Shown one piece after another: positions 1 to 64,000 of a DNA stretch of 64,000 nt (positions within the stretch are counted from its first letter, which is position 1; each line of letters begins with the position of its first letter). This DNA is from a virus. The notes below the pieces were generated by a model. That model had not been told where the DNA came from. It worked only from the letters and a program-made list of their open reading frames with translations, and made no database searches. Position numbers and translations under genes: made by a program. The DNA is taken from IMG/VR virus record IMGVR_UViG_3300025141_012985, positions 20,178 to 84,177 of that record, one strand, 5' to 3'.

Positions 1-17
1 AACGTGATATAAATCCA

Positions 18-3000
18 GTGTTAAATCCTGCTGTAACAGTAGCTTCTATCATTGAAAATCTAGACAACCAGCTCGGTGACAGTTACACGGACTTCAGTGA
101 TTGGCTCTTAGAGCCCACTAATAGAGATGAATGTATTAGGAACTTTCTCATCACCCTCACGTTCGTGATAGCGAATAATTTTGAATATAATCCAAATACC
201 ACCCCGATCCCATCTGGAATGTATAGAGACAACTTTAAAGTAAACGGAAGGCCAGATGATCCCAGCCGCCTGTTATATCCGTCGCTAGCTGTGTTTGTTA
301 TAAGTAATAGACATTTTAATCCTGCCTCAAGACATGTCTCTCAGGCTGCTTTATTTTCAGCAGGTGTTCCCACAACTGAGATGTCTCTCTGCTCTCCATT
401 CTTAAGGGTGAATTTTATTATTAACAGGCCCACTATGGAAAGATCAGGTACCGGAACTGGCATCGTGACCAGGTCTAATATGATATCATTTTTGACTGAT
501 GGATCTGTTCTCCCATGGACTTCTGATTTTTCACTTGCAAATGCAATAGAACCTGGTTCATCAGTCTTTGAGACGTCTCCATTTGGCATACTCCAGCGAG
601 ATCTCACTGGGCTAATGGCTAGTGTCTCAAACATGGATGTAGCAACTAAAACCAGAACAGGAATGGAGCTATTCACATCACCTCAGACTCTTGTGAATAT
701 GGATATAAATCAAGAAAGATCTGTTAAGGTTCTTGATCCAGCCCAGCCCCTTATGACACTTAATAGTGTATCAATAAAGGAGTATCAGTCTGGATTTGGA
801 CTAATTGGATTTAAGCGCGCAACTGTAAACATAACACTTCATGATAGAACAAGATTGGGAGAAATTGCATACTTTATCTCACCTGCATCATTTGGCCAGG
901 TCGAATCACTTATAGAATATGGATGGTCACACCCCAATTCAGATTTGCTTACTGGAAGTCCGTGGGGTTCATTTTTAAACTCTCTTAGGTGTGTTGGAAA
1001 ATATAGACTCATTAGGGGAAACTATAATATGGACCAAACCGGTCAGATTAAAATTACACTTGAGATGGGATCTATGGGTGGTGAGGAATCAAAGGTTACA
1101 CATGTCTGTACGGGAGATCATGTTCATATTTCTCTTTTAAACTCACTGATTAGAGATGTTAATGCGACTCTTCTTAGATTAGAGACTTTAGGGGGAAATA
1201 TTACAGAAGAGATAAGAAATATTCAGACAGTTTCTGTATCTGATGCCGGAAATCAACAGATGATTCCGAGAAAAACATATGATGATTTAAGGCATTTATC
1301 AGAAAAACTTGATACTGAGACAGCCACTGAAGACATAATCAGACGAGCAATGCGTGAGATCCTGGACGCTCTTCACGCAACAGCACCAGAGTATCTTGGA
1401 GTAGATGGAAATGCATCCACCGTTCAGTCTATTCTTGGAAATATTATGGGAAATTTAAATCCCACTACTACCGCTACAGACGATCCATTTCTAACAAACG
1501 TTATTCCATTTGCAGATCAGAAAGATATGAGCTTTCTTAGATTTGCAGACATAACTTACGGAATGTGGGGACAGTCGAGAGGTGCAGATCACGATCTAAG
1601 CTCCGCAGCAATGTCAGATGCACTTCTAGGAACCCTTATCGACACATCTAGGAGAGATGATGAAGAGGAGGAAGAGGAAGAAGAGGAGGAATCTCCTGCA
1701 CCCCCTATAGAGCCGGATGGTCTCGGAAACGGTGACTGGGTCTCTTTAGGGAAGCTAGTCACAGTAATGGTCGGTCACCCTCTTGCTGCAACTGGAAGAT
1801 TTGACGAGGTTCAGGTTTTATTTTATACTTTTAATGAATGCTCTGGTGCTATGCAATCAAGGCCTGTGTCTGATTTTCCAATTAGATTTTCTGCATTTTT
1901 TCAGAGAATAGTAGACGCTGTTGATTCAAATTCGAATCTAACAACAAGCAGAATTGAGACAATTCTTGCAAGGTTTGTAAACAACGGGGCTGCACAAGCG
2001 TATGGATTCAAAGACATATATTCAGAACAAAGAGAGGACCAAGAGAGGCTCGATGCTGAAAGAGAGGCAGTGAGAGAAGCTCGTGTTGCAGCAAGAGAAG
2101 AGCACGAAGAAGATGAAGCTGCTCTTTCAGCTGAGCTCACTAGGCTAGACACTAGGCTAGAAGATATAAACAAAAGTGCATACGACATGAGAACATTCCA
2201 GGCTAAAAGGATGCATAAGCTAGGAATGTGGCGCCCGAGATTTAAAATACCAAGATTGAAATTTTTGTATGAGGCGGTGCCCGCTTTAGTTTATTCGTCA
2301 GCAGGGGGTGTTCCATCTGTAAATAGAAATAAGACAATATTGAGAATTCATGTTATGGATTCAAATTCATCTTCTCATCCCGGAGAGCAACTTGTCTTAG
2401 ATACCATCACAGCTGGTGAAGCACCCGCAGTATTTTCGATGAGCACAACAGGTGCCGATAATGTTGGCCAGGGAGCAGAAATTTTACGGGGTGTGCTCGA
2501 TGCCGAACTTATAGAGCCTAGAGCTCCTGTGCAAGATGACCCAGCAGAAGCCTCTATACAAAGGATGGCAGCAGCTGTGTCTAGAGAGGCAATTCATGAC
2601 TATCTAAGAAAGACAGTTCCTACTGTTCAGTTTGGAACAGCATTTAGTCCGTTTAGCAGTGTAAGCATAAGCGGTATGTCAAGCGGTGCCTTATTTGACG
2701 CACTGTTATCAGATACATTCAGAGATGATGATGATGACCCGCAAGAGCAGGGAACAAACACATCAGGAATAGATGAGGTTACAGTTGTTCCAGTTACTGC
2801 AAAGGCTTCAAGCTTGGGAAATCCAATGTTCCACTACGGTCAGCAATTCTATCTAGATCTAAAGACTGGAACGACTGCAGATAATATCTTTACTGTTAGA
2901 GATGTTACACACAACATAAGCCCGGGAACTTTCACAACTGATCTGAGTTTCTATCCGGCAGGTCAAAATGCAACTGTTGATTCAATTAGGGCAAATCTTG

Positions 3001-3323
3001 CTTCAACGCTTTCACTTCTTGATCAGACTTCTGCGACTGCCGGCAGCGGTGAATCAAGAGAGACAATAAACAATCTTTCATCTGACGCTTCACAGGATTC
3101 AACACGTGTCCCTAGAGGTGTGGCTGCTGATATTGAACAATCTGTTGATGATTCAAGAGGATGGGCAAGTCACTGGAGATCGGTTCCGATTGAGATAGCT
3201 GCTGATGCAGAAAGAGAGGACTGGGCAGCATTACAAGTTGAACTCAAGGAGATCTGGGCAGATCAAAATATGACATTCGACCAAAAGAAAGCCCGCACGG
3301 ACGAGATTCTTGACTCGCTCTGA
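18..3323 (+). CDS. Putative baseplate hub protein (gp27/GpD-like) with acidic and coiled-coil inserts
   Basis: 1101 aa. C-terminal SLGNPMFHYGQQFYL...IFTVRDVTHNISPGTFTTDLSF matches the G-x-P...V-x-H...F-x-T pattern of hub proteins; IEYGWS motif in the N-terminal half. The start may lie outside the window. Confidence 0.55.
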   Translation: MLNPAVTVASIIENLDNQLGDSYTDFSDWLLEPTNRDECIRNFLITLTFVIANNFEYNPNTTPIPSGMYRDNFKVNGRPDDPSRLLYPSLAVFVISNRHFNPASRHVSQAALFSAGVPTTEMSLCSPFLRVNFIINRPTMERSGTGTGIVTRSNMISFLTDGSVLPWTSDFSLANAIEPGSSVFETSPFGILQRDLTGLMASVSNMDVATKTRTGMELFTSPQTLVNMDINQERSVKVLDPAQPLMTLNSVSIKEYQSGFGLIGFKRATVNITLHDRTRLGEIAYFISPASFGQVESLIEYGWSHPNSDLLTGSPWGSFLNSLRCVGKYRLIRGNYNMDQTGQIKITLEMGSMGGEESKVTHVCTGDHVHISLLNSLIRDVNATLLRLETLGGNITEEIRNIQTVSVSDAGNQQMIPRKTYDDLRHLSEKLDTETATEDIIRRAMREILDALHATAPEYLGVDGNASTVQSILGNIMGNLNPTTTATDDPFLTNVIPFADQKDMSFLRFADITYGMWGQSRGADHDLSSAAMSDALLGTLIDTSRRDDEEEEEEEEEESPAPPIEPDGLGNGDWVSLGKLVTVMVGHPLAATGRFDEVQVLFYTFNECSGAMQSRPVSDFPIRFSAFFQRIVDAVDSNSNLTTSRIETILARFVNNGAAQAYGFKDIYSEQREDQERLDAEREAVREARVAAREEHEEDEAALSAELTRLDTRLEDINKSAYDMRTFQAKRMHKLGMWRPRFKIPRLKFLYEAVPALVYSSAGGVPSVNRNKTILRIHVMDSNSSSHPGEQLVLDTITAGEAPAVFSMSTTGADNVGQGAEILRGVLDAELIEPRAPVQDDPAEASIQRMAAAVSREAIHDYLRKTVPTVQFGTAFSPFSSVSISGMSSGALFDALLSDTFRDDDDDPQEQGTNTSGIDEVTVVPVTAKASSLGNPMFHYGQQFYLDLKTGTTADNIFTVRDVTHNISPGTFTTDLSFYPAGQNATVDSIRANLASTLSLLDQTSATAGSGESRETINNLSSDASQDSTRVPRGVAADIEQSVDDSRGWASHWRSVPIEIAADAEREDWAALQVELKEIWADQNMTFDQKKARTDEILDSL

Positions 3324-3338
3324 AGCCCGATGAATTGA

Positions 3339-3367
3339 TGTACATTGCTTGATAGAGTTATTATGAT
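3339..3367 (+). promoter_or_regulatory. Class A promoter TGTACA-N17-TATGAT
   Basis: Directly upstream of the ATG at 3377; the same pattern recurs at 7 or more intergenic sites. Confidence 0.6.
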
Positions 3368-3376
3368 ATAATCACT

Positions 3377-4594
3377 ATGACTGTGTGCATACATAAGTCC
3401 CTAATTGGAACAAATCATCATCTGATAAGTCAAGATGGTGAATTTAGGTGGGATAGTTCAATACCAGAGGAAGCATGGTTATGCGGAAATTCAGATGACC
3501 ATCCAAGAAGTCTTGACGTCCTTTCTAAGTCAACGGGAGTGTCTCTGTCTACGTCTCCGTCTGAAGCGTACAGTACAATGTGGTCACTTTTAAGGCCAGA
3601 CGGGATGAAAAATGTTCCTATGTCTTGGGCACTTGAATCGGAAAGGTTCCAGACTCATTTAAAGCAGCTTCTAAGACAAATTGATGAACTTCTAAGCTCA
3701 CACCATGATTCCTATTATGCTAGAGAGTTCGTGACAATACGTCAGTTCCTGCAGGGTCTGGATAGGTGCAAGATAGACAAGAAGTCTGTTCTTAAAATTC
3801 TAAACGATGAGTCAGAAAGAGATGGATCTTTGAGATCATTTATTCCTGATGATTCTGGATTTTTGCAAAAGACTGTGTATAGTCAGACATCTTCCTGTAG
3901 CGGCCGGCTTACAGTTGTAAAGGGTCCTTCAATACTGACACTTAGAAAGGATAGAAGAAGTCTTTTAAGATCTTCATCTCAAACAGGGATAATTGTTCAG
4001 ATTGACTTTGTATCTCTTGAGCCCAGGGTTGCTCTTTCAATTTCTGACAAAAGTAGCCAGGGTGATATCTATGAATCTATTCGAAATAATGTTCTTGGGG
4101 GTGAGGTGAGTAGAGATGTTGCCAAGATTGCTACAATTAGCTCCCTATATGGAATGTCATCTAGAAAGCTCGGTGAGATGATCGGGGATAGAGATGCTTC
4201 TAGGGCTAGAAGAGTTTTGAGAAAGATCCGCGATCATTTTGAAATCTCAAGTCTTGAGAAAAGCCTACGGGAGTCTTCTAAAAGTGATCTCAAGATTAAA
4301 AGCCACTATGGTCGAGTAATGATGACAGATGACATGTCAAACCATGTTCTTGTCAATAGGTTTATTCAGTCAACAGCGACTGATGCTGCCCTGCTGGGAT
4401 TTAGAAATCTTGTTGATGAAATTCAAAATAAGGGAATCAGGGCTAGGCCAGTATTTGTTATTCACGATGCTCTAATCTTAGATGTTGAGAAAGATGACTA
4501 TCATAAGCTTAATAGTGTAGTGTCTGTCCCGCTCGAACTTCCAGATCTAAAGGGAACTTTTCCCGTATCAATAGAGATCATAGCCCAGCACTGA
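3377..4594 (+). CDS. Family A DNA polymerase-like protein, polymerase domain only
   Basis: GRL motif; motif A DFVSLEPRV; motif B RDVAKIATISSLYGM; QSTATD; motif C VIHDA. No exonuclease domains in 405 aa. Confidence 0.8.
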   Translation: MTVCIHKSLIGTNHHLISQDGEFRWDSSIPEEAWLCGNSDDHPRSLDVLSKSTGVSLSTSPSEAYSTMWSLLRPDGMKNVPMSWALESERFQTHLKQLLRQIDELLSSHHDSYYAREFVTIRQFLQGLDRCKIDKKSVLKILNDESERDGSLRSFIPDDSGFLQKTVYSQTSSCSGRLTVVKGPSILTLRKDRRSLLRSSSQTGIIVQIDFVSLEPRVALSISDKSSQGDIYESIRNNVLGGEVSRDVAKIATISSLYGMSSRKLGEMIGDRDASRARRVLRKIRDHFEISSLEKSLRESSKSDLKIKSHYGRVMMTDDMSNHVLVNRFIQSTATDAALLGFRNLVDEIQNKGIRARPVFVIHDALILDVEKDDYHKLNSVVSVPLELPDLKGTFPVSIEIIAQH

Positions 4595-4595
4595 A

Positions 4596-4602
4596 ATACT
4601 TA
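4596..4602 (+). promoter_or_regulatory. Class B (putative late) promoter ATACTTA
   Basis: Recurrent ATAnTTA just upstream of the RBS GAGAGG. Confidence 0.5.
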
Positions 4603-4616
4603 TATGAGAGGCTCGT

Positions 4617-5231
4617 ATGAATATTTCCACTAAGATGCTTAGGCAGATAATCAATGAAGAGATTAATGTCGCAAGAATAGAGAACAAAGGTCAGTTTGGG
4701 TATATTATGCAGATGATAATGGGAAGTCCAAATGAACCTATCTCAGACGATCTATACGATCCGATTAAGGGAAAGTTGATACTAAGAAAGGGTGAATCAT
4801 TTAATGATATTTCTCCTAGATCATCGCATATTCTTCTCAGGTATTACAACATAGATACGACACCTGATATTTATATTTCCGATTCGCCCGTGAGAAGGCG
4901 CAGAAAGCCTGATGATACTTCTTCTAGGCCTGCTGTAAAAGCAGGGCCAAGCGATGTCCAGACTGTTGCAAGCGCTCTTTCAGGGTATGTAAGGGGAGGT
5001 TCTCCCCCGCTTAGAAATGATGTCATAAAAATTGTCGCTGACTCAAAGAGAGGTGAGATTGCTGTCTATCTTAGAGGGCCAAGTGAGAGAATGGCCTCAG
5101 ATCAACAGATTGCATGTGCATTAAGATACTTGCTCGATGAAAAAATTTCGGCATCCGGAAGATATATCGTCAATCCGTGCGGCTTTGGCAATATGCCAAA
5201 GAATGATTTAATTGTCATAGTCAAGCTCTAG
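4617..5231 (+). CDS. Hypothetical protein with N-terminal LRQIINEE helix (putative internal head protein)
   Basis: Begins MNISTKMLRQIINEEIN; class B promoter upstream. Confidence 0.5.
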   Translation: MNISTKMLRQIINEEINVARIENKGQFGYIMQMIMGSPNEPISDDLYDPIKGKLILRKGESFNDISPRSSHILLRYYNIDTTPDIYISDSPVRRRRKPDDTSSRPAVKAGPSDVQTVASALSGYVRGGSPPLRNDVIKIVADSKRGEIAVYLRGPSERMASDQQIACALRYLLDEKISASGRYIVNPCGFGNMPKNDLIVIVKL

Positions 5232-5233
5232 CT

Positions 5234-5261
5234 TGTACAAGAGAGATCAGCGTGATATCAT
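5234..5261 (+). promoter_or_regulatory. Class A promoter TGTACA-N16-TATCAT (extended TGn)
   Basis: Intergenic, upstream of the RBS GAGG and ATG 5280. Confidence 0.55.
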
Positions 5262-5279
5262 TATATAGAGGTTAATATA

Positions 5280-5861
5280 ATGATATCAATAGATAAGATT
5301 GAGAGTAATTGGGGTGTATTTGAAAAACTTTGTGGAAGATTATCAGATCACAATCTGACAAATCTAATGTCGGCATTAGGTGAGAGATTTTCTACATGTC
5401 CAGCCAGCTCAAGGCTTGATCATCACTATGCGTATCCCGGCGGCTTGATTCAACAATCTCTTGATGTAACTTCTACAATGAGGACGATAAATGAGTCACA
5501 TGACTTTGGACTAAAGACAGCTTCAATTCTAAAGGTAGGTCTTCTTCATGATATAGGAAAGGTGGGATCAATAGATTGTGACTATTTTATTCCTCAAGAT
5601 TCTGACTGGCATAGGGAGAAGCTTGGCCAGATATTTAAATACAATGAAGATCTCAATAAGATGTCAGTCTCACATAGGTCTCTGCATCTTCTTCAACATT
5701 TTGGAATTTCACTAACAACAGAAGAGTGGCTTGCAATCCAGCTAGCAGCTGGATCACACTTTGAAGAAAATAGATTTTATGTAGGACATGAGCCAACTCT
5801 TGCTCTTGTATTACAGACAGCCAAGAGTATTGTAATTCACAAGTTCAAAAATATGCAATAG
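5280..5861 (+). CDS. HD-domain phosphohydrolase (YhaM/Cbf1-like)
   Basis: HHYAYPGGL and LLHDIGK motifs. Confidence 0.75.
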   Translation: MISIDKIESNWGVFEKLCGRLSDHNLTNLMSALGERFSTCPASSRLDHHYAYPGGLIQQSLDVTSTMRTINESHDFGLKTASILKVGLLHDIGKVGSIDCDYFIPQDSDWHREKLGQIFKYNEDLNKMSVSHRSLHLLQHFGISLTTEEWLAIQLAAGSHFEENRFYVGHEPTLALVLQTAKSIVIHKFKNMQ

Positions 5862-5886
5862 CTAATTGATATGAATATTTAGTTAT

Positions 5887-7767
5887 GTGAAAGATAAAGG
5901 CGAGAATAAGTCTGGATATTACTCCAGCCACGGTGCTATGGTTCCAATGGGCCCAGCATTTACCACAGATGGGTCTCAATATCTTGGAAGACCCCGAAGG
6001 CCAAACTATCAAGGATCTGCGGGTCAGCCCTCTATGAGCGCAGATAGCGGCCTCTCTTCTGTGGATGGAATTGCAAGAGTTAATAGGGGGTATGAGGATG
6101 AGATACATTCAGAGCCTATGTTTCCAGATCAAAATCCTGAAGAGGATGAGGATCTCTACTTCTTAAGAACAAGAAAGCTTCCCATATATCCTCGAAGCTC
6201 CCGCAAACAATCTGGTGCAAAGCACAGAAGTAGATATAAAAAACTAAACCCACTCAAAGAAGGATTTATTCCTGATTTTGTTGCAGATGCTGCAAAAAGT
6301 TTGGGACTTTCTGCTCCAGGAATTGATGCACTCATCGGAAAAATGATCCTTGATAGGGAGGCTGCTTCTGGAAATCTTGCCATTGAGGAGATGTGTAGGA
6401 TTGTAGGCTTAGACCCGACCATTATTGCAACAGCAATGATAGATGTTGATGATAGCCAAATGATAAATGTCATTCAGAATATTTGCAATCTTGACATGGA
6501 GGACAGATTAGCTGCTCGGACTAAGTTTAGAGAGTTTTTAAAATCTCTTAAAGATGCTGTAGTGACCCTAGTTCAGGCATATGATTCAGTATTTACACTT
6601 ATTGCAGGTCAGCTAGGACCGCAAGCAGCCACACCTGAAGAGGTCGCTACTATTCCTGCTGTTAACTTTGTTTCTGGAATTTCTGGATTTTTTATTAGGA
6701 CTCTTCCTATAGAGAGACTTATATTCAATCTATCATCAAAGCTAGCTCAGATGTTTACCGGTGTTATGGAGATATCAGAGCACATAGAATCAGTTTCTCC
6801 CAAGTACGGAGAAGCAATGGGACGACTTGAGAGCGGATTTGGTCCAGTTTTTTCAGCTGTTAGGCAAAAGCCGGGCCTCTCATTATCGAGACTTGGATCT
6901 CTATATGCCGCCCTAGATGGCGATACTTCACTTTGCAGGGTTGAAACTCTTCCTCTTACTGATGAGGCAGCAGTAGAAGTAGAGGAAGAACTATCGAGCA
7001 CTCCAGCTGTTACAACGATAGATGATCTAAGCGATCCTGCTGAAGATACTTTTCCAGCAGATGAGCCCGTGATTATGTCAGGCTTAGATGATGAAGAATC
7101 TCTATTTCCAGAGGCGGAAAACTGTGCATGTCCGATCTCAGAGTTGAGGTTTAGAGTTCTTGAGAATAGTTATAATAGAATTATGAGGAATTTAGATATG
7201 TCAGAATCTACGTTAAGAATGTTTATTAAAGAAATGATGCTAGAGTCAAAAGATAAAGAAAAAGAAGATGTAGAAGAAGTCGATATGCCCAGCAGATATG
7301 GTGGACCAGGATATCTTGCAGTTGATATTCCCCCTCTCGCACAAGAGTATATAGATGAAGACCAAGAAGAAAGAGAAGATGTCGCTGACCAGTATGCTGT
7401 AACATACAAGGGAGATCTGGGATACGCTGGGTATAGTGCTAGACCCGAAAGAACGCTCCCAGGCGGGCTTGCTGAGCAGGCTCTAAGAAGAATTATCAGA
7501 GAGGAGGCAAAAAAGCTTCTTTCTGGAGAAGATGATTCAAAAAAAAAAGATGAAGAAGAGCAGGAAGAGGCAGTAACAGTTGCTGGAATGGGATCGGGAA
7601 TGGGCCCTGTTACACCCCTTGGTACAGGTCCAGATGGTGGAAAAAAAACATCAATGACACCATCTGACGACGGCGCGAGAGAAAGATCAATTTACGCTAA
7701 TGAGAGAGGCTACGGTGGCGGTCAACGGTCAAGTTCATGGCTAGCTTATCCCAAAATGGGATATTAG
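5887..7767 (+). CDS. Acidic hypothetical protein with two LRxxIRE-type helices (putative processed head protein)
   Basis: MSESTLRMFIKEMMLES and LAEQALRRIIREEAKK; ATATTTA at 5875-5881. Confidence 0.5.
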   Translation: MKDKGENKSGYYSSHGAMVPMGPAFTTDGSQYLGRPRRPNYQGSAGQPSMSADSGLSSVDGIARVNRGYEDEIHSEPMFPDQNPEEDEDLYFLRTRKLPIYPRSSRKQSGAKHRSRYKKLNPLKEGFIPDFVADAAKSLGLSAPGIDALIGKMILDREAASGNLAIEEMCRIVGLDPTIIATAMIDVDDSQMINVIQNICNLDMEDRLAARTKFREFLKSLKDAVVTLVQAYDSVFTLIAGQLGPQAATPEEVATIPAVNFVSGISGFFIRTLPIERLIFNLSSKLAQMFTGVMEISEHIESVSPKYGEAMGRLESGFGPVFSAVRQKPGLSLSRLGSLYAALDGDTSLCRVETLPLTDEAAVEVEEELSSTPAVTTIDDLSDPAEDTFPADEPVIMSGLDDEESLFPEAENCACPISELRFRVLENSYNRIMRNLDMSESTLRMFIKEMMLESKDKEKEDVEEVDMPSRYGGPGYLAVDIPPLAQEYIDEDQEEREDVADQYAVTYKGDLGYAGYSARPERTLPGGLAEQALRRIIREEAKKLLSGEDDSKKKDEEEQEEAVTVAGMGSGMGPVTPLGTGPDGGKKTSMTPSDDGARERSIYANERGYGGGQRSSSWLAYPKMGY

Positions 7768-7807
7768 TTACCATCTAAGATCATTTAAAAAAATCTTCTC
7801 TAATTTC

Positions 7808-7836
7808 TGAACATATTTTGCAATTGACTGTATTAT
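7808..7836 (+). promoter_or_regulatory. Class A promoter TGAACA-N17-TATTAT
   Basis: Upstream of the SSB/recA operon. Confidence 0.55.
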
Positions 7837-7841
7837 TATAC

Positions 7842-7862
7842 TGTGATATGAATTATATCACA
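7842..7862 (+). promoter_or_regulatory. Inverted repeat TGTGATAT-GAATT-ATATCACA (leader hairpin or operator)
   Basis: Perfect 8-bp stem at the predicted transcription start. Confidence 0.5.
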
Positions 7863-7908
7863 CAGCTAATATTGCCAATTTACCAGTTTAAAAATTTAGG
7901 AGGTTAAC

Positions 7909-8688
7909 ATGGCATTTGACAGAGAGGCATTACAGCGAAGGCTTGATGCACTAAGCGGAAATCGAAGAAAGAAGTCTGCAACTTGGAGACCCACAGAGGG
8001 AGAAGACGCTACTATTAGGCTTATCTCTTTTCCAGATAATGACGGCCAGCCGTTTAAGGAGCTTTATTTCTATTACAATATTGGAAATAATCCGGGACTT
8101 CTTGCCCCTTATCAGTTTGGAGACCCAGACCCTATTCAGGAGTTGATTACAAAGCTTCGAGGCGATGATGCTCGTGAATCGTATGAGCTAGCTAAAAAGC
8201 TCTATCCCAAGATGAGAGTGTATGCTCCAATCATTGTTCGAGGAGAAGAAGACAAGGGTGTCCAGATCTGGGGATTTGGAAAGATGGTGTATCAAGCACT
8301 CCTTAACATTATGCTTGATGAGGACTATGGAGATATCACTGACCCACTTGAGGGAAGAGATGTCAAGGTTACCTGTACCCGAGAGGCGGGAAGAAAGTGG
8401 GCAACGACAACTGTTCGACCAAGAGGAAAGGAGACAGATCTCTCTACAGACAAGGCGCAAGCTACTGGATGGATGTCAGAAATTCCTGATCCAACAGCGA
8501 TGTATGAGTGCAAGTCTTATGATGAGCTCACTAAGATCATTAATGACTGGCTGAATTCTGATTCAGAGGATGATTCCATGGGAACTACCATGGGAGGATC
8601 TTCCACAAAGACAGACAAGACGCAAAAGTCCTCAGAAAATTCTGGGTATAAGTCTCTTGATGATGCTTTTGCAGATCTTATGGAGTAA
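7909..8688 (+). CDS. Single-stranded DNA-binding protein (T4 gp32-like phage SSB)
   Basis: WRP...IRL, GVQIWGFGKMVY, DYGDITDP.EGRD; acidic tail SLDDAFADLME; strong RBS AGGAGG; upstream of recA. Confidence 0.8.
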   Translation: MAFDREALQRRLDALSGNRRKKSATWRPTEGEDATIRLISFPDNDGQPFKELYFYYNIGNNPGLLAPYQFGDPDPIQELITKLRGDDARESYELAKKLYPKMRVYAPIIVRGEEDKGVQIWGFGKMVYQALLNIMLDEDYGDITDPLEGRDVKVTCTREAGRKWATTTVRPRGKETDLSTDKAQATGWMSEIPDPTAMYECKSYDELTKIINDWLNSDSEDDSMGTTMGGSSTKTDKTQKSSENSGYKSLDDAFADLME

Positions 8689-8697
8689 TTAGAGACT

Positions 8698-8724
8698 TGG
8701 GGGGGATTTTCCCCCCACATTTCT
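8698..8724 (+). terminator. Intrinsic terminator or stabilising hairpin
   Basis: TGGGGGGGA-TTT-TCCCCCCA followed by CATTTCTT, right after the SSB stop. Confidence 0.65.
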
Positions 8725-8760
8725 TACTCTATTTAGAAATTGATACATGGAGAGTGTACT

Positions 8761-9903
8761 TTGGCAAAAACTAATGATTTTACTAGTGAATTAATTAAGT
8801 CTCTTAACAAGGAGCATGGAAGTCGAGTTGCTTACAATCTAAGCCAAGATGAATCTCCTACACATGTTAATAGGTGGATTAGCACTGGGTCAAAACTTCT
8901 TGACTACATTTGTTCAAATAGGCGCAATGGCGGATTACCTGAAGGGAGAATTATAGAGATCTTTGGGCCGCCATCAATCGGTAAGTCTCACATTGCAACA
9001 CAGATTGCAAGAACCACTCAGAAAATGGGAGGAATTGTAGTATACATTGACACTGAGAATGCAACTTCTGTAGAAAATTTAAAGATGCTAGGGGTGGATG
9101 TCGCTAGACGTTTTGTATATGTTGACACCCACTGCACCGAAGAGGTTCTATCAATTGCAGAAGCAACGATAATGAAAGCAAAAGCAATGGATAAAGATCT
9201 TCCTGTTACAATTGTATGGGATTCTGTTGCAGCATCTTCTCCAAAGGCAGAGCTTCTTGGTGACTATGACAAGGAATCGATCGGCTTACAAGCCCGTGCA
9301 ATCTCGAAAGGTATGAGAAAAATTACCGGTGTCATTGCTAATCAAAATGTACTATTCGTAATTCTCAATCAGATAAGAACTAAGATCGGCGTGATGTATG
9401 GAGACCCAGACACAACACCCGGAGGGAAGGCAATTCCATTTCATGCCTCAACTAGAATTAAGCTAGGAGCAGGACAGCAGATTAAAGACGGAGATGATGT
9501 AATTGGTATTCATGTCTCTGCTAAGACTATTAAGAACAAGGTTGCCCCTCCGTTTAGAAAGATTGACTTTGAGATTCACTTTGGTGTTGGGATTAAAGAA
9601 CATGAGCAGGTCTTCGATCTATTGAGAAAAAACGGTGCTGAGACAATTGGTAAAAATTATGTAGGTGTTTCTGGAACAGGATCCTGGAAAACGTTCTCTG
9701 TGATAGATTGTGATACAGGTGAATCCATTATTGAGAAGAAATTTCATAAAGCAAATTTTAATGACATAATGACGAATCCAGAATATTCTAGCTATATTGA
9801 CGACTTGCTTGAAAAAGCAATGGTGAAAAAATTTAATCAAGATCCTGATATTGATATTGAATCTTATGAAGAAGTAAGGGCAGTTTCACTTGAAATTGAG
9901 TGA
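8761..9903 (+). CDS. recA: RecA/UvsX recombinase
   Basis: Walker A GPPSIGKS, YIDTEN, WDSVAA, NQIR, TPGGKAIPFHAS, KNKVAPPF. TTG start at 8761 after GGAG (track start 8740). Confidence 0.95.
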   Translation: MAKTNDFTSELIKSLNKEHGSRVAYNLSQDESPTHVNRWISTGSKLLDYICSNRRNGGLPEGRIIEIFGPPSIGKSHIATQIARTTQKMGGIVVYIDTENATSVENLKMLGVDVARRFVYVDTHCTEEVLSIAEATIMKAKAMDKDLPVTIVWDSVAASSPKAELLGDYDKESIGLQARAISKGMRKITGVIANQNVLFVILNQIRTKIGVMYGDPDTTPGGKAIPFHASTRIKLGAGQQIKDGDDVIGIHVSAKTIKNKVAPPFRKIDFEIHFGVGIKEHEQVFDLLRKNGAETIGKNYVGVSGTGSWKTFSVIDCDTGESIIEKKFHKANFNDIMTNPEYSSYIDDLLEKAMVKKFNQDPDIDIESYEEVRAVSLEIE

Positions 9904-10889
9904 GGTGTGACTTGAGTAAGATAGAGCCCGTTGTCTTAGTAGACGCATTTAACCTTTTTATGAGGCACTATGTCGCTCATCCTGCCATGAGTGATCAAGG
10001 GAATCATGTTGGCGGTATAGTTGGGTTTTTAAATGCGATAAAGAAGATATGCCTTGAAATGTCACCCACAGACGTTGTAGTGGTCTGGGAGGGAGGCGGC
10101 TCTAAGAAGAGAAGGGATATACTTCCCACCTATAAGATGAGCAGAAGACCTCAAAAGCTAAATCGATTTTATGAAAACGATGATATTCCCAATACAATTG
10201 AGAATAGAAATGATCAGATTTCATTTTTAATATCGTCGCTAAAGCGTCTACCAGTAATTCAGGTCTACGTTGATAGCTGTGAAGCAGACGATGTCATAGG
10301 ATATCTCTCAAGATATAAGTTCAGACATCATAAAAAAGTTATTGTCTCTTCTGATCGAGACTACTACCAGCTTCTAGACAACAAGACAGTCATTTATTCT
10401 CCGACGTGGAAGAAATTTGTTAATAAAAAGGAAGTTATAGAAAAATTTAGAATAAGTCCGACTAACTTCTGTCTTGCAAAGGCTATATGTGGAGACCCTT
10501 CTGACAATATCAAGGGTGTAAAGGGAGCAGGATTTAAGACAATATCAAAAAGATTTCCTGCACTATCTACAGATGATGACTGCACCATATTAGACATAAT
10601 TTCAGAAGCCAAACAAAGGGCTCAAGAGAAGAGATCTCCTAAGATTTTTAAAGAAATAGCTGTGAGTGAGAACATAATTAGAATGAACTGGAAATTAACT
10701 TATCTAGACACTTCAAACATCTCTCACGCACAAATTAAAAAGATTGAAAGTTCAATTGATACTTTTAGCCCTTCACCAAATAAAATATCACTAATCAGGA
10801 TGATGATAAAGAATGGAATTCAAAATCTTGATGTTGATCACCTTTTTCTATCAATGAGGAACATTGGAAAACGTAGTAATGATAAATGA
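9900..10889 (+). CDS. 5'-3' exonuclease / RNase H (PolI N-terminal, T4 RNase H family)
   Basis: LVDAFN, YKMSR, EADDVIG, SSDRD, GDPSDNIKGVKGAG. Confidence 0.9.
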   Translation: MRCDLSKIEPVVLVDAFNLFMRHYVAHPAMSDQGNHVGGIVGFLNAIKKICLEMSPTDVVVVWEGGGSKKRRDILPTYKMSRRPQKLNRFYENDDIPNTIENRNDQISFLISSLKRLPVIQVYVDSCEADDVIGYLSRYKFRHHKKVIVSSDRDYYQLLDNKTVIYSPTWKKFVNKKEVIEKFRISPTNFCLAKAICGDPSDNIKGVKGAGFKTISKRFPALSTDDDCTILDIISEAKQRAQEKRSPKIFKEIAVSENIIRMNWKLTYLDTSNISHAQIKKIESSIDTFSPSPNKISLIRMMIKNGIQNLDVDHLFLSMRNIGKRSNDK

Positions 10890-12273
10890 GTTTGCTTCTA
10901 AGGGACCTGCACACTTTAAACAGTATGGCAAGTCTTTTCAGGAGAAGATCTTTCAGTGTTTAATCACTGACAAGAACTGGTCTACACAAATGTCGGAGGT
11001 TATGACGCCGACATATTTTGACTTAAAGTACCTGAGGTATTTATCAGATAAGTACTTCACCTATTATTTCAAATATAAAGACTTTCCCACTCTACCCCTT
11101 TTAATCACAATAGTTCGTGATGATCTTAGAGAGGGAAAGGATGTAATTCTTAGAGATCAAATAGTTGAGTTCTTACATAGGATCAGAATGAATCCTGATA
11201 TAGGAGATCTTAAGTTTGTCAAAGAAAAGACACTTGATTTCTGCAAGCAGCAGGCAATGAAAGAGGCTTTAGAAGAAGCTGTTGAAAGAATTTCAGATGG
11301 AAAGCTTGAGTCAGTGATGGATCTCATGAGACATGCTCTATCTGTGGGAATGCCTGCATCAATCGGTCATGATTTTATGGAGGATGCAGAGGCAAGGTTT
11401 GTTCACATCAGTAGATGTGCGTGTCCTACAGGGATTCCGCAGCTTGACAAGAAAGATATTTTAAATGGCGGACTGGGACGAGGCGAAATTGGAGTAATTA
11501 CTGCAAATACGGGTGTCGGAAAGAGTCACTTTCTTGTTAGCGTGGGTGCGGAAGCGCTTAGACGTGGAAAGAATGTCATTCATTATACATTTGAGCTTTC
11601 AGAGACTGCAGTCGGCTTAAGATACGACTCTAATTTTTGTGACATTCCAAGCAATGAAGTTATTGATAGAAAGGAAGAGGTTCTTAAAAAATATGAAAAG
11701 ATGGATCTTGGCAGGTTAATCATTAAAGAATACCCGACCGGATCAGCTACAGTAATGATGATTAGAAATCATCTAGAAAAATTATCGCTGAAAGCGTTTG
11801 TCCCAAGTTTGATCATAATTGATTATGCAGATATTATGAGATCTTCTAGGAAGTATGATTCGCTTAGACATGAGCTTAAGTTGATTTATGAAGAATTAAG
11901 AAATCTAGCCATGGATATGAACATTCCTATCTGGACTGCTTCTCAGGCCAATAGAGATTCTGCAAATTCAGACATAGTCGGACTTGAAAATATGTCAGAA
12001 GCGTATGGAAAGGCGATGGTCGCGGATGTTGTTGTTTCAATTTCTAGAAAGCCAACAGAAAAGTCGAGCGGTCTCGGTAGAATATTTATTGCAAAAAATA
12101 GAGCAGGAAGAGACGGTATTTTATTTCCAATGAGAATGGATACTGCTAGGTCAAAAATCCTTGTTGTCGATAGCGATGATGAGATGACTCTAAGCGAGGC
12201 CTTACGGTCAGACAATAATGATATGAAAACCATATTGAAGAATAAGTGGAAGGAGATTAACAGTACTAGTTAG
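10879..12273 (+). CDS. Replicative DNA helicase (DnaB/gp41-like)
   Basis: ANTGVGKS, TFELSE, IIDYAD, WTASQANR, KNRAG. Likely ATG at 10879 (track 10864). Confidence 0.92.
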   Translation: MINEFASKGPAHFKQYGKSFQEKIFQCLITDKNWSTQMSEVMTPTYFDLKYLRYLSDKYFTYYFKYKDFPTLPLLITIVRDDLREGKDVILRDQIVEFLHRIRMNPDIGDLKFVKEKTLDFCKQQAMKEALEEAVERISDGKLESVMDLMRHALSVGMPASIGHDFMEDAEARFVHISRCACPTGIPQLDKKDILNGGLGRGEIGVITANTGVGKSHFLVSVGAEALRRGKNVIHYTFELSETAVGLRYDSNFCDIPSNEVIDRKEEVLKKYEKMDLGRLIIKEYPTGSATVMMIRNHLEKLSLKAFVPSLIIIDYADIMRSSRKYDSLRHELKLIYEELRNLAMDMNIPIWTASQANRDSANSDIVGLENMSEAYGKAMVADVVVSISRKPTEKSSGLGRIFIAKNRAGRDGILFPMRMDTARSKILVVDSDDEMTLSEALRSDNNDMKTILKNKWKEINSTS

Positions 12274-12308
12274 TCTGCTGTAATTTAAAAATATTGGAGA
12301 GATTAAGA

Positions 12309-14771
12309 ATGCACAAGATTGAAGATGTAATTGGTTCTTCGACAGAGTATTTTGACGGTGACGATCTTGCAGCATCTGTATTTGCTACAAAGTATGCGCT
12401 GTGTGACAAGGGAGGAAACTATCAAGAAAAGACTCCTGATGATATGCATAGAAGACTTGCAAGGGAATTTTTTAGGATTGAATCAAAATATCCCAACCCG
12501 CTATCAGAGAGTGAAATCTATGAGCTTTTTAGAGAGTTTAAGTATGTAGTACCACAAGGGTCTCCGATGTCTGGAATTGGAAATAATAATCAGATTCAGT
12601 CTATTTCTAATTGCTTTGTAATTGAATCACCTAGAGATTCATACGGAGGAATATTAAAGTCAGATCAAGAGCTGGTTCAAATTGCCAAGCGTCGCGGTGG
12701 CGTGGGATTCGATATATCTACACTTCGTCCAAAAGGCCTACCGACAGGAAATGCTGCAAGAACAACAGACGGAATAGAAGTTTTTATGGAGAGATTTTCA
12801 AATTCTACTCGAGAAGTTGCTCAGGGAGGACGAAGAGGGGCACTAATGATTACAATATCTGTTCATCATCCTCAGATTAGAGACTATATTAATATTAAAA
12901 GAGATCGAAAGAAGGTAACAGGCGCAAATATTTCAATTAGGCTCTCTGATGAATTTTTGACAGCAGTCAAGAATGATGAAGATGTTCACTTGAGATTTCC
13001 TGTTGAAAAAGATGTAGATCATATCACTGAAGAGTGGGCTAGGGCAAGAGATATTTGGGATGAAATTATAGATGCTGCGCATGACTCTGCTGAGCCTGGG
13101 CTGATTTTTTGGGATTCAGTGATTAGAAACTCACCAGCAGACGTATATATTGATGAAGGATACAGCACGACTTCAACAAATCCGTGCTCAGAGCTCCCGC
13201 TTGCACCCTACGACTCTTGTAGGTTGATGCTTGTCAATCTTATATCTTTTGTTGATGACCCGTTTACAGAATCTGCATCTTTTGATTTTGAAAAGTTTGG
13301 AGAATGTGCAATCAAAGCTCAAAGACTTATGGATGACATGATAGACATCGAGATTGAGCAAATAGATAAAATTTTAAGAAAAATTAAAAAAGATCCCGAA
13401 GCTAAGAACGTTAAAAAGATTGAAAAAGATCTTTGGCAAACGATAAAAGAAAAGGCATTAAATGGAAGAAGAACGGGATTGGGAGTAACTGCTGTAGGTG
13501 ATACACTTGCATCTCTTGGAATAAGGTATGGAAGCGAAAAATCAATTAGTGTAGTTGAAGAAATATACAAAACTCTCGCCGTTTCAGCGTATAAATCTTC
13601 TTGTGTGATGGCATCAGAGAGAGGATCGTTCCCAATTCATGATCATAGTAGAGAGGTTGGTCATCCATTTTTAGAAAGGATTTGGTCTTCATGCAGAGAA
13701 ACACTTGAAATGAGTAAAACTTCTGGAAGAAGAAATATTTCAATTTTAACTACTGCACCAGCTGGATCTGTTTCAACTCTAACACAGACAACTAGCGGAA
13801 TTGAACCAGTATTTATGCTAAAGTATACAAGAAGAAGAAAGATAAGTCAGACAACTGAGGGAGTTGAGGCTGACTTTATAGATGATCTGGGTGATTCTTG
13901 GAAAGAGTATAGTGTGTATCATCATGGATTTAAGCGGTGGATGAATAAGACTGGTCTTTCTGAAATTGAAGATTCACCGTATCATATGGCAACAGCAAAT
14001 GAGATTGACTGGGAGTCAAGGGTTAAGCTTCAGGCTGCTGCACAAAGATGGATTGATCATGGAATATCTTCTACAATTAACCTTCCCAATAATGCCACTG
14101 TCGATGAAGTAAAGAAGATTTATGAATCAGGCTGGGAGCTGGGATGCAAGGGGCTGACTGTATACAGAGATGGATGTAGGACAGGAGTCTTAATTGGAGA
14201 GGAAAGCGAAGAAGATCAGTCGTTTAAGACGCACGAAGCACCATTCAGACCATCAGAGCTCGAATGTTCAATACACCATGCAACAATCAAGGGTGAAGCG
14301 TGGACTATTCTTGTTGGGTTAATGGGTGGAAGGCCATATGAGGTTATGGGAGGTCTCCAGAAGTACATAGAGATTCCTAAAAAGTATAGAAAGGGTATAA
14401 TCATCAAGCATCCGTATAAGACAAAGAACTCTAGATATGATCTAAGGATAGGTGGAAATGGTGACGAGATTCTCATAAAAGATATAGTCGACGTATTTGA
14501 CAATCCAAATCACGCAGGATTCACAAGAACTATCTCGCTAGCACTAAGACATGGTGCACAGATTAATTATGTCGTTGAACAGCTTCAAAAAGACAGAGAG
14601 ATGGATATGTTTTCATTCTCTAGAGTGATTGCAAGAGTTCTAAAGACGTATATCCAGGACGGAACATCTCCGGGAAAAAATACTTGTGAAAGCTGTGATG
14701 CAACAGACTCTCTAAGATATCAGGAGGGCTGTGTAACATGCATGTCCTGCGGATATTCAAAATGCTCTTAA
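12309..14771 (+). CDS. nrdJ: Class II (B12-dependent) ribonucleotide reductase
   Basis: SNCFV, TNPCSE, APAGSVS, TVYRDGCR; C-terminal CxxC...EGCxxCxxCGYSKC; no YY pair. Likely ATG at 12309. Confidence 0.88.
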   Translation: MHKIEDVIGSSTEYFDGDDLAASVFATKYALCDKGGNYQEKTPDDMHRRLAREFFRIESKYPNPLSESEIYELFREFKYVVPQGSPMSGIGNNNQIQSISNCFVIESPRDSYGGILKSDQELVQIAKRRGGVGFDISTLRPKGLPTGNAARTTDGIEVFMERFSNSTREVAQGGRRGALMITISVHHPQIRDYINIKRDRKKVTGANISIRLSDEFLTAVKNDEDVHLRFPVEKDVDHITEEWARARDIWDEIIDAAHDSAEPGLIFWDSVIRNSPADVYIDEGYSTTSTNPCSELPLAPYDSCRLMLVNLISFVDDPFTESASFDFEKFGECAIKAQRLMDDMIDIEIEQIDKILRKIKKDPEAKNVKKIEKDLWQTIKEKALNGRRTGLGVTAVGDTLASLGIRYGSEKSISVVEEIYKTLAVSAYKSSCVMASERGSFPIHDHSREVGHPFLERIWSSCRETLEMSKTSGRRNISILTTAPAGSVSTLTQTTSGIEPVFMLKYTRRRKISQTTEGVEADFIDDLGDSWKEYSVYHHGFKRWMNKTGLSEIEDSPYHMATANEIDWESRVKLQAAAQRWIDHGISSTINLPNNATVDEVKKIYESGWELGCKGLTVYRDGCRTGVLIGEESEEDQSFKTHEAPFRPSELECSIHHATIKGEAWTILVGLMGGRPYEVMGGLQKYIEIPKKYRKGIIIKHPYKTKNSRYDLRIGGNGDEILIKDIVDVFDNPNHAGFTRTISLALRHGAQINYVVEQLQKDREMDMFSFSRVIARVLKTYIQDGTSPGKNTCESCDATDSLRYQEGCVTCMSCGYSKCS

Positions 14772-14788
14772 AGGAATAATATTTTACA

Positions 14789-15391
14789 ATGAAGTGGACG
14801 ACAAAAATATCTCCCCTCGTTAAAGAGGTGGAGCTGAGAAAGAATCCAGTAATTATTACTGTTAATAAGTTTGATGAAAAATCAGCAAAAGAGTTTCAGC
14901 AACAAGTAGCACAAGCACACAATACAGGTCAAAAAGTGATCCCAGTAGTTATTGACTCGTACGGAGGCCAGGTCTATAGCCTTATGTCAATGATAAGTGC
15001 AATTTCTCATTCAGAGCTACCTGTTGCAACTATTGTTGAGGGAAAGGCAATGTCATGTGGTGCCATCCTCTTCTCTTTTGGTGAGCAGGGAATGAGGTTT
15101 ATGGATCCTGACGCTACAGTCATGATTCATGATGTGTCTAGCATGGCATGGGGAAAAGTTGAAGAAGTGAAAGTCAGTGCTGATGAAACAGAAAGGCTAA
15201 ATCAAAAAGTCTATACAATGATGGCGAGAAATTGTCGAAAGAAGGATGATTACTTTCTAAAGATTGTACATAGAAAAGGACATGCAGACTGGTTCTTGGA
15301 CGCTGCTGAGGCTAAAAAGCATGGAATGGCAAATCAACTAAGAGTTCCTAAGGTTAATATCAATGTTTCTGTTGACATAGACTTTGAGTGA
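14789..15391 (+). CDS. clpP: ClpP-family serine protease
   Basis: IDSYGG, AMSCG (Ser), MIHD (His), DWFLDA (Asp). Confidence 0.85.
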   Translation: MKWTTKISPLVKEVELRKNPVIITVNKFDEKSAKEFQQQVAQAHNTGQKVIPVVIDSYGGQVYSLMSMISAISHSELPVATIVEGKAMSCGAILFSFGEQGMRFMDPDATVMIHDVSSMAWGKVEEVKVSADETERLNQKVYTMMARNCRKKDDYFLKIVHRKGHADWFLDAAEAKKHGMANQLRVPKVNINVSVDIDFE

Positions 15392-15394
15392 AAG

Positions 15395-16315
15395 ATGGAT
15401 AAAGTATTTTATAACAAGTCATCTGCATCAAATCTAGGCTGGGACCCTAGTTGGTTCGGATGTGAATATTTTGATGACACTCTAACATCAGCTGTCAGAA
15501 AGTGGCAAAAAGAAAATAGACTAACAGCTGACGGCCTGGTGGGTCCGACTACATACAGAAGGATCTGGACTGAGAGAGAGTCAGAGATATCTACATTTAA
15601 GCCATCAAGTAGAAATTTTGATTCCAATAGGTGGATAGTTCACAATGGAAGGTTTATCCCAATTGAATGGAAAAAGGTTGTTCTTTGGGATGAGAACGGA
15701 GGTCTCGATACAAAGAAGGGTAATTATTATGACTACTCTGGAAAGGCAGAAAGAAAGCCTACATTCTTTGTTAATCACTGGGATGTCTGTCTATCTTCAG
15801 AGTCTTGTGCCGGAGTTCTAAAAAGAAGAGGTGCGTCCGTTCACTTTTGCATCGATAACGATGGAACAATTTATCAGCTTTTAGATACACAGCATGCAGC
15901 TTGGCATGCCGGAGGTCAAAAATGGAATCAAAAATCTATTGGTGTGGAGATATCAAATGCATATTATACAAAGTATCAGAGCTGGTATGAAAAAAATGGT
16001 CTGGGACCTAGACCAGTTCTGGAGGATTCATGGACCCATGGGAACAAGCATAAACCTCATCTCGGATTTTATCCAGTACAGATTGAGGCAGCACGAGCAC
16101 TATGGAAGGCAGTCCACATCGGATTCGGAATCCCACTAGAATGTCCGCTAAGGGATGGCCAGATGATGACGGGTGTGTCTTCAGAAGCTGCTAAGGGAAA
16201 ATTTGAAGGATTTATTCATCATTATCATCTCACAAGAAGGAAGATAGATTGCGGAGGATTTGACTTAGAATCCAACCTCCAAATTGTAAGACAGTCACCT
16301 ATGTATTGTTTATAG
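15395..16315 (+). CDS. Endolysin: peptidoglycan-binding domain plus N-acetylmuramoyl-L-alanine amidase (Amidase_2)
   Basis: AVRKWQ...LTADGLVGPTT; SVHFCIDNDGTIYQ, AWHAG, SIGVE, HH...KIDC. Confidence 0.85.
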   Translation: MDKVFYNKSSASNLGWDPSWFGCEYFDDTLTSAVRKWQKENRLTADGLVGPTTYRRIWTERESEISTFKPSSRNFDSNRWIVHNGRFIPIEWKKVVLWDENGGLDTKKGNYYDYSGKAERKPTFFVNHWDVCLSSESCAGVLKRRGASVHFCIDNDGTIYQLLDTQHAAWHAGGQKWNQKSIGVEISNAYYTKYQSWYEKNGLGPRPVLEDSWTHGNKHKPHLGFYPVQIEAARALWKAVHIGFGIPLECPLRDGQMMTGVSSEAAKGKFEGFIHHYHLTRRKIDCGGFDLESNLQIVRQSPMYCL

Positions 16316-16319
16316 TTTT

Positions 16320-16736
16320 GTGAGAAATAAATTGGAACTTGTATCGACACATGTTTGTAAGACACAAAATCTCGGTATGCACGGTAATCTCTTCGGCGGA
16401 GTAATGCTTTCTTGGCTAGATGAAGCTGGAGCAGCATTCACATCACAGGTGTGTGGAACACCCAGAATGGTGACTAAGTCAATTTCTGAAGTAGTCTTTC
16501 AGAAACCAGTTAGAGCTGGACAGATCATTAAGATATATGCTGATGTTGTAAGAATTGGAGAATCATCAATTACAATTAGGCTGGAAGCTAGAAGACATAG
16601 TGTGTATAACGGATCACAGAGGAATGTTGTCTCTGTTGATATGGTTTTTGTCAGAATAGACGGCGATGGTGAGCCTGTTCCAATTAAGACGATTAGGTCT
16701 GACTATCAGAATAGAAGATCTGAAAAGGAACAGTAA
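16320..16736 (+). CDS. Acyl-CoA thioesterase (HotDog fold, YciA-like)
   Basis: HGNLFGGVMLSWLDEAG, VVFQKPV, MVFVRID. Confidence 0.85.
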   Translation: MRNKLELVSTHVCKTQNLGMHGNLFGGVMLSWLDEAGAAFTSQVCGTPRMVTKSISEVVFQKPVRAGQIIKIYADVVRIGESSITIRLEARRHSVYNGSQRNVVSVDMVFVRIDGDGEPVPIKTIRSDYQNRRSEKEQ

Positions 16737-16816
16737 GCTTTTTTAACAACAGAGGATAAAGATGGTACTTTTATGAAACATCTGTGATCTTTTTTGTTAT
16801 CATCTCGGGGTAAAAA

Positions 16817-19800
16817 ATGACAGCCGTTAGAGTTACCGAATCCTCAGGGTCTGTTGGGTCTATTCAAATTGCTGACGGCTATGGCGGATTTCTATCTGGG
16901 ACCCTGAAAGCTGGAGATAATATCACAATAGCAGACATGGGTTCTGGATCTTTTGCAATATCAGCATCGATATCAGCAGGGTCCACAATCGGTACTGCAG
17001 AAGATAGTGACTATTCTGATGGGCTGTTTTCCAGTTTTACCTCTTCGACAGAAATAGGTACAGCAATTGATAAATTTAATGAAGTTCTAAAGGCTCTGGC
17101 TCCTGATCCCGGTCCAGACTTAGATGACATAAGCTCTAAAGATACAGGAACTACTGGAATTCTTTCCTTTGGATCGAGTAATAATCAATCTTCTGGTTCT
17201 CCTGCATATATTAGTGTATCAACTTCCGCTGGACTTTCTGCTGTTGATGTAAATGGATCTTACGCAGTAACGACTAGCAGCAACAATATACGACTTGGTG
17301 TTTTTGACGGTGATACACATGTGAGCGGTGTTTTAAATGCAGATGTAGGATCAAACAGTCAGGGAAATAGCGTACAAAATTATCCTGAATTCTCTTTTGG
17401 AAATGGTGAAACAGGAGTTCTCCGTCTTGAGGTTAACGGATCTACAATTAAGGAGATTGATCTAACTACTGCAACCATTGGAAGCGGCACATCAGGATTG
17501 GGAACAGGATCATACCTTGATTCGAACGGCTCGGGCTTTAATTTTTTCTCTACTGAGTCTACAGGAACACTTTCAAATGGAAACTCTTTTGCATCCTTTA
17601 AGCACAGAACTGGTCAATTTGTTGTAGCGTCCGGAAGCCAAAGACGTGGATGGAACTATGCTAGAGTTTCACATGTTATGACCGGAACAACGTCAAATAC
17701 AAACTATGTTGAGTGGGTTAATGATGATAACGCTGATTCACTGGCTGCAGCAGGAAATGAATTATCTTTCGTAGGCTCTGGCAGCATTCATCTATCTGGA
17801 ATTGAATACTTTCAAAGCGGCACAGCGACATATGCTGCTAGAGTTACGAACGCATACAAGTATGTTTATGATAATACTGATATAACTTTTACAACTTCAA
17901 ATAGCGCCGCAGCAAGTTCAAGCCCATCATTCTCAATAAGTGCACAGTCAAAGCCCACGATAGGCGGAGGCGAAACACACGCAAAGGTTCTTCACATAAC
18001 TGGATCTGGAGCTGTAACTTCAAATTACTTTATAAGCGGAGCATTAACAACTGGGATCAACGTTACACATCCACTTAAGTCTAATCTTTCAAATAGTGGT
18101 CAGGCATCCACCACCGGAATATTGATGTATAATCTATCTAATACATCAACAGCCCAATCAGAAACTCTTAGAAGAGAAGACTATAGAATCGTTAGCGGTG
18201 CATATAGCACTCAGGCATCTCTAACTAATTCTGCAAATAAATGGGATTCAGAGAAGCACATAACAGGATCCAACGGTGGTCATAGCAATGGATTACAATT
18301 CTACAATTCTAGGCTTTATTCTCCAACTAGCACATTAAGATCGGGTGATTTTAGAGATTCCTCAGAGAGCGGAAAGCTAGATAACTCTCCGCCTGGAAAT
18401 CCAAATTATTCTGGAGAGTCTGGACAGAGAACATTTTATAGATGGTTTAAAAATGAAACTGGATCGACAAAGTACGATCTGACGATTGCAATTAACGGAT
18501 CCGGAACGACAATTGTTACAGCTGCGACAGCACTTAATAGTGGGAGAATTAGAGTTTTTGTTAAATTCCCGTCAGATGGAACTAGGGAGACTGGCTGGCT
18601 TGATTTAGCAACTGAGTTTGTCCTTGATGACTATGATGACAATGATGGTGCACATACAGCAAACGGCGCGTTAAGTTTTGACAGCAGCCTAAATGCTACA
18701 AACTATGTTACGCTTGGCACAGTTGGGATCGGAGATGATGAGTATATTGGACTAAGAATTGAAGCAGATACAGGATGGACCGGCTACATAAGTCAAATTA
18801 CTGTAACATTCGGTGCTGGAACAGGCACAATATCAGCGGTTCCAGATTTAGATGACATTGACTGTAATGACGATGGAACAGATTGCAATCTTTCTTTTGG
18901 ATCTTCAAAGTCAATATCTGGATATACAGATGTAGGAACAGCTGCCGGATTTTCTGCTACAGACGTTAATGGGAAATACCAGACCGCCGCTTCTTCAAAT
19001 AATTTAAGAAGATCTGTCTTTGCGCTTGATACAATCGTTGAAGGTGATTTAAATGAGGATGTTTCTGCAACCTCTCCTGACTATGTTGCAAATTCATTCT
19101 CTGATGCAAATAGCGGTTCATTAGTCTTAGAGATAAATGGTTCTGATGTTCATACAGTTAGTTTAGCAGGTGCATATAATAACGTCGGTGCCGGAGAACC
19201 AGGCTCAGGAACAGGCACATCGTTTACCAGTAATAGCGGATTTTTTGACTTAAGTGTCTGGAGGCCTGCAGAGTGGGATAATGAAGTTCCCTATTATCCT
19301 GAGACACATAGGACAGGAAAATATAGAGTACATACAGGACATCAGCGAAATGGATGGAATTATGCAAGAGTAAAGCACGTTGGCACCTGGGGAACAAGAA
19401 CAACAAATTATGTTGAATGGGTAAATGACAGTGATTCAAATGCACTAAGCGCGGATGGGTTGACTCTACAGCCCTTTGGAGATGATAATTTGTTTTACCT
19501 AAGCGGTGTAAAGTATTTTATTGAACCGAGCGGGAGTATCGAAGTCAGGGTTTCAAATCTATATAAAAATGTTTACTCAGATAGCAATTCAGCAATATCA
19601 TTTACAAACCTGACAAATGCGACAGGTGTAAGGATTATTCAGGCAGGAACCGGTCTATCATCGACAAAGTCAACTAACTCTTCTACAGATAGTCTTCAAA
19701 CACTAAGCACCACAGCAAATTCTCAAAATGCTGACGCTCACGCTACCGGATCAATTCAATTTTCACGATCATCGTCTCTTAGTGGATCTTTTTCAACTTC

Positions 19801-20599
19801 ATACAGCGCTTCAGGCTCTTTGGTTTTTGATCATCCGCTTAAGACAAACTTAACAACGTCAGTTGTGACATCGTCAATTCTTCACGTCTATTCTGCAAGC
19901 GATAATTCAAATGCAAATACTACTGAGTATTTTAACGGAGAAGCGTTCAGAATTCAGAGTGGAAGCTTTTCTACACAGGCAAATGTTACCTCTATTTCTT
20001 ATAACTGGTCATCTACGGGATCAATAAACGATAATAGTAATTTTTCTGGGTACTACACAGGTCTCATGCTCTATGATGGAAAGTTAATAAGCCCACTAAA
20101 GGGCGGAAACAGCGGAGATTTTAGAAGATATAGTGAGGGAGGAGTTCTTGACGGTCCACCAAGTAATGTAAACTATAGCTCACTTGGTGTTTCAACTAGA
20201 GAATATTACAGAGGATTTTTAAATAATACTACAAATGACAGGCCAAGTGTGACAGTTACAATATACGGAGATGCCACAATTGTAGGAAAGACAGGAGCAA
20301 ACGCTGCTTCACTAGGCACTAATAAGAATATTTTTGTTGAAGTCAATATTCCCGCAAAGACAGCATTTTTAGACTTAGGAAAGCCATCAGCAGGCGCAGG
20401 AAATACTAGTGCAGGAGATGGATGCCTAAGTGGCGATCTTGATTCAACTGTTGATGGAGGAGGTGCAGGAAATACATGCACATTTAATGGGTCTACTGTA
20501 GATGGAACTGTCTCTGGTGCAGAATATCTTGTGATAAAGATATCTGCTCATAAGAGCTGGACTGGGTACGTTTCACAGGTAAGCGTGAGCTGGAGCTAG
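16817..20599 (+). CDS. Large virion structural protein made of two ~576-aa tandem modules
   Basis: Ser/Gly/Thr-rich. PDLDDI, QRxGWNYARV, TNYVEWVND, SGDFR and WTGYxSQ each occur twice. Confidence 0.65.
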   Translation: MTAVRVTESSGSVGSIQIADGYGGFLSGTLKAGDNITIADMGSGSFAISASISAGSTIGTAEDSDYSDGLFSSFTSSTEIGTAIDKFNEVLKALAPDPGPDLDDISSKDTGTTGILSFGSSNNQSSGSPAYISVSTSAGLSAVDVNGSYAVTTSSNNIRLGVFDGDTHVSGVLNADVGSNSQGNSVQNYPEFSFGNGETGVLRLEVNGSTIKEIDLTTATIGSGTSGLGTGSYLDSNGSGFNFFSTESTGTLSNGNSFASFKHRTGQFVVASGSQRRGWNYARVSHVMTGTTSNTNYVEWVNDDNADSLAAAGNELSFVGSGSIHLSGIEYFQSGTATYAARVTNAYKYVYDNTDITFTTSNSAAASSSPSFSISAQSKPTIGGGETHAKVLHITGSGAVTSNYFISGALTTGINVTHPLKSNLSNSGQASTTGILMYNLSNTSTAQSETLRREDYRIVSGAYSTQASLTNSANKWDSEKHITGSNGGHSNGLQFYNSRLYSPTSTLRSGDFRDSSESGKLDNSPPGNPNYSGESGQRTFYRWFKNETGSTKYDLTIAINGSGTTIVTAATALNSGRIRVFVKFPSDGTRETGWLDLATEFVLDDYDDNDGAHTANGALSFDSSLNATNYVTLGTVGIGDDEYIGLRIEADTGWTGYISQITVTFGAGTGTISAVPDLDDIDCNDDGTDCNLSFGSSKSISGYTDVGTAAGFSATDVNGKYQTAASSNNLRRSVFALDTIVEGDLNEDVSATSPDYVANSFSDANSGSLVLEINGSDVHTVSLAGAYNNVGAGEPGSGTGTSFTSNSGFFDLSVWRPAEWDNEVPYYPETHRTGKYRVHTGHQRNGWNYARVKHVGTWGTRTTNYVEWVNDSDSNALSADGLTLQPFGDDNLFYLSGVKYFIEPSGSIEVRVSNLYKNVYSDSNSAISFTNLTNATGVRIIQAGTGLSSTKSTNSSTDSLQTLSTTANSQNADAHATGSIQFSRSSSLSGSFSTSYSASGSLVFDHPLKTNLTTSVVTSSILHVYSASDNSNANTTEYFNGEAFRIQSGSFSTQANVTSISYNWSSTGSINDNSNFSGYYTGLMLYDGKLISPLKGGNSGDFRRYSEGGVLDGPPSNVNYSSLGVSTREYYRGFLNNTTNDRPSVTVTIYGDATIVGKTGANAASLGTNKNIFVEVNIPAKTAFLDLGKPSAGAGNTSAGDGCLSGDLDSTVDGGGAGNTCTFNGSTVDGTVSGAEYLVIKISAHKSWTGYVSQVSVSWS

Positions 20600-20600
20600 A

Positions 20601-21854
20601 ATGGCAGGAAAAAGTAATACCTCAGCAACATTTTTTGCACAGAAGAAGCTTCTTGGAAAAGCTCACACATCAAATCTTAAAGTCGATGGTGAGGAAGTCA
20701 TTGGATCAAATATCCAGGCTGCATCAACGCTTATATTTGGAGAGGATATACCGACAGGACCAAGTCAGACGCTTTGGCTTCTTCAAAGTGCTTCAAACGG
20801 CGGACCTCCAACTGTTGAGTATATTCAATTTATTCTCACAGCCCTGACAGGAACTACATACGACGCCGACTCTTCTGGCGGCGGTGCCGGGTCAGATTCA
20901 GGTGAATCTTCTCAGTCGTCTGGTCCTCACTGTTATAAGTTTGTAATGCCTTCCGACTATACATCCAACTCTAGCAATTCTAGGGAGGGAAATGGAACAT
21001 TTAATAATAGCAAGATTGTTCACGAAACTCTTGGTGCACTTCAGCTAATTCCCCCATTCTTTTCACAGGATTCACCCAATCCGTATATAGTGAAAATTTT
21101 TGAAGATGACAGCGGCGATGTCGGTGATGAGATTCCTCTTTTGGATAATATTGACTGGAACGTAGACTACTACAACGGAGTTTTATTCTTACAAGATTAC
21201 GACTCAGGTAAGATACCTGCGCATGCAAAAGCTTTTGCCTATGTCGGAAAAATGCTTAATGAAGTTGTTTCTAGTGGAAGCAGTGGAGGAGGAGACGGAG
21301 ATCCAAATGCCACATATCTTGTTAAAACAGCAACAGGCTCACTAAGTGCAGAGAGGGCTTTAGTTGCAGGAACTGGATTAAGCTCAGCAGATGCTGGTGC
21401 AAATGGTAATTTCACGCTGTCTGTAAATAACTCTATTATTGCAACTCTTACAGGTTCAGTATTTTCTGGTCCTGTAAAGTCTTCTCAGATAACCGGGTCC
21501 ATTACAAAGATATTTGACGGAACAAGCTACATTAGGTCTGCAGGTGCCGCCTCTGTTTCTTCTGGATCTGGGGGTGCAATTACAATATCATCCCCGAGCT
21601 ATGTATTTAGTGAGTACCTTGGCATGAGTAATGGATCAAATACAAAATTTACATTCAATTATCAACCTGACAATGTGAAAAATGTCTCTGTTTTCGTTAA
21701 CGGTATTTTCCAAGCACCAGCAACGTCGATTACTAGTGCAGGATATCAAGATTATTCTGTGACAGGATCAAATATGTACTTTACTACTGGGTCACTGCCT
21801 GAATCTGGTAGTGTAATTTTTGCAAATTATTCAACAAATAGCAGCATATCATAG
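20601..21854 (+). CDS. Virion structural protein (tail/fibre-associated)
   Basis: Ser/Gly-rich; WNVDYYNGVLF; C-terminal VFVNG...DY...P..GS domain. Confidence 0.55.
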   Translation: MAGKSNTSATFFAQKKLLGKAHTSNLKVDGEEVIGSNIQAASTLIFGEDIPTGPSQTLWLLQSASNGGPPTVEYIQFILTALTGTTYDADSSGGGAGSDSGESSQSSGPHCYKFVMPSDYTSNSSNSREGNGTFNNSKIVHETLGALQLIPPFFSQDSPNPYIVKIFEDDSGDVGDEIPLLDNIDWNVDYYNGVLFLQDYDSGKIPAHAKAFAYVGKMLNEVVSSGSSGGGDGDPNATYLVKTATGSLSAERALVAGTGLSSADAGANGNFTLSVNNSIIATLTGSVFSGPVKSSQITGSITKIFDGTSYIRSAGAASVSSGSGGAITISSPSYVFSEYLGMSNGSNTKFTFNYQPDNVKNVSVFVNGIFQAPATSITSAGYQDYSVTGSNMYFTTGSLPESGSVIFANYSTNSSIS

Positions 21855-21865
21855 ATCTGTGAACA

Positions 21866-21908
21866 AAGTTCAGGAAGTGTGAAAACATTTCTTTCATTTC
21901 CGAACTTA
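21866..21908 (+). other. Imperfect intergenic hairpin
   Basis: AAGTTCAGGAAGTG pairs with CATTTCCGAACTT. Confidence 0.4.
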
Positions 21909-21964
21909 TCATGCTAATTGATACTTATCCTTAGATGCCATGTGGCTTCAAATCTAAGTTAAAA

Positions 21965-22186
21965 ATGAAAGAATATTCGACTCCAGACCTATCCACTGCT
22001 GCCTTTTTATTGATGAGAGGAATCAGGCTTATACATGCCAGTAAGCTCCCGTCAGGAAAATTTATTTTTACATTCAGCGATCCGGATCAGAAGTGTCAAA
22101 GTCTCTCATTAGAGTTTCTTAATTCAGAGTTTTCTGACTATGATAATCATGTCAGGAATCTAAAGAGGATGATATATAGTAGTTGA
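21965..22186 (+). CDS. DUF5659-like small protein
   Basis: STPDLSTAAFLLMRG...FIFTFSD pattern; ATACTTA at 21921-21927; likely ATG at 21965 (track 21935). Confidence 0.55.
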   Translation: MKEYSTPDLSTAAFLLMRGIRLIHASKLPSGKFIFTFSDPDQKCQSLSLEFLNSEFSDYDNHVRNLKRMIYSS

Positions 22187-22206
22187 GACCCAGTGTGCGG
22201 TCTAAG

Positions 22207-22264
22207 GTTAAGTTAGTTTTCCGTTAATGTTATAGATTAGTTTCGTTAAAGACACGTTAGGTTA
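22207..22264 (+). repeat. GTTA-rich repeat tract in the leader of the fibre gene
   Basis: GTTA at 22207, 22212, 22223, 22229, 22245, 22256 and 22261. Confidence 0.7.
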
Positions 22265-22266
22265 TA

Positions 22267-22294
22267 TGTCAAATTTGCGTGTTGCAAATTGACA
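22267..22294 (+). promoter_or_regulatory. Leader hairpin TGTCAAATTTGC-GTGTT-GCAAATTGACA
   Basis: 11-bp stem with one bulge, about 30 nt before ATG 22327. Confidence 0.6.
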
Positions 22295-22326
22295 AGCCAA
22301 TAATCTATAAGAAAAGGAAAATTATA

Positions 22327-25300
22327 ATGGCGATGAAAACAAAGGTAAGGTTGTCCCAGGTCTCAGGATCTATCCCAACCGACTCCGAATCAGCAGCAGC
22401 TTCTACAAGTCTTGCACTTGATAATGCTCGTGAGATTCTAAATCACATGGCTTCTTCTATTAAGAGAATCCACGGTGCAGCAACTTGGTCAGCAGCTGCT
22501 TCAGGTTCATTCTCAACAAACATCTACCCAGCTTCAGATGACGGAGCTGCTCTAGGTTTCACTGATAAGAACTGGTCAGATCTCTATCTTGCTGATGGAG
22601 CTGTCATCAATCTTGGAGACGATCAGGATGTTACACTAACTCACGTTGTCGACACAGGCGTTCTTCTCAGTTCAACTGATCAGTTTCAGTTTGGTGATTC
22701 AGGCACATACATTCACCAGGCAGCTGATGGCGAGCTTGATATTGTCTCTGACGGCAACATTGATCTTGCTGTTGGTGCAGCCGGTGTTATTGTTCGAGGA
22801 ACAACTCCAAAAGTAACAATCGGTGATGCAGGTGCAGAAGACACCTTCCTGGTATTCGACGGAAACTCACAGGACTATCGTATCGGTCTCGATGACGGAA
22901 CTGATAAGCTTGAGATTGGTGTCGGAGCTACTCACGGTACAACAACTGCTATAACAGTCGACGCTTCTCAGCAAGTTGTCGTTGTTGCAGCTACCGAGGC
23001 AACTAGTGCAACAGATGGTGCACTTGTTTCAACAGGTGGTCTTTCTGTTGCTAAGAGTGTGGTTATCGGTGATGATCTTGATCTTCTATCTGATGGCGCA
23101 ATCATGAATATCGGCTCTACTTCAAAGTTCACTATTACTGCTGCTGATGCTAACAATGCTGTAGTTGCTTCTGCTAACCATAGACTTGCATTTGGTAATG
23201 CCGGTGAGTATATTTACGGTGACGGAACTGATATGAAGGTCATATCAAGCGGTGACGTTGATATAACAGCTACTCTGGTTGATGTAACTGGTGCCGGTAC
23301 ATTTAGCGGCATTCTTAAAACTGATGATACTACTGAAGCAACTTCAGCAACTGATGGTTCACTTCAAACTGACGGCGGCTTGAGTGTTGCAAAGAGTGCA
23401 GTTATTGGTGATGATTTGGATCTTCTATCTGATGGCGCAATCATGAACATTGGAAGCACATCTAAGTTCACTTTGACAGCTGCAGATGCCAACAACGCCG
23501 TAGTTGTTACAGCAAACCACCGTCTCGCACTTGGTGATGCTGGTGAGTATATTTACGGTGACGGAACCGATATGAAGATTATATCAAGCGGTGATGTTGA
23601 CGTAACAGCTACATTGTTTGATGTAACTGGTGGAGGTGCTTTCAGTGGAAACCTTACTGTTGCTGGAAATCTTGATGTTAATGGAACAACGACTACGCTT
23701 GACACAGAAAACATGACTGTTCAAGACTCAATCATTGCTCTCGGTGTTTCAGGGTCTGTTTCAGGGTCTTCCGGATCATTCTCTAACGTTGGTGATAGAG
23801 CTATCATCTTCGCAAGAGGGTCAGCAGTTCACTCGTTTATGCCGGCTCTCAATTACGCAAGTGATAGTGTTTTTGAAATGGCAACGTTCTCTGCTTCTGC
23901 TGCGTCAGGTACAATGGGAACCGCGAAGGCAGGTATAGACGTTAGGGCAGGAAGTGTTCAGCCAATTGCTTCTGACGGAGCAGCACTTGGTTCTACATCA
24001 CTCAAGTGGTCAGATCTATTCCTCGCTTCAGGTGCTGTTGTTAACTTTGATAGCGGCAATGCCACACTTACACATGCAGCAGGGCTCTTGACGTCAAACG
24101 TTGAGACTAGAGTTGCTAAGCTGTCTATTGATAGCGCAAACGACTATATCGATGTTGACACTGATCTTAAGATCATTGCCGCTGCAGATGTCGTTATTGA
24201 TCCTGGTGGTGGAGAGCTAAAGGTTGACGGTAACGTTATTCCTAACAGTGATTCCGCTGACTCACTCGGTGCTTCTGGTACTGCTTGGTTGAAGCTATGG
24301 GTTGATGACATTGATCTAAACGGTCAGGGCTCAATCAGCATGGGTGGATCAGGTCGTATTGATCTTGATGGAGATGATGATACTTCAATCCGCGCTTCAG
24401 CAGACGATGTTATTACGTTTGAAGCTGGTGGAAGCGATGTAATGTCCATGGATGCTTCATCACTCTATCCTGCGGGAGACGATGGTGCGGCACTCGGATC
24501 TGCAAACCAGAACTGGTCTGATCTCTATCTAGCAGATGCTGCTGTAGTTAACTTGGGTGATGATCAAGATGTTACACTGACGCATGTTCATGACCAGGGT
24601 CTTCTTCTTGGGGGAACTGCTACTACTAGAGCACTAATGTTCGGAGACAGTGGTACCTACATCCATCAGCCAGCTGATGGTGAGCTTGATATTATCTCTG
24701 ATGGTAATATTGATCTTAGTGTCGGTGCAGCTGGTGTTATTGTTCGAGGAACTGCACCTAAGGTAACCATCGGTGATGCTGGTGAGGAAGATACCATGCT
24801 GGTCTTTGACGGACACGCTCAAGACTTCCGTATCGGTCTAGATGACGGAACAGACGTCCTAGAGATGGGTGTTGGATCTGCTCATGGTACCACAACTTCT
24901 CTGAAGCTTGATGCATCTTTGAACGTTGATGTTGCTGGTCATAACGGAACTCTCGGGCTTAAGCTTGGTGGAACTACTGTTACTTCAACTGCTGCAGAGA
25001 TCAATCTTCTAGATGGGGGAACTTCAGTCGGTGCTGGAATCACACTTGTCGATGGCGATGGTATCTTTGTCAATGATGGTGGAGCATCCAAGCTTCAGCC
25101 AGTATCAGATCTTGCCTCATATATCATTGGAAAGAGACAGAAGTCAATTGTTTCTGGATCTGCTGTTAACGCTGATACAAACGTTGCAACCGGTCTTGAC
25201 GACTGGTCCGACGCAAATGTCAATGCCAAGGAGGTTTACGTCAACGGTCAGCTTATGACACCAGGAAATGACTCTGCCTCTAATGGTGACTGGTACCCTG

Positions 25301-25374
25301 GGAGCGCCGATAACGTTAAGTTTGAATTCGCTATTCAATCTGACGACATCATTCAGTTTGTTGTCTGGTACTAA
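22327..25374 (+). CDS. Long repetitive tail-fibre-like structural protein
   Basis: Gly/Asp/Ala/Thr-rich. Module A at about 22525-22947 and 24466-24897; module B tandem at 22993 and 23332. RBS AAGGA before ATG 22327 (track 22279). Confidence 0.7.
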   Translation: MAMKTKVRLSQVSGSIPTDSESAAASTSLALDNAREILNHMASSIKRIHGAATWSAAASGSFSTNIYPASDDGAALGFTDKNWSDLYLADGAVINLGDDQDVTLTHVVDTGVLLSSTDQFQFGDSGTYIHQAADGELDIVSDGNIDLAVGAAGVIVRGTTPKVTIGDAGAEDTFLVFDGNSQDYRIGLDDGTDKLEIGVGATHGTTTAITVDASQQVVVVAATEATSATDGALVSTGGLSVAKSVVIGDDLDLLSDGAIMNIGSTSKFTITAADANNAVVASANHRLAFGNAGEYIYGDGTDMKVISSGDVDITATLVDVTGAGTFSGILKTDDTTEATSATDGSLQTDGGLSVAKSAVIGDDLDLLSDGAIMNIGSTSKFTLTAADANNAVVVTANHRLALGDAGEYIYGDGTDMKIISSGDVDVTATLFDVTGGGAFSGNLTVAGNLDVNGTTTTLDTENMTVQDSIIALGVSGSVSGSSGSFSNVGDRAIIFARGSAVHSFMPALNYASDSVFEMATFSASAASGTMGTAKAGIDVRAGSVQPIASDGAALGSTSLKWSDLFLASGAVVNFDSGNATLTHAAGLLTSNVETRVAKLSIDSANDYIDVDTDLKIIAAADVVIDPGGGELKVDGNVIPNSDSADSLGASGTAWLKLWVDDIDLNGQGSISMGGSGRIDLDGDDDTSIRASADDVITFEAGGSDVMSMDASSLYPAGDDGAALGSANQNWSDLYLADAAVVNLGDDQDVTLTHVHDQGLLLGGTATTRALMFGDSGTYIHQPADGELDIISDGNIDLSVGAAGVIVRGTAPKVTIGDAGEEDTMLVFDGHAQDFRIGLDDGTDVLEMGVGSAHGTTTSLKLDASLNVDVAGHNGTLGLKLGGTTVTSTAAEINLLDGGTSVGAGITLVDGDGIFVNDGGASKLQPVSDLASYIIGKRQKSIVSGSAVNADTNVATGLDDWSDANVNAKEVYVNGQLMTPGNDSASNGDWYPGSADNVKFEFAIQSDDIIQFVVWY

Positions 25375-25400
25375 TTTAAGCTTTAGATAAAAATACTTTT

Positions 25401-25431
25401 TGGGGGACCTCATTTGGGGTCCCCCATTTTT
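25401..25431 (+). terminator. Intrinsic terminator
   Basis: TGGGGGACCTCA-TT-TGGGGTCCCCCA followed by TTTTT. Confidence 0.85.
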
Positions 25432-25498
25432 ATGCTTTCTAGGATATAAACGAATGACAAAGTAGTCAGTATTATATTACTTACATTCCAGAAAATTA

Positions 25499-25963
25499 TT
25501 GAGGTGTGATGTGGAGTTTGAAAACAGGTATCTTGAGAGATTGATTAATGATCTTAGTAGTGCTAGAGATGATAAAAAAGGCTCAGTGGCTGGAAGGGAT
25601 TCCATTTTTGGTCTAGAAATAGCTTTTGAAAAGATTAAGGAAAAATGTGTTGAAGAAGTCATAAGAGTTAAAGAGACAAATGAAGAGTTGGCAAAATATG
25701 TTGAAATATTTTCAAATTCAATACTAACAACGATGATAGATCTAAAGACTAGTGAAGGCGGGCTTGTTGAAAGGGTCGAAAATCAGGTTGAGATTCTTGA
25801 TGAGATGATTTCAGATGCAGCAGCCAAAAGAGAGGCCCTCCTTCTTGAGATAAAGAGTGAAATGGAAAAGGCTAAGGAGGAAAATATTTCTCCAACAGCT
25901 AGAATGGCCAGGGCTGCTCTTCCACAAAAGAGCTCAAAAAAAAAGAAAAGTCAAGAAAAATAA
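25499..25963 (+). CDS. Coiled-coil hypothetical protein, possibly extended to 26043 by a -1 frameshift
   Basis: A_AAA_AAG at 25939-25945; the -1 frame is open to TAG at 26041-26043. Confidence 0.55.
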   Translation: MRCDVEFENRYLERLINDLSSARDDKKGSVAGRDSIFGLEIAFEKIKEKCVEEVIRVKETNEELAKYVEIFSNSILTTMIDLKTSEGGLVERVENQVEILDEMISDAAAKREALLLEIKSEMEKAKEENISPTARMARAALPQKSSKKKKSQEK

Positions 25964-26079
25964 GAAAGATAGGTGAGAAACCTGAAAGACTGAAGACAAT
26001 AAGAAACTTTCAAAATAAAAATATTGAAATAGACGCTCAATAGAGAGCTATTTATCTTTAAAGGTGGTAAATTTAAAAA

Positions 26080-26511
26080 ATGCCCATTACACTAGTTAAA
26101 AGCGTCAATTTTGGATCTGGCCTGACAGGTCTCACAACTGTGGGATATAGGCTATTCAGTTCGACGGGTGCCTTAAGTGGGTCAAGAGTGACCAGCGGTG
26201 TAGGAGAAATCCTTGGAGGAACAGGTATTTACAGTGCCAGCGTTTATTTTTCTTCAGACTTCAAGGGGTCAATTTTATGGGACACAGGGGGATCTTCTCC
26301 TGCATATGCAACTGAGGATTACAATCCCCAACCTGAGCAGATAGACTTTATTAAGAATATTGAGGGAGGAAAGTGGAAATTAAACAAGACTACAAAAATC
26401 ATGACCTTCTATGCAGATGACAATCAAACAGTAGTTGCCAAATTTGGAATGTCAGGAAGCGACGGATCACCTTCTGTTGAGAATGTCTTTGAAAGAAATA
26501 GACTGGACTAG
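26080..26511 (+). CDS. Hypothetical virion protein
   Basis: Gly/Ser/Thr-rich beta-type sequence; TATTTA at 26049 and RBS AAGGTGG. Confidence 0.5.
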   Translation: MPITLVKSVNFGSGLTGLTTVGYRLFSSTGALSGSRVTSGVGEILGGTGIYSASVYFSSDFKGSILWDTGGSSPAYATEDYNPQPEQIDFIKNIEGGKWKLNKTTKIMTFYADDNQTVVAKFGMSGSDGSPSVENVFERNRLD

Positions 26512-26516
26512 ATTAA

Positions 26517-26873
26517 ATGTCTATTCTCACCCGTGGTTTCGGTGAAGGCGGAGGCTTAATAACTAGGGGTCATGGTGTAATCATCCAGGCTGTTGAAGTT
26601 CTTACTGCTTATACTTCACAAGTAGCAAGAAAATATTCTGATGATATTTTTAAATTAACTGATGAAGTAATTGACCTATACAAGATCACTGTATCACTAA
26701 TTTCAATCAATGGAGAATATTTACCCTTTCCAGAGTCAAAAATAGCTCAAGGATCAATAAATAGAAGTAAAGACATTGCCGTTTCAGTTAATAACTTTGC
26801 TGTTTCTAATGTCTATAAGCCTGCCTATAAGATAGTTATAGATGTGCTAGGCGTTAAGAAAGGGATTAAATAG
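26517..26873 (+). CDS. Hypothetical protein
   Basis: Tightly packed ORF; repeated (L/I)TRG at the N-terminus. Confidence 0.5.
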   Translation: MSILTRGFGEGGGLITRGHGVIIQAVEVLTAYTSQVARKYSDDIFKLTDEVIDLYKITVSLISINGEYLPFPESKIAQGSINRSKDIAVSVNNFAVSNVYKPAYKIVIDVLGVKKGIK

Positions 26874-26875
26874 AC

Positions 26876-27439
26876 ATGAGTACTATAGATCTTACATTAG
26901 ATAATAATAATGAGCTTACTTTCCAGGTAAATATTGAAGGAAGCTCTCCTGCAAAGCCCTCTTGCAGATTTTTAATAGAGGGTGAGGAAATGTCATTTGC
27001 CTTTCCCGGAGAGATGGCAAATGATGGAATAGTTCATGTTAACATTCCACCTCTAGAAAAGGTTTTAAATGAGGGATCCTATAATTCCGGATTAGAAGTT
27101 ATTGTTGACGATCGTGTATTTGTTCCGCTAACACTGACAGCAAATTTTGAAAAATCTGTTAAGGTTACTGCTGAAGCTGTCAATAGAAGGAGGAGACCCT
27201 CTACGTCTGCAACAGCACAGCTAATAGGGACATCTGTAAAAAATAGGGGATCACGAGGTCAAACACTAATAGGTGAATCACTAAGTACACCTTCAGTAAA
27301 AGTTGTCAATAAAGAATCTAAAAACAGACAAAGAATAAAAGATCAACCCAGAGATACTAATAAAGAAACTAATATGAATAATCTATCTGAAAATCAGATA
27401 AGGAATTTAATTAGAAACATGATAGACAGCAAGCAATAA
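26876..27439 (+). CDS. Hypothetical protein (beta-sandwich-like N-terminus, C-terminal IRNLIRNMI helix)
   Basis: ORF in operon; ends LSENQIRNLIRNMIDSKQ. Confidence 0.5.
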   Translation: MSTIDLTLDNNNELTFQVNIEGSSPAKPSCRFLIEGEEMSFAFPGEMANDGIVHVNIPPLEKVLNEGSYNSGLEVIVDDRVFVPLTLTANFEKSVKVTAEAVNRRRRPSTSATAQLIGTSVKNRGSRGQTLIGESLSTPSVKVVNKESKNRQRIKDQPRDTNKETNMNNLSENQIRNLIRNMIDSKQ

Positions 27440-27455
27440 AACAAAGGAGTGAAAC

Positions 27456-27695
27456 ATGATGGATTTTATTTTTATATCTTACACATTACTTGGTATTTTA
27501 TATTTTATACTTTTTATTAGAAATCTCTGTGACTGTAATAGCATTCTTGAGTCATCTAAATCTAGAGAAATGAAGAATTTAGCAAAAAGTGAAATAACCA
27601 GAACAAGAAACGATATTGTACTATGTCTCGTATGGCCGTATTTACTATATAGAGATATCTCTCTTGCAAGAAGGGCATTGCAATCTTTAAAATAA
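27456..27695 (+). CDS. Small membrane protein
   Basis: Hydrophobic N-terminus; RBS AAGGAG. Confidence 0.55.
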   Translation: MMDFIFISYTLLGILYFILFIRNLCDCNSILESSKSREMKNLAKSEITRTRNDIVLCLVWPYLLYRDISLARRALQSLK

Positions 27696-27699
27696 TAAG

Positions 27700-28416
27700 A
27701 TGCAAAAAATAAAAAAGCTGTTATTTAAAATGAGATATCTTGAAGAACATCTTGATGAATGTCAGTCTATTTTTGAAAATGCTAAAATAGAGTTTAATAA
27801 TGCAATTAGGCAATTGCACTACAATTTAAATGTATTTGATAGTGCACTTGATCCCAGCCCTAGCACCAAAGAGACAGATAGCTCTAAAAATGTAGATGTT
27901 GAAGCTGATATATGTCAAAAAGAAAAATCTAAACACCCAAAATGGGCAAAGAAAATCTTTAGGGACATAGTAAAGGAGACACATCCTGACCACTTTCCAA
28001 AAGGTCTAAGGGACTCTAGAAAGAAAAACTTGACAGAAATTTATGAGAAAACAATTAAGTCCTATAGTGAGAAATCATATGCAGAATTAATTGAATCTGC
28101 TTTTCGGCTAGGGATCGATGTAGATTGTGAAGCCAGGAATCAGACAGCTACAATAAAGAAAAAGATCGACTTTATTCAAAATGAAATCGCTACCATTAAA
28201 AAAAGCCTATATTGGCAGTGGGCACACTCTAATGATGACATGAAACAGTCAATTCTAAAAAAGCTTGTTGATGTTCGAGGATGGACATCAACAGATTCTG
28301 GAAGAAAGAAGTCTAGAAAAGGTTCAGGAAATCATCCTGGAAAGTCAATATCTTGGGCCAGAAAGAAATTTAAAAACGTGTCAGACATACCTAGTGATGA
28401 TGAATGTGAAGAGTAG
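27700..28416 (+). CDS. Coiled-coil protein with a J-domain-like HPD motif
   Basis: KKIFRDIVKETHPD. Confidence 0.55.
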   Translation: MQKIKKLLFKMRYLEEHLDECQSIFENAKIEFNNAIRQLHYNLNVFDSALDPSPSTKETDSSKNVDVEADICQKEKSKHPKWAKKIFRDIVKETHPDHFPKGLRDSRKKNLTEIYEKTIKSYSEKSYAELIESAFRLGIDVDCEARNQTATIKKKIDFIQNEIATIKKSLYWQWAHSNDDMKQSILKKLVDVRGWTSTDSGRKKSRKGSGNHPGKSISWARKKFKNVSDIPSDDECEE

Positions 28417-28418
28417 AA

Positions 28419-28658
28419 ATGAAAGACATTGAATCTATTATTATCATAATCGTGTTTATGATATCACTATCTTTTGTCTTAAACTTTATTGGAAGCACAC
28501 TTATTGACATTATGCACTCTATTTTTCACAAGCAAGGTCAAAGAAAGCATCGATTGAACAATATCAAAAATCCTCAGTATGATATTTCTGAGGATGATAA
28601 TGACCTGGATACCTCCGAAATCCCCGTACAATCTAATTCAAGAGCATCTTTGGAATGA
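28419..28658 (+). CDS. Small membrane protein
   Basis: N-terminal hydrophobic helix; overlaps the next gene. Confidence 0.4.
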   Translation: MKDIESIIIIIVFMISLSFVLNFIGSTLIDIMHSIFHKQGQRKHRLNNIKNPQYDISEDDNDLDTSEIPVQSNSRASLE

Positions 28659-29025
28659 TCCATGGAAAATATTTGTAGCTTGCATTTTTTGCAATCTTAC
28701 AAAAAGGGTTGAATCTGAGCCCTATATGTGGAAATTTTTTAAGCTATATCCGACACCAGAAAAAGCATCTAAGGCAAATCCTGATAAACTACAAAAGATG
28801 ATTCAGCCGCTAGGATTGTCTAAGAGACGTTCTAGGGCACTTATCAAAATGTCCAATGATTACCTAATGAAAGACTGGAGAGATAAGCCAGAATCTCTCT
28901 ACGGAATAGGGAAGTATGCCTCAGATGCGTATAGAATATTCTGCATGGGTGACTGGAGAAATGTTGATCCAAAAGACGGTGCTCTTGTCAGCTATCATGA
29001 TTTTTTAAAATCTACCGTTCCTTAG
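28600..29025 (+). CDS. MBD4-like HhH DNA glycosylase
   Basis: WIPPKSPYNLIQE.LWNDPWK...PLGL...GIGKYASDAYRIFC...YHDFL is collinear with the MBD4 glycosylase domain; catalytic Asp retained. Likely ATG at 28600 after GAGGA. Confidence 0.85.
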   Translation: MTWIPPKSPYNLIQEHLWNDPWKIFVACIFCNLTKRVESEPYMWKFFKLYPTPEKASKANPDKLQKMIQPLGLSKRRSRALIKMSNDYLMKDWRDKPESLYGIGKYASDAYRIFCMGDWRNVDPKDGALVSYHDFLKSTVP

Positions 29026-29680
29026 GTTCAAACTTTCTCAACCTTGAAACACCGTCGTCTATTGTAACATACGTCTGGTGTGTAACCCAGTCACCAGCAT
29101 TGATGTATGTTTTGATGTTTTGATCTTCATCAATCCATATGACTGCTTCTGGTATATGTGTATGTCCCATTATAAAGACGTCAATGTCTGGGTGATGCCT
29201 GAGAATGTGAATTATACTTCTTAGCTTGTGCTTTTTAATTTGAATTTCTGTCCACCATGTAGTAAAGTCAAAATTAAAAGTAAATTCAAGAATATTTTGA
29301 ATAACAGACAAGATCTTAATGAACATTCTATTCGCGAAGACTCCCCTATCGTACATGTCACCGTGCTCTATTCTAAATCTCCGCTTTCCTTCTTGAAATT
29401 CATACTTTTTGACAAACTTAATATTAAAAAACTTTTTACCGACGACACCGACAAGACTTTCGTCATGATTTCCTACAACATATATGATTTCTTTATTTCT
29501 GTTAATTGAGCTTAATATTTCCATACATTTTTCAGTAAACGTTGGTATCTTAATAAAGTCTATAATATCTCCAGCTAAGATGAGCTGATCAAAATTTTCA
29601 TTCTCTAGAAACTCTAAAAGCTCTTCTGATTTATAGAACCTGCTGCCGATGTGTGTATCAGAAATGATAACTCTTTTCAT
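29012..29680 (-). CDS. Calcineurin-like metallophosphoesterase (LpxH-like family)
   Basis: SDTH, GDIID, GNHD, HGD, GHTH, NAGDW. The only convincing minus-strand gene. Confidence 0.85.
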   Translation of the reverse strand: MKRVIISDTHIGSRFYKSEELLEFLENENFDQLILAGDIIDFIKIPTFTEKCMEILSSINRNKEIIYVVGNHDESLVGVVGKKFFNIKFVKKYEFQEGKRRFRIEHGDMYDRGVFANRMFIKILSVIQNILEFTFNFDFTTWWTEIQIKKHKLRSIIHILRHHPDIDVFIMGHTHIPEAVIWIDEDQNIKTYINAGDWVTHQTYVTIDDGVSRLRKFEPKER

Positions 29681-29780
29681 TGAACAAGCCTTTGATATAA
29701 ATTATACTATTAATTATGGCTGGTGGATACAGTCAATGATTTTTAGTTTATAATCAAATTGAACATTAAGGAGAATAAAA

Positions 29781-30005
29781 ATGAACTATAGCCTTTCAAA
29801 TGAAGTTATTGCACATCTTGCCAAAGTTTTGCAAATGGCAATCTTAAGCGGGACTGATGTTATCGACCATCTAAGAATGATTAATGTTACACCGTCTGAA
29901 GAGACTGATGGGGAGCTAGTTCTTACTAGTGAGTATCGTGAAATATCAGATAGTCAAGTTCAAAAAATGCTTGAAAATGTAAGTGCATTGTCAATTGAAG
30001 ACTGA
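29781..30005 (+). CDS. Hypothetical protein
   Basis: RBS AAGGAG; TATAAT at 29749. Confidence 0.6.
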   Translation: MNYSLSNEVIAHLAKVLQMAILSGTDVIDHLRMINVTPSEETDGELVLTSEYREISDSQVQKMLENVSALSIED

Positions 30006-30013
30006 AATTTAAG

Positions 30014-30382
30014 ATGGATAGACTTGATGAAATGTTTGATCGAAGACATGAATTTATGGACGTCTTAAACCAAAAGATCCCAGGAGCTTCTCCACTAGAC
30101 CTAGATCTAAGTAAAAAAGAAGATCAGCAAATTTGTCGAGATGTTGCTCTTCGAGGTGTCGAAGAAATGTTCGAAGCTCTTCAGCATCTTAAAAACTGGA
30201 AGCCCCATAGAGTTACAGATATTTCTGGATTTGATAGAGAGAAATTTCTTGAAGAAATGGTAGATGCTTTCAATTATTTTTTCTCTCTACTCATTATGAC
30301 TGGATTTGACGCTGAAGATCTGTTTAGAGAATACTGTAGAAAAGATAGTGTAATTCATAAAAGACTAGAGGAGGGATATTAG
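30014..30382 (+). CDS. All-alpha NTP pyrophosphatase (dimeric dUTPase/dCTPase/MazG-like)
   Basis: EEMFEA...NWKPH...EEMVDAFNY...KDSVIHKR. Confidence 0.75.
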   Translation: MDRLDEMFDRRHEFMDVLNQKIPGASPLDLDLSKKEDQQICRDVALRGVEEMFEALQHLKNWKPHRVTDISGFDREKFLEEMVDAFNYFFSLLIMTGFDAEDLFREYCRKDSVIHKRLEEGY

Positions 30383-30391
30383 CGTCTTTCA

Positions 30392-30420
30392 TGTACTTTA
30401 GTATATACCTGAATTATAAT
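30392..30420 (+). promoter_or_regulatory. Class A promoter TGTACT-N17-TATAAT
   Basis: Intergenic, before AGGAGG. Confidence 0.6.
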
Positions 30421-30436
30421 AGATTTAGGAGGTATT

Positions 30437-31390
30437 ATGAGAGATTTAGGATATTTTTTTAATCGTCAGAATAAATTTTCTGATCTTTTCTTTAAAAGTG
30501 AAGACATGACTGAAGCAGAGAGAGAGGAGATGACAAAATCTCTTGCACTTGCTCTTCACGCTGAAGTTTCTGAACTGATAAGCGCAGTTAATTTTAAGGA
30601 CCATAGGCAGCTTAAGAATGCTGCTGATCCTTCAAAGATTCTATATGAATCAGTTGATGTTTTTAGGTACTTATTGGCAATTTTAAATCTTTGGAATATT
30701 GACCCTGGATCAGTCATAGATGCTTTTGATGATAAAGACATGTTTCTTCACATGAGACATCAAATAGAATCTCAATTTTGGGATGGACAACCCGTCCTTG
30801 TGTTTGATATTGATGACGTAATTGCACACTTTAGATCTAACTTTATCGACTGGCTTGAGTCTGAGAAGGGAATAGTTGTCGACAGTAAATCTACAGAGTA
30901 CTACACGACTATAGAAGTTAAAGAAGCTGGGCTGAATCCAGAAGAAGTGTTTGATGACTTTATAGCTGATCGAAATTTAAGACACCTTACATCCGACAGC
31001 GGGGTAGTTGATGTTATAAACTATTTTTATGACAAGGGTTGTTGGATTCAGCTTCTTACTGCAAGACCAGGAGATGTTCTTCAGTGCAAGTATGATACGT
31101 ATAGATGGCTTAGTACACTGGGTATGAAATTTCATAGAGTTGATTTTAGTGCTGAGAAGTACAGGTGGCTAACAAAATCCGAATATTTTGATTCCGGCCA
31201 GATTGTTTGTGCAATTGATGATTCAGCTAAGCACTCTGCTGAATATGCAAAGCATGGAGTCATAACACTTTCTCCAGTTACTTCATACAATAGAGAGCTG
31301 GAAGATGTTGAAGGTGTCATGATGTATTATGGCCCAAGTCAGCTAAAGACCCTTATTGACGCACTTCTAGTAAAGGGAAAATTTATATGA
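30437..31390 (+). CDS. Fusion of an all-alpha NTP pyrophosphatase and a HAD 5'-nucleotidase-like domain
   Basis: N-terminal EVSEL...NFKDH...ESVDVFRY; C-terminal FDIDDV, LTAR, IDD. Confidence 0.75.
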   Translation: MRDLGYFFNRQNKFSDLFFKSEDMTEAEREEMTKSLALALHAEVSELISAVNFKDHRQLKNAADPSKILYESVDVFRYLLAILNLWNIDPGSVIDAFDDKDMFLHMRHQIESQFWDGQPVLVFDIDDVIAHFRSNFIDWLESEKGIVVDSKSTEYYTTIEVKEAGLNPEEVFDDFIADRNLRHLTSDSGVVDVINYFYDKGCWIQLLTARPGDVLQCKYDTYRWLSTLGMKFHRVDFSAEKYRWLTKSEYFDSGQIVCAIDDSAKHSAEYAKHGVITLSPVTSYNRELEDVEGVMMYYGPSQLKTLIDALLVKGKFI

Positions 31391-31398
31391 AAAAGAGG

Positions 31399-31427
31399 TG
31401 AACAAAGGACCATTTTCGTGTAACAAT
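31399..31427 (+). promoter_or_regulatory. Class A promoter TGAACA...TAACAAT
   Basis: Intergenic, before the RBS AAGGAG. Confidence 0.45.
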
Positions 31428-31448
31428 CAATTATAAAAGGAGATATAA

Positions 31449-32450
31449 ATGCCCCAGAATCGTGATTTAGACCCAATTGAGCTTCCAATGAAGCTAAAGT
31501 TTGGTCAAGATCCTTCAACTGAATTTTTTAACAATCTTTCAGCTCTAACAGTTGAATTAGTTGACCACCCAACGAGAGAGCAAGCTCGAAATGTTGCATG
31601 GCAGTATGTCAAAGCAACATGGGCTGATCATGCTGATGATACATCACCCTATGTCGACGAGCTTCGACCCACTAGCCAGGATCTTTCAGAAAATCTTGAA
31701 GATGTTCTTTGTTTCAGGGCGCTTCCAACACCCATGGAGTGCTTTGGGTTTACATTTAAGCTTAGCGGGCTTTCTTTTCAGGAGGTCACTCATATTATTA
31801 GACATCGTGCAGGATCTTTTGCAGCACAGTGCACAGGTGATAGAGACCTAAGAGACGATCCTGCTGTCATACCAGAGGCAGTAGAAAATTCACCAGAATT
31901 TTTGAGAAGGTGGAAGCAGATTGTGCTAGACTCTAAGCAGCTCTATTCAGATATGACTGACTCAAAGGCGGTTTCAATGATGGATGCTAGAATGATTCTT
32001 CCAAAGTGTATGACATCTTTTTACTTAATGAGACTTAATCTCAAAGATCTGCTTGGGTTCATTAAGCAAAGACAAGATATTCAGATTCAACCCGCTGCAG
32101 ATAATCTTCTTGCTGCAATGATGGCAAAAGAACTCATTAAGGTTCTCCCCGAAGCTTCTGTGAGAATTGATTTTAACTCTCCAGACATGCACTACATAAA
32201 GACATTTCGAATAAAGCAGGGAGATAGGTGGATTAGTCGAGGAACAAATTTGTACTGGCCTGAGCCCAAGAATGATAGATTTGAATATCATCCAAGTGAC
32301 ACAATCTACCAGTCTCGTAGAGAAAAGATTAATGGAACAAATAGACCTAGCGGTCCAACTAAATTTGAGAAGATATGGAATGATATTATGGATGAAATTT
32401 CTACAATGAAGATTTCATATAAAAATTACATGAATGGAGAATGTACATGA
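31449..32450 (+). CDS. Divergent ThyX-fold flavin-dependent enzyme
   Basis: FTFKLSGLS...RHRAGSFAAQCTGDR...DARMILP...NLKDL...QR. The Ser of RHRx7S is Cys. Confidence 0.8.
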   Translation: MPQNRDLDPIELPMKLKFGQDPSTEFFNNLSALTVELVDHPTREQARNVAWQYVKATWADHADDTSPYVDELRPTSQDLSENLEDVLCFRALPTPMECFGFTFKLSGLSFQEVTHIIRHRAGSFAAQCTGDRDLRDDPAVIPEAVENSPEFLRRWKQIVLDSKQLYSDMTDSKAVSMMDARMILPKCMTSFYLMRLNLKDLLGFIKQRQDIQIQPAADNLLAAMMAKELIKVLPEASVRIDFNSPDMHYIKTFRIKQGDRWISRGTNLYWPEPKNDRFEYHPSDTIYQSRREKINGTNRPSGPTKFEKIWNDIMDEISTMKISYKNYMNGECT

Positions 32451-32887
32451 AAGCGTATATTGCAAGCTCTTGGTTCACACCGGCTGCATTTGAAGAAGTT
32501 GAAACAATTAAGTCACTTTTAACAAAACACAGGTTTGATTATTTTTCACCTAAGGATTTTTTTATATGTCCCCCAACAGCTGATCTTAAGACACAAAGGG
32601 AAACATTTGAAGGAAATGTTGAGCATATTCTTGGAAATGATTTTGTAATTTGTAATACACGAGACAAGGATATGGGAAGTATATTTGAAGCTGGTGTTGC
32701 ATTTCAATCTGATACTCCAATAGTTTATTTTTGTGCAGGACTTCCAGAGGGAGCAACATTTAATCTAATGTTAGCACAGTCAGGCGTGAAGGTTTGTACT
32801 TCTTTTGATGACCTGGATGACTATCTCTCTAGATGTGCTGATTTAGAAATGCTTATTATTGAGCCGTATTATGGAAGTATCGAATAA
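32441..32887 (+). CDS. Nucleoside 2-deoxyribosyltransferase / N-glycosidase family protein
   Basis: YIASSWF, FSP, DMGSIFEAG (catalytic Glu), NLML. Confidence 0.8.
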   Translation: MYMKAYIASSWFTPAAFEEVETIKSLLTKHRFDYFSPKDFFICPPTADLKTQRETFEGNVEHILGNDFVICNTRDKDMGSIFEAGVAFQSDTPIVYFCAGLPEGATFNLMLAQSGVKVCTSFDDLDDYLSRCADLEMLIIEPYYGSIE

Positions 32888-33128
32888 AGTATTTGCTCTC
32901 ATACGATATGAGGGATCTTTTAAAAGTTTAGTTGGAATATTTTCTACATGCGAGTGTGCAAAAGAAGAAGTAGAAAAAGAAGATAGGCGTGATGTTCTAT
33001 TTTCCATTCAAGAGAGGGTGATAAATTCTACCAATGAACCAGAATATGAAATAGAAGTCAAATATGCACTGGATGGTCAAAAATCTGAGATGATAGTAAC
33101 AAGAAACTCTGTTGAGAATAATAGTTGA
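32859..33128 (+). CDS. Hypothetical protein
   Basis: Fills the gap between coupled genes. Confidence 0.45.
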
Positions 33129-34195
33129 AAAAAGATTATTATGACTTACTGGGTGTCAAGAGAGATTCATCTCAGAGCGAGATCAAGAAAGCGTATAGAC
33201 AGCTAGCTTTAAAGCATCATCCCGATAAAAATCCAGATAATCCGAGTGCAGAATTAAAATTTAAAGAAGCTGCAGAGGCGTATTCTGTTCTTTCTGATAG
33301 TGAAAAAAGAAAGAATTATGACATGTACGGTCACGACGGCGTTGAACACAGCTTTTCTGGATTTGACCCTAGAGATATCTTTGGTCATTTTGAGAATATG
33401 TTTGGAGGATTTGATCATTTCTCCGATAGACAGAGAAGATGGCGAAATGTTAGACAAAGAGGTTCTGATACTAGATTTAAGGTAAAGATAGATCTTGAAG
33501 AAGTTTTGTCTGGATGTAGTAGAAAAGTTCTCATTAAAAAAATAGTCAGCTGTCAGATCTGCAAGGGCCAAGGGTTCAAAGATAAATCAGACACTACTAG
33601 ATGTGCACAGTGTAAGGGATCAGGAAGAATTCAGCAAGCTGTTAGAGGATTTATGACAATTGCATCTCCCTGTCACTCTTGTGCCGGACATGGATTTGTC
33701 GTTACCAAGACATGCAAGTGCTGTCACGGATCTGGAGCAATAAAAGAAAGAAAGGATATCAACGTCACAATACCACCAGGTGTTCATACAGGAAATATTC
33801 TTAAGCTTTCTGGAATGGGAAATAAAGAGTCAACAGCAGAAATAGCAGGAGACGCACTCATAGAAATTGAAGTCAATGAGCATTCAAAGTTCCATCGAAA
33901 AGGTGTCGACATTCACAGCCACACCTCTATCTCATATAGCGAAGCAGTCCTCGGAACAAGGATAAGTGTCGGGTGTCTCGATGGAAAGTCTGCAATAACG
34001 ATCCCGCCGGGAATACAGCCGGGAGAGATAGTCGAGATAAGCGGGGAAGGCCTACCTGTAAAGTTAAACTCTTCAGACAGGGGAGTACATCATGTTCATA
34101 TTTCAGTAAGTGTTCCTAAAGAAATATCACAAGAAGAAAGAGAATTGATTGAAAATCTAGAGTCTCTAAGGCTTAGAAAAAGATTTATTGATTGA
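33125..34195 (+). CDS. dnaJ: Chaperone DnaJ
   Basis: J domain with HPD, G/F region, four CxxCxGxG repeats, C-terminal domain. Confidence 0.95.
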
Positions 34196-34205
34196 CCCTA
34201 TTTCA

Positions 34206-34233
34206 TGTAAATTTCTTCAATTTGGTTTAAAAT
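34206..34233 (+). promoter_or_regulatory. Class A promoter TGTAAA-N16-TAAAAT
   Basis: Before the AGGAGG of dnaE. Confidence 0.55.
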
Positions 34234-34248
34234 TATCATAGGAGGTAG

Positions 34249-37200
34249 TTGATAGTGTTTAATAAGTTTTCTGTGCCCAAGAGATTCGTAGGTCTTCATG
34301 CACATGATGGTAGTTCTGTATACGATGGTCTTGGATATCCCAATGAACATATCGATTTTGTTCTTGAAAACGGGATGGATGCTTTTGCATTAACAAATCA
34401 CGGACATATGAATTCTTCTGCTCATGCTCACAATTATGCTAAGAAGCTAAAGAATAAGGGCATGGGATATAGGCATATCTACGGATGTGAATGCTATTTC
34501 GTAGATGACCTAGATGAATGGAGAAGCGACTATAATGAGTATCGAGAAAAAGTTAGACAGGAAAAGGTGCTTCAAAAGAAATCAAAGAGTGAGATATCTG
34601 AGGGTGATGAGAGTGAAGGTCTAGTCATTGAGAATGAAGATGAATCAAAGGCAGATCGTGGAACGTACCCATCGTGGAAGAAGCGGTACCATCTTGTAGT
34701 TCTTGCTAAGAACTATAAAGGGCTGCAGAATCTCTTTAGATTGGTCAAGAGATCATACAAGGAAGGGTTCTATAGGTTTCCTCGTATTGATTACAAGATG
34801 CTCAAAGAGCACTCTGAGGGACTTATAGTCTCAACAGCTTGTGTTGGGGGTCGGCCGTCTGGCCATATATTCCAACACTTTGAAGGAAAGAGCTTTAATG
34901 AACTAACTCCTGATCTCGTAGATGACCCAGTCGTTCTCAATCAAATTATGAGAAAGCTTGAGAATATGACAGATAGATTTGTTGATGCTGTAGGCGAGGA
35001 AAATTTCTTTCTTGAAATTCAATTCAATGACCTTGTTGCTCAAAATCTTGCCAATAGGTGCATCATTAATCTTTCTGAAAAGACAGGGATCCCACTTCTT
35101 GCAACAGCTGATTCCCACTACTGTAACCCAGATATGTGGGAAGCAAGAGAGATGTATAGGCTGCTTGGAAGAATGGGGTCTCGTGGAGATGAAATGCCCA
35201 AGATTCCTAAAAAGGAAGATTTAAAGTGTGAGCTCTATCCTAAAAATGCACAGCAGATGTGGGATGAATTTGGAAAGAGTTACGATAAATATGACTTCTA
35301 CAAGGGTAGCGAAGAAGCTGTTCGCGGAGCAATTGAGAAATCTTACGGAATTGCATGGGATATGTGTGAAGAAGTCTGGTTTGACGGATCAGCAAAACTT
35401 CCAAACTTTGGAACGCCTGAGAAATCTGCGTTTGCCCAGCTAGTTGAACAGGTAAAAGAGGGAATGGTTAAAGATGGTCTTCATGAAAAACCTGAGTACG
35501 TCGAACGAGTAAGGGAGGAAATGTCTGTCATCAAGAAGCTAGGGTTTGAGAATTACTTTTTAACACTAACTAAGGTATTTGAAAAGTCACAACATAGAAC
35601 TCTACTCGGGCCAGGTCGAGGATCCGGAGGCGGAAGCCTGGTCAATTATGTCCTTGGGATTACACATATTGATCCAATTCAGTATGGCCTTCTATTTGAG
35701 AGGTTTCTAGGTATTCACAAAGCATCATGGCCTGATATTGACTCTGATGTAGGTGATAGAGATGTTCTTATTGACGTTTCTCGTGAGCTTTTTGGTGAAG
35801 ACTCTGTCATACCTGTTTCTAATTTTAATACTTTGAAGTTAAAATCCCTTATCAAGGATGTCTCTAAGTTCTATGGAATTCCGTTTGATAAGATAAATGC
35901 TCTAACTGGACCACTTGAGAGAGAGGTTATGCCACGAGCCATGGGTGATCATGAAGAAAGGTCTACGTATGTCTTAACACACGAAGACTGTATGAAGTAT
36001 AGTGATCCCTATAAAGAGTTCATGGATGAATATCCAAAGATTGCAGAGCATATTAAGTCCTTATTTATGGAGCCAAGGTCGATCGGTCGACATGCAGGAG
36101 GTGTTCTAGTATGTCCAGATCTTGAGAGCAGCATGCCAGTCATTAAGGTCAGGGGCGAACTTCAAACACCCTGGTCTGAGGGAATGAACTGGAGGCATCT
36201 TGAAGAGAATGGATTTCTCAAGTTTGACTTTCTAGGACTTGCAACGCTTAAGATGGTAGAAGATTCCATCAGACTTATCCTAAGAAATCAGGGAGTAGAA
36301 AATCCTACATTTGATGATATCAATAAATTCTTTGATGAAAATATAAACAGTAGATTTCATAAGATGGATGATCAAAAAGTCTGGGAATATGTTTACCATG
36401 ATGGAAGGTTTGTCCAGGTTTTTCAATTCACAAATACAGGCGCTAGAAACTTCTGTGTTGCAGCAAAGCCCAGGTCAATTGAAGATCTTGCTACAATCAC
36501 TGCAATCTATCGTCCAGGGCCCCTTGCTGCAAACGTTCACAGGAAGTATGTAAGAGCAGGCAAGGATATTGAAAATATCACATATGACCACCCTGTCCTT
36601 GAAGAACTTTTAAGTGAAAGTCGAGGATTTGTCGTCTTCCAGGAGCAGTTTATGCTTATTGCTCAAAATCTTTGCGGATTCGACAAGGGAGCATCAGATA
36701 AGATGAGAAAGACTCTTGTCAAGAAGTCTCTCGATATGAATGAAAAGAAGGCAAAAGAAAGGGCTGACCTAAGAAAGAAATTCATTACAGGCGCTGTTGA
36801 TCTATCTGGAATGGAAGAGGATAAAGCGACTAAGCTTTATGAAACAATCGAGGCATTCTCTGCTTACGGATTCAATAAATCACATGCTGTTGCATACGCC
36901 GTTGATTCGTACTATTCCGCATGGCTTCACACATACTATGAGAAGGAGTGGCTTGCCACATGTCTTCAGACATGGAATGGATCTCCAAAGTTTGCAAAGA
37001 TCATAGCTGAGATTAAGTCGCTAGGGTATAAGATTCTTCAACCAGACATTAACGCCTCTTCAGACGTATGGGTATATAGTGATGAAAGAGAGGGATTTGT
37101 TCCACCGCTTACTGCAATTAAGGGTGTTGGTGACTCTGCTGTTGCTGAGATTATGCAAAATAGACCCTATGATTCTCTTGATGATATTCTGTTTACAGAG

Positions 37201-37839
37201 GATGGAAAGTGGAAGTCTTCCAAGCTGAACAAGACAGCATTTGACTCTCTTTGCAAGGTCGAGGCTTTTGGCAGTGTGTCAGAAATGTCTAGCGGAGAGA
37301 TTCAAAATCATAGACAGCTTCATGATATTATTGTTGGAAACTATGATCAGCTGAAGAAAGGCAGATACGGGATGACAAAAACAGCGCATAAGAAACTGCT
37401 TAAGACACAAGGCTCTGTTGAAGAGTTTGTTCCTAAGTTGATCATTGATAACTACGGATCTTCAGACTGGTCTAGAACGCTTAAGATAGGGTTTAGTGTT
37501 GAGCTAATGTCAGGTGCAGATGAGTCTCTTGTCTTTCCTCCTAAAATAATGGAAAAGATTAAGAAGTCTGAACTTAAGCCGATTACTGCACTCTCTGGAA
37601 AGACAAAGGATGTAGTCTGGTTCTGCATTCAGGAAATTATTGAGAAGAAGACCAAAAATGGAAAGATATTCTACAGAATGAGAGTCTGTGATAATAATTC
37701 TGAAAGCTGCTGGCTCAGAGTGTGGACAAAGTTTAAAGAGGTTCCAGACCCATATACGATATGGATTGCAGAAGTTGCATCAACTGAGTCATGGGGGTGT
37801 AGTACATCTTCCTATAAGATGTGGAAGATTAATGTGTGA
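34249..37839 (+). CDS. dnaE: DNA polymerase III alpha subunit
   Basis: PHP domain (LHAH, TNHG, DSHY), GRGSGGGS, PDIDSD, KFDFLGL, YGFNKSHA. Confidence 0.95.
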   Translation: MIVFNKFSVPKRFVGLHAHDGSSVYDGLGYPNEHIDFVLENGMDAFALTNHGHMNSSAHAHNYAKKLKNKGMGYRHIYGCECYFVDDLDEWRSDYNEYREKVRQEKVLQKKSKSEISEGDESEGLVIENEDESKADRGTYPSWKKRYHLVVLAKNYKGLQNLFRLVKRSYKEGFYRFPRIDYKMLKEHSEGLIVSTACVGGRPSGHIFQHFEGKSFNELTPDLVDDPVVLNQIMRKLENMTDRFVDAVGEENFFLEIQFNDLVAQNLANRCIINLSEKTGIPLLATADSHYCNPDMWEAREMYRLLGRMGSRGDEMPKIPKKEDLKCELYPKNAQQMWDEFGKSYDKYDFYKGSEEAVRGAIEKSYGIAWDMCEEVWFDGSAKLPNFGTPEKSAFAQLVEQVKEGMVKDGLHEKPEYVERVREEMSVIKKLGFENYFLTLTKVFEKSQHRTLLGPGRGSGGGSLVNYVLGITHIDPIQYGLLFERFLGIHKASWPDIDSDVGDRDVLIDVSRELFGEDSVIPVSNFNTLKLKSLIKDVSKFYGIPFDKINALTGPLEREVMPRAMGDHEERSTYVLTHEDCMKYSDPYKEFMDEYPKIAEHIKSLFMEPRSIGRHAGGVLVCPDLESSMPVIKVRGELQTPWSEGMNWRHLEENGFLKFDFLGLATLKMVEDSIRLILRNQGVENPTFDDINKFFDENINSRFHKMDDQKVWEYVYHDGRFVQVFQFTNTGARNFCVAAKPRSIEDLATITAIYRPGPLAANVHRKYVRAGKDIENITYDHPVLEELLSESRGFVVFQEQFMLIAQNLCGFDKGASDKMRKTLVKKSLDMNEKKAKERADLRKKFITGAVDLSGMEEDKATKLYETIEAFSAYGFNKSHAVAYAVDSYYSAWLHTYYEKEWLATCLQTWNGSPKFAKIIAEIKSLGYKILQPDINASSDVWVYSDEREGFVPPLTAIKGVGDSAVAEIMQNRPYDSLDDILFTEDGKWKSSKLNKTAFDSLCKVEAFGSVSEMSSGEIQNHRQLHDIIVGNYDQLKKGRYGMTKTAHKKLLKTQGSVEEFVPKLIIDNYGSSDWSRTLKIGFSVELMSGADESLVFPPKIMEKIKKSELKPITALSGKTKDVVWFCIQEIIEKKTKNGKIFYRMRVCDNNSESCWLRVWTKFKEVPDPYTIWIAEVASTESWGCSTSSYKMWKINV

Positions 37840-37848
37840 GGTATTAAA

Positions 37849-38757
37849 ATGCTAACGTTTCCAATTAACATGATTTCAATAGAGGGGCCAGACCTTTCTG
37901 GAAAGACAACCCTAATCAATGACATTCACAAGAAGACGAATTATCGGTGGCATCTAATGGATAGGTCAAAGCTTTCTAGAATGGTGTTTGCCAAGATGTA
38001 TGATAGAGACGTTGAACAAACTACAAGAGAGTTCTACGAAGAAGTTAGTAATCTAAACAATAGATGTGTCTTTTTAATGCCCACATTCGAAGTTCTGGAG
38101 GAGAGATACAAAACTCGTGGTGATGAAATTCATACAATTGATACGCTAAGAGAGTCATACAATTTATTTTTTAAAGAATTTACTAGACTCCCATCTTTAT
38201 CAAACGTCTATGGAATTATGAATGGTTCGTCTGGAAGATTAAGTAATATGGTTATTGACTATCACAATTGCATTGAAAAGTATCTAACACTCAAAGAGGT
38301 CTATGGTCAAGTACAAAATTTTGTCAAGCACTTTCCGAACAACGAATGCAATCAGCTAACATTCACGCTTCACGACAGCGGTGAGTTTAAAGAGTCAAAC
38401 ATAGCCTCTATGAGTGAAAAATCAGAAAAAGAATACTATCATAGAATTTATGACTCTTTAATGAATAAAATTGATGATGAACAGTCTGGAAAGAATCCAT
38501 ACTCAAGAAAAGAAGGTTTAGATTCAAGAAGGTATGTCTTTACAGAAGACACATGCATCTCAATGATTCATATTTTGAATAGGGATTCTGTTCTAGATGT
38601 GCGATTTGTTTGTAGATCTACTGATATTAATAATAAGTTTGAACATGATTTAAATTTCTTATACTTTATAGCTTCAGAGTGCTGGAATTTGCTTGGTGGT
38701 GGATGTAATTTTTGCAAAATGCATTTCACCTTAAACTCTGCACACATTCTTGAGTAA
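37849..38757 (+). CDS. Fusion of a dNMP kinase and a truncated thymidylate-synthase-fold domain (dCMP-type Asp)
   Basis: EGPDLSGKTT and DRS kinase motifs; C-terminal SRR...TCIS...RSTDINNKFEHD...SAH. Confidence 0.75.
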   Translation: MLTFPINMISIEGPDLSGKTTLINDIHKKTNYRWHLMDRSKLSRMVFAKMYDRDVEQTTREFYEEVSNLNNRCVFLMPTFEVLEERYKTRGDEIHTIDTLRESYNLFFKEFTRLPSLSNVYGIMNGSSGRLSNMVIDYHNCIEKYLTLKEVYGQVQNFVKHFPNNECNQLTFTLHDSGEFKESNIASMSEKSEKEYYHRIYDSLMNKIDDEQSGKNPYSRKEGLDSRRYVFTEDTCISMIHILNRDSVLDVRFVCRSTDINNKFEHDLNFLYFIASECWNLLGGGCNFCKMHFTLNSAHILE

Positions 38758-38776
38758 AATATAGTGAGGTAGAAAT

Positions 38777-39781
38777 ATGGAAAAGAGAGCTTTAGTTACG
38801 GGTGGGTGTGGATTCATCGGTTCAAATCTGACAAGAGAGCTTATTAAGCAGGGCTGGATGGTCGACATTGTAGATGACATGTCGAATGGTCACCTGGAGC
38901 TTCTAGAGGGATTAAATTTTAGAGTCATTCCCAGTTCAGAGTTTCTTATTGAGTTTAATAAGCAGTCTGGAAGGGGAAGGGAAACAGTTGTCGTTATTCA
39001 AGATGACTTTGCATCTCCGGGAATATCATATCAGATATCTAAAAAGATGTATGATGTTGTGTTCCACCAAGCTGCGATCCCTAGAGTTTTATTTTCTGTT
39101 GAAAATCCTGCAATGACAACAGATACAAATATTGGATCAACAGTTAAATTATTTGAAGCCTGCATCGGAAATGTTAAAAGAATTGTCTGGGCTTCATCCT
39201 CTTCAGTGTACGGAGGTGCTGATTTGATGCCTACTTCTGAGGATCATCCGAAGGATCCTAAATCTCCATACGCCTGGCAGAAATCTTCAATAGAAGATCT
39301 GTCTAGAGTTTTTTGCAATCTCTACAATATTGATATTGTATGCTTAAGATATTTTAACGTTTTTGGTCCAGGACAGTACGGAGATTCTCCCTATTCCACT
39401 GCAGTTTCTGCATGGTGCAATGCCATCTTAGAGGGAACACCCTTGAGAAGTGACGGTGACGGAACACAGTCAAGAGATCTTTGCTACATTGACAATGTCG
39501 TTCAGGCAAATATTTTAGCTGCAAATCGTGACGAAAGCTTTGAGGGACAATATTATAATATTGCGTGCGGAGATCGAACGACAAATAATCAAATTCTTAA
39601 TTTCTTTAAAGATAGATTTTCTAATGTTGAAGTAGTCAATGCACCGTGGAGACCTGGAGATGTCATGCACACACAGGCTGATATTACAAGAGCTAGGGAG
39701 GATTTTGGATACGAACCTGTTGTGAGAATTTGGGAAGGACTAGAAAAAACGGTCGAGTGGTGGGATCTAAAGGATGAGTAA
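38777..39781 (+). CDS. NAD-dependent nucleotide-sugar epimerase/dehydratase
   Basis: TGGCGFIG, SSSSVYG, YAWQK, LRYFNVFGP. Confidence 0.9.
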   Translation: MEKRALVTGGCGFIGSNLTRELIKQGWMVDIVDDMSNGHLELLEGLNFRVIPSSEFLIEFNKQSGRGRETVVVIQDDFASPGISYQISKKMYDVVFHQAAIPRVLFSVENPAMTTDTNIGSTVKLFEACIGNVKRIVWASSSSVYGGADLMPTSEDHPKDPKSPYAWQKSSIEDLSRVFCNLYNIDIVCLRYFNVFGPGQYGDSPYSTAVSAWCNAILEGTPLRSDGDGTQSRDLCYIDNVVQANILAANRDESFEGQYYNIACGDRTTNNQILNFFKDRFSNVEVVNAPWRPGDVMHTQADITRAREDFGYEPVVRIWEGLEKTVEWWDLKDE

Positions 39782-40205
39782 GGGAATTTGGAGAGGTAAT
39801 TCTTCCAGACATATAAAGCCCTGGGGGGAAGAGGTTACCTGGGTAGGACCAAGTGCCTATGGAAAGATTTTAACAGTTAGCTCAGGAAAGAGCCTAAGCT
39901 TTAAGATGAATAAGGTTAAAACTGAGACACTATTTGTCGTCCAGGGAAGAATAATAGTTCAGTGTGCTGATCAAGGGTTCTTTGAAGATCCACCAAACTA
40001 TCCAATGCGTGAAATGGTGTGTACTCAAGGGGAGTGTCTAAGCATTCAGTCTGAATGTCCATATAGAATAACTGCAGAAATTGATTCAATAATATTTGAA
40101 ATAGGGGACATGCCGCATGATGCATCCTTTAGAATTATAGATGACTATGGCAGAGAAGACAAGTCTCTTTCACATCTTGCGGAGATTATAATTGAGAATT
40201 CCTGA
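39774..40205 (+). CDS. Cupin (mannose-6-phosphate isomerase C-terminal-like)
   Basis: KPWG...KIL...SLS...KxETL; ends DDYGR. Confidence 0.65.
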   Translation: MSKGIWRGNSSRHIKPWGEEVTWVGPSAYGKILTVSSGKSLSFKMNKVKTETLFVVQGRIIVQCADQGFFEDPPNYPMREMVCTQGECLSIQSECPYRITAEIDSIIFEIGDMPHDASFRIIDDYGREDKSLSHLAEIIIENS

Positions 40206-40749
40206 GTTTATCATTTTTACTGGCCCTATGTTCGGATCTAAGACGACTAGGTTGCTCGCTGTCCTAGACCGCTTCAGGTACCAAAATAGAAATATTACAT
40301 GCTTTAAGCCTGCCATGGATGATAGATATTCTTCTGGAGAAATCTGTACACACTCAGGTGGAAAGATTGACGCTGTTTGTGTAAAAACAGGTGAAGATAT
40401 ATTAAAATACTTACAGGATAAAGAAAATATTCATGTTATTGCAGTTGACGAGGCTTTTATGATAGATGGTTCTGCATCAGCACTTCTTTCTCTTTTTAGA
40501 GAGGGAAAGACAATTGTCGTATCTTCTCTTCAACTTTCCGCTAGTGGAAATGTATTTGAAGAAATTAGGGATATGATGCCATGGGCAACAAAAATTGAGG
40601 TTTGCCCAGCTGTGTGTCCAATTTCTGGACAAGATGCATACTATACACATAGAAAGCTTTCAGGTCTTGATGAAATTACTGTCGGAGGATCTGAGCTTTA
40701 TGAGCCAAGGTCATGGTTTCATCACAATTTTATGAATCAGTCAAAATAG
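40192..40749 (+). CDS. tdk: Thymidine kinase
   Basis: GPMFGSKT, FKPAMDDRY, VDEAF, VGGSELYEP. Confidence 0.9.
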   Translation: MRIPEFIIFTGPMFGSKTTRLLAVLDRFRYQNRNITCFKPAMDDRYSSGEICTHSGGKIDAVCVKTGEDILKYLQDKENIHVIAVDEAFMIDGSASALLSLFREGKTIVVSSLQLSASGNVFEEIRDMMPWATKIEVCPAVCPISGQDAYYTHRKLSGLDEITVGGSELYEPRSWFHHNFMNQSK

Positions 40750-40784
40750 ATATTGATGAACTTATTGTTTCGAGTGGGTGAAAA

Positions 40785-41774
40785 ATGATTGAACCAACCA
40801 GCGTGAATTGTGTAATCTATCATGCAAATTGTACAGACGGATTTGGTGCTGCTTATTCTGCCTGGAAGCTGCTAGGCAATCGTGCTGAGTACCATGCATG
40901 TAAGCACGGAACTCCTCCCCCAGATATAAAAGATAAAAATGTCGTAATTTTAGATTTTTCCTTCGATAACACAACTACTAAAAAAATGATTGAAGAGGCT
41001 AATGCGCTTCTAGTCATAGATCATCATAAGTCAGCCATGGTAGAGCTTCATGATATATCAAATACAGTTTTTGATATGACGAAATCTGGTGCAATGCTTT
41101 CATGGGAATTTTTTCATCTAGGAAAAGAGCCGCCAAAATTCATCAAGTATATTCAAGATCGCGATCTTTGGAAATGGGAGCTTGACTATTCTAAAGAGTT
41201 TAGCGCAGCATTTGATATGGTGCCATTTGAATTTGAGGAATTTGAAAAGTTTGAAGATGACTCTGTATTTGATGATGCTGTAAAGCGCGGATCCTATATA
41301 CTTGCATACAGCAAGACAGTTATTAAAAAGGTGTGTGAAAAGGCAGTTGAGAGAAGATATAAAGGAATGAAAGTCATGGTGGTTAATTCTTCTCACTGGA
41401 TGTCTGAGATTGGTGCTAGGTTGGCACCAGACTGTGACTTTGCAGTTATATGGTACTATGATCATGAAGACAGAATTAACAAGATAAGTTTGCGTGCTTT
41501 TCATGACGCAGTTGATGTTTCTGAAATTGCAAAGGGCTTCGGCGGTGGCGGGCATAAGAAGGCAGGTGGCTTTCAAATAAGCGGCGAGCTCTGTGTTGAT
41601 GATATTTTTGATCCCGAGGTAGAGGATGAACATGAAGACCCAGTTGATACTTCTGCTGCAAGGGAAGAGCTTAAAAAGATTCAAAGTGCGCTTGATGAGG
41701 AGTGTGATAAAGAGGCAGTTGCAAAGGTTGAAGAGATCTTAGACAAGATTGAATCTTCCAAGGATGAGGAATAA
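40785..41774 (+). CDS. DHH/DHHA1 phosphoesterase (NrnB-like)
   Basis: YHANCTDG, DHHKS, DRDLW, GGGGHKKAGG. Confidence 0.88.
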   Translation: MIEPTSVNCVIYHANCTDGFGAAYSAWKLLGNRAEYHACKHGTPPPDIKDKNVVILDFSFDNTTTKKMIEEANALLVIDHHKSAMVELHDISNTVFDMTKSGAMLSWEFFHLGKEPPKFIKYIQDRDLWKWELDYSKEFSAAFDMVPFEFEEFEKFEDDSVFDDAVKRGSYILAYSKTVIKKVCEKAVERRYKGMKVMVVNSSHWMSEIGARLAPDCDFAVIWYYDHEDRINKISLRAFHDAVDVSEIAKGFGGGGHKKAGGFQISGELCVDDIFDPEVEDEHEDPVDTSAAREELKKIQSALDEECDKEAVAKVEEILDKIESSKDEE

Positions 41775-42505
41775 TGTCGTATTTGGGATTTACTAGATCA
41801 ATCTGTAGATACTATCTCTCACAGATAGATTTTCCAAAAGTTTTAGAAATAGGTGTAGACAAGGGCCAGACAGCTATCCCATTAATTCAAAACTTATGCA
41901 CTACAAAAAGACAATTTATGTATGCTGGAATAGATGTTCTCTTATCAAGAGACCTCATCGAGCAGATTGGTCAATTTGAAAATATGTCAGTTAGCTGGCA
42001 TGATGATCTGACAGACAGAGTTGTAATGATGTTTGAAGAAAATAGCCTAGACTGGCTGGGAAATAATCAAGACAGCTCACTAAAGTTTGATTTAATCCTT
42101 ATTGACGGAGATCACAATTATTATACTGTGTTCAATGAATTAAATCTCATTCAGGCAATAATAAAGCCGACTACACTTATAGTTTGTGATGATTTCCAGG
42201 GAAGATACAGTGAAAAAGATATGTTTTACTCAGAGAGAGAAGAATATAAAGATGTGCCTGATATGACACCTCGTAAAATTACTAAAAAAAGCGGAATTAG
42301 AAGTGCTGTTATTGACTTTAGAGATCAGTCTCCCCTAAGCTGGAGAGTGGACACATTCGGACCATCTGATCCGTGTTTTCTCTATCAAGAAGATTTTTTA
42401 GAAGCGTGGGCTGATCCGCCAGAGAATACACTGTTACGAGATATGAAAATATCTTTCTCCTTTAAGGGTGAGAAACAGTCTGAATCTTCTAGGGATGAAG
42501 AATAA
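41774..42505 (+). CDS. Class I SAM-dependent methyltransferase (Methyltransf_24-like), copy 1
   Basis: LEIGVDKG, IDGDHNY, VCDD. Confidence 0.75.
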   Translation: MSYLGFTRSICRYYLSQIDFPKVLEIGVDKGQTAIPLIQNLCTTKRQFMYAGIDVLLSRDLIEQIGQFENMSVSWHDDLTDRVVMMFEENSLDWLGNNQDSSLKFDLILIDGDHNYYTVFNELNLIQAIIKPTTLIVCDDFQGRYSEKDMFYSEREEYKDVPDMTPRKITKKSGIRSAVIDFRDQSPLSWRVDTFGPSDPCFLYQEDFLEAWADPPENTLLRDMKISFSFKGEKQSESSRDEE

Positions 42506-43224
42506 TGTCATATTTAGGATTTACCAGATGTATCAGCAGATATTATTTGTCACAGATAGACTTTCCAAAGATATTGGAGATTGGTATTGACAAGGGACAG
42601 ACTGCAATTCCGCTAATTCAAAATCTCTGTATTTCAAAGTCTACATTTATGTATGCAGGCATAGACATTCTTTTAAGAAACGAGCTCCTAGAGCAAATAT
42701 CTCAATTTGAAGGAATTACAGCTAGCTGGCTTGATGAGCTTGATGATAGGGCTGTCATGATGTTTGAAGAAAATAGCCTAGACTGGCTGGAAAATAATCA
42801 AGATGCTGATATAGAATTTGATCTTGTTCTTGTCGATGGAGATCATAATTATCATACAGTGTTCAATGAGCTTAAGCTCATTGAGTCTTTGATAAAACCT
42901 GCTACACTTATAGTTTGTGATGACTATCAAGGGAGATACAGTGAAAAAGATATGTTCTATTCAGAGAGAGAAGAGTATAAGGACGTAGAGGGAGCTACTC
43001 ACAGAGTTGATTCAAAAAAGCAGGGTGTTAGAAACGCAGTTATTGACTATACCAATCAATCGAAATTTGAGTGGAGGGTCGATAGATTTGGACCTTCTGA
43101 GCCTTGCTTTTTGTATCAGCCAGAATTTCTAAAAGTTAATGCAAAGCCTGCAAAGTGTGCTAGACTTAGGGATATGGAAGCTGATTTTATTTTCAACCCT
43201 GAAGAGAAATTTTTAGTCCGATGA
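42505..43224 (+). CDS. Class I SAM-dependent methyltransferase (Methyltransf_24-like), copy 2
   Basis: Tandem paralogue of copy 1 with the same motifs. Confidence 0.75.
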   Translation: MSYLGFTRCISRYYLSQIDFPKILEIGIDKGQTAIPLIQNLCISKSTFMYAGIDILLRNELLEQISQFEGITASWLDELDDRAVMMFEENSLDWLENNQDADIEFDLVLVDGDHNYHTVFNELKLIESLIKPATLIVCDDYQGRYSEKDMFYSEREEYKDVEGATHRVDSKKQGVRNAVIDYTNQSKFEWRVDRFGPSEPCFLYQPEFLKVNAKPAKCARLRDMEADFIFNPEEKFLVR

Positions 43225-43640
43225 GACCCACGTGGCATCAGATATGGATGGACTTTTCTTATTTAATAGCTGGAAGGTCCGTTGACCCTCGACATCAAGT
43301 AGGGGCAGTTGTTGTAACAGACGATAATACTCAAGTATTAGCAGTTGGATATAACGGAAACTACAAGGGAGGACCTAATGAGGTTGAATCTCTATCTCCC
43401 GGAGAGTCTGGAATGATTCATGCTGAGATAAATGCTCTCTTAAAGATGGACTATAACAATCCCAAGAGAAAGATAATGTATGTTACATTAAGTCCGTGCA
43501 GAATGTGTGCAAAGGCAATTGTTAATTCAGGCATCTCTGCTGTCGTGTATCTAGAAGAGTACAGAGATACGTCTTCTTTAAAAATCTTAAGGGATGAGGG
43601 AATAGAAGTCATTAAGTTTATCTCCAAGGATGATAATTAG
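43221..43640 (+). CDS. dCMP deaminase
   Basis: GYNG, HAEINA, SPCRMC. Confidence 0.9.
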   Translation: MRPTWHQIWMDFSYLIAGRSVDPRHQVGAVVVTDDNTQVLAVGYNGNYKGGPNEVESLSPGESGMIHAEINALLKMDYNNPKRKIMYVTLSPCRMCAKAIVNSGISAVVYLEEYRDTSSLKILRDEGIEVIKFISKDDN

Positions 43641-43662
43641 TTTATAGCTTGGAGTGTTTTAA

Positions 43663-43953
43663 ATGACAAGGATGTTGTCAAGTAGTGACATTTTAAATCT
43701 AATTTCTAAAGAAAGGCATAAGATTGATCTATCTGAGGGCGGGAGTATTCCAGTCTTTGCAGGATCAGGTGATAGAAAGGTGCCCCTAGTAGGGAAAGGA
43801 TTCAAAATACGTCACAAAGATTCTGGTTACACATATACTTGTGTAAAATTAGTAGATGACGGAAACAAGTCTACTGTCATTGTTCAAGACGATGGAGTCG
43901 GAGACTATCATGCAATACCGAGCGAAGATTTATCTAAGTACGAGAGGATGTAA
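43663..43953 (+). CDS. Hypothetical late protein
   Basis: ATAATTA at 43633-43639; RBS GGAG; LSE site. Confidence 0.5.
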   Translation: MTRMLSSSDILNLISKERHKIDLSEGGSIPVFAGSGDRKVPLVGKGFKIRHKDSGYTYTCVKLVDDGNKSTVIVQDDGVGDYHAIPSEDLSKYERM

Positions 43954-44687
43954 TGTCAATCATCACAGATGAAAAAATAATTCAAAGTATACGAGAAACG
44001 CTCGGATTTGACGAGGAAGAGCGGAAAGAGCTAAAGAAAGAACCCAGAGAGAATCCAATCCTCTCTGAATCATATGTGGCTCAAGAAAAGAGATTCAGTT
44101 TACCTACTGAGCTTTTAAGCGGAGCAAACAAGCAAAGTCACAAAGAGCTCTATCTTCAGTATATCGAAGATTTTAATAGGATAAGCGCAGAGCTAGATAC
44201 AGTAAATCGTGACGAAGTCACTTCAAATCATTCAGAATATAGATCACTTAAGATAGATGAGACTTATAACATGAATGCTGTATACCTTCATGAGTTATAC
44301 TTTTCAAACATCAGCGATCTACAAAGTCAGATCGGGATGGATTCACTTGCGTATATGCGCCTTTCAAGAGATTTTGGCGGATTTGATGAGTGGCAAAAAG
44401 ACTTCATAGCATGCTGTTCATCTGCTAGGTGCGGATGGGCAATAACTTATTTTAATACTTACTTGCAAAGATATGTCAATACAATTGTTGATCTTCATAG
44501 CTTAAATGTTCCAGTTGGCGGATATCCAATTATCGTTATGGATGTTTGGCAACATGCTTACTATAGAGACTATCTTAATGATGTTAAGACATATACATAT
44601 GGAATGATGAAACAGCTAAATTGGAATGTTATAGAAAAGAGATTTCAAAGATCAGAAAAAATTGCAAATGCGCTGAGGGGATTATGA
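43953..44687 (+). CDS. Fe/Mn superoxide dismutase-like protein with an N-terminal extension
   Basis: HKELY, LHELYF, GWA, MDVWQHAYY. Confidence 0.8.
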   Translation: MSIITDEKIIQSIRETLGFDEEERKELKKEPRENPILSESYVAQEKRFSLPTELLSGANKQSHKELYLQYIEDFNRISAELDTVNRDEVTSNHSEYRSLKIDETYNMNAVYLHELYFSNISDLQSQIGMDSLAYMRLSRDFGGFDEWQKDFIACCSSARCGWAITYFNTYLQRYVNTIVDLHSLNVPVGGYPIIVMDVWQHAYYRDYLNDVKTYTYGMMKQLNWNVIEKRFQRSEKIANALRGL

Positions 44688-45292
44688 AAATTACAATCAA
44701 GGATCTTAGACGAATTATTTTAGAGCAGGTAGAAGAAGATGGTCCTGTTGATATGAATAGTGCAACTACAAAAGTTAGGCTTGCTATTGACTCTGTTGAT
44801 GATCAGATTGATTCTCATATGATTGATTTTGAAGCAGGGTCTCTAGTTGCACCTGAAGATTTAGTGATGGAATCTTTAAGTCAGTTAAATCTTTCAGCAC
44901 TTTTACTTGAACAGGATGATGAAGGCGGAGAAGATGATCCTGGTGTAGATCCCCCAGAAGGAAGTGAAGATGTATCTGTAGAAGAGCCCATTGAGCCTGC
45001 AAAGAAACCAGCTATGAATATTGACTCTTTTACTAAAAAAGTTGCACAGCTAGCTCTAGGATATCAGGCTAGACTTGATATCCCGACTGTTATTATCAAT
45101 AGAGCGATTAACTTCTTAAATGAAAACTATGATAAGCAATATACAGATTCCTTTAAAGACATACTGGACACCCACTTTGACTTCAACATTGCACCCGTCA
45201 GAGATACGGGAGGACCAGATATAGGTGGCCGGCAAGCTGGGATCGGAGCGATTGGCGAACCAGAAGGGTTACCAGAAACTCCTTCAACATAA
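44684..45292 (+). CDS. Acidic hypothetical protein with LRRIILE helix
   Basis: MKITIKDLRRIILEQ; ATG at 44684 overlaps the SOD stop (track 44621). Confidence 0.55.
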   Translation: MKITIKDLRRIILEQVEEDGPVDMNSATTKVRLAIDSVDDQIDSHMIDFEAGSLVAPEDLVMESLSQLNLSALLLEQDDEGGEDDPGVDPPEGSEDVSVEEPIEPAKKPAMNIDSFTKKVAQLALGYQARLDIPTVIINRAINFLNENYDKQYTDSFKDILDTHFDFNIAPVRDTGGPDIGGRQAGIGAIGEPEGLPETPST

Positions 45293-45302
45293 GTGAGATA
45301 TC

Positions 45303-45590
45303 ATGAATGATAAGCTTGTCAATTTTGAGACAAAGAAGTCTGTTCATTTTTCACTGACTAGAGAGACACACTCTCATTTTAGAATCTCATGTTTTAAAAA
45401 AGGCCTTTCTATGCAAGAAGTTTTAGAAGAAATTGTTCAAAGAATAGCAGCAGAAAATCCAGAAATGGAAGAGATTTTAGAAGATATTCAGAGAAAAAAG
45501 AGAGACTCTTCAATAAGTCGTCTTTCAAATACTGATGCCGAATCTATTTTTAATGTCATAGAGAGTGATAACCCGCTATCATCTGAGTGA
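45303..45590 (+). CDS. Putative ribbon-helix-helix DNA-binding protein
   Basis: KKSVHFSLTRETH...GLSMQEVLEE pattern. Confidence 0.5.
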   Translation: MNDKLVNFETKKSVHFSLTRETHSHFRISCFKKGLSMQEVLEEIVQRIAAENPEMEEILEDIQRKKRDSSISRLSNTDAESIFNVIESDNPLSSE

Positions 45591-45924
45591 AAAAATGAAA
45601 ATTATTAATTTTATAAAAAATATCTGGAAGCTTCTTACTATTGATACAGAAAAGTTTTCAAAGATTGTTGAAAATATGGATACAATTCACATTCTCGCAA
45701 GTTCAATTTCTCAGGTTTCAAAGATACAAGATATTCATAATGAAGTAATTCATCAAATTGCAATTAATCAGCATGGTTTATCAACAACTCAGAGTGAAAT
45801 CGCTATCGAGGTTTCTAAAATTCAGCCCAAAATAAGAGAAAAGGGACGTGATCTAAAGTCTGCAACAAAGACATCTTTCAAAGATATATTTCACAAAGAT
45901 GACGATGATGATATATTTCATTAA
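45565..45924 (+). CDS. Hypothetical protein
   Basis: ORF in operon; the start may be the internal ATG at 45595. Confidence 0.45.
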   Translation: MITRYHLSEKMKIINFIKNIWKLLTIDTEKFSKIVENMDTIHILASSISQVSKIQDIHNEVIHQIAINQHGLSTTQSEIAIEVSKIQPKIREKGRDLKSATKTSFKDIFHKDDDDDIFH

Positions 45925-45935
45925 GGAGAAATATT

Positions 45936-46181
45936 ATGGGTGATGATGAAATTGTTATAAAAGAAGTCAGGGCAATGATGGAAGGACAAAAGCTCGGAGT
46001 TTTAGATAGAATAATGGGTCGCCTTATTTCTCGAAAGTTTTTTGTATTTTTGACCGCAACTGGCTTACTAGCATATAATTTTCTAGATGCTGATACATGG
46101 GGAATGATTGCAATGATCTATATCGGCGGTCAAACAGTTATTGATGCAGCAATTTCCTGGAAGCATGGAAAGAATGGTTGA
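45936..46181 (+). CDS. Putative holin
   Basis: 81 aa; SRKF motif followed by two hydrophobic segments. Confidence 0.55.
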   Translation: MGDDEIVIKEVRAMMEGQKLGVLDRIMGRLISRKFFVFLTATGLLAYNFLDADTWGMIAMIYIGGQTVIDAAISWKHGKNG

Positions 46182-46594
46182 AAATGCTGACATGGCTAAA
46201 AGCAAAATATTATCTTAAAAAGTCCTGGATCTGGATCAAGGCACACTGGGAGCTTGTCCTGGGTGTATTTCTTGTCATTTTTGTGTATGCAACACAAAGG
46301 GCAAAGACTTCTTCAATGTCAAAGGTCTTAGAAAACTCTAGAAAGCTTCACGAAGAAGAGACAAAGTCTCTTCAGGAGATTCACGAAAAAGAAAAGGAAG
46401 ATCTCAAAAAAGCAGAAGATAGAATGATTGAGACAATGAAGAGGGTTGAGGAAGAATACGAAAAGTCTAACAAAGAGCTTGATGACAAAAAGAAAAAGGA
46501 AATCGAATCACTAGTTAAGAAAAATAAAAAAGATCCAGATGAAATAACTAGAAAGCTTTCAGAACTAACTGGGTTTGAAATTCACGTGGAGTAA
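46178..46594 (+). CDS. Putative inner-membrane spanin (Rz-like)
   Basis: Single N-terminal TM helix plus a long coiled coil; follows the holin. Confidence 0.5.
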   Translation: MKMLTWLKAKYYLKKSWIWIKAHWELVLGVFLVIFVYATQRAKTSSMSKVLENSRKLHEEETKSLQEIHEKEKEDLKKAEDRMIETMKRVEEEYEKSNKELDDKKKKEIESLVKKNKKDPDEITRKLSELTGFEIHVE

Positions 46595-46596
46595 AA

Positions 46597-47058
46597 ATGT
46601 TCTTAAGATCCTTGCTAATTTTTCTTTTATTTGGGACTTTCCCTTCGCTTTCACTTGCAGACGATGAAGTAGGTTCTACTATTATGTCAATTGAAGAAGG
46701 AGATGTTGCACCTTTTGACGGCACACTCTTTAGCACAAGAGCTGCAGCAGATATATTAGTTCAGCTTGAAAATCAGGATGCAGCATGTCAGATTAAAATA
46801 GATAGAGAGGTAGGCTTAAGAGAGGGAGAGCTTAATCTCGAAATAGAGCGATCACAAATTGCGCAAGAAGCTTGTGAAGAAAGATATGATATGCATATCA
46901 ATCTTAAGCGAGAAGAGATCAACTTTCTTTACGATAGACTGAGAAGATCATCAGGAAATAGGGATGCACTTTGGTTTGGATTGGGAACTGCTACTGGTAT
47001 CGGAATGACTGCACTTTCAGTATGGATATTAAACTCTGTTTCTTCATCAGGAAATTAA
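46597..47058 (+). CDS. Secreted coiled-coil protein with C-terminal TM (putative spanin component)
   Basis: Signal peptide ending SLA-, APFDGTL, hydrophobic C-terminus. Confidence 0.45.
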   Translation: MFLRSLLIFLLFGTFPSLSLADDEVGSTIMSIEEGDVAPFDGTLFSTRAAADILVQLENQDAACQIKIDREVGLREGELNLEIERSQIAQEACEERYDMHINLKREEINFLYDRLRRSSGNRDALWFGLGTATGIGMTALSVWILNSVSSSGN

Positions 47059-47088
47059 GATAAAGCAGCATATTTATTCTTTGAGGAA

Positions 47089-48807
47089 GTGAGCATGAAC
47101 GTTATTATTGACAGAAAAATTCTTGAAGAGTTTATAAGCTCGAGAATTAAAGAAGAAAGAAGCTTTCACACAGCAGACATTGCTGAAATTCCAGCAAAAG
47201 AAATGGAGGATGAGCCAATTGTTCCAAGAGAGCAGATGGCAGTCCAGCTGTCTGTTGAAGAGCCTCCTGTTGCAGATCCTGAATTTACGCCTGCTTCTAT
47301 TGCTGAGCTTGGAAATTCTGCATCAGTTATATCTAGAGAAGTCCCTTCTCATCAGATTGAATATTTTTACAGAATGCTTCATAAGATCCTTGATAAGGCA
47401 CTAGATAGAGAAGATGCAAGACTTAGAGGGGACCTAAGCGGAAGCACGGGAATTAGACTAATAGGCGACGAACCTGATTTAGAAAAATTTAATAATAAAG
47501 ATATAGAAGATCAAGTAAAGGAATCTATAAACAGGATCATTAATGAGCAGGATGGTACTTTCTCTTCTGATGAGACAGCTACTGTTCCTGATGCAATCCA
47601 AGATGTTCTGGACTATTTAAGCTCCATAAACTTTGGATACACAACAGTTGGAAAAGTTCTAGGAGGGACGGGACAAAGACCGCAATCTCCAGACATGATG
47701 CAAATTCAGCTTAGTCAAAAGATAGGCCCATCTGGAATTGATCCCAACGTCGCTCAAATCTTTAGCAAATACAACCTGACACCAGATCAAATTGACATGG
47801 TTAGACATGGAGTGACTCAAACTATTATGAAGTCTGTCACACCGTTGAAATCAGAGCCACCTCCCACTGACTGGAGTCCAGAGCGGCTTGCAGCAAATCA
47901 GGTAGCTGATCAGGTTGCACTCAAGATGCTCAAGGGTAAAAAAGATCCACAGACAGGTGAGTGGGTAGCACCACCAGCCACACAAGAAGACGTTGCTGCT
48001 GAGCTAGTTAGAAGATCTGAGGCTGAGACAGACCAGAATATGATTAATGCATATCAAGAAATGGCACAGATGATCCTATCTAAATCAGGTGCAGCTGAAG
48101 AGCTTAGAGCCAGAAAAGAATCGGAAAGAGAGATACAAGCTCTTCAGGCTCAAGAGACTGCGGAGGAAGAAGAGACTGTTGCCGCACCAAAAGATCTATC
48201 AGATCTCTGGACACAGATAGCCAAGGAAGAAGGATTTGCATCAGCTGCAGGTGCTAGACAGTTTGCATTTAAGCCAATGATTAAGTACTATCTTGAAAGC
48301 ATGGCAATTCCTCCTGAAGTCATGGAAGCGATTAAGGGAAGAGCGCTTCAGACGTTTAAAAGGGGCATGAGAAGCTTTAATCTTGGGATAGATCCAAATC
48401 AAGTCAACCAGATTATTAGATCATCAAGAATAGCTCCTGAGATGTCGGGTGATCAATTTAGGACATACTTTAAGCTAATATTCTTTCAGCCCTTTGTCAA
48501 TGACTTCTTAAAGGCGTGGAAGCTACAGGTAGGAGTCATACTTTCAGAAATGGGAATCCAAGATCCCAAACAAGTATTTGCAAAGATGCTAGTTGGTGAG
48601 ACTAGCCCAAATTCAAAATCTGCTAAAGCAAAGATTGCAGCAGCAATGACACCAATTCAGTTTTCTCAGGCACTAGCGAAATCCCGAGAATGGTCGGCTG
48701 ATACAGCTAATTCTACCGCACTTGCTCAACAGTATGCTCAGAGAATTGAGGAGCCTGCAAAGGTTAAGCCGGCAATTCAAAAAGCTTTAAGCAATCCAGA
48801 TGTTTAG
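47089..48807 (+). CDS. Large hypothetical late protein (putative internal head protein)
   Basis: ATATTTA at 47070; ILEEFISSRIKEE and INRIINEQ helices. Confidence 0.5.
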   Translation: MSMNVIIDRKILEEFISSRIKEERSFHTADIAEIPAKEMEDEPIVPREQMAVQLSVEEPPVADPEFTPASIAELGNSASVISREVPSHQIEYFYRMLHKILDKALDREDARLRGDLSGSTGIRLIGDEPDLEKFNNKDIEDQVKESINRIINEQDGTFSSDETATVPDAIQDVLDYLSSINFGYTTVGKVLGGTGQRPQSPDMMQIQLSQKIGPSGIDPNVAQIFSKYNLTPDQIDMVRHGVTQTIMKSVTPLKSEPPPTDWSPERLAANQVADQVALKMLKGKKDPQTGEWVAPPATQEDVAAELVRRSEAETDQNMINAYQEMAQMILSKSGAAEELRARKESEREIQALQAQETAEEEETVAAPKDLSDLWTQIAKEEGFASAAGARQFAFKPMIKYYLESMAIPPEVMEAIKGRALQTFKRGMRSFNLGIDPNQVNQIIRSSRIAPEMSGDQFRTYFKLIFFQPFVNDFLKAWKLQVGVILSEMGIQDPKQVFAKMLVGETSPNSKSAKAKIAAAMTPIQFSQALAKSREWSADTANSTALAQQYAQRIEEPAKVKPAIQKALSNPDV

Positions 48808-48831
48808 ATATAATATTATAAGGATTTAGAA

Positions 48832-49272
48832 ATGAAACCTCTTTTAGAAGTTGTTGGTAGATCAATATTAAGAGAGGAGAGCAGGAGTCAGATGAAAGGT
48901 ATTGGATCTATTCTCGGTAATTTATCACCGGGTGTTCTTGGAAGTTTACCAGTTCAACCAAATAGGACAGAGTGGGTTGTTGTTGATGATCAAACCGTTG
49001 AAAGGCTTGTGAGAACATTTGAGTTTAATGACGCTAAAAGGGTAAAAGACTTTGTTACACATCTTATCTTTGAGCAAGAAGAAATGCAACATCATGCTAG
49101 AATTATTATAGAAGGTAGAGAAGTTACTATCGAAACATACACTCACAATGTTAATGAGGTGACAGAGCTAGACAAAGAGCTGGCTAAGTTTTGTGATGAC
49201 CTATACAGAGATGTTCAAGATTTTTATGGTGATCGAGAAGCAGAGGTGATAAATGACAATTATGATGAGTGA
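48832..49272 (+). CDS. Pterin-4-alpha-carbinolamine dehydratase-like protein with an N-terminal extension
   Basis: LVRTFEF...HHARI...YTH...TELD..LA..CD. Confidence 0.75.
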   Translation: MKPLLEVVGRSILREESRSQMKGIGSILGNLSPGVLGSLPVQPNRTEWVVVDDQTVERLVRTFEFNDAKRVKDFVTHLIFEQEEMQHHARIIIEGREVTIETYTHNVNEVTELDKELAKFCDDLYRDVQDFYGDREAEVINDNYDE

Positions 49273-49609
49273 TTCTCTAATAGGAAGGGTTGATCCAAGA
49301 TCTTTAGTTTCAAGATCTCCGCCTGCAGATCATCATGGAATTAATGTTGATATTTTAATTGATGATGAGACATTTATATTTACACCCACTTTATTTAAGA
49401 GAGAATCTAAAAAAGTAACTATTTCATTTTTTTCAACTATTGCATTAGTTGAAAAGATTATGGATGAATCATTTTCTATGGACATATCTTTAGTGTCCAA
49501 TGAGTGCACGCTTTATAAGTTCACTAGCATCAATAAAGATAATTCTGAAATAGAGATTAAATTAAATTCAAATGAGTACCTTACTCAATTGTCTATTCTA
49601 TCTGTTTGA
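49253..49609 (+). CDS. Hypothetical protein
   Basis: RBS GAGGTG; coupled ORF. Confidence 0.5.
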   Translation: MTIMMSDSLIGRVDPRSLVSRSPPADHHGINVDILIDDETFIFTPTLFKRESKKVTISFFSTIALVEKIMDESFSMDISLVSNECTLYKFTSINKDNSEIEIKLNSNEYLTQLSILSV

Positions 49610-49637
49610 AATAGTTAATAATGTCAAGAGGTAAAAA

Positions 49638-49811
49638 ATGAGCAAGTTTAAATTTGAAAAATTCATGAAAGATATTGTTAAGAGAGAGTCTCATTCAAAG
49701 CAGATGTCAAAGAATGAAAGAGATCAAGTTGAAGAAACTCCCCAAAGAAAATATAACAAACTTTATAGAGAGCGCTGGCAGAATACTATAAAGCATGGGA
49801 GAAAGAAGTGA
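49638..49811 (+). CDS. Small basic hypothetical protein, 57 aa (not in the ORF track)
   Basis: MSKFKFEKFMKDIVKRE...RERWQNTIKHGRKK; ATAGTTA at 49611, RBS GAGG; stop overlaps the next start (GTGA). Confidence 0.65.
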   Translation: MSKFKFEKFMKDIVKRESHSKQMSKNERDQVEETPQRKYNKLYRERWQNTIKHGRKK

Positions 49812-50503
49812 GTATAATTAGAATCGGAAACGCCTCTCAGCTTGAAAGTTTTTTAAAAATTCTTTCTGAAGAAAGAGCCCAGAAAGATGATCTACCAGAA
49901 AAGCAGTCTGATATGGAAAGTGCAATAGACAGAGATTTAAAAAAATTCTCAAAGATATCTGAGCAAGAGGAAGACGATGATGAATCAGAAGAAGAATCAG
50001 ATGATGAATCAGAAGAAGAATCAGAAGAAGAATCAGAAGACGAAGGCATTGAAGACGAAGACGTAGATGTTGCCCCTCCTGAGGAAGAGGGAGAAGATGA
50101 ATACTTGTCGCCAGATGTAACCTATTATAAAATCAGGGATGAGATTAATGACATTAGAGCAGCACCATCCCTAAAGGGAAAAGAAGTAAAGCAAGATATG
50201 GAGCAGTGGCTTAGTAGGCTAAGTGATAGTGAAAAGGAAATGCTTTACACGTACTTGGACACTGTTGATCAAATCATGAGAAGCAAGGTTACCGGAAGTG
50301 ATGCACAGGATCCCAGCGATCCTCCCACTTCTTTAAGACTATCAGGAGACGAAGACGGTGAAGACGCGGATGAAGAAGGCGACGACGAGGAGTCGTCTGA
50401 AGAAGTTTCTGGAGATACGGAAGATACGTCTCCCCCAATCAAGGCTGGCGGATCTCAGGATCTATCCGAGATTAGACAAAAAGTTAAAGCGTTAATGCGC
50501 TGA
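49808..50503 (+). CDS. Highly acidic hypothetical protein
   Basis: E/D-rich tracts; 12-nt GAATCAGAWGAW repeats at about 49982-50041. Confidence 0.6.
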   Translation: MSIIRIGNASQLESFLKILSEERAQKDDLPEKQSDMESAIDRDLKKFSKISEQEEDDDESEEESDDESEEESEEESEDEGIEDEDVDVAPPEEEGEDEYLSPDVTYYKIRDEINDIRAAPSLKGKEVKQDMEQWLSRLSDSEKEMLYTYLDTVDQIMRSKVTGSDAQDPSDPPTSLRLSGDEDGEDADEEGDDEESSEEVSGDTEDTSPPIKAGGSQDLSEIRQKVKALMR

Positions 50504-50526
50504 TAGCATTTAAATAAAGTAATTCA

Positions 50527-50555
50527 TGTAAATTTAGCCATGAATATGGTATAAT
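50527..50555 (+). promoter_or_regulatory. Class A promoter TGTAAA-N17-TATAAT (extended TGn)
   Basis: Six nt before ATG 50562; possibly a leaderless mRNA. Confidence 0.6.
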
Positions 50556-50561
50556 TTTCCT

Positions 50562-50777
50562 ATGGAAAAAAGAACTATTAATTTACCGCATGGCGGAACA
50601 CTAGAAGTTGACTGTACATCTGAATTTCTTGATGTTGTAAAGAAATCTCTCAATATTGTGGGAAGAGATGTAAGCGATGCTGATGTAAAAAACTTTATAT
50701 ATGAGGCATTTAAAACTGGGATAGACAATGCAGAACAAGAGCTTATTGATAAAGAGCAATTAATCAAAGATGATTAA
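50562..50777 (+). CDS. Hypothetical protein
   Basis: Directly follows the promoter. Confidence 0.55.
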   Translation: MEKRTINLPHGGTLEVDCTSEFLDVVKKSLNIVGRDVSDADVKNFIYEAFKTGIDNAEQELIDKEQLIKDD

Positions 50778-50799
50778 TAGTTATGTCTGCGGAGACGAC

Positions 50800-51087
50800 A
50801 TGATGAATAGGCTTTTTTCAAGACAGTTAATTATTGAATCAATTGCTAGTGATCTTTTTGAGCTAGCTAGCGGAAAAATTACTGAGTACGGATCGATAGA
50901 TCACATTCAAGAGCTAGAAAGAATGGAGAATGAGCTTAGATCGCTTAAGGGATCTATGCAGAGAGGGCCCGATAGACTCACTTTGAGAAAAGAAAAAGCA
51001 ACACTACAGAGGGCTATTGAGTCAATAAGGTATCTTAAAACTAAGGCAGAAAGAGCAGGAAAGAGCAAGGGCCTTCTTAAGACGTAG
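50800..51087 (+). CDS. Coiled-coil hypothetical protein
   Basis: ATAGTTA at 50777; GGAG before ATG 50800 (track 50770). Confidence 0.5.
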   Translation: MMNRLFSRQLIIESIASDLFELASGKITEYGSIDHIQELERMENELRSLKGSMQRGPDRLTLRKEKATLQRAIESIRYLKTKAERAGKSKGLLKT

Positions 51088-51096
51088 GAGAATGGT

Positions 51097-51747
51097 GTGA
51101 AGATAGGGATTTTTGGTGGGGGATTTAAGCCCTTTACTACTGGTCATTTTTCAAAGTTGTCGCTTTCATTATCTGAGAATGATGTAACATATCTCTTCTA
51201 TGGCGTTTCTCCTAGAATGAAGAATTCTGATTTTCTCTATACTGGAGAGATGGCTGAAAAAGTTTTTGATATAGTTAAATCATCTCTTAATGATAGATTT
51301 GGAGACAAGATTATTGTTCAAAAGGGAGTGCCGACCCCCCTTGTAGAGATTTTTCTCTTAATTGAAAGAATTAAAGATGATAAAGATAGCTCTGACTTGT
51401 TAACAGTGTACTCTGGTAAAGAAGATGAGCATAGATTTACCAAGTATATTAACACTCCGCATGAAGAGAAGTACTTTGGAAATCTTGTCAAATCAAATAG
51501 GCTACTGTTTAAGTCAAGTAATATCTGTAATTTAACAAAGTCTATGAAGAATTTTTACCCTAAGCTTAGCAATGAAAAAATAGAATCCCTTATAAAAGTT
51601 AAGGGCTCTGTTGTGAGGGGCGCAATTCTTAAAAATGATATTGAGACAGTTAAAAACTATATGCCGTCATTTCTGTTTGAAACAAGATATAATGGACATG
51701 CGGCATCAGACGAAATTATACGCGCACTATGGGGTGAGAATAGATGA
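51097..51747 (+). CDS. Cytidylyltransferase-like (HxGH class) nucleotidyltransferase
   Basis: IFGGGFKPFTTGH; C-terminal KGSVVRGAI. Confidence 0.75.
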   Translation: MKIGIFGGGFKPFTTGHFSKLSLSLSENDVTYLFYGVSPRMKNSDFLYTGEMAEKVFDIVKSSLNDRFGDKIIVQKGVPTPLVEIFLLIERIKDDKDSSDLLTVYSGKEDEHRFTKYINTPHEEKYFGNLVKSNRLLFKSSNICNLTKSMKNFYPKLSNEKIESLIKVKGSVVRGAILKNDIETVKNYMPSFLFETRYNGHAASDEIIRALWGENR

Positions 51748-52979
51748 GAGGGCATATTAAAAATATTTATGAGCTTACAGATCTTCCAATAAGTGATTTG
51801 TTTGAAATGATTGACAGCTTTTTTTCTGCTGATCATAGAATGATTAAGAACCCAGTTGAAAAAATGGATGGACAAAATCTTACATTTACAGTCATCGATG
51901 GTGAGCTTAGGTTTTTCTTTAAAGGTGTAACTCTATCTTCAATTAAATCAGGCGGTCTCAATAAACGTGGGATTGGTGACAAGTATAGCAGTGTCAATAA
52001 GGAAAGTGTAAGAGTGGCATATCTAGATGCGTATTCCTCTCTTAGCAGCATAGCTAAGAGACATTCTGGATTTTTTAATAATGGAGAGATTGTTGTTGAA
52101 ACAGCACTAATTGATCCAAGAAATATGAATACAATTCCATATAAAAATTCTGGAATTTACTTTATTCAGGCATGGGATCTTGAGAATGATATGAAAGTTG
52201 ATAGTGCTGATTACAGATCTCTTCTTGGCGATGCTATAAGCTGTGCTACAAAGATTCCCATTAAAAGTCCTCATAAAGTCGTTCTTCAAAAACCAGACGT
52301 CTCATTTGAAGAGATCATTGAGATCTGTGATGAGCTTGGATCTATTCTTACTGATAGCAGCCTAAACGAGGACCACACAATAGGAGATCTAGTTGTCTCT
52401 CTTGTTGAATCACACATTGAAAAATATTCATTTATTCCTTCTAAAATTAGAAGAGATGCAGCTCGCAGACTTGTCTTTAATAGGGGACCAATTGCTGGAA
52501 AATTTAAACAATATGCTAATCAAGCTGCATGGAATAGATTTAAAATCTTACAGAAGTCTGGAAGGCTCATTGTTTCAGAGGCAAGGATTCCGCTTGACAG
52601 AGTGATTCAGAAGATAAGTGCTATCGCATTTAGACCGATTAGCTTTAAACTAGAAGCTCAACCCCCTGAGCAAATTAAGAAAGGCGTAGAGATTATTAGA
52701 GATGGCTTTGCTAATAGCAGACTTCTTGGGACGCCTAGCCAGATCGACGAGATTAGAATCCTTTTGAAGTGTATCAGAGGAAATGATCACTTAATTGAGA
52801 AGTCTACAGAAGGGTTTGTTTTTGAGTGGAAGGGAAGAGAGACAAAGCTTGTGGGAATGTTTACACCAGTCAATAGGCTAAATGCACTTCTATCCTACGG
52901 TGAAAAGCCAGTTACATTCACCAAGAAGACATATTGGACGAAAAAATTTTTTGATGAGGACTATTGGTATGGGTGGTAA
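51744..52979 (+). CDS. ATP-dependent ligase-fold nucleotidyltransferase (KxDG)
   Basis: Motif I EKMDG, motif III VVE, motif IV EGFVF, motif V KLVG. Confidence 0.6.
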   Translation: MRGHIKNIYELTDLPISDLFEMIDSFFSADHRMIKNPVEKMDGQNLTFTVIDGELRFFFKGVTLSSIKSGGLNKRGIGDKYSSVNKESVRVAYLDAYSSLSSIAKRHSGFFNNGEIVVETALIDPRNMNTIPYKNSGIYFIQAWDLENDMKVDSADYRSLLGDAISCATKIPIKSPHKVVLQKPDVSFEEIIEICDELGSILTDSSLNEDHTIGDLVVSLVESHIEKYSFIPSKIRRDAARRLVFNRGPIAGKFKQYANQAAWNRFKILQKSGRLIVSEARIPLDRVIQKISAIAFRPISFKLEAQPPEQIKKGVEIIRDGFANSRLLGTPSQIDEIRILLKCIRGNDHLIEKSTEGFVFEWKGRETKLVGMFTPVNRLNALLSYGEKPVTFTKKTYWTKKFFDEDYWYGW

Positions 52980-53778
52980 GGTTTTTAGAGACGCTTTTGG
53001 AAATCCAACAGTCACGATGATTAGGCGTGAGAATGTTGAGGAGACACTAGGCTCATTTAGGAATGATTATCTTAGTCAGCTTGGGGTGACTGAGTGTCAC
53101 CCGATAGGAAGCACAGATAGTAGGTCAACAGCACAACTACTGGGTGACATGGATGTGGTCATAGGGTGTGGAGATCTAGATCCAAAGTACTTTAAGCACG
53201 AGGTGTTTGAATATCTATCTGAATCTCTTGGTTCAGACCAGGTTAAGAAGGTTGGATCGATCGTATCTGTAAGATATCCCATCAGAGGGACACAGATAAA
53301 TGAACATGTTCAGATAGACCTGATGACTAGTCAAGACCCGTCAGGAACATCATGGCTTATGTCAGGCGGACAGATAAAGGGAGTATTTAGGAACCTTCTT
53401 CTCAGCCTGATAGCCAAGAATCGATCCAGAGAGCTTACAGAGGAGGTTGGTGAGGATGTAAAGATCTCTATTGCATATCCTGGCGGAATGGCAATCAAAA
53501 GGAATGGCAAGCTCATCCTAGAGAGTCGTATTACATGTCCAAGACATATGATGAAGGTTCTTAGGATTAAGACCGACCCAGATAGTATTAGAACATTTAA
53601 AGGCTTAGTTAATTACTGCACCGGTGATTCCCGTACTAGGCCTGCATTGTTAGAATTCAGCGACAGAGTCACAGGCGCAACCGGCATGAATTACATTGCA
53701 GACTATGAGTCAAAGATGCCCAGGGAGGCTCTACGGGCGACTAACTATATTAATGAGTCACTGTTAAGAACGTCTTAA
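52969..53778 (+). CDS. Pol-beta superfamily nucleotidyltransferase
   Basis: IGS...GDMDV...QIDLM; ATG at 52969 after GAGGA (track 52882). Confidence 0.7.
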   Translation: MGGKVFRDAFGNPTVTMIRRENVEETLGSFRNDYLSQLGVTECHPIGSTDSRSTAQLLGDMDVVIGCGDLDPKYFKHEVFEYLSESLGSDQVKKVGSIVSVRYPIRGTQINEHVQIDLMTSQDPSGTSWLMSGGQIKGVFRNLLLSLIAKNRSRELTEEVGEDVKISIAYPGGMAIKRNGKLILESRITCPRHMMKVLRIKTDPDSIRTFKGLVNYCTGDSRTRPALLEFSDRVTGATGMNYIADYESKMPREALRATNYINESLLRTS

Positions 53779-53815
53779 GAAGAATATGTATACTAAGTAG
53801 AACAGGTATACAGTA

Positions 53816-55276
53816 ATGATGATTTCTGAGACTATTCTTAGACGGTATATAAGAGAGATTTTTCTTGAAGCTAGCCGTGTGGGGATGCCAGCTGGTGAGC
53901 TATCAAAGCCCAAGAGTAAGTACGGAAGACCGGACAGATTTGAAATACTTCTTCTGAAGATCCAGGAGGAAGACTGGTTTACAATTAGTCTTGAGAAGGA
54001 GCATGTCGTCGACGGAGAGGCCTGGCCTGAGCAGATTGCGCGGGTTATAATTCTCAAAGATGACCCCCACAATCAGGAGATAATTGCAAAGATTAAGAGT
54101 CTTGTCTCGATTTCAGGAAAAGATCAGTCAGAGAGAGAGGAAGGTGCCAGAGAGCTTCAGGCCATGGTGGCACAGCAGAAGATCAAGGTTCAGATCATGG
54201 ACGGGCTTGGGGGATTTGGTTTCATTGATAGACTTGGCCAGATCATAAAGACTGGAAAGGATGATCTGGACCCCCACGAAAAACACGGGTTTAAGAGGCA
54301 GGGTAAAGGTGGTTCGCTGTCCCTAGGGATCATAAGTGAAAAAAGAGTTGTAGAGGATATAAATCTCGCACTACAGGGAGCGGGCGCTTTCAGCACTGAT
54401 CTCCCCCCAAGTCACCCTTTGACTGTGGTTCTCTTAGATGAAAATGGGAAGAACAATATAACTCTTAACAAAGTCACTAGTGCAGCAGCTGCTGGAACAC
54501 AAAAGAAGGGCGGAGTTACATCAAAAAGTGATGTTGATATCACGTACGACGGAGGAAGCTCAGATATAAGCATCAGTATGAAGATGATAAATGCTGGGCA
54601 CTGGCTTTCCGCAGATTCCTTCTTCCTCCACATTAGTCAGTTCATAGATGCTTTGCTCACTTCGGGAGTCAATACAGATGACGGAAGAAAGGCATTTCTG
54701 GAACCCGACGGTGAGTTTGTTAAAATGGTTGTTGAGGATTCTAATGGGAATCGGTCTGATGCTACCTTTACTCTACCTGATGACGCTCTAGGTCCTAACT
54801 TTATGCAACATGCAACATTTGGATCTGGAGAAAATAAGGCAGACGTCATTCTTAAGGGAGACTATTGGGCTGACGAACCCGTGGGTGATTGGGATCCTTT
54901 AACAAAAACTCTCACAATATCGGGCGGTATTTATAAATCCCTTGAAGAGCTTAAAGAAGGTGATCTACCTAAGTTTATAATAACAGGGTCGAAAGACCGC
55001 AAAAAGTCGTATATTTCTCCACCCCCTGCAGAGGGAGATAGTGGAGCATCTCCTGCCCTTGACAGCGAGTCGAGTGGACTCCCCAAACTTCAGACTGTCC
55101 GGGGCTTGAGGTTTCAAGTTGTGATAGCTAGTAGAGTTTCTAAAGCTGTTATGCTTGACTGGACTGGTATAGGTCATCACATAGACTCGGGCCCACTTCT
55201 CAAGGGTGCACAGCTTCCTGAGGCATTGATTCGACAGTTCGTCAGAGAGATGCTTCTGCTAGGATCGGCCAAGTGA
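53816..55276 (+). CDS. Putative PD-(D/E)xK-fold nuclease flanked by LRxxIRE-type helices
   Basis: E...KSDV...ISISMK core; N-terminal ILRRYIREIFLE; C-terminal LIRQFVREML. Confidence 0.5.
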   Translation: MMISETILRRYIREIFLEASRVGMPAGELSKPKSKYGRPDRFEILLLKIQEEDWFTISLEKEHVVDGEAWPEQIARVIILKDDPHNQEIIAKIKSLVSISGKDQSEREEGARELQAMVAQQKIKVQIMDGLGGFGFIDRLGQIIKTGKDDLDPHEKHGFKRQGKGGSLSLGIISEKRVVEDINLALQGAGAFSTDLPPSHPLTVVLLDENGKNNITLNKVTSAAAAGTQKKGGVTSKSDVDITYDGGSSDISISMKMINAGHWLSADSFFLHISQFIDALLTSGVNTDDGRKAFLEPDGEFVKMVVEDSNGNRSDATFTLPDDALGPNFMQHATFGSGENKADVILKGDYWADEPVGDWDPLTKTLTISGGIYKSLEELKEGDLPKFIITGSKDRKKSYISPPPAEGDSGASPALDSESSGLPKLQTVRGLRFQVVIASRVSKAVMLDWTGIGHHIDSGPLLKGAQLPEALIRQFVREMLLLGSAK

Positions 55277-55542
55277 TCCCTGACAGGATCAGGGAGCAGG
55301 CTGAGTTTGTGTCATCTTACGCAGGTGATATGGACGACTGGGTCATGATCAAGAAACAGATCATGTTAGGGATACCATCGATTCTAAGAAAGAATTTTTC
55401 TACCAGAGACCCTAAGACAAAGGAGCAGTGGCTCAATAATTTTGAGCAGGAGCTGATTAATTATTATCATGAGCTAACGGGTGTGAGGCTTGTCCTGAGA
55501 ACACTTGTTGAAAGAAGGGAGATGTTCGGTGAACTCAAATGA
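55273..55542 (+). CDS. Hypothetical protein
   Basis: GTGA-coupled ORF. Confidence 0.5.
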   Translation: MIPDRIREQAEFVSSYAGDMDDWVMIKKQIMLGIPSILRKNFSTRDPKTKEQWLNNFEQELINYYHELTGVRLVLRTLVERREMFGELK

Positions 55543-56572
55543 AAAGATAGTTCGACAGTATGTCAGAGAGATCTTGATTTCTGAAAGAAAGGGACGGGCT
55601 GACGTCAGAAGAAGAGGTCAAGAAGTAGGGATAGGTATTACTCCAGACGTTATAGGGTGGCTTAAAGATATGAAAGATATGTTTGGTCATTTTTGGAATG
55701 CAATTAAGGGTCTTGTGTATACTGGAACAGCAGCGTACAAGGGAGCAGAATCTGTATTTAAGGTAGGATCAGAAGCATTACAAGGTGTTGTGGGTGGAAA
55801 GGAGCCAGACTACGATAGCATTATTACAAATCAAGCAGCAACTATGAGAAAAATGAGAGATTGGACAGGAATTGAACAGATGCCGACACTTGGGCAGAAT
55901 TTAGGACTTACATCTCGGACAAATGAATCTATAGATTTATCTCTAAAGAGCATGTCTCTCTCATTTCTACTTGAGCAATTAGCTGTCCAAGATGCCATGC
56001 TCGATGATCAGGCGGAGGGATCTGCAATAGTAGATGCTGCAGTACAGGATGTCTCTCAGGAAATGTCAAGAATTGACAGTCTAGGTATGCCCGAGCCGCC
56101 GGAAGAGGCGTCAGAAGATATTCCATTACCATCCCTAGATCCGTCACGATCACAAGAAATATCTGCTGAGATGTCACGTGCAGCAAATGCTGATGTTCAG
56201 AATGTAATGAACATGTATCATCAAGCAGTCAATAGCACAACACTTCAGAGTACAATGAACATTGTGTCTCGAGCAATGGGGAGACAAGACTCAGGACAGT
56301 CGTTTACACCCGAAGCATTATCACAAAGAGTGTCATCACTAACAGGTGAGGCTATTACACCTGAAGATATTGATGCGGGATCACAGGACTTAATGCGAAA
56401 AATTAAGGGATTAATACCCAGCTTGTTCACTGGCATTCTAGGGGGATCACTAGATAGGGTTCTTTCTTCTGTGGTTTCTGAGCCTCTGGAGGTTCAAGAG
56501 GCAATAAAGAATGCAGTTATGCCGTCATACAATCAGGCGCTAGAGATAGTTAAAGTTAACAGCCACCTATAA
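55529..56572 (+). CDS. Hypothetical protein with VRQYVRE helix (putative internal head protein)
   Basis: GTG at 55529 after GGGAG; NEKIVRQYVREILISE. Confidence 0.55.
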   Translation: MNSNEKIVRQYVREILISERKGRADVRRRGQEVGIGITPDVIGWLKDMKDMFGHFWNAIKGLVYTGTAAYKGAESVFKVGSEALQGVVGGKEPDYDSIITNQAATMRKMRDWTGIEQMPTLGQNLGLTSRTNESIDLSLKSMSLSFLLEQLAVQDAMLDDQAEGSAIVDAAVQDVSQEMSRIDSLGMPEPPEEASEDIPLPSLDPSRSQEISAEMSRAANADVQNVMNMYHQAVNSTTLQSTMNIVSRAMGRQDSGQSFTPEALSQRVSSLTGEAITPEDIDAGSQDLMRKIKGLIPSLFTGILGGSLDRVLSSVVSEPLEVQEAIKNAVMPSYNQALEIVKVNSHL

Positions 56573-56619
56573 ACTTTTTTTAATATTTGTGCAATAATGA
56601 ATTATTGACAGAGGTTGAT

Positions 56620-56997
56620 ATGGAAAATAGAAGTGGAAAGTGGTTCCCTGAAATCATGTATGAGGAAGGGCAAGACGGAGGTTCTTCTCAGATACCGTTT
56701 ATAATGGTTCCTGAAGGTGAGAAAATGCCAAAAATGTTATTTATGTTTGAAAGCAGGGCAAACGGCACATTTGAGCCCGGACTAGAGGGCGAAGAGGTTC
56801 CCGTATATGAATGGGATCTTCACCAATATGCAGACATGGCAATTTTAAAGGAGAAGCTCTCACCATCAATATATGATATTGTTAGAAAGTCTCTAGGCTT
56901 GGAGCCCTTAGCAATTGCAGCAGCTAAGGGATCAGCAATTACAGGAAGAATTCGAACAAACATAGATGAAGAGGAAGAAGGTGTCAAACTTGATTGA
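56620..56997 (+). CDS. Hypothetical protein
   Basis: ATG at 56620 after GAGG (track 56587). Confidence 0.55.
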   Translation: MENRSGKWFPEIMYEEGQDGGSSQIPFIMVPEGEKMPKMLFMFESRANGTFEPGLEGEEVPVYEWDLHQYADMAILKEKLSPSIYDIVRKSLGLEPLAIAAAKGSAITGRIRTNIDEEEEGVKLD

Positions 56998-57046
56998 ATT
57001 TTCCAATGCTGCAGAATAGTTAATAGAGGACATAGGAGATTTTATC

Positions 57047-57568
57047 ATGCGTTTCAACGCTAGCAGACTTGCAACACTTGCCGGAATTACATCTGAATAC
57101 TCTTCAGAAAGAAGATCTTTAAACGAGGCAGGAAATCAAAGTCGTCATGACGAAGGTCATGATGAAGGTTATGACTTCTACAAGGGTGACCTTAACGAAG
57201 TTGAAGACTTAGTTCCCAACCCATTTGGTGAGTCTGAAGCTGATGATAAAGATGCCATGGCTGCACTAGACGCCATGGGTGAACTTGACACACCTGTTGA
57301 TGAGATGGTTGAAATTAATGAGAATATGCTTCGTCGTGAGATTGCTAGAATGAGACAAGAGAGATCTCAGCGTGCAAATAAAACTAGCAGCAGGCTAGAC
57401 GAGGAGTCACGTCTTAGAAATGCAATTCGGCAGGAGATAGGAAGTATAACTGCTGAAATGAGAGATGACCTATACACAACAAGAAACTGGTTGTACGGTG
57501 ATAATAAGCCGCAAAATAGCAAGAAGGGATATGTTGCTCGTGGCGGCTTAAGCATTGGATTTAAATAA
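57047..57568 (+). CDS. Hypothetical late protein with RLATLAGI and two LRxxI helices
   Basis: ATAGTTA at 57016; AGGAG RBS; LNE sites. Confidence 0.6.
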   Translation: MRFNASRLATLAGITSEYSSERRSLNEAGNQSRHDEGHDEGYDFYKGDLNEVEDLVPNPFGESEADDKDAMAALDAMGELDTPVDEMVEINENMLRREIARMRQERSQRANKTSSRLDEESRLRNAIRQEIGSITAEMRDDLYTTRNWLYGDNKPQNSKKGYVARGGLSIGFK

Positions 57569-57779
57569 GCCAGGAGAAAGAATGCAGTTACACCCTACAG
57601 TTATCGAGAGATTGGTGAAAATTTATACCACATACGGTGGGTATAGAGAGGAACATAGACTTAGAGATGAGTTAAAAAAGGTTGATCTATCACCGTATAC
57701 TCAGCAGACAGGTGAAAAGTCCTCTTTTTTGGTTCTTTCTTCTGACATAGAGGAATATTTAAATAGCATTACTAGATAG
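57555..57779 (+). CDS. Hypothetical protein
   Basis: Likely ATG at 57582 after AGGAG. Confidence 0.5.
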   Translation: MDLNKPGERMQLHPTVIERLVKIYTTYGGYREEHRLRDELKKVDLSPYTQQTGEKSSFLVLSSDIEEYLNSITR

Positions 57780-57799
57780 ATTGTAATTTAATTAATCTA

Positions 57800-57829
57800 A
57801 GGAGACCCTAGTGGTCTCCTATTTTTTTT
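57800..57829 (+). terminator. Intrinsic terminator
   Basis: AGGAGACC-CTAGT-GGTCTCCT followed by A and a T run. Confidence 0.8.
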
Positions 57830-57882
57830 ATACGAACCTGATATTTTGTTGTATCTTTTTCAATAACGATGAGGAGAAGATT

Positions 57883-58305
57883 TTGTATGAAGTTGGACAA
57901 GTACTTTATCTTTTAATTAAAAAGAGTCAAAAAGTTGCTCCCGTGCAGATTGTTGAGCAAATAGTAAGAAAGACCATTTCAGGAGAAAATGTCTCCTACA
58001 CAGTTCAGATTCCAAATGGTGAAAAATCCAAAGTACTTCTTTCCAATATCGATTGTGAAATTTTTACTTCTACATCTTTAGTTAGAAAATTTATGATATC
58101 AAATGCAACTACTGCAATTGATAAAATTATCGCTGATTCAAAGATAGTTGCATCTTCATCATTTGAGAAAGAAAGAAATAATACGATTAACAATGTAGTA
58201 AATTTAAAGGATAGCAGTCATGTCAATCAGGATGCCGAAACAGTTACAATTGACTTAGGTGGTGGCGTTAAGGGAAAGATTGACATAGCTGCATTGGAGA
58301 TGTAA
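57883..58305 (+). CDS. Hypothetical protein
   Basis: TTG at 57883 after GAGGAG; the track start 57811 lies inside the terminator. Confidence 0.55.
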   Translation: MYEVGQVLYLLIKKSQKVAPVQIVEQIVRKTISGENVSYTVQIPNGEKSKVLLSNIDCEIFTSTSLVRKFMISNATTAIDKIIADSKIVASSSFEKERNNTINNVVNLKDSSHVNQDAETVTIDLGGGVKGKIDIAALEM

Positions 58306-58306
58306 A

Positions 58307-58498
58307 ATGAGTATTGAAAAGATTCTACCAGATTCTGACATAAAGAATCTAAGATCACAAGGAATTCTTGAAGACTGTGAAGTTGCAATTCAAGTTGGAG
58401 ATATAGTAATTGCTGAAAATGTTCTTACTAAATCTAGAAGGGTTTTAGATTCTAGCTTAGTCTTATCTGAATCAAATAGAAAAATTCTAAAGGGATGA
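58307..58498 (+). CDS. Hypothetical protein
   Basis: Coupled to groEL by an ATGA overlap. Confidence 0.55.
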   Translation: MSIEKILPDSDIKNLRSQGILEDCEVAIQVGDIVIAENVLTKSRRVLDSSLVLSESNRKILKG

Positions 58499-60111
58499 GC
58501 ATGATTCGAACTAATAAGATTATTAAGTTTGATACTGTAGCTAGGGAGAGACTCTTAGAGGGTGTTAATATTTTAGCAAATGCCGTTAAGATAACTATGG
58601 GACCTAGAGGCCAGAATGTGATTATTGAACAGCAGTCTGGATCACCAACTCTAACTAAGGATGGTGTGACTGTTGCAAAGGCTGTGAACTTAAAAGATCA
58701 GTTTAATAATCTTGGAGTTCAAATTATCAAAGAGGCTGCGTCTAGAACTGCAGATGTCGCAGGAGATGGAACTACAACTGCTACTGTCCTGTCTCAGTCT
58801 ATATTTTCTGAGGGTGTAAAAATGCTTGCTGCTGGATTTCAATCGTCTGAGTTAAAAGCAGGAATTGAAACGGCTGTTCATGATGTCATACAGAGCTTGA
58901 GAGACATGTCAGTAGAGGTTACCTCTGACCTAGAGATAGAAAATGTAGGAACTATTTCTGCTAATGGAGAAAGTGAAATAGGAGAGCTCTTAGTCAAGGC
59001 AATTAACTCTGTCGGGAGAGATGGTGTTATTACGGTTGAAGAGGCAAAGGGATTTAATACAACACTGACGACAGTAGAGGGAATGAAAATAGAGAGAGGA
59101 TATCTTTCTCCCTATTTTATAAACAATCAAGATAAAATGATGTGTGAGATTAAAAATCCCCTAATCTTGCTTTCAAATAGTAAGATTTCAAATCTCAAAG
59201 ATATTATGAAAATTTTAGAAGAAGTCTTAGATTCAGGAAGGCCGTTATTTGTAATTGCTGATGATGTAGACGGCGATGCTATGCAGGGTCTTGTAGTTAA
59301 TCACATTAAGGGGACACTTCAGTCGTGTGCAATCCGAGCACCTGGATTTGGAGAAAACAGAGTTGCTATGCTTCAAGATCTTTCAATTCTATTAGATTGT
59401 GATATTATTTCTGAATCAACAGGAGTTTCGTTTAAAGATGCTTCAATAGAGAATCTTGGAACATGCAAGAGAATTGTTTGTGGAAAATCTGATACTGTAT
59501 TCATAGGGTGTTCAGGAGAGTCTGAAAAAATTAAGGATAGAGTCTTATCAATAAGAGAAAGACTGAAAGATAGGCTTATTGAAGATGCTGAAGTGTCTCT
59601 CTTAAAGGATAGATTATCCAAGCTTTCAGGCGGTGTTGCAATACTTAGAGTCGGCGGTGCTACAGAAATAGAACTTGGTGAAAGAAAAGATAGAGTCGAT
59701 GATGCTCTTCACGCAACGCAAGCCGCAATTGAAGAAGGAATCTTGCCTGGAGGTGGAGTTGCGCTTGTAAGGGCATCACAGTCACTTGATAAAAGATCAA
59801 ATGATAAGATGACAGGAGTCGATGCAGGAATTCAAATAGTTAGAAAGGCTTGCTGTGAACCTCTCCGCCAGATAGTGATAAACTCAGGAGGAACACCAGA
59901 TGTTGTTCTTGATAGAGTGATGTCTTTAGATTCTAGGCATGGGTACAATGCTTTCACAAATGAATATGGAGATATGATGTCTATGGGAATTATAGATCCA
60001 CTAAAGGTTGTTAGAACTGCTTTGGAAAATGCTTCATCTGCTGCTTCAATGATGCTTACTGTTGGATGTACAATGATTGAAGAAGAAATAGAGAGTTCTC
60101 AATCATTTTAG
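58495..60111 (+). CDS. groEL: Chaperonin GroEL
   Basis: TKDGVTVA, GDGTTT, GYLSPYF, GGG, GIIDP; lacks the GGM tail. Confidence 0.95.
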   Translation: MSMIRTNKIIKFDTVARERLLEGVNILANAVKITMGPRGQNVIIEQQSGSPTLTKDGVTVAKAVNLKDQFNNLGVQIIKEAASRTADVAGDGTTTATVLSQSIFSEGVKMLAAGFQSSELKAGIETAVHDVIQSLRDMSVEVTSDLEIENVGTISANGESEIGELLVKAINSVGRDGVITVEEAKGFNTTLTTVEGMKIERGYLSPYFINNQDKMMCEIKNPLILLSNSKISNLKDIMKILEEVLDSGRPLFVIADDVDGDAMQGLVVNHIKGTLQSCAIRAPGFGENRVAMLQDLSILLDCDIISESTGVSFKDASIENLGTCKRIVCGKSDTVFIGCSGESEKIKDRVLSIRERLKDRLIEDAEVSLLKDRLSKLSGGVAILRVGGATEIELGERKDRVDDALHATQAAIEEGILPGGGVALVRASQSLDKRSNDKMTGVDAGIQIVRKACCEPLRQIVINSGGTPDVVLDRVMSLDSRHGYNAFTNEYGDMMSMGIIDPLKVVRTALENASSAASMMLTVGCTMIEEEIESSQSF

Positions 60112-60155
60112 AAGTAATGGATTCTGTATGATAATTATTCATACAGGATTTTTCT

Positions 60156-60539
60156 ATGAAAAATACAGAGAAAGAACTTAGAAGTCTAGTTGGAAGTCTT
60201 TGCGAGGCAGACTTTAGGCTCAAAATTGCACTTTCAAAGACTACCCTTAGACTAATAATCCATCCAGATGGACATGTTCCAGATACTCTAACTAGAATTA
60301 GAGTCCTGGAGGGTGTATCTGTAGTCGGCCAGGGAGATAAAGTTGTTAGAAGCACACGTGGCGGAAATTCTATTTTATTAGTTTACGTTAAGTTCTTACC
60401 ACAAGATGGTTTGACAAATTATGACAACATATATAAATTGTGTAAAAATATCAAAAAGCTACCGGGTGTAGAGATTGTTAAAGTTATGACTGTCAACAAT
60501 AAAAAGGTTGTTCACAAGGGAAGACCGATTGTCGTCTAA
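60156..60539 (+). CDS. Hypothetical late protein
   Basis: ATAATTA at 60131; EKELRSLVGSLCE. Confidence 0.5.
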   Translation: MKNTEKELRSLVGSLCEADFRLKIALSKTTLRLIIHPDGHVPDTLTRIRVLEGVSVVGQGDKVVRSTRGGNSILLVYVKFLPQDGLTNYDNIYKLCKNIKKLPGVEIVKVMTVNNKKVVHKGRPIVV

Positions 60540-60607
60540 TTAAAAGTCTCAACCTGTCTATTATTTATTATTGTTCCCGTTCTTACTAGATTTTTTTGGA
60601 GGTTAGT

Positions 60608-60943
60608 ATGTCTAATTCTGGAAGCGAGTGGAGTCAAAAGCTCCAAGATTCTTTAACAGAGATTAAAATTTCATCAGCAAATGTTGAAGCAAGACTTGAT
60701 CAGCTTATGATTGGGATGCAGAAGCTAGAGACCTCTCTAGAAGAAATGAAGAATATTACTTCAAACCAGGAAACAAGACTTCAGCTTCTTGAAGCTCATT
60801 GTTCAAGAATACCAAATGCCCTTGGAGAAGACTTTGCCATCATGAAGTCACAGCTATCTTCATATAGAAGGGCTAGCTGGATGGTCGCTTCGGTTGTAGT
60901 TGGACTTGTTATTAAGACGTTCTTTGATATGGCAATACAGTGA
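60608..60943 (+). CDS. Coiled-coil protein with C-terminal TM helix
   Basis: ATG at 60608 after GGAGG (track 60596). Confidence 0.55.
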   Translation: MSNSGSEWSQKLQDSLTEIKISSANVEARLDQLMIGMQKLETSLEEMKNITSNQETRLQLLEAHCSRIPNALGEDFAIMKSQLSSYRRASWMVASVVVGLVIKTFFDMAIQ

Positions 60944-61146
60944 AAGTAATAGTCACTCACCTGAGAGATAATGATATAACATATTTTAACCATATGAAGA
61001 GAGCAGTAAAGTGGTCTGCAAGTCTTGCAATTACCAGTGTAGCACTTTCCATTCATGCATTTCTTCCCTTTGTCTTTACAAAAACGGCATCATCTGCAGT
61101 CAATAAAATAAACAAAGAAATGAATGTCAAAATAAATAAAAAATAA
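60940..61146 (+). CDS. DUF6356-like small protein
   Basis: HL...TYFNHM..A...IHAFLPFVF..TAS. Confidence 0.55.
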   Translation: MKVIVTHLRDNDITYFNHMKRAVKWSASLAITSVALSIHAFLPFVFTKTASSAVNKINKEMNVKINKK

Positions 61147-61157
61147 ACTGACATACG

Positions 61158-61185
61158 TGTAAAGAGCATAATGAAGTGTTATAAT
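61158..61185 (+). promoter_or_regulatory. Class A promoter TGTAAA-N16-TATAAT (extended TGn)
   Basis: Followed by the hairpin GGGTTA-AGCAAA-TAACCC at 61193-61210. Confidence 0.6.
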
Positions 61186-61263
61186 AGTTAATGGGTTAAG
61201 CAAATAACCCAAGGCAATCTTAATCAATCTTAATCAATCAAACTAATTCAAATAACGGAGAAA

Positions 61264-61491
61264 TTGATGAAGAAGTTCAATACTGATAGAATTTCAGTTA
61301 TGCCTGATGATGAGTTGAATTCAAATGTTTCAAAAATCAAAAATCAGCTCTCATATAGAAATCAAAGAGATAGTAGAGAAAATTTAGAAATCGAACTCTG
61401 CTATCTTCAGAGAGAAGTTTTTATTAGAAAGCTTCGAAAAAACGCGCATGAAAACTATCTTAAAACAAGAAGCTTTAAGAGAAGAGAATAA
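61264..61491 (+). CDS. Hypothetical protein
   Basis: RBS GGAG; LEIELCYLQRE. Confidence 0.55.
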   Translation: MMKKFNTDRISVMPDDELNSNVSKIKNQLSYRNQRDSRENLEIELCYLQREVFIRKLRKNAHENYLKTRSFKRRE

Positions 61492-61546
61492 TCAGGAAAA
61501 AAGAAATAAAGCCTTTTCTTTTTTTCATACATGATTAATTTTATAT

Positions 61547-61564
61547 TGACAGATATATCTGTCA
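61547..61564. promoter_or_regulatory. Perfect 18-bp palindrome TGACAGATATATCTGTCA (putative operator)
   Basis: Self-complementary; overlaps TTGACA; 28 nt before the sigma ATG. Confidence 0.6.
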
Positions 61565-61592
61565 TCAACCATATTACTAATTTAGAAATTAA

Positions 61593-62327
61593 ATGTCAAA
61601 CGTATTAAACTATTATTTTAAAGATGTATCTAGGTATGATCTACTTACTCGTGAAGAAGAGATTTCACTTTCTCAAAGGATTGAGAAGGGAGACCTGCAA
61701 GCAAGAGATCATATGATTCAATCTAATTTAAGGCTGGCAATCAGTATTGCAAAAAAATATTCTAGAATGGGATGCCCACTCGAAGACCTAATTCAAGAAT
61801 CTAACATTGGGCTTATGAAAGCAGTTGATAGATTTGACTGGCGAAGAGGGTTTAAATTTAGCACATATGCTAGCTGGTGGATTAAGCAATCTGTAAGTCG
61901 GCACCTTACTTCTCACAAGTCAACAGTCAGAGTCCCAGCACACGCTTCAGGTCTAATCTGGAAAATTAAAAAGCTTTGCAAAGAATATGAGGATGAATTT
62001 AAAAATCAACCTACAATTTCAGAAATTGCTGATCTTTTAGGTGTAACAGAGTCAATGGTTAAGCTAAGTATGGAGTCTGCTGTAATTCAAAATTCAATCT
62101 CTTTAGATGCTGCACTTGGTGATGAAAAAAATGGGAGAAGATTTGAAGAAATTATTTCTGATGATAGGACTGAGTCTCCAGATGACTCCCTTGATAGGCA
62201 AAAGACGCTTGCAGTTATTAAGCAATCTTTGTCAAAGTTGTCACCAAGAGAAGAAAAAATTCTAAGACTTAGATTCGGAATCTATGAAGACATAGAGCAT
62301 GATGAAGAGTTTAACATAACATCTTAA
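61593..62327 (+). CDS. Sigma70-family RNA polymerase sigma factor lacking region 4.2
   Basis: LLTREEE, SNLRLAISIAKKY, DLIQE, FSTYASWWIKQ, SLD, LSPREEKILRLRFG, then ends after 15 more residues. Confidence 0.9.
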   Translation: MSNVLNYYFKDVSRYDLLTREEEISLSQRIEKGDLQARDHMIQSNLRLAISIAKKYSRMGCPLEDLIQESNIGLMKAVDRFDWRRGFKFSTYASWWIKQSVSRHLTSHKSTVRVPAHASGLIWKIKKLCKEYEDEFKNQPTISEIADLLGVTESMVKLSMESAVIQNSISLDAALGDEKNGRRFEEIISDDRTESPDDSLDRQKTLAVIKQSLSKLSPREEKILRLRFGIYEDIEHDEEFNITS

Positions 62328-62357
62328 TTATAATAAATTTTAATTCAAGGAGAAAAA

Positions 62358-62639
62358 ATGTCTATGCCAAAGGGACTAAAGATAGATAGGGGATACGCCA
62401 CAGTCACTGATACTGATGGGATGGGATACCGTGAAATAGCTGAAAAGATGACAGGCGATGGATTTAAGATGAATCACTCTACTGCAAGGAATATATTTAT
62501 TTCAGCTATGAGGAAGATTGCAGAAGATATGATCACACTTTACGATACAAATCCTGATCAAGAAAAAATTGATCAAGTTTCAATAGACCCTAGATTTCAG
62601 TCAGGCGTCTCTGAAGCGATTAGAGATCTTGAGGTATAA
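62358..62639 (+). CDS. Stand-alone sigma region-4.2-like HTH protein
   Basis: GMGYREIAEKM...NHSTARNIFISAMRKI; own RBS AAGGAG. Confidence 0.6.
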   Translation: MSMPKGLKIDRGYATVTDTDGMGYREIAEKMTGDGFKMNHSTARNIFISAMRKIAEDMITLYDTNPDQEKIDQVSIDPRFQSGVSEAIRDLEV

Positions 62640-62642
62640 GCC

Positions 62643-62933
62643 TTGCTAAAGTTTATTTTTTCTGAGCTTTCTAATATTTCAAAGCAGACAGCTCTTCTTG
62701 AATCTCTTGGTTGGTCAGAAGAAAAGCTTGAAGAAGTTTTGCAAATATGCAATTCATCTATTTTAAAAATGACAGATAATTCTCATGAATATTCTTCACC
62801 TAATAGGTTTAGAGATGAGATCTCTCATGATCTACGTGACATTCTTACAGAAGATCAGACAAAGGCTGTTTTAGACATACTTAATGATATCATATCACAA
62901 AGTCTAGAGGGGATTATGTCAGATGGGAACTAA
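62643..62933 (+). CDS. Hypothetical protein
   Basis: RBS GAGG, TTG start. Confidence 0.5.
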   Translation: MLKFIFSELSNISKQTALLESLGWSEEKLEEVLQICNSSILKMTDNSHEYSSPNRFRDEISHDLRDILTEDQTKAVLDILNDIISQSLEGIMSDGN

Positions 62934-63225
62934 GTGGGATTATTATAGACAGAGAAGGGCGATAGACGTCTGTAAGTGGTCAGATCACTTAAAGATCAAG
63001 ACATATAAAGATATGTGCAAATATCTTTTAAGCATAGGTGTGATACCTCCGCAGGATGATCACGATGATGTTATTAAAATTTTATCTCTATCTCAACGTA
63101 AAGAGGTGAAACAAGACATCTCTAAGAAAGATGTATCAAAGACACCGAAGTCGAAAAGTAATCCAAAAAAACGGTTGACAAAAAAGAGGACATTAAATAA
63201 AACAAATAAAAGTAAAAAAATGTGA
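62923..63225 (+). CDS. Hypothetical protein with Lys-rich tail
   Basis: Coupled ORF. Confidence 0.5.
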   Translation: MGTKWDYYRQRRAIDVCKWSDHLKIKTYKDMCKYLLSIGVIPPQDDHDDVIKILSLSQRKEVKQDISKKDVSKTPKSKSNPKKRLTKKRTLNKTNKSKKM

Positions 63226-63434
63226 AAATGTCTTATTCTTTTTTACCAGGAGAGATAGTAAAAAATACATCTAAAAGACAGGGTCAAAGTGAAATAGGTG
63301 TACTTATAAAAAGATGCAATACGCATTCTGAATATTGGAATGTTTTAATTTCAGACGATGTTGTAACTTGGTTTGAACCAAATATAGAAAGATTTTCAGG
63401 CAAGATATGGAAGGCACAGAAGGAAAACAAGTAA
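63222..63434 (+). CDS. Hypothetical protein (small beta-barrel-like)
   Basis: PGEIVK...IGVLI...WNVL; coupled ORF. Confidence 0.45.
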   Translation: MKMSYSFLPGEIVKNTSKRQGQSEIGVLIKRCNTHSEYWNVLISDDVVTWFEPNIERFSGKIWKAQKENK

Positions 63435-63661
63435 CTGACTATGCATGGCTTGAGCTTTCTACGGGAACTGTTAGCTTTGCAATTAGTGAAAGAATCACGC
63501 TAACTCTCCCGCTTGAGGAGATGATGGATTTTTTAAATACAGTCAACTTAATATCTGATGCACTGAGGGATGTAGACGGCGTGTCTATCGGGACATATGA
63601 AAAAGAGGGTGTTGTCTATGAGCAATTTATGTTAACACCTGAAGAAGATGACTTTAACTAG
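63407..63661 (+). CDS. Hypothetical protein
   Basis: Coupled ORF; the start may be an internal GTA/ATG. Confidence 0.45.
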   Translation: MEGTEGKQVTDYAWLELSTGTVSFAISERITLTLPLEEMMDFLNTVNLISDALRDVDGVSIGTYEKEGVVYEQFMLTPEEDDFN

Positions 63662-63692
63662 TGTAGTAAATACTTATTGATGAGAGGGTCTT

Positions 63693-64000
63693 ATGAGACT
63701 TAGATTAAACGAAGTTAGAAAAATTATTAGAAAGCAGTTAATTCATCTTATTCTAGAGGCAGATGACGACGAAGAAAAGTCTCCAGGAGAGATGGCTGAA
63801 GAAGAAGAAGAAGAAGACGACGAAGAAGAAGAAGAAGACGACGAAGAAGACGACGAAGAAGAAGACGAAGAAGACGACGAAGACGAAGACGAAGACGAAG
63901 ACGACGAAGACGAAGACGACGACGAAGACGAAGAATCTGGAATTACAGGGGATAAGGCAAAAGTTGAAGTTGACAAAGCTTGGTCTGAAGGCAGGACGTT
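63693..64000 (+). CDS. Acidic late protein, truncated by the window end (not in the ORF track)
   Basis: MRLRLNEVRKIIRKQLIHLILEADDDEE...; ATACTTA at 63670; RBS GAGAGG. Confidence 0.7.
   Translation, partial: MRLRLNEVRKIIRKQLIHLILEADDDEEKSPGEMAEEEEEEDDEEEEEDDEEDDEEEDEEDDEDEDEDEDDEDEDDDEDEESGITGDKAKVEVDKAWSEGRT
63798..63935 (+). repeat. GAA/GAC trinucleotide tract encoding about 46 Glu/Asp
   Basis: Only GAA and GAC codons, in frame with the ORF at 63693. Confidence 0.9.

Follow-up and report, generated by a model that had tools for sequence, protein, structure and literature searches.

A virus-restricted ThyX paralogue with a replaced active site belongs to a conserved phage module that probably makes or swaps an unusual DNA pyrimidine

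A 64,000-nucleotide stretch of DNA from an uncultured, large marine phage (positions 20,178 to 84,177 of IMG/VR record IMGVR_UViG_3300025141_012985, hereafter the window) encodes a 333-aa paralogue of the thymidylate synthase ThyX with a rewired active site (31449..32450, plus strand). The constant core of its neighbourhood consists of this ThyX-like gene, a nucleoside 2-deoxyribosyltransferase (NDT), a 5'-nucleotidase of HAD or HD type, a P-loop kinase and a MazG-like pyrophosphatase, and the five-gene module adjoins the phage DNA polymerase. The rewired paralogue probably helps its module to make or swap an atypical pyrimidine for DNA, not the usual thymidylate. At somewhat below even confidence, the 333-aa protein is read as a neofunctionalised ThyX paralogue acting in a modified-pyrimidine module and not as the dTMP synthase of the phage; the chemistry in both statements we infer from genes and models.

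The ThyX fold of the 333-aa product was confirmed at the level of both profile and structure, and the identity given in the original prediction is thus borne out. The protein matched Pfam Thy1 (PF02511) with 64.9 bits (E 1.1e-17, cut-off 24.8), and the match covers the ThyX core at about residues 37–235, equivalent to profile positions 2–191 of 191. The core is preceded by a conserved N-terminus (MPxN) and followed by a C-terminal extension of some 90 aa, in which Pro271 is invariant. The AF2 model reached a pLDDT of 95 and a pTM of 0.91; it is a model of the monomer, and the ThyX active site is assembled from several subunits. The best Foldseek matches were PolB (4p5b) and ThyX (TM normalised to target 0.64–0.79), with a probability of 1.00 against many ThyX chains. 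When 34 sequences of the subfamily were aligned with 11 canonical ThyX sequences by hhalign, the probability was 99.5% (E 5.7e-23, 188 columns) and the motif region was free of gaps. An AAGGAG is located 7 nt 5' of the ATG. Promoter-like sites (17 versus a shuffled expectation of 15.3) and terminator-like sites (4 versus 2.5) around the genes were not above expectation.

The catalytic residues were mapped by phmmer alignment to T. maritima ThyX (PDB 3g4c, residue number = chain index minus 12). This single-sequence match is weak (E 0.27) and was the sole PDB match; hhalign gave the identical register. The signature in the window is RHRAGSFAAQCTGDR, and 119 of the 120 nearest proteins in the database have RHRAGSFAAQCTGDRDL exactly, the remaining one having T for A at the fourth residue. 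From T. maritima to the window, the replacements are H53 to L92, H59 to C98, R74 to T114, Q75 to H115, E86 to A126, S88 to C128, G89 to T129, R90 to G130 and Y91 to D131. The retained residues are E58 (E97), R78/H79/R80 (R118/H119/R120), S83 (S123), R147 (R181), N163 (N197), R174 (R208) and Q180 (Q214). The changes of Ser88 to Cys, Arg90 to Gly, Glu86 to Ala and Arg74 to Thr had been proposed from an alignment by eye, and both the phmmer and the gapless profile-profile alignment agree with them.

Residue frequencies were counted over 34 ThyX-like sequences of 25–100% identity. The flavin-binding RHR motif is present (R118 34/34, H119 25/34, R120 32/34) and the R147 and R174 equivalents are retained (R181 33/34, R208 34/34), as had been stated earlier for RHR and the downstream residues. 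The ThyX signature S-x-R-Y is absent: position 128 is Cys in 27/34 and Ser in 2/34, and position 130 is Gly in 25/34 and Arg in none. The new residues are conserved in their turn (H115 33/34, D131 32/34, R/K132 32/34, A126 30/34), which suggests that the new pocket is under selection in the family. The His53 of HxxxxEH is also lost (L92 Leu 30/34, His 0/34), and E97, the equivalent of E58, is kept in 30/34. The earlier reading of this segment as LPTPMEC holds for the Leu in place of His, but its Cys is not a family feature (Cys 5/34, Thr 16/34). In T. maritima ThyX we take R147 and R174 to contact the nucleotide, R147 as a phosphate ligand; R74, S88 and R90 are presumably the phosphate-binding residues, and H53 is assumed to stack on folate. 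Because the R174 equivalent is retained, a uracil-type base is suggested, and because the folate-stacking His is lost, the use of folate is left in doubt. 3g4c itself carries Cys at the S88 position.

The rewired proteins form a group of their own. In a quick-search, midpoint-rooted tree with SH-aLRT support only, 52 representatives grouped together (SH-aLRT 100), and this clade contains 30 of the 34 rows with C[TS][GA]D[RK] and 0 of the 10 canonical rows; the NDT-linked CTGDR clade of the original prediction therefore exists. All five large related genomes encode a canonical Thy1 gene (129–174 bits) beside the rewired one (65–70 bits). Four of the five show the complete canonical motif, and the motif patterns gave no match in L088 for the canonical gene of the other (G005, 129 bits). 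A canonical ThyX gene lies 2.5–6.6 kb upstream of the ThyX-like gene in 18/79 marine loci, and canonical-type ThyX is also present in the sister lineage (L098–L109) and in G007. This coexistence and the conservation of the rewired paralogue agree with the earlier proposal of a function other than standard dTMP synthesis. In Geobacillus phage GR1 and four small complete genomes, the rewired protein is the sole Thy1 gene product and ThyA is also absent, so it could still be the thymidylate synthase there. The family is large, with 394 clusters at 50% identity reaching E <= 1e-3, and virus-restricted, with only 2 phage-like contigs among 185,579 species genomes. Its carriers are giant marine phages, which are widespread, and small phages with Firmicutes-like hosts, and one member is found in a cultured phage, GR1 (host G. 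stearothermophilus ATCC 10149). A literature search, partly judged from titles and abstracts, found no published description of the clade.

The NDT gene (32441..32887, plus strand, 148 aa) matched Nuc_deoxyrib_tr (PF05014, 42.2 bits, E 1e-10, cut-off 28.8) and phrog_7995 (E 1.4e-21). A start at ATG 32441 would mean a 10-nt overlap with the ThyX-like ORF. The in-frame ATG at 32447 is the likelier start because orthologues begin with MKAY, and it overlaps the ThyX-like stop TGA (32448–32450) in an ATGA junction, so the overlap that had been noted is real. Among PDB entries, the NDT profile matched 6evs (E 1.8e-20) and 1s2d (E 1.7e-12), DNPH1 reached only E 0.14 (14.9 bits), and the chains listed at E <= 1 included none with the name MilB or BlsM. 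Across 23 sequences, Y6, D77, E83-A-G, F107-N108 and the C-terminal E148 are invariant, and in 6evs the counterparts of E83 and Y6 are the Glu of WELG and the Tyr of IYLAS. A catalytic Glu within a D-x-G-T-x-x-E-x-G segment and a Tyr near the N-terminus are hallmarks of NDTs. By its profile matches, the NDT resembles true nucleoside deoxyribosyltransferases rather than DNPH1 or MilB. Since it matches nucleoside transferases far better than DNPH1, base swapping at the nucleoside level is likelier than nucleotide hydrolysis, which narrows the original proposal that the base is either removed or swapped.

The linkage of the two genes holds across unrelated phage lineages. NDT is downstream of the ThyX-like gene in 76/76 informative marine loci (in 59 of these the two genes overlap or are at most 80 bp apart), linked in 9/9 informative loci of the sister lineage, and 0.5–4.4 kb upstream in 12/12 loci of other lineages (GR1, L089–L097, L110, L111). 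The NDT is a constant partner as predicted, but it is one among five.

Two pyrophosphatase genes precede the ThyX-like gene on the plus strand. The ORF at 30437..31390 encodes a fusion of an N-terminal all-alpha NTP pyrophosphatase (MazG/dimeric-dUTPase-like) and a C-terminal HAD-type phosphatase. Its dUTPase_2 match of 22.5 bits is just below the cut-off of 22.9; it also matched PRA-PH, phrog_415, phrog_420 and phrog_173, and its profile matched the dimeric dUTPase 1w2y (E 2.6e-4). It has a DxD motif (D124/D126), and D124, D126, D127, T208, K241, D261 and D262 are invariant. The fusion gene is immediately 5' of the ThyX-like gene in 65/80 marine loci. The small MazG/dimeric-dUTPase-like pyrophosphatase MazG1 (30014..30382; PF08761 27.6 bits, phrog_12184 E 7.7e-17) has counterparts in 73/80 marine loci, and MazG-like ORFs also adjoin the ThyX-like gene in L089, L092–L097, L110, L111 and GR1. 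The MazG profiles match dimeric dUTPase too weakly to point to a base specificity. A conserved 74-aa ORF without Pfam or PHROG match (29781..30005, plus strand) heads the block; its orthologues are found in 68/80 marine loci, always preceding MazG1, and in the sister lineage. The nucleotidase slot is filled by non-homologous enzymes: in the window the HAD domain is fused to MazG, versus an HD/YfbR-like 5'-deoxynucleotidase in L089 (66.9 bits). In GR1 an annotated HD-domain gene adjoins the NDT gene. The G006 genome (CheckV 100% complete) encodes an NDT, an HD nucleotidase, a kinase, a ThyX-like protein and a MazG-like protein.

In the window the kinase is fused to a small thymidylate-synthase-fold domain (37849..38757, plus strand) that had escaped the original prediction, with a deoxynucleoside or dNMP kinase at about residues 2–151 and the mini thymidylate synthase (mini-TS) at about 160–302. 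The AF2 model of the product has a pLDDT of 93.2. By VIA-align, the kinase domain (residues 2–151) matched YorR (Z 13.8), dAK (Z 12.4) and TMPK (Z about 11). The first Foldseek matches of the mini-TS were 9iqu (the AfhB dCMP hydroxylase) and 9iqc (E 1.9e-6, TM normalised to target 0.48), followed by ThyA, T4 dCH and MilA; the title of 9iqc reads 'monooxygenase dependent on riboflavin with dCMP and FAD'. Cys236 corresponds to C146 of ThyA, R256/S257 to R166/S167 and D259 to D169, and Asp267 occupies the N177 position; all 26 orthologues, as well as the standalone mini-TS forms, have C236 and D267. The spacings (20 from Cys to Arg, 11 from Arg to Asp) equal those of the ThyA numbering given in the main text of PMC13326640, where Asn at the D169 position is proposed as a diagnostic of 5-hydroxylases. 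This Asn is absent in the window (Asp259); of the 26 orthologues, 17 have Asp here, 6 Asn and 3 Glu. Structurally, through 9iqu and 9iqc, the mini-TS resembles the flavin-dependent 5-hydroxy-dCMP synthases of the AfhB/RB69 gp48 branch of the ThyA superfamily, which bind flavin and hydroxylate with O2.

The N-terminal half of ThyA has no counterpart in the mini-TS, whose Pfam match covers positions 88–219 only. ThyA (PF00303) was not found in the record of the window, nor above the cut-off in five large genomes. The mini-TS is too divergent for this profile; G007 is the exception, where the orthologue adjoining the ThyX-like gene scored 53.6 bits. The 37849..38757 product had an atlas score of 0.92 to viral clusters, 15–17% of which carry PF00303. 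The fusion is present in 5/5 large marine genomes, and in all 7 loci with enough flank (GR1, L092–L096, L110) a mini-TS ORF is directly 3' of the ThyX-like gene, overlapping it or within about 70 nt. The ORF at this place in GR1 had been considered as an NDT; BLASTP gave no similarity, and the ORF is a mini-TS. Many lineages thus add a mini-TS with a dCMP-type Asp to the constant core. The core works without it, as the complete G006 genome has the core and no detectable mini-TS; ThyA and canonical ThyX were also undetected there.

Compared with ThyX/FDTS (PF02511; T. maritima TM0449, M. tuberculosis ThyX), the ThyX-like protein shares the fold, RHR and the R147/N163/R174/Q180 equivalents, but Ser, Arg90, Tyr91, Glu86, Arg74, Gln75 and His53 are Cys, Gly, Asp, Ala, Thr, His and Leu, and it differs further in its extra N-terminal residues, the C-terminal extension, the separate clade and the coexisting canonical ThyX. 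In MilA/MilB and BcmA/BcmB, a ThyA-like CMP hydroxymethylase is paired with an NDT-family N-glycosidase. The phage module likewise pairs a presumed C5-modifying enzyme of the thymidylate synthase superfamily with an NDT-superfamily enzyme, and the mini-TS shares the cytosine-type Asp of MilA. In contrast, the NDT here matches nucleoside transferases, its neighbour has the ThyX and not the ThyA fold, and the context is phage DNA replication. In the T4-type pathway, dCTPase gp56, dCMP hydroxymethylase gp42 and dNMP kinase gp1 act together, and phages with hmU or U exclude thymine by a dTTPase and a dTMP nucleotidase. The logic is alike, in that a pyrophosphatase clears the canonical dNTP and the modified dNMP comes from a thymidylate-synthase-type enzyme and is phosphorylated by a dedicated kinase, but here the C5 enzyme has the ThyX fold, and NDT and 5'-nucleotidase are constant members. 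Among structures the ThyX-like protein matches PolB best (PDB 4p5a/4p5b; E 1.6e-10, TM normalised to target 0.74), a ThyX-like C5-methylase that acts on UMP/dUMP in the polyoxin pathway and sets a precedent for recruiting a ThyX-family enzyme to a non-DNA or non-standard pyrimidine. PolB differs in sequence (18% identity), still methylates according to its description in PMC5003785, and belongs to an antibiotic cluster instead of a phage replication module. The phage 5-hydroxy-dCMP synthases RB69 gp48, DLP3 gp80 and HY126 AfhB have several features in common with the mini-TS: the fold, the catalytic Cys, the Asp at N177, a polar residue in the place of L143, and a dNMP kinase and a dCTPase-like pyrophosphatase as partners. 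The mini-TS is far shorter and has Asp at D169 in the window, and the main text of PMC13326640 mentions no ThyX-like gene for those phages. Its supplement has nine IMG/VR thymidylate-synthase homologues, which may include mini-TS-like proteins.

In the reading we tentatively favour, the reduced flavin of the ThyX-like enzyme would act at C5 of a uracil-type deoxynucleotide and the final substituent would be other than methyl; hydroxymethyl would be the simplest re-routing of the exocyclic-methylene intermediate of ThyX. The kinase would then phosphorylate the modified product. The pyrophosphatase, nucleotidase and NDT may degrade the competing canonical dNTP stepwise to dNMP, deoxynucleoside and free base, with the deoxyribose recycled. 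In the window phage and many others, the kinase-fused mini-TS with its dCMP-type Asp could add a second, cytosine-directed step. Wholesale exclusion of thymine is argued against in the window lineage because it encodes canonical ThyX, thymidine kinase and dCMP deaminase. The set of pyrophosphatase, 5'-nucleotidase, kinase, deaminase and thymidylate synthase is also similar to that of an ordinary dUMP/dTMP supply.

Alternatively, the ThyX-like protein may have lost its own nucleotide chemistry and serve the mini-TS, which would modify dCMP at C5 in the way of the flavin-dependent dCMP 5-hydroxylases AfhB and RB69 gp48, as an NAD(P)H-driven flavin reductase or as a carrier of a flavin-bound one-carbon or oxygen species. 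Such a partnership would fit the adjacency of the two genes in 7/7 loci, the kinase-mini-TS fusion in 5/5 large marine genomes, AfhB 9iqu and 9iqc as nearest solved structures, the missing N-terminal half of ThyA, the retention of RHR while the dUMP-side residues changed, and the reductase annotation beside the GR1 gene. We consider it unlikely, since the complete G006 genome keeps the ThyX-like core without detectable mini-TS, the conserved new pocket with the R147/R174 equivalents exceeds the needs of a plain reductase, Asn is at the D169 position in only 6/26 orthologues and not in the window, and no ThyX-like partner is reported for known 5hoC phages in the main text of PMC13326640, where 'ThyX' appears 0 times. 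An enzyme without 5'-phosphate recognition might instead modify a deoxynucleoside or free pyrimidine base. The NDT would then move the modified base onto deoxyribose from a canonical deoxynucleoside, supplied by the pyrophosphatase and nucleotidase, and the kinase would make the dNMP. This is the alternative closest to the idea of the original prediction. The phosphate binders R74, S88 and R90 are replaced, the NDT is of the true transferase type with invariant catalytic Glu and C-terminal residue, the step from dNMP to deoxynucleoside is kept by enzymes that are not homologous, the kinase domain is no farther from deoxynucleoside kinases (YorR, dAK) than from dNMP kinases, and the ThyX-like and NDT genes are translationally coupled in the window. 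Nevertheless, the presumed phosphate ligand R147 has its equivalent in 33/34 sequences, NDT and thymidine kinase also serve in ordinary salvage, and we know of no ThyX-family enzyme acting on nucleosides or bases, which makes a nucleoside- or base-level route quite improbable in our view.

The protein could also be an ordinary second, divergent ThyX that makes dTMP, perhaps with another reductant, oxygen tolerance or regulation, while its neighbours boost dTTP for an AT-rich genome. The replacement of six catalytic-site positions jointly by another conserved set, the canonical ThyX in 5/5 near-complete large genomes (2.5–6.6 kb away in 18/79 loci), the separate clade and the constant linkage to NDT, nucleotidase and kinase, for which canonical thyX genes have no need known to us, leave this the least probable of the readings. 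The Thy1 score above the cut-off, the dCMP deaminase and thymidine kinase in the module, the window GC of 34–45% and the lack of any other Thy1 or ThyA gene in GR1 and the four small complete genomes speak for it, as do the Cys at the S88 position of the best PDB sequence match, 3g4c, and the fact that T. maritima S88 mutants retain activity.

A wider version of the favoured reading places the clade of ThyX-derived flavoenzymes, abundant and confined to viruses, at the centre of an undescribed pathway to a non-canonical pyrimidine in DNA. The modified base would be made or exchanged at the deoxynucleoside level by a dedicated NDT and re-phosphorylated, and in many phages the ThyX-like flavoprotein would also form one composite system with a folate-site-less, Cys-bearing mini-TS acting on dCMP. 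This version is speculative and unlikely to hold in full. If true, it would be the first non-methylase in the ThyX family, which to our knowledge is known solely for methylation (dTMP synthesis, plus PolB for UMP/dUMP), and the first NDT-dependent DNA-modification pathway. The replaced yet conserved pocket and the conserved module predict a new enzymatic activity, probably a new DNA base or a new route for installing one, and the mini-TS partner ties the module to the newly found flavin-dependent dCMP hydroxylases. The prediction is directly testable because one member sits in the cultured phage GR1.

Other genes nearby are less constant. Pfam detected no glycosyltransferase among the scanned ORFs of the window, and a cupin identity of the ORF at 39774–40205 gained no support from searches. 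In GR1, a gene annotated as nitroreductase/dihydropteridine reductase is immediately upstream. The wider module in the window contains a thymidine kinase (40192..40749, plus strand; PF00265 104.9 bits), found within 10 kb in 16/80 marine loci, many of which are too short to reach it, and a dCMP deaminase (43221..43640, plus strand; PF00383 79.4 bits), which is also near the ThyX-like gene in L091, L092, L094, L095, L107 and L111. An MBD4-type mismatch DNA glycosylase domain (28579..29025, plus strand; phmmer E 1.6e-40, 141.9 bits) is more weakly linked, its gene being present in 23/80 marine loci and in 11 of the 12 sister-lineage loci.

The ThyX-like ORF (31449-32450, + strand, 333 aa) has AAGGAG 7 nt 5' of its ATG and matches Pfam Thy1 with 64.9 bits (cut-off 24.8). 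The PDB structures closest to its AF2 model (pLDDT 95, pTM 0.91) are PolB, a UMP/dUMP methylase, and ThyX of M. tuberculosis, C. glutamicum, T. thermophilus and T. maritima. By phmmer, a single weak PDB match was obtained, 3g4c (T. maritima ThyX, an entry in which residue 88 is Cys), and residues were mapped using the 3g4c chain index minus the 12-residue tag. T. maritima E58, R78/H79/R80, S83, R147, N163, R174 and Q180 are kept as E97, R118/H119/R120, S123, R181, N197, R208 and Q214, and H53, H59, R74, Q75, E86, S88, R90 and Y91 are changed to L92, C98, T114, H115, A126, C128, G130 and D131, respectively. Because the 3g4c match was weak, a second alignment was made by profile with hhalign, using 34 subfamily members and 11 canonical ThyX (from related phage genomes and the cluster-representative search). 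It reached 99.5% probability (E 5.7e-23, 188 columns), with the signature gap-free and in a register identical to the phmmer map. Since map, register and AF2 fold agree, the original prediction described this ORF correctly. The altered active site, with changes at Arg74, Glu86, Ser88 and Arg90, is found by both alignments, and the RHR and downstream residues said to be retained are kept in the map. For the LPTPMEC motif, the replacement of His53 holds, but the Cys is not conserved (5/34).

Among the 120 closest database proteins, 119 carry the motif RHRAGSFAAQCTGDRDL unchanged, and the orthologue of the cultured Geobacillus phage GR1 (46% identity) keeps both AQCTGDR and the C-terminal extension. 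Residues were counted over 34 sequences of 25-100% identity. The retained residues R118, R208, Y166 and P271 occur in 34/34 and R181 in 33/34, and the replacement residues are H115 in 33/34, D131 and R/K132 in 32/34, L92 and A126 in 30/34, T114 in 28/34 and G130 in 25/34 (plus 6 with Ala). One conserved pocket has therefore been swapped for another. C128 is frequent, yet not universal (27/34), which speaks against an essential role as nucleophile.

When 1.84 billion cluster representatives were searched exhaustively, only 394 reached E <= 1e-3, and canonical-motif proteins are confined to the weak end of that list. The ThyX phylogeny proposed as a check for an NDT-linked CTGDR clade recovered a CTGDR-type clade: in a 103-row IQ-TREE tree (quick search, midpoint-rooted, some long branches), a 52-row clade with SH-aLRT 100 holds 30/34 C[TS][GA]D[RK] rows, 6/6 x-[GA]D[RK] rows and 0/10 canonical rows. 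It is nested within an 82-row clade (support 95), likewise without canonical rows. Each of the lineage's 5 large genomes (completeness 61-100%) carries two Thy1 genes: a canonical copy that scores 129-174 bits and has an open frame of 227-267 aa, and the rewired copy, at 65-70 bits. The canonical signature HTSTLEH ... RHRTWSYNEISRRY ... GAQWEIQ is found in full in 4/5; the fifth was not recovered by the motif patterns. In 18/79 marine loci, a canonical copy is found upstream of the rewired gene at a distance of 2.5-6.6 kb. The sister lineage (L098-L109) carries a canonical-type second Thy1 (KHRIGVSVNAESARY) ~3-8 kb upstream, in which KHR replaces RHR and the rest of the signature is canonical, and genome G007 also has both genes. 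The rewired ThyX is a paralogue. In the window's own record, an 84,177-bp fragment (25% complete by CheckV) of which the window spans bases 20178-84177, a second Thy1 and ThyA were not found.

The nucleoside 2-deoxyribosyltransferase-family (NDT) ORF (32441-32887, + strand, 148 aa) matches Nuc_deoxyrib_tr with 42.2 bits (cut-off 28.8), and Y6, D77, E83, N108 and a C-terminal Glu are invariant. Of the NDT/MilB/DNPH1-like label given before, the NDT part stands (PDB 6evs, 76 bits, E 1.8e-20; purine deoxyribosyltransferase 1s2d, E 1.7e-12), but the resemblance to DNPH1 is far weaker (E 0.14 at best). The predicted overlap with the ThyX-like ORF is confirmed by the coordinates and the junction, where the ThyX-like TGA (32448-32450) shares bases with an in-frame NDT ATG at 32447. 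The overlap is likely a 4-nt ATGA, because this ATG is in frame and orthologues start MKAY.

The gene order of a 74-aa ORF (29781-30005), MazG1 (30014-30382), a MazG2/HAD fusion (30437-31390), ThyX-like and NDT recurs among 80 marine loci (57-88% identity). NDT lies downstream of ThyX-like in all 76 with flank, overlapping or <=80 bp away in 59 and 183-1585 bp away in 17; of the other 4, 3 end within ~1 kb of ThyX-like and 1 has the gene cut by the contig end. More distant loci were added because these 80 represent a single lineage. Of the 12 sister-lineage loci, 2 have NDT next to ThyX-like, 7 have it 6-8 kb downstream, and 3 are truncated. NDT is 0.5-4.4 kb upstream in 12/12 further loci, namely the 'CSGDK' group (L092-L097), L089-L091 (the phage of L089 has a family-A polymerase), GR1, L110 and L111. 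The linkage therefore outlasts rearrangement and a switch of phage type. L110 and L111, the sole matches among 185,579 species genomes, come from MAGs labelled as a Clostridia bacterium and a Methanobacteriota archaeon. Each contig has the phage-type module together with PolIII alpha, so both are probably phage sequences that were binned with the MAGs. In the 'CSGDK' group, the NDT domain is inside ORFs of ~310 aa by longest-ORF calls (307-335 aa in L092, L096, L097 and L110); the extra half may reflect a gene fusion or a start called too far upstream.

The operon at L089, in the complete 43.5-kb genome G006, reads NDT, an HD-type 5'-deoxynucleotidase (YfbR-like, 66.9 bits), a small P-loop kinase, ThyX-like and a MazG-like gene. 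The marine lineage fills the nucleotidase slot with a HAD domain that is joined to its second MazG-like protein, and in GR1 an annotated HD-domain gene adjoins the NDT. Because non-homologous enzymes occupy the same slot, conversion of dNMP to deoxynucleoside, the substrate of a true NDT, is suggested as a required step.

A kinase/mini-TS fusion (37849-38757, AF2 pLDDT 93.2), absent from the original prediction, was also identified. Residues 2-151 form a deoxynucleoside/dNMP kinase (YorR, Z 13.8; deoxyadenosine kinase, Z 12.4; thymidylate kinases, Z ~11), and the C-terminal domain has structural matches in the thymidylate-synthase superfamily. The best are 9iqu ('phage HY126 dCMP hydroxylase AfhB with dCMP') and 9iqc ('monooxygenase dependent on riboflavin with dCMP and FAD'), followed by ThyA, T4 dCMP hydroxymethylase and MilA. 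In the ESM Atlas the mini-TS adjoins viral clusters, 15-17% with PF00303 (score 0.92), and the G007 orthologue, beside ThyX-like, matches Pfam Thymidylat_synt with 53.6 bits. PMC13326640 shows that a ThyA-superfamily branch makes 5-hydroxy-dCMP using flavin and O2, the product being later glycosylated in DNA, and credits AfhB to He et al. 2026. The invariant residues of the mini-TS fit the ThyA numbering given there: C236 corresponds to C146, R256/S257 to R166/S167 (spacing 20) and D267 to N177 (spacing 11), where Asp is of the dCMP type. A polar residue occupies the L143 position. D169N, proposed there as the 5-hydroxylase diagnostic, is not found in the window protein, which has D259; of 26 orthologues, 6 carry Asn there and 3 carry Glu.

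A ThyX fold, an exchanged yet conserved pocket, a separate clade, canonical ThyX alongside and a conserved module are established, and, beside the main reading given below, three other explanations of them are live. ThyX-like could be the flavin partner of the mini-TS, which is a separate ORF directly 3' of ThyX-like in GR1, L092-L096 and L110; the fusion is present in 5/5 large genomes and, among the 45 marine loci with >=9 kb of downstream flank, 26 have it <=10 kb from ThyX-like. A search of the complete G006 found no mini-TS, so ThyX-like is more than a mere accessory of it. Alternatively, the module could be a nucleoside- or base-level route, with the nucleotidase slot and NDT beside ThyX-like. 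A plain second thymidylate synthase is the third; GR1 and four small genomes (G006, G008, G009 and G010, all 100% complete by CheckV) have only the rewired gene, with no canonical-scoring ThyA found, and the large genomes have both Thy1 genes.

The rewired ThyX is best filed as a putative functional variant new to the ThyX family, within a new phage nucleotide-tailoring module. The protein would still bind flavin and a uracil-type nucleotide and would leave a non-methyl substituent at C5, and its product would be activated by the kinase. A canonical deoxynucleotide would be dismantled or exchanged by the pyrophosphatase, nucleotidase and NDT. The feature is real and conserved, and our literature search found no description of the clade or of a ThyX-NDT module. 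'ThyX' has zero occurrences in the main text of PMC13326640; in the consulted passages of the jumbo-phage survey PMC7824862 it appears only as an alternative thymidylate synthase, and in those of PMC8989533 only as mechanistic background.

Several other genes were observed in the window. An MBD4-type glycosylase (28579-29025, + strand, 148 aa) aligns along almost its entire length with the mismatch-glycosylase domain of mammalian MBD4 (E 1.6e-40, 141.9 bits) and is present in 23/80 marine and 11/12 sister-lineage loci. Once (modified) cytosine has been deaminated, MBD4 excises the T, U or hmU that faces G. A pterin-4a-carbinolamine dehydratase (48832-49272, + strand, PF01329, 60.1 bits) occurs in 5/5 large related genomes, 16-28 kb from ThyX-like, and GR1 has a gene annotated nitroreductase/dihydropteridine reductase immediately upstream of ThyX-like; together they may point to a hydroxylation step supported by recycling of pterin or flavin. 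Inside the replication/nucleotide module are a WbgU/WbpP-like UDP-hexose(NAc) 4-epimerase (38777-39781, + strand, 181 bits to PDB 3ru7) and two tandem Methyltransf_24 methyltransferases (41774-42505 and 42505-43224, + strand), which could tailor a sugar or base; no glycosyltransferase was found by Pfam among the window ORFs scanned. The MBD4-type, epimerase and dehydratase genes fit a modified-cytosine theme but are not proof of it.

The source is a large marine myovirus-type phage, with related contigs of up to 200-284 kb. From translations read by eye, the same record has, outside the window, a tubulin/FtsZ-like ORF with a GGGTGS-type motif (record positions 540-1772) and two paralogous tail-sheath-like ORFs of ~1000 aa each (within 5073-11368). 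These point to a jumbo phage, which may replicate in a compartment built on tubulin. The window also encodes a full DnaJ with J domain, zinc finger and C-terminal domain (33125-34195), a GroEL-type chaperonin (58495-60111), a ClpP protease (14789-15391), a sigma-70 family factor (61593-62327) and a protein with a superoxide-dismutase C-terminal domain (43953-44687).

What the first reader, a model, noticed from the sequence alone, without database searches (positions are those of the whole stretch)
37849..38757. NMP kinase fused to a minimal thymidylate-synthase fold with the dCMP-specifying Asp
Seen: SRR-x7-C...RSTD-INNKFEH-D...SAH. Known: TS has RSxD-x7-N (Asn177, dUMP) whereas T4 dCMP hydroxymethylase has RSND-x7-D (dCMP). 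The Cys nucleophile is present, but the RR-to-Cys loop is very short and the N-terminal folate-binding part appears to be missing. Inference: a folate-independent dCMP-acting domain (or a partner of the ThyX-like flavoenzyme) that channels its product to the fused kinase; alternatively a nucleotide-sensing domain.
Basis: partly seen in the sequence, partly recalled or inferred. Interest (0 to 1): 0.75.

Follow-up and report, generated by a model that had tools for sequence, protein, structure and literature searches.

The report
Phage kinase fused to mini thymidylate-synthase
An uncultured large marine phage encodes, right after its DNA polymerase gene, one protein that joins a small nucleotide kinase to a stripped-down thymidylate-synthase-type domain with a cytosine-type active site, so it probably makes an altered cytosine nucleotide for its DNA, by chemistry that is still unknown.

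Summary
The ORF at 37849-38757 (+, 302 aa) reads SRR-x7-C ... RSTD-x7-D ... SAH exactly. Residues 1-147 are a YorR/dTMP-kinase-like P-loop kinase. Residues 148-302 are a 155-aa minimal thymidylate-synthase (TS) fold. In a search of 48,161 solved chains the only 7 with Z >= 8 are TS-family enzymes. The best is AfhB, the flavin-dependent dCMP 5-hydroxylase of phage HY126 (Z 11.6). Profile comparison also links the domain to phage dCMP-acting TS homologues (E 4e-9).

The Cys, the Asp and the phosphate-binding residues are kept in 180-186 of 189 homologues. The domain was found only fused to the kinase (64 of 64 loci). It sits directly after dnaE in 79 of 79 loci.

It lacks the RR-to-Cys loop, the C-terminal lid and, less certainly, the cofactor wall. 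It is therefore not an ordinary folate- or flavin-site enzyme.

My best reading (0.5) is a dCMP C5-modifying domain that feeds the fused kinase. The electrophile is unknown. The main rival is a non-catalytic nucleotide-binding domain.

New here: one complete genome has dismantled the TS-type site and kept the kinase. The sugar epimerase link is not obligate.

This scan found the same family before on other DNA.

The parts
37849..38757 (+). Whole gene, 302 aa plus stop: kinase fused to a mini-TS domain
   Evidence: ORF list. 163 homologues of about 300 aa at E <= 0.001. 257 representatives at 50% identity. Full-length AF2 model pLDDT 95.0, pTM 0.91.
37849..38289 (+). Residues 1-147: P-loop nucleotide kinase domain of YorR / dTMP-kinase type
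   Evidence: hmmsearch of profile A1 against the PDB: YorR 2axp, E 5.8e-7. VIA-align: 3kb2 YorR Z 12.9, rmsd 2.8, 138 aligned; dTMP kinase 2plr Z 11.9; deoxyadenosine kinase 2jaq Z 11.8. PHROG 761 thymidylate kinase, E 1e-7. No Pfam family reaches its cut-off.
37885..37908 (+). P-loop GPDLSGKT (G13-T20)
   Evidence: In 189 homologues: G13 185, D15 186, G18 187, K19 187, T/S20 184.
38290..38754 (+). Residues 148-302: minimal thymidylate-synthase-fold domain (155 aa)
   Evidence: AF2 domain model pLDDT 97.4. Foldseek top hit 9iqu, E 1.1e-7, TMq 0.64. VIA wide: 9iqc_A Z 11.6, 139 aligned; 7 TS-family chains at Z 8.8-11.6, the next chain at 5.4. hhalign against the gp48 family: Prob 96, E 4.2e-9.
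38524..38532 (+). S226-R227-R228, equivalent of the TS DSRR phosphate-binding arginines (R126/R127 of E. coli ThyA)
   Evidence: Aligned to SRR of the RB69 gp48 family and of T4 gp42. R227 in 183 and R228 in 180 of 189. Translation checked.
38554..38556 (+). Cys236, equivalent of the TS catalytic nucleophile (C146 of E. coli ThyA; C148 of T4 gp42; C163 of RB69 gp48)
   Evidence: Aligned Cys to Cys. Kept in 182 of 189 homologues and in 79 of 80 window-plus-locus sequences.
38614..38625 (+). R256-S257-T258-D259, equivalent of TS R166-S167-x-D169
   Evidence: Aligned to MRSQN of gp48 and MRSND of T4 gp42. R256 183, S257 184 of 189. Position 259 is D 105, N 73, other 11 of 189.
38647..38649 (+). 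Asp267, at the base-specificity position (N177 of ThyA; D179 of T4 dCMP hydroxymethylase; D194 of RB69 gp48)
   Evidence: Aligned. Kept in 186 of 189 and 80 of 80. The role of this position is stated in PMC13326640, section 24.
38737..38745 (+). S297-A298-H299; the His is the equivalent of TS H207; the protein ends 3 residues later
   Evidence: Aligned to VSAHV of gp48. H299 in 181 of 189.
34249..37839 (+). dnaE (Pol III alpha), directly upstream; conserved neighbour
   Evidence: A homologue lies within 10 kb in 79 of 79 loci, median offset -2.6 kb. Its stop is 10 nt before the start of the fusion gene.
38777..39781 (+). Nucleotide-sugar epimerase/dehydratase (SDR), directly downstream; frequent but not obligate neighbour
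   Evidence: Pfam Epimerase, E 3.4e-45. Best NCBIfam match TviC, far below its cut-off. Present in 65 of 79 loci. Absent from the divergent clade L071 and L073-L078, which still keeps the active site.

Best explanation
The gene encodes a bifunctional enzyme for supplying a modified pyrimidine nucleotide.

Proposed action of the C-terminal domain. This 155-aa domain is a cut-down member of the thymidylate-synthase superfamily, from the phage branch that acts on dCMP.
- It binds dCMP. Asp267 reads the cytosine. Arg256/Ser257, and Arg227/Arg228 (by analogy from a second subunit), hold the phosphate. His299 holds the 3'-OH.
- Cys236 adds to C6, which makes C5 a nucleophile.
- The loop between RR and Cys, the C-terminal lid and probably the wall that holds folate or flavin in its relatives are all missing. 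The C5 face is therefore open.
- The group added at C5 must then come from a small electrophile, a loosely held cofactor or a partner protein. I cannot say which.

Proposed action of the N-terminal domain. The 5-substituted dCMP is phosphorylated to the diphosphate by the fused YorR-like kinase. It then reaches the phage's own DnaE replicase.

Shown: fold, register of the active-site residues, their conservation, the obligate fusion, and the position after dnaE.

Inferred: substrate, covalent catalysis, product, hand-over to the kinase, and that the virion DNA carries a modified cytosine.
For: Fold.
- Only TS-family chains reach Z >= 8 (7 of 48,161). The best is the dCMP 5-hydroxylase AfhB, 9iqc_A: Z 11.6, rmsd 2.9, 139 of 155 residues aligned.
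- Foldseek agrees.

Sequence.
- The C-domain profile against the 5hodCMP-synthase family gives Prob 96, E 4.2e-9.
- Against single sequences: T4 gp42 E 1.6e-6, RB69 gp48 E 4.2e-6, RB69 ThyA only 8.2e-4. The domain is therefore nearer to the dCMP-acting branch.

Site conservation in 189 homologues.
- C236 182, D267 186, R227 183, R228 180, R256 183, S257 184, H299 181, E193 184, Y197 181.
- Kinase residues are kept as well: K19 187, D38 184, R39 188, R90 183.

A natural loss of the site.
- In L078 (a complete genome with terminal repeats), 6 of 11 site residues are changed at once, while 13 of 13 kinase residues stay (T20S counted as kept).
- This is the pattern expected if the 11 residues form one functional site.

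Fusion and position.
- A search with a TS-domain-only pattern found 64 loci. All 64 have a P-loop upstream in the same frame.
- dnaE lies upstream in 79 of 79 loci.

Precedent.
- In RB69, DLP3 and RL38JI the 5hodCMP synthase gene lies beside a YorR/dTMP-kinase-like 'nucleotide kinase' gene.
- Clear incorporation of 5hodC into DNA needed co-expression of the TS homologue with the phages' separate T4 gp1-type dNMP kinases (PMC13326640, sections 24 and 25, read).

Context in the window.
- MazG-like and all-alpha NTP pyrophosphatases, dCMP deaminase, thymidine kinase, a ThyX paralogue and an NDT-fold protein.

Other dNMP-supply genes in relatives.
- No ThyA in 0 of 19 large related records.
- No dTMP kinase over the Pfam cut-off in 0 of 5.
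Against: - No chemistry has been measured for any member.
- The domain fails Pfam PF00303 outright (not listed at E <= 10; no match in the record).
- It lacks a 16-aa loop and, by a low-confidence extension of the alignment, a block of about 41 aa. In 5hodCMP synthases that block holds a long run of invariant residues (F75 to T114 of gp48). The known cofactor sites are thus probably gone.
- The position that Lee et al. call diagnostic (D169N for hydroxylases) is mixed here: D 105, N 73, other 11 of 189. This fits neither known chemistry cleanly.
- L078 shows that the kinase and the fold can persist without the site. The domain therefore also has, or can have, a non-catalytic role.
- No DNA glycosyltransferase or other downstream modification gene is consistently linked. 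Glycos_transf_1 is in 2 of 5 large records. The epimerase is in 65 of 79 loci and is absent from a clade that keeps the site.
- The window's record is only about 25% complete.
Confidence: 0.5

Rival explanations
1. The TS-fold domain is not an enzyme. It is a dCMP (or other pyrimidine nucleotide) binding module. It either regulates the fused kinase, presents the substrate to it, or makes it oligomeric. The kinase is the only catalytic part, and the phage DNA need not be modified.
For: - The parts that build the cofactor site in all characterised relatives are missing.
- The domain does not reach Pfam PF00303.
- In L078 the site is dismantled, yet the domain stays 59% identical to its nearest relative and the kinase is intact. 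The fold thus has value without the site.
- No dTMP kinase over the cut-off was found in 0 of 5 large records. The kinase could simply be the phage's general dNMP kinase.
Against: - A binding module needs the phosphate and base contacts but not the nucleophile. Yet C236 is kept in 182 of 189, and E193 (184) and Y197 (181) are kept as strictly as the binding residues.
- E193 and Y197 map, with low confidence, to the catalytic Glu58 and Tyr94 positions of TS.
- In L078 the Cys is lost together with the binding residues rather than alone.
Confidence: 0.22
2. It is a true orthologue in function of AfhB / RB69 gp48: a flavin- and O2-dependent dCMP 5-hydroxylase. Its 5-hydroxy-dCMP is phosphorylated by the fused kinase and later glycosylated on DNA.
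For: - AfhB is the best structural match.
- Like AfhB and gp48, the protein ends a few residues after the SAH motif and so lacks the TS C-terminal lid.
- Asn at the D169 position occurs in 73 of 189.
- An acidic or polar residue lies near the L143 position: C-3 is D 85, E 14 of 189.
- A nucleotide-sugar epimerase is the next gene in 65 of 79 loci.
- A loosely bound flavin is reported for gp48 (PMC13326640, section 24).
Against: - The window's own protein and 105 of 189 homologues have Asp, not the diagnostic Asn.
- The block that is invariant in the hydroxylase family (F75 to T114 of gp48) has no counterpart here (low-confidence part of the alignment).
- The domain is 155 aa, against 217-238 aa.
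- Glycos_transf_1 is in only 2 of 5 large records.
- The epimerase is absent from a clade that keeps the site.
Confidence: 0.13
3. It performs cofactor-free Cys-C6 chemistry on a pyrimidine nucleotide. Possibilities are hydrolytic deamination of dCMP through the 5,6-dihydro adduct, or removal or exchange of a C5 substituent during salvage of nucleotides from degraded host DNA, before re-phosphorylation by the kinase.
For: - An open C5 face and an intact nucleophile would suffice for such reactions. TS is known to catalyse folate-independent 5-H exchange and dehalogenation (recalled from the TS literature, not from a call).
- The gene sits in a salvage-rich module with thymidine kinase, a DHH phosphoesterase and an NDT-fold protein.
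Against: - A zinc dCMP deaminase is already encoded nearby in 65 of 79 loci, which makes a second deaminase redundant.
- No precedent for a dedicated enzyme of this kind was found.
Confidence: 0.1

Closest known systems
Flavin/O2-dependent dCMP 5-hydroxylases (5-hydroxy-dCMP synthases) of the TS superfamily: AfhB of E. coli phage HY126 (PDB 9iqu, 9iqc), RB69 gp48, DLP3 gp80
   Same: - Best structural match: Z 11.6, 139 of 155 residues aligned, 19% identity.
- Profile match E 4.2e-9.
- Cys, SRR, RS, the dCMP-type Asp, the Arg after the Cys strand (R245 = R172 of gp48) and SAH are in register.
- Both end just after SAH, with no TS C-terminal lid.
- In those phages a YorR/dTMP-kinase-like kinase gene lies next to the synthase gene (PMC13326640, section 25).
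   Different: - 155 aa against 217-238 aa.
- 16-aa deletion between RR and Cys.
- Probably lacks the roughly 41-aa block that is invariant in that family.
- The diagnostic Asn (D169N) is Asp in this protein and in 105 of 189 relatives.
- Fused to the kinase instead of encoded beside it.
- Does not reach Pfam PF00303, whereas gp48 relatives do.
T4 gp42 dCMP hydroxymethylase (PDB 1b49, 1b5d, 6a9a, 6l18)
   Same: - RS-x-D-x7-D signature with Asp at both positions, as in the window's protein.
- hmmsearch E 0.07 with Cys, RS and D in register.
- hhalign E 1.6e-6.
- Z 8.8.
- T4 pairs it functionally with a dNMP kinase (gp1), as recalled in PMC13326640, section 24.
   Different: - T4 gp42 is 246 aa.
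- It binds methylene-tetrahydrofolate. The segments that would do so are missing here.
- It is not fused to a kinase.
Thymidylate synthase ThyA (Pfam PF00303), e.g. E. coli ThyA, RB69 td
   Same: - Same core fold (Z 9.7-10.8 to three bacterial ThyA chains).
- Same Cys, RR, RS and His positions.
   Different: - Asn177 is Asp.
- Sequence relation is much weaker (E 8.2e-4, Prob 24).
- No folate-binding wall, no C-terminal lid.
- No Pfam hit.
MilA, CMP 5-hydroxymethylase of mildiomycin biosynthesis (PDB 5jnh, 5b6d)
   Same: - TS fold with a cytosine-type Asp.
- TMq 0.65 and Z 10.0.
   Different: 318 aa, folate-dependent, acts on the ribonucleotide, bacterial secondary metabolism, no kinase.
YorR of the B. 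subtilis SPbeta prophage (PDB 2axp, 3kb2) and dTMP kinases
   Same: - The N-terminal domain matches YorR: E 5.8e-7; Z 12.9, 138 aligned.
- P-loop, DR motif and RGD-type lid arginines are conserved.
   Different: - No Pfam kinase family reaches its cut-off.
- YorR's own substrate is not established, to my knowledge (recalled).
- YorR has no TS domain.

Membership tests
Thymidylate synthase superfamily (fold level) | TS alpha/beta fold with the central sheet and helix J | tested here: met
   The domain model (pLDDT 97.4) aligns over 134-142 of 155 residues to 7 TS-family chains at Z 8.8-11.6. The next chain scores Z 5.4. Foldseek probability is 1.00 to AfhB, MilA, TS and T4 dCH.
Thymidylate synthase superfamily (fold level) | Catalytic Cys on the strand after the RR strand, R-S on the next strand, His near the end of the last core strand | tested here: met
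   C236, R227/R228, R256/S257 and H299 align in register to gp48 and T4 gp42. They are kept in 180-184 of 189.
Pfam PF00303 Thymidylat_synt (sequence family) | Score over the gathering cut-off of 24.3 bits | tested here: not met
   PF00303 is not listed even at E <= 10. There is no match in the whole 84-kb record. Among 19 related large records there is one faint match of 12.6 bits.
dCMP-acting TS homologues (T4 gp42 / AfhB / gp48 branch) | Asp in place of Asn177 | tested here: met
   D267 aligns to D179 of T4 gp42 and D194 of gp48. It is kept in 186 of 189.
dCMP-acting TS homologues (T4 gp42 / AfhB / gp48 branch) | Acidic residue at the L143 position (three before the Cys) | tested here: inconclusive
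   The window has E233. The family has D 85, S 30, Q 26, N 17, E 14, G 10 of 189. The position is mostly polar or acidic, not fixed.
5-hydroxy-dCMP synthases (flavin-dependent hydroxylases) | Asn at the D169 position (D169N), proposed as diagnostic in PMC13326640, section 28 | tested here: not met
   The window's protein has D259. The family is split: D 105, N 73, other 11 of 189.
5-hydroxy-dCMP synthases (flavin-dependent hydroxylases) | The family's invariant block between the Glu58-type helix and the Tyr94-type motif (F75 to T114 of gp48) | tested here: inconclusive
   The block is invariant in 21 family members. hhalign places a gap of about 41 residues there, but only in the low-confidence extension of the alignment (mact 0.05 and 0). 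I could not see that this block binds flavin, because He et al. 2026 is not held.
5-hydroxy-dCMP synthases (flavin-dependent hydroxylases) | Flavin binding and O2-dependent hydroxylation | not testable with these tools
   Needs protein chemistry.
Folate-dependent dCMP hydroxymethylase (T4 gp42 type) | Methylene-tetrahydrofolate site, including the C-terminal segment | tested here: not met
   The protein ends 3 residues after H299. The structural alignment ends at residue 219 of 246 in T4 dCH and at about 210 of ThyA. There is a 16-aa loop deletion.
TS-type obligate homodimer | Dimer through the central sheet, so that RR reaches the partner's site | not tested
   No usable result was obtained (see Tried and rejected). 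RR conservation is only indirect.
NMP/dNMP kinase (P-loop, dTMP-kinase-like) | P-loop, DR motif, lid arginines, kinase fold | tested here: met
   GPDLSGKT, D38-R39 and R86/R90-G-D are kept in 181-188 of 189. Z is 11-13 to YorR, dTMP kinases and deoxyadenosine kinase. Whether the acceptor is a monophosphate or a nucleoside is not resolved.
Pfam kinase families (PF02223 Thymidylate_kin, PF01712 dNK) | Score over the cut-off of 27 bits | tested here: not met
   12.3 and 17 bits. TIGR00041 scores 18.7 bits against a cut-off of 83.

The most novel reading that the evidence does not exclude
A cofactor-site-less TS-fold enzyme, widespread in uncultured marine giant phages, uses Cys-C6 activation of dCMP to install a C5 group by a route not yet known for this superfamily. 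The route could be a free small electrophile, or hand-over from a separate flavoprotein such as the co-resident rewired ThyX paralogue. The domain passes the product directly to a fused kinase. These phages would then carry a cytosine modification, or a way of making one, that has not been described.
Probability: 0.25. Interest if true: 0.85.

Novelty: new variant of a known kind. Interest (0 to 1): 0.62.

Why it matters
TS homologues are the entry point of almost every known pyrimidine hypermodification in phage DNA. In 2025-2026 the family was shown to include flavin-dependent hydroxylases.

This protein is a still more reduced form. It keeps the nucleophile and the cytosine-reading residues, drops the known cofactor sites, and is welded to a kinase. 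It defines a family of at least 257 clusters at 50% identity in large marine phages, always next to the replicase gene.

If it is active, it marks either a new chemistry for the TS fold or a minimal scaffold for C5 activation. It would also predict modified cytosine in an abundant, uncultured group of ocean phages. That bears on restriction evasion, on sequencing bias in viromes and on enzyme engineering.

If it is inactive, it is a clear case of an enzyme fold recruited as a nucleotide-binding module.

Tried and rejected
- Homodimer test. Complex prediction with two copies of the C-domain (alignment A2) gave 'no answer': runs 0.33, 0.43 and 0.21 against a mark of 0.42. I draw nothing from it.

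I used the search for related loci and my own ORF clustering instead.

- GenBank phages. tblastn of the whole protein against 50,697 records found no match at E <= 1e-5. DnaE has only matches under 30% identity. No cultured relative was found.

- Stand-alone mini-TS proteins.
  - The C-domain alone against proteins of 85-272 aa found one fragment.
  - The short hits look like truncated copies of the same fusion.
  - The ESM Atlas lists viral clusters of 183-222 aa in which 18-52% of members carry PF00303 (score 0.92-0.93). BFVD lists a few TS-like proteins of 151-174 aa at weak E. I could not fetch or test these.

- Link to DNA glycosylation.
  - The epimerase is absent from the clade L071, L073-L078 and from the records G018, G019, G020 and G023. 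G021 has only a marginal match (E 3.5e-4) and G022 a distant SDR (28% identity). Five of six sequences I checked in that clade (L073, L075, L077 explicitly) keep the site.
  - Glycos_transf_1 is in only 2 of 5 large records.
  - I first read the lack of the epimerase and of the PPase-HAD gene in G019 as co-loss with the active site. I dropped that reading when the whole clade proved to lack them.

- D/N/E at position 259 against neighbouring genes. There is no association beyond small lineage-specific ORFs.

- Evidence of base modification or expression from reads. The look-up of sequencing runs listed 24 marine DNA runs, all kept as contigs. No RNA holder is listed and no raw or nanopore reads.

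- Cellular genomes. One full-length homologue lies on a 26-kb contig of a Methanobacteriota MAG. Six other hits cover only the kinase N-terminus.

- Literature.
  - Five searches found no description of this fusion.
  - He et al. 2026 (Nat Chem Biol, AfhB) is not held. I know it only through PMC13326640.
  - I did not ask for supplementary files. Supplementary Figs S5-S8 of PMC13326640 (kinase and flavin data) may bear on the comparison.
Full report
WHAT IS THERE.

The finding's coordinates hold one ORF, 37849..38757 on the + strand, 302 aa. It starts 10 nt after the stop of a 1196-aa dnaE gene, and a GAGG lies 7 nt before the ATG.
- S226-R227-R228, seven residues, C236.
- R256-S257-T258-D259, seven residues, D267.
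- S297-A298-H299, three residues before the end.

The recalled comparison is also correct in sequences fetched here. T4 gp42 reads RSND-x7-D and RB69 ThyA reads RSVD-x7-N.

TWO DOMAINS.

No Pfam family reaches its cut-off. Only weak P-loop and kinase families appear, and PF00303 is not listed even at E <= 10. A full-length AlphaFold2 model built on 37 homologues is confident (pLDDT 95.0, pTM 0.91).

Residues 1-147 are a small P-loop kinase.
- A family profile finds the SPbeta prophage protein YorR (E 5.8e-7).
- VIA-align gives YorR Z 12.9 (138 residues aligned). dTMP kinases and a deoxyadenosine kinase follow at Z 11-12.

Residues 148-302 were folded alone (pLDDT 97.4) and match only the thymidylate-synthase superfamily.
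- Of 48,161 representative chains, 7 reach Z >= 8 and all are TS-family. They are AfhB 9iqc_A (11.6), three bacterial ThyA chains (9.7-10.8), MilA (10.0), a plant DHFR-TS (9.7) and T4 dCMP hydroxymethylase (8.8). The next chain scores 5.4.
- Foldseek on the PDB and on BFVD agrees.

SEQUENCE-LEVEL KINSHIP.

I fetched RB69 gp48, a proven 5-hydroxy-dCMP synthase (PMC13326640, section 24 read). I collected its family and aligned 21 members (A3).
- hhalign of the whole-protein family A1 against A3 gives Prob 91.4, E 8.9e-7.
- A C-domain-only profile of 189 sequences gives Prob 96.0, E 4.2e-9.
- In the confident part, SRR, Cys, the Arg after the Cys strand (R245 = R172), RS, the specificity Asp and SAH are in register. 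There is a 16-residue deletion between RR and Cys.
- Against single sequences the same profile scores T4 gp42 E 1.6e-6, RB69 gp48 E 4.2e-6 and RB69 ThyA E 8.2e-4. The domain therefore belongs with the phage dCMP-acting branch. The scores do not say whether it is nearer the hydroxymethylase or the hydroxylase type.

WHAT IS MISSING.

The structural alignments span the whole TS core from helix A to the strand with His207: model 1-155 to AfhB 15-227, and to ThyA about 0-210. The N-terminal part is therefore present. The losses are three:
(i) The RR-to-Cys loop (confident).
(ii) The C-terminal 50-odd residues of ThyA. AfhB and gp48 lack these too.
(iii) An internal block.

With hhalign's threshold relaxed, the alignment pairs E166 with the invariant E43 of gp48. 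It pairs E193 with the Glu58-type position, and Y196-Y197-x-x-I200 with F115-Y116-G-P-R-I120 (the Tyr94 motif). That leaves about 41 gp48 residues unmatched. This part is low confidence.

In the gp48 family the unmatched block is almost entirely invariant (F75 to T114). In ThyA the corresponding region carries the folate-contacting Trp80 and Trp83; that is my recollection, though W80 is named in PMC13326640, section 28. I could not check which residues hold the flavin in AfhB, because He et al. 2026 is not held.

CONSERVATION.

The family is large. There are 163 hits at E <= 0.001 among 493 candidates. There are 257 representatives at 50% identity, 143 of them at E <= 1e-10.

In 189 members of 270-340 aa (of 263 collected; shorter ones were dropped as fragments):
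- TS-type site: C236 182, D267 186, R227 183, R228 180, R256 183, S257 184, H299 181, E193 184, Y197 181, R245 182, E166 173.
- Kinase: G13 185, D15 186, K19 187, D38 184, R39 188, R53 186, R86 187, R90 183, D92 183.
- The position equivalent to ThyA D169 is D 105, N 73, other 11. Lee et al. found it to be Asn in all tested 5-hydroxy-dCMP synthases (section 28). The window's protein has Asp.

ALWAYS FUSED, ALWAYS AFTER dnaE.

The search for related loci with the whole protein gave 79 IMG/VR loci.
- A dnaE homologue lies directly upstream in 79 of 79.
- Downstream or nearby come a nucleotide-sugar epimerase (65), thymidine kinase (62), a DHH phosphoesterase (54), dCMP deaminase (65) and a SOD-like gene (58).
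- Upstream, where the flank reaches, lie a ThyX paralogue (37), an NDT-fold gene (40) and NTP pyrophosphatases (22-23) (Pfam and PHROG names).
- A second search used only a TS-domain pattern (RR..C). It gave 64 loci, and all 64 have a P-loop upstream in the same open frame.
- I found no stand-alone copy.

WHOLE-RECORD CHECKS.

The window's record is an 84-kb fragment, about 25% complete by CheckV. I therefore searched 19 related records of 100-284 kb.
- All 19 carry the divergent ThyX paralogue of about 330 aa. Ten also carry a canonical ThyX, including both records that are at least 90% complete.
- None has a ThyA (0 of 19 over the cut-off).
- In the five largest, no dTMP kinase reaches the Pfam cut-off (0 of 5). 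Glycos_transf_1 genes occur in 2 of 5.

A NATURAL EXPERIMENT.

One locus, L078, lies in a complete 239.5-kb genome with terminal repeats. Its protein has 6 of 11 TS-site residues replaced (E193R, R227K, C236N, R256T, S257Q, H299F). All 13 kinase residues are kept (T20S counted as kept). The C-domain remains 59% identical to its nearest relative, L077, which has the Cys and all other site residues but Y197F.

This says three things. The site residues stand or fall together. The kinase does not need them. The fold has some value without them.

That genome keeps the ThyX paralogue and the NDT gene, so those do not depend on a live TS-type site. It lacks the epimerase and the PPase-HAD fusion. So do its relatives that have an intact site, so I draw no pathway link from that.

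HOW IT MOST LIKELY WORKS.

The best-supported reading is a two-step nucleotide factory, like T4 gp42 plus gp1 or RB69 gp48 plus its kinases, but in one chain.
- The TS-type domain binds dCMP and activates C5 through Cys236.
- The fused kinase makes the diphosphate.
- The phage's DnaE uses the triphosphate.

The precedent is close. In RB69, DLP3 and RL38JI a YorR/dTMP-kinase-like gene lies beside the synthase gene. Clear incorporation of 5-hydroxy-dC into DNA needed the synthase together with the phages' separate T4 gp1-type dNMP kinases (PMC13326640, sections 24 and 25).

What cannot be inferred is the group added. The known folate and flavin sites appear to be gone, and position 259 is mixed. 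I give this reading 0.5. The specific '5-hydroxylase like AfhB' version gets 0.13. A non-catalytic binding or regulatory domain gets 0.22. Cofactor-free chemistry gets 0.1.

NOVELTY AND STANDING.

Five literature searches found no description of the fusion. GenBank phages hold no homologue.

Earlier follow-ups of this scan reached the same core conclusion on other genomes, so this is a repeat discovery within the scan.
- The TS-pattern-first proof that the domain is always fused.
- The mixed D/N/E at the diagnostic position.
- The mapping of the deletions onto the hydroxylase family's invariant block.
- The natural active-site loss in a complete genome.
- The finding that the epimerase link is not obligate.

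I class it as a new variant of a known kind and score interest at 0.62.

Noticed in passing
L078:10001-10789 (IMGVR_UViG_3300033183_000491, 239,550 bp, direct terminal repeats): This homologue of the fusion protein has 6 of 11 TS-site residues replaced, including Cys to Asn, while the kinase residues are intact. It is a natural loss of the TS-type site in a complete genome.
   Followed up: yes
L074, L076, L077, L078, upstream of the fusion gene: In this divergent clade dnaE appears as two to four separate ORFs, interrupted by ORFs of about 300-340 aa. These may be inteins, homing endonucleases or a split polymerase.
   Followed up: no
window 31449-32450 and related records: A divergent ThyX paralogue of about 330 aa (60-80 bits to PF02511) is present in 19 of 19 large related records. 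Ten also have a canonical ThyX of about 230-267 aa. None has ThyA.
   Followed up: partly
L148 (PBHZ01000014.1, MAG labelled Methanobacteriota archaeon, 26-kb contig): This is the only full-length homologue in 185,579 species genomes (33% identity, residues 9-301). It is probably a viral contig binned with an archaeal MAG.
   Followed up: no
L017:11972-13006 and 22 other loci, about 2 kb downstream of the fusion gene: A GMP reductase/IMPDH-family gene (PF00478, E 6e-96) sits in the same module in 23 of 79 loci. It is absent from the window.
   Followed up: no
window 30437-31390: A 317-aa protein combines an all-alpha NTP pyrophosphatase part (dUTPase_2 at 22.5 bits, just under the cut-off) with a HAD/polynucleotide-kinase-phosphatase-like part (PHROGs 415, 420, 1238). 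It is full-length in 3 of the 5 largest related records.
   Followed up: partly
window 3377-16315 and 58495-62327: The record also encodes a PolA-like fragment, a gp32-like SSB, RecA, a 5'-3' exonuclease, DnaB, a ribonucleotide reductase, GroEL, DnaJ and a sigma-70 factor. A related locus (L005) has DnaK/Hsp70. This is a large phage with an unusually cell-like replication and chaperone set. Its DnaE is under 30% identical to any GenBank phage.
   Followed up: no
window 41774-43224: Two tandem Methyltransf_24 genes lie between the DHH gene and the dCMP deaminase gene. They are found in only 3 of 79 related loci.
   Followed up: no
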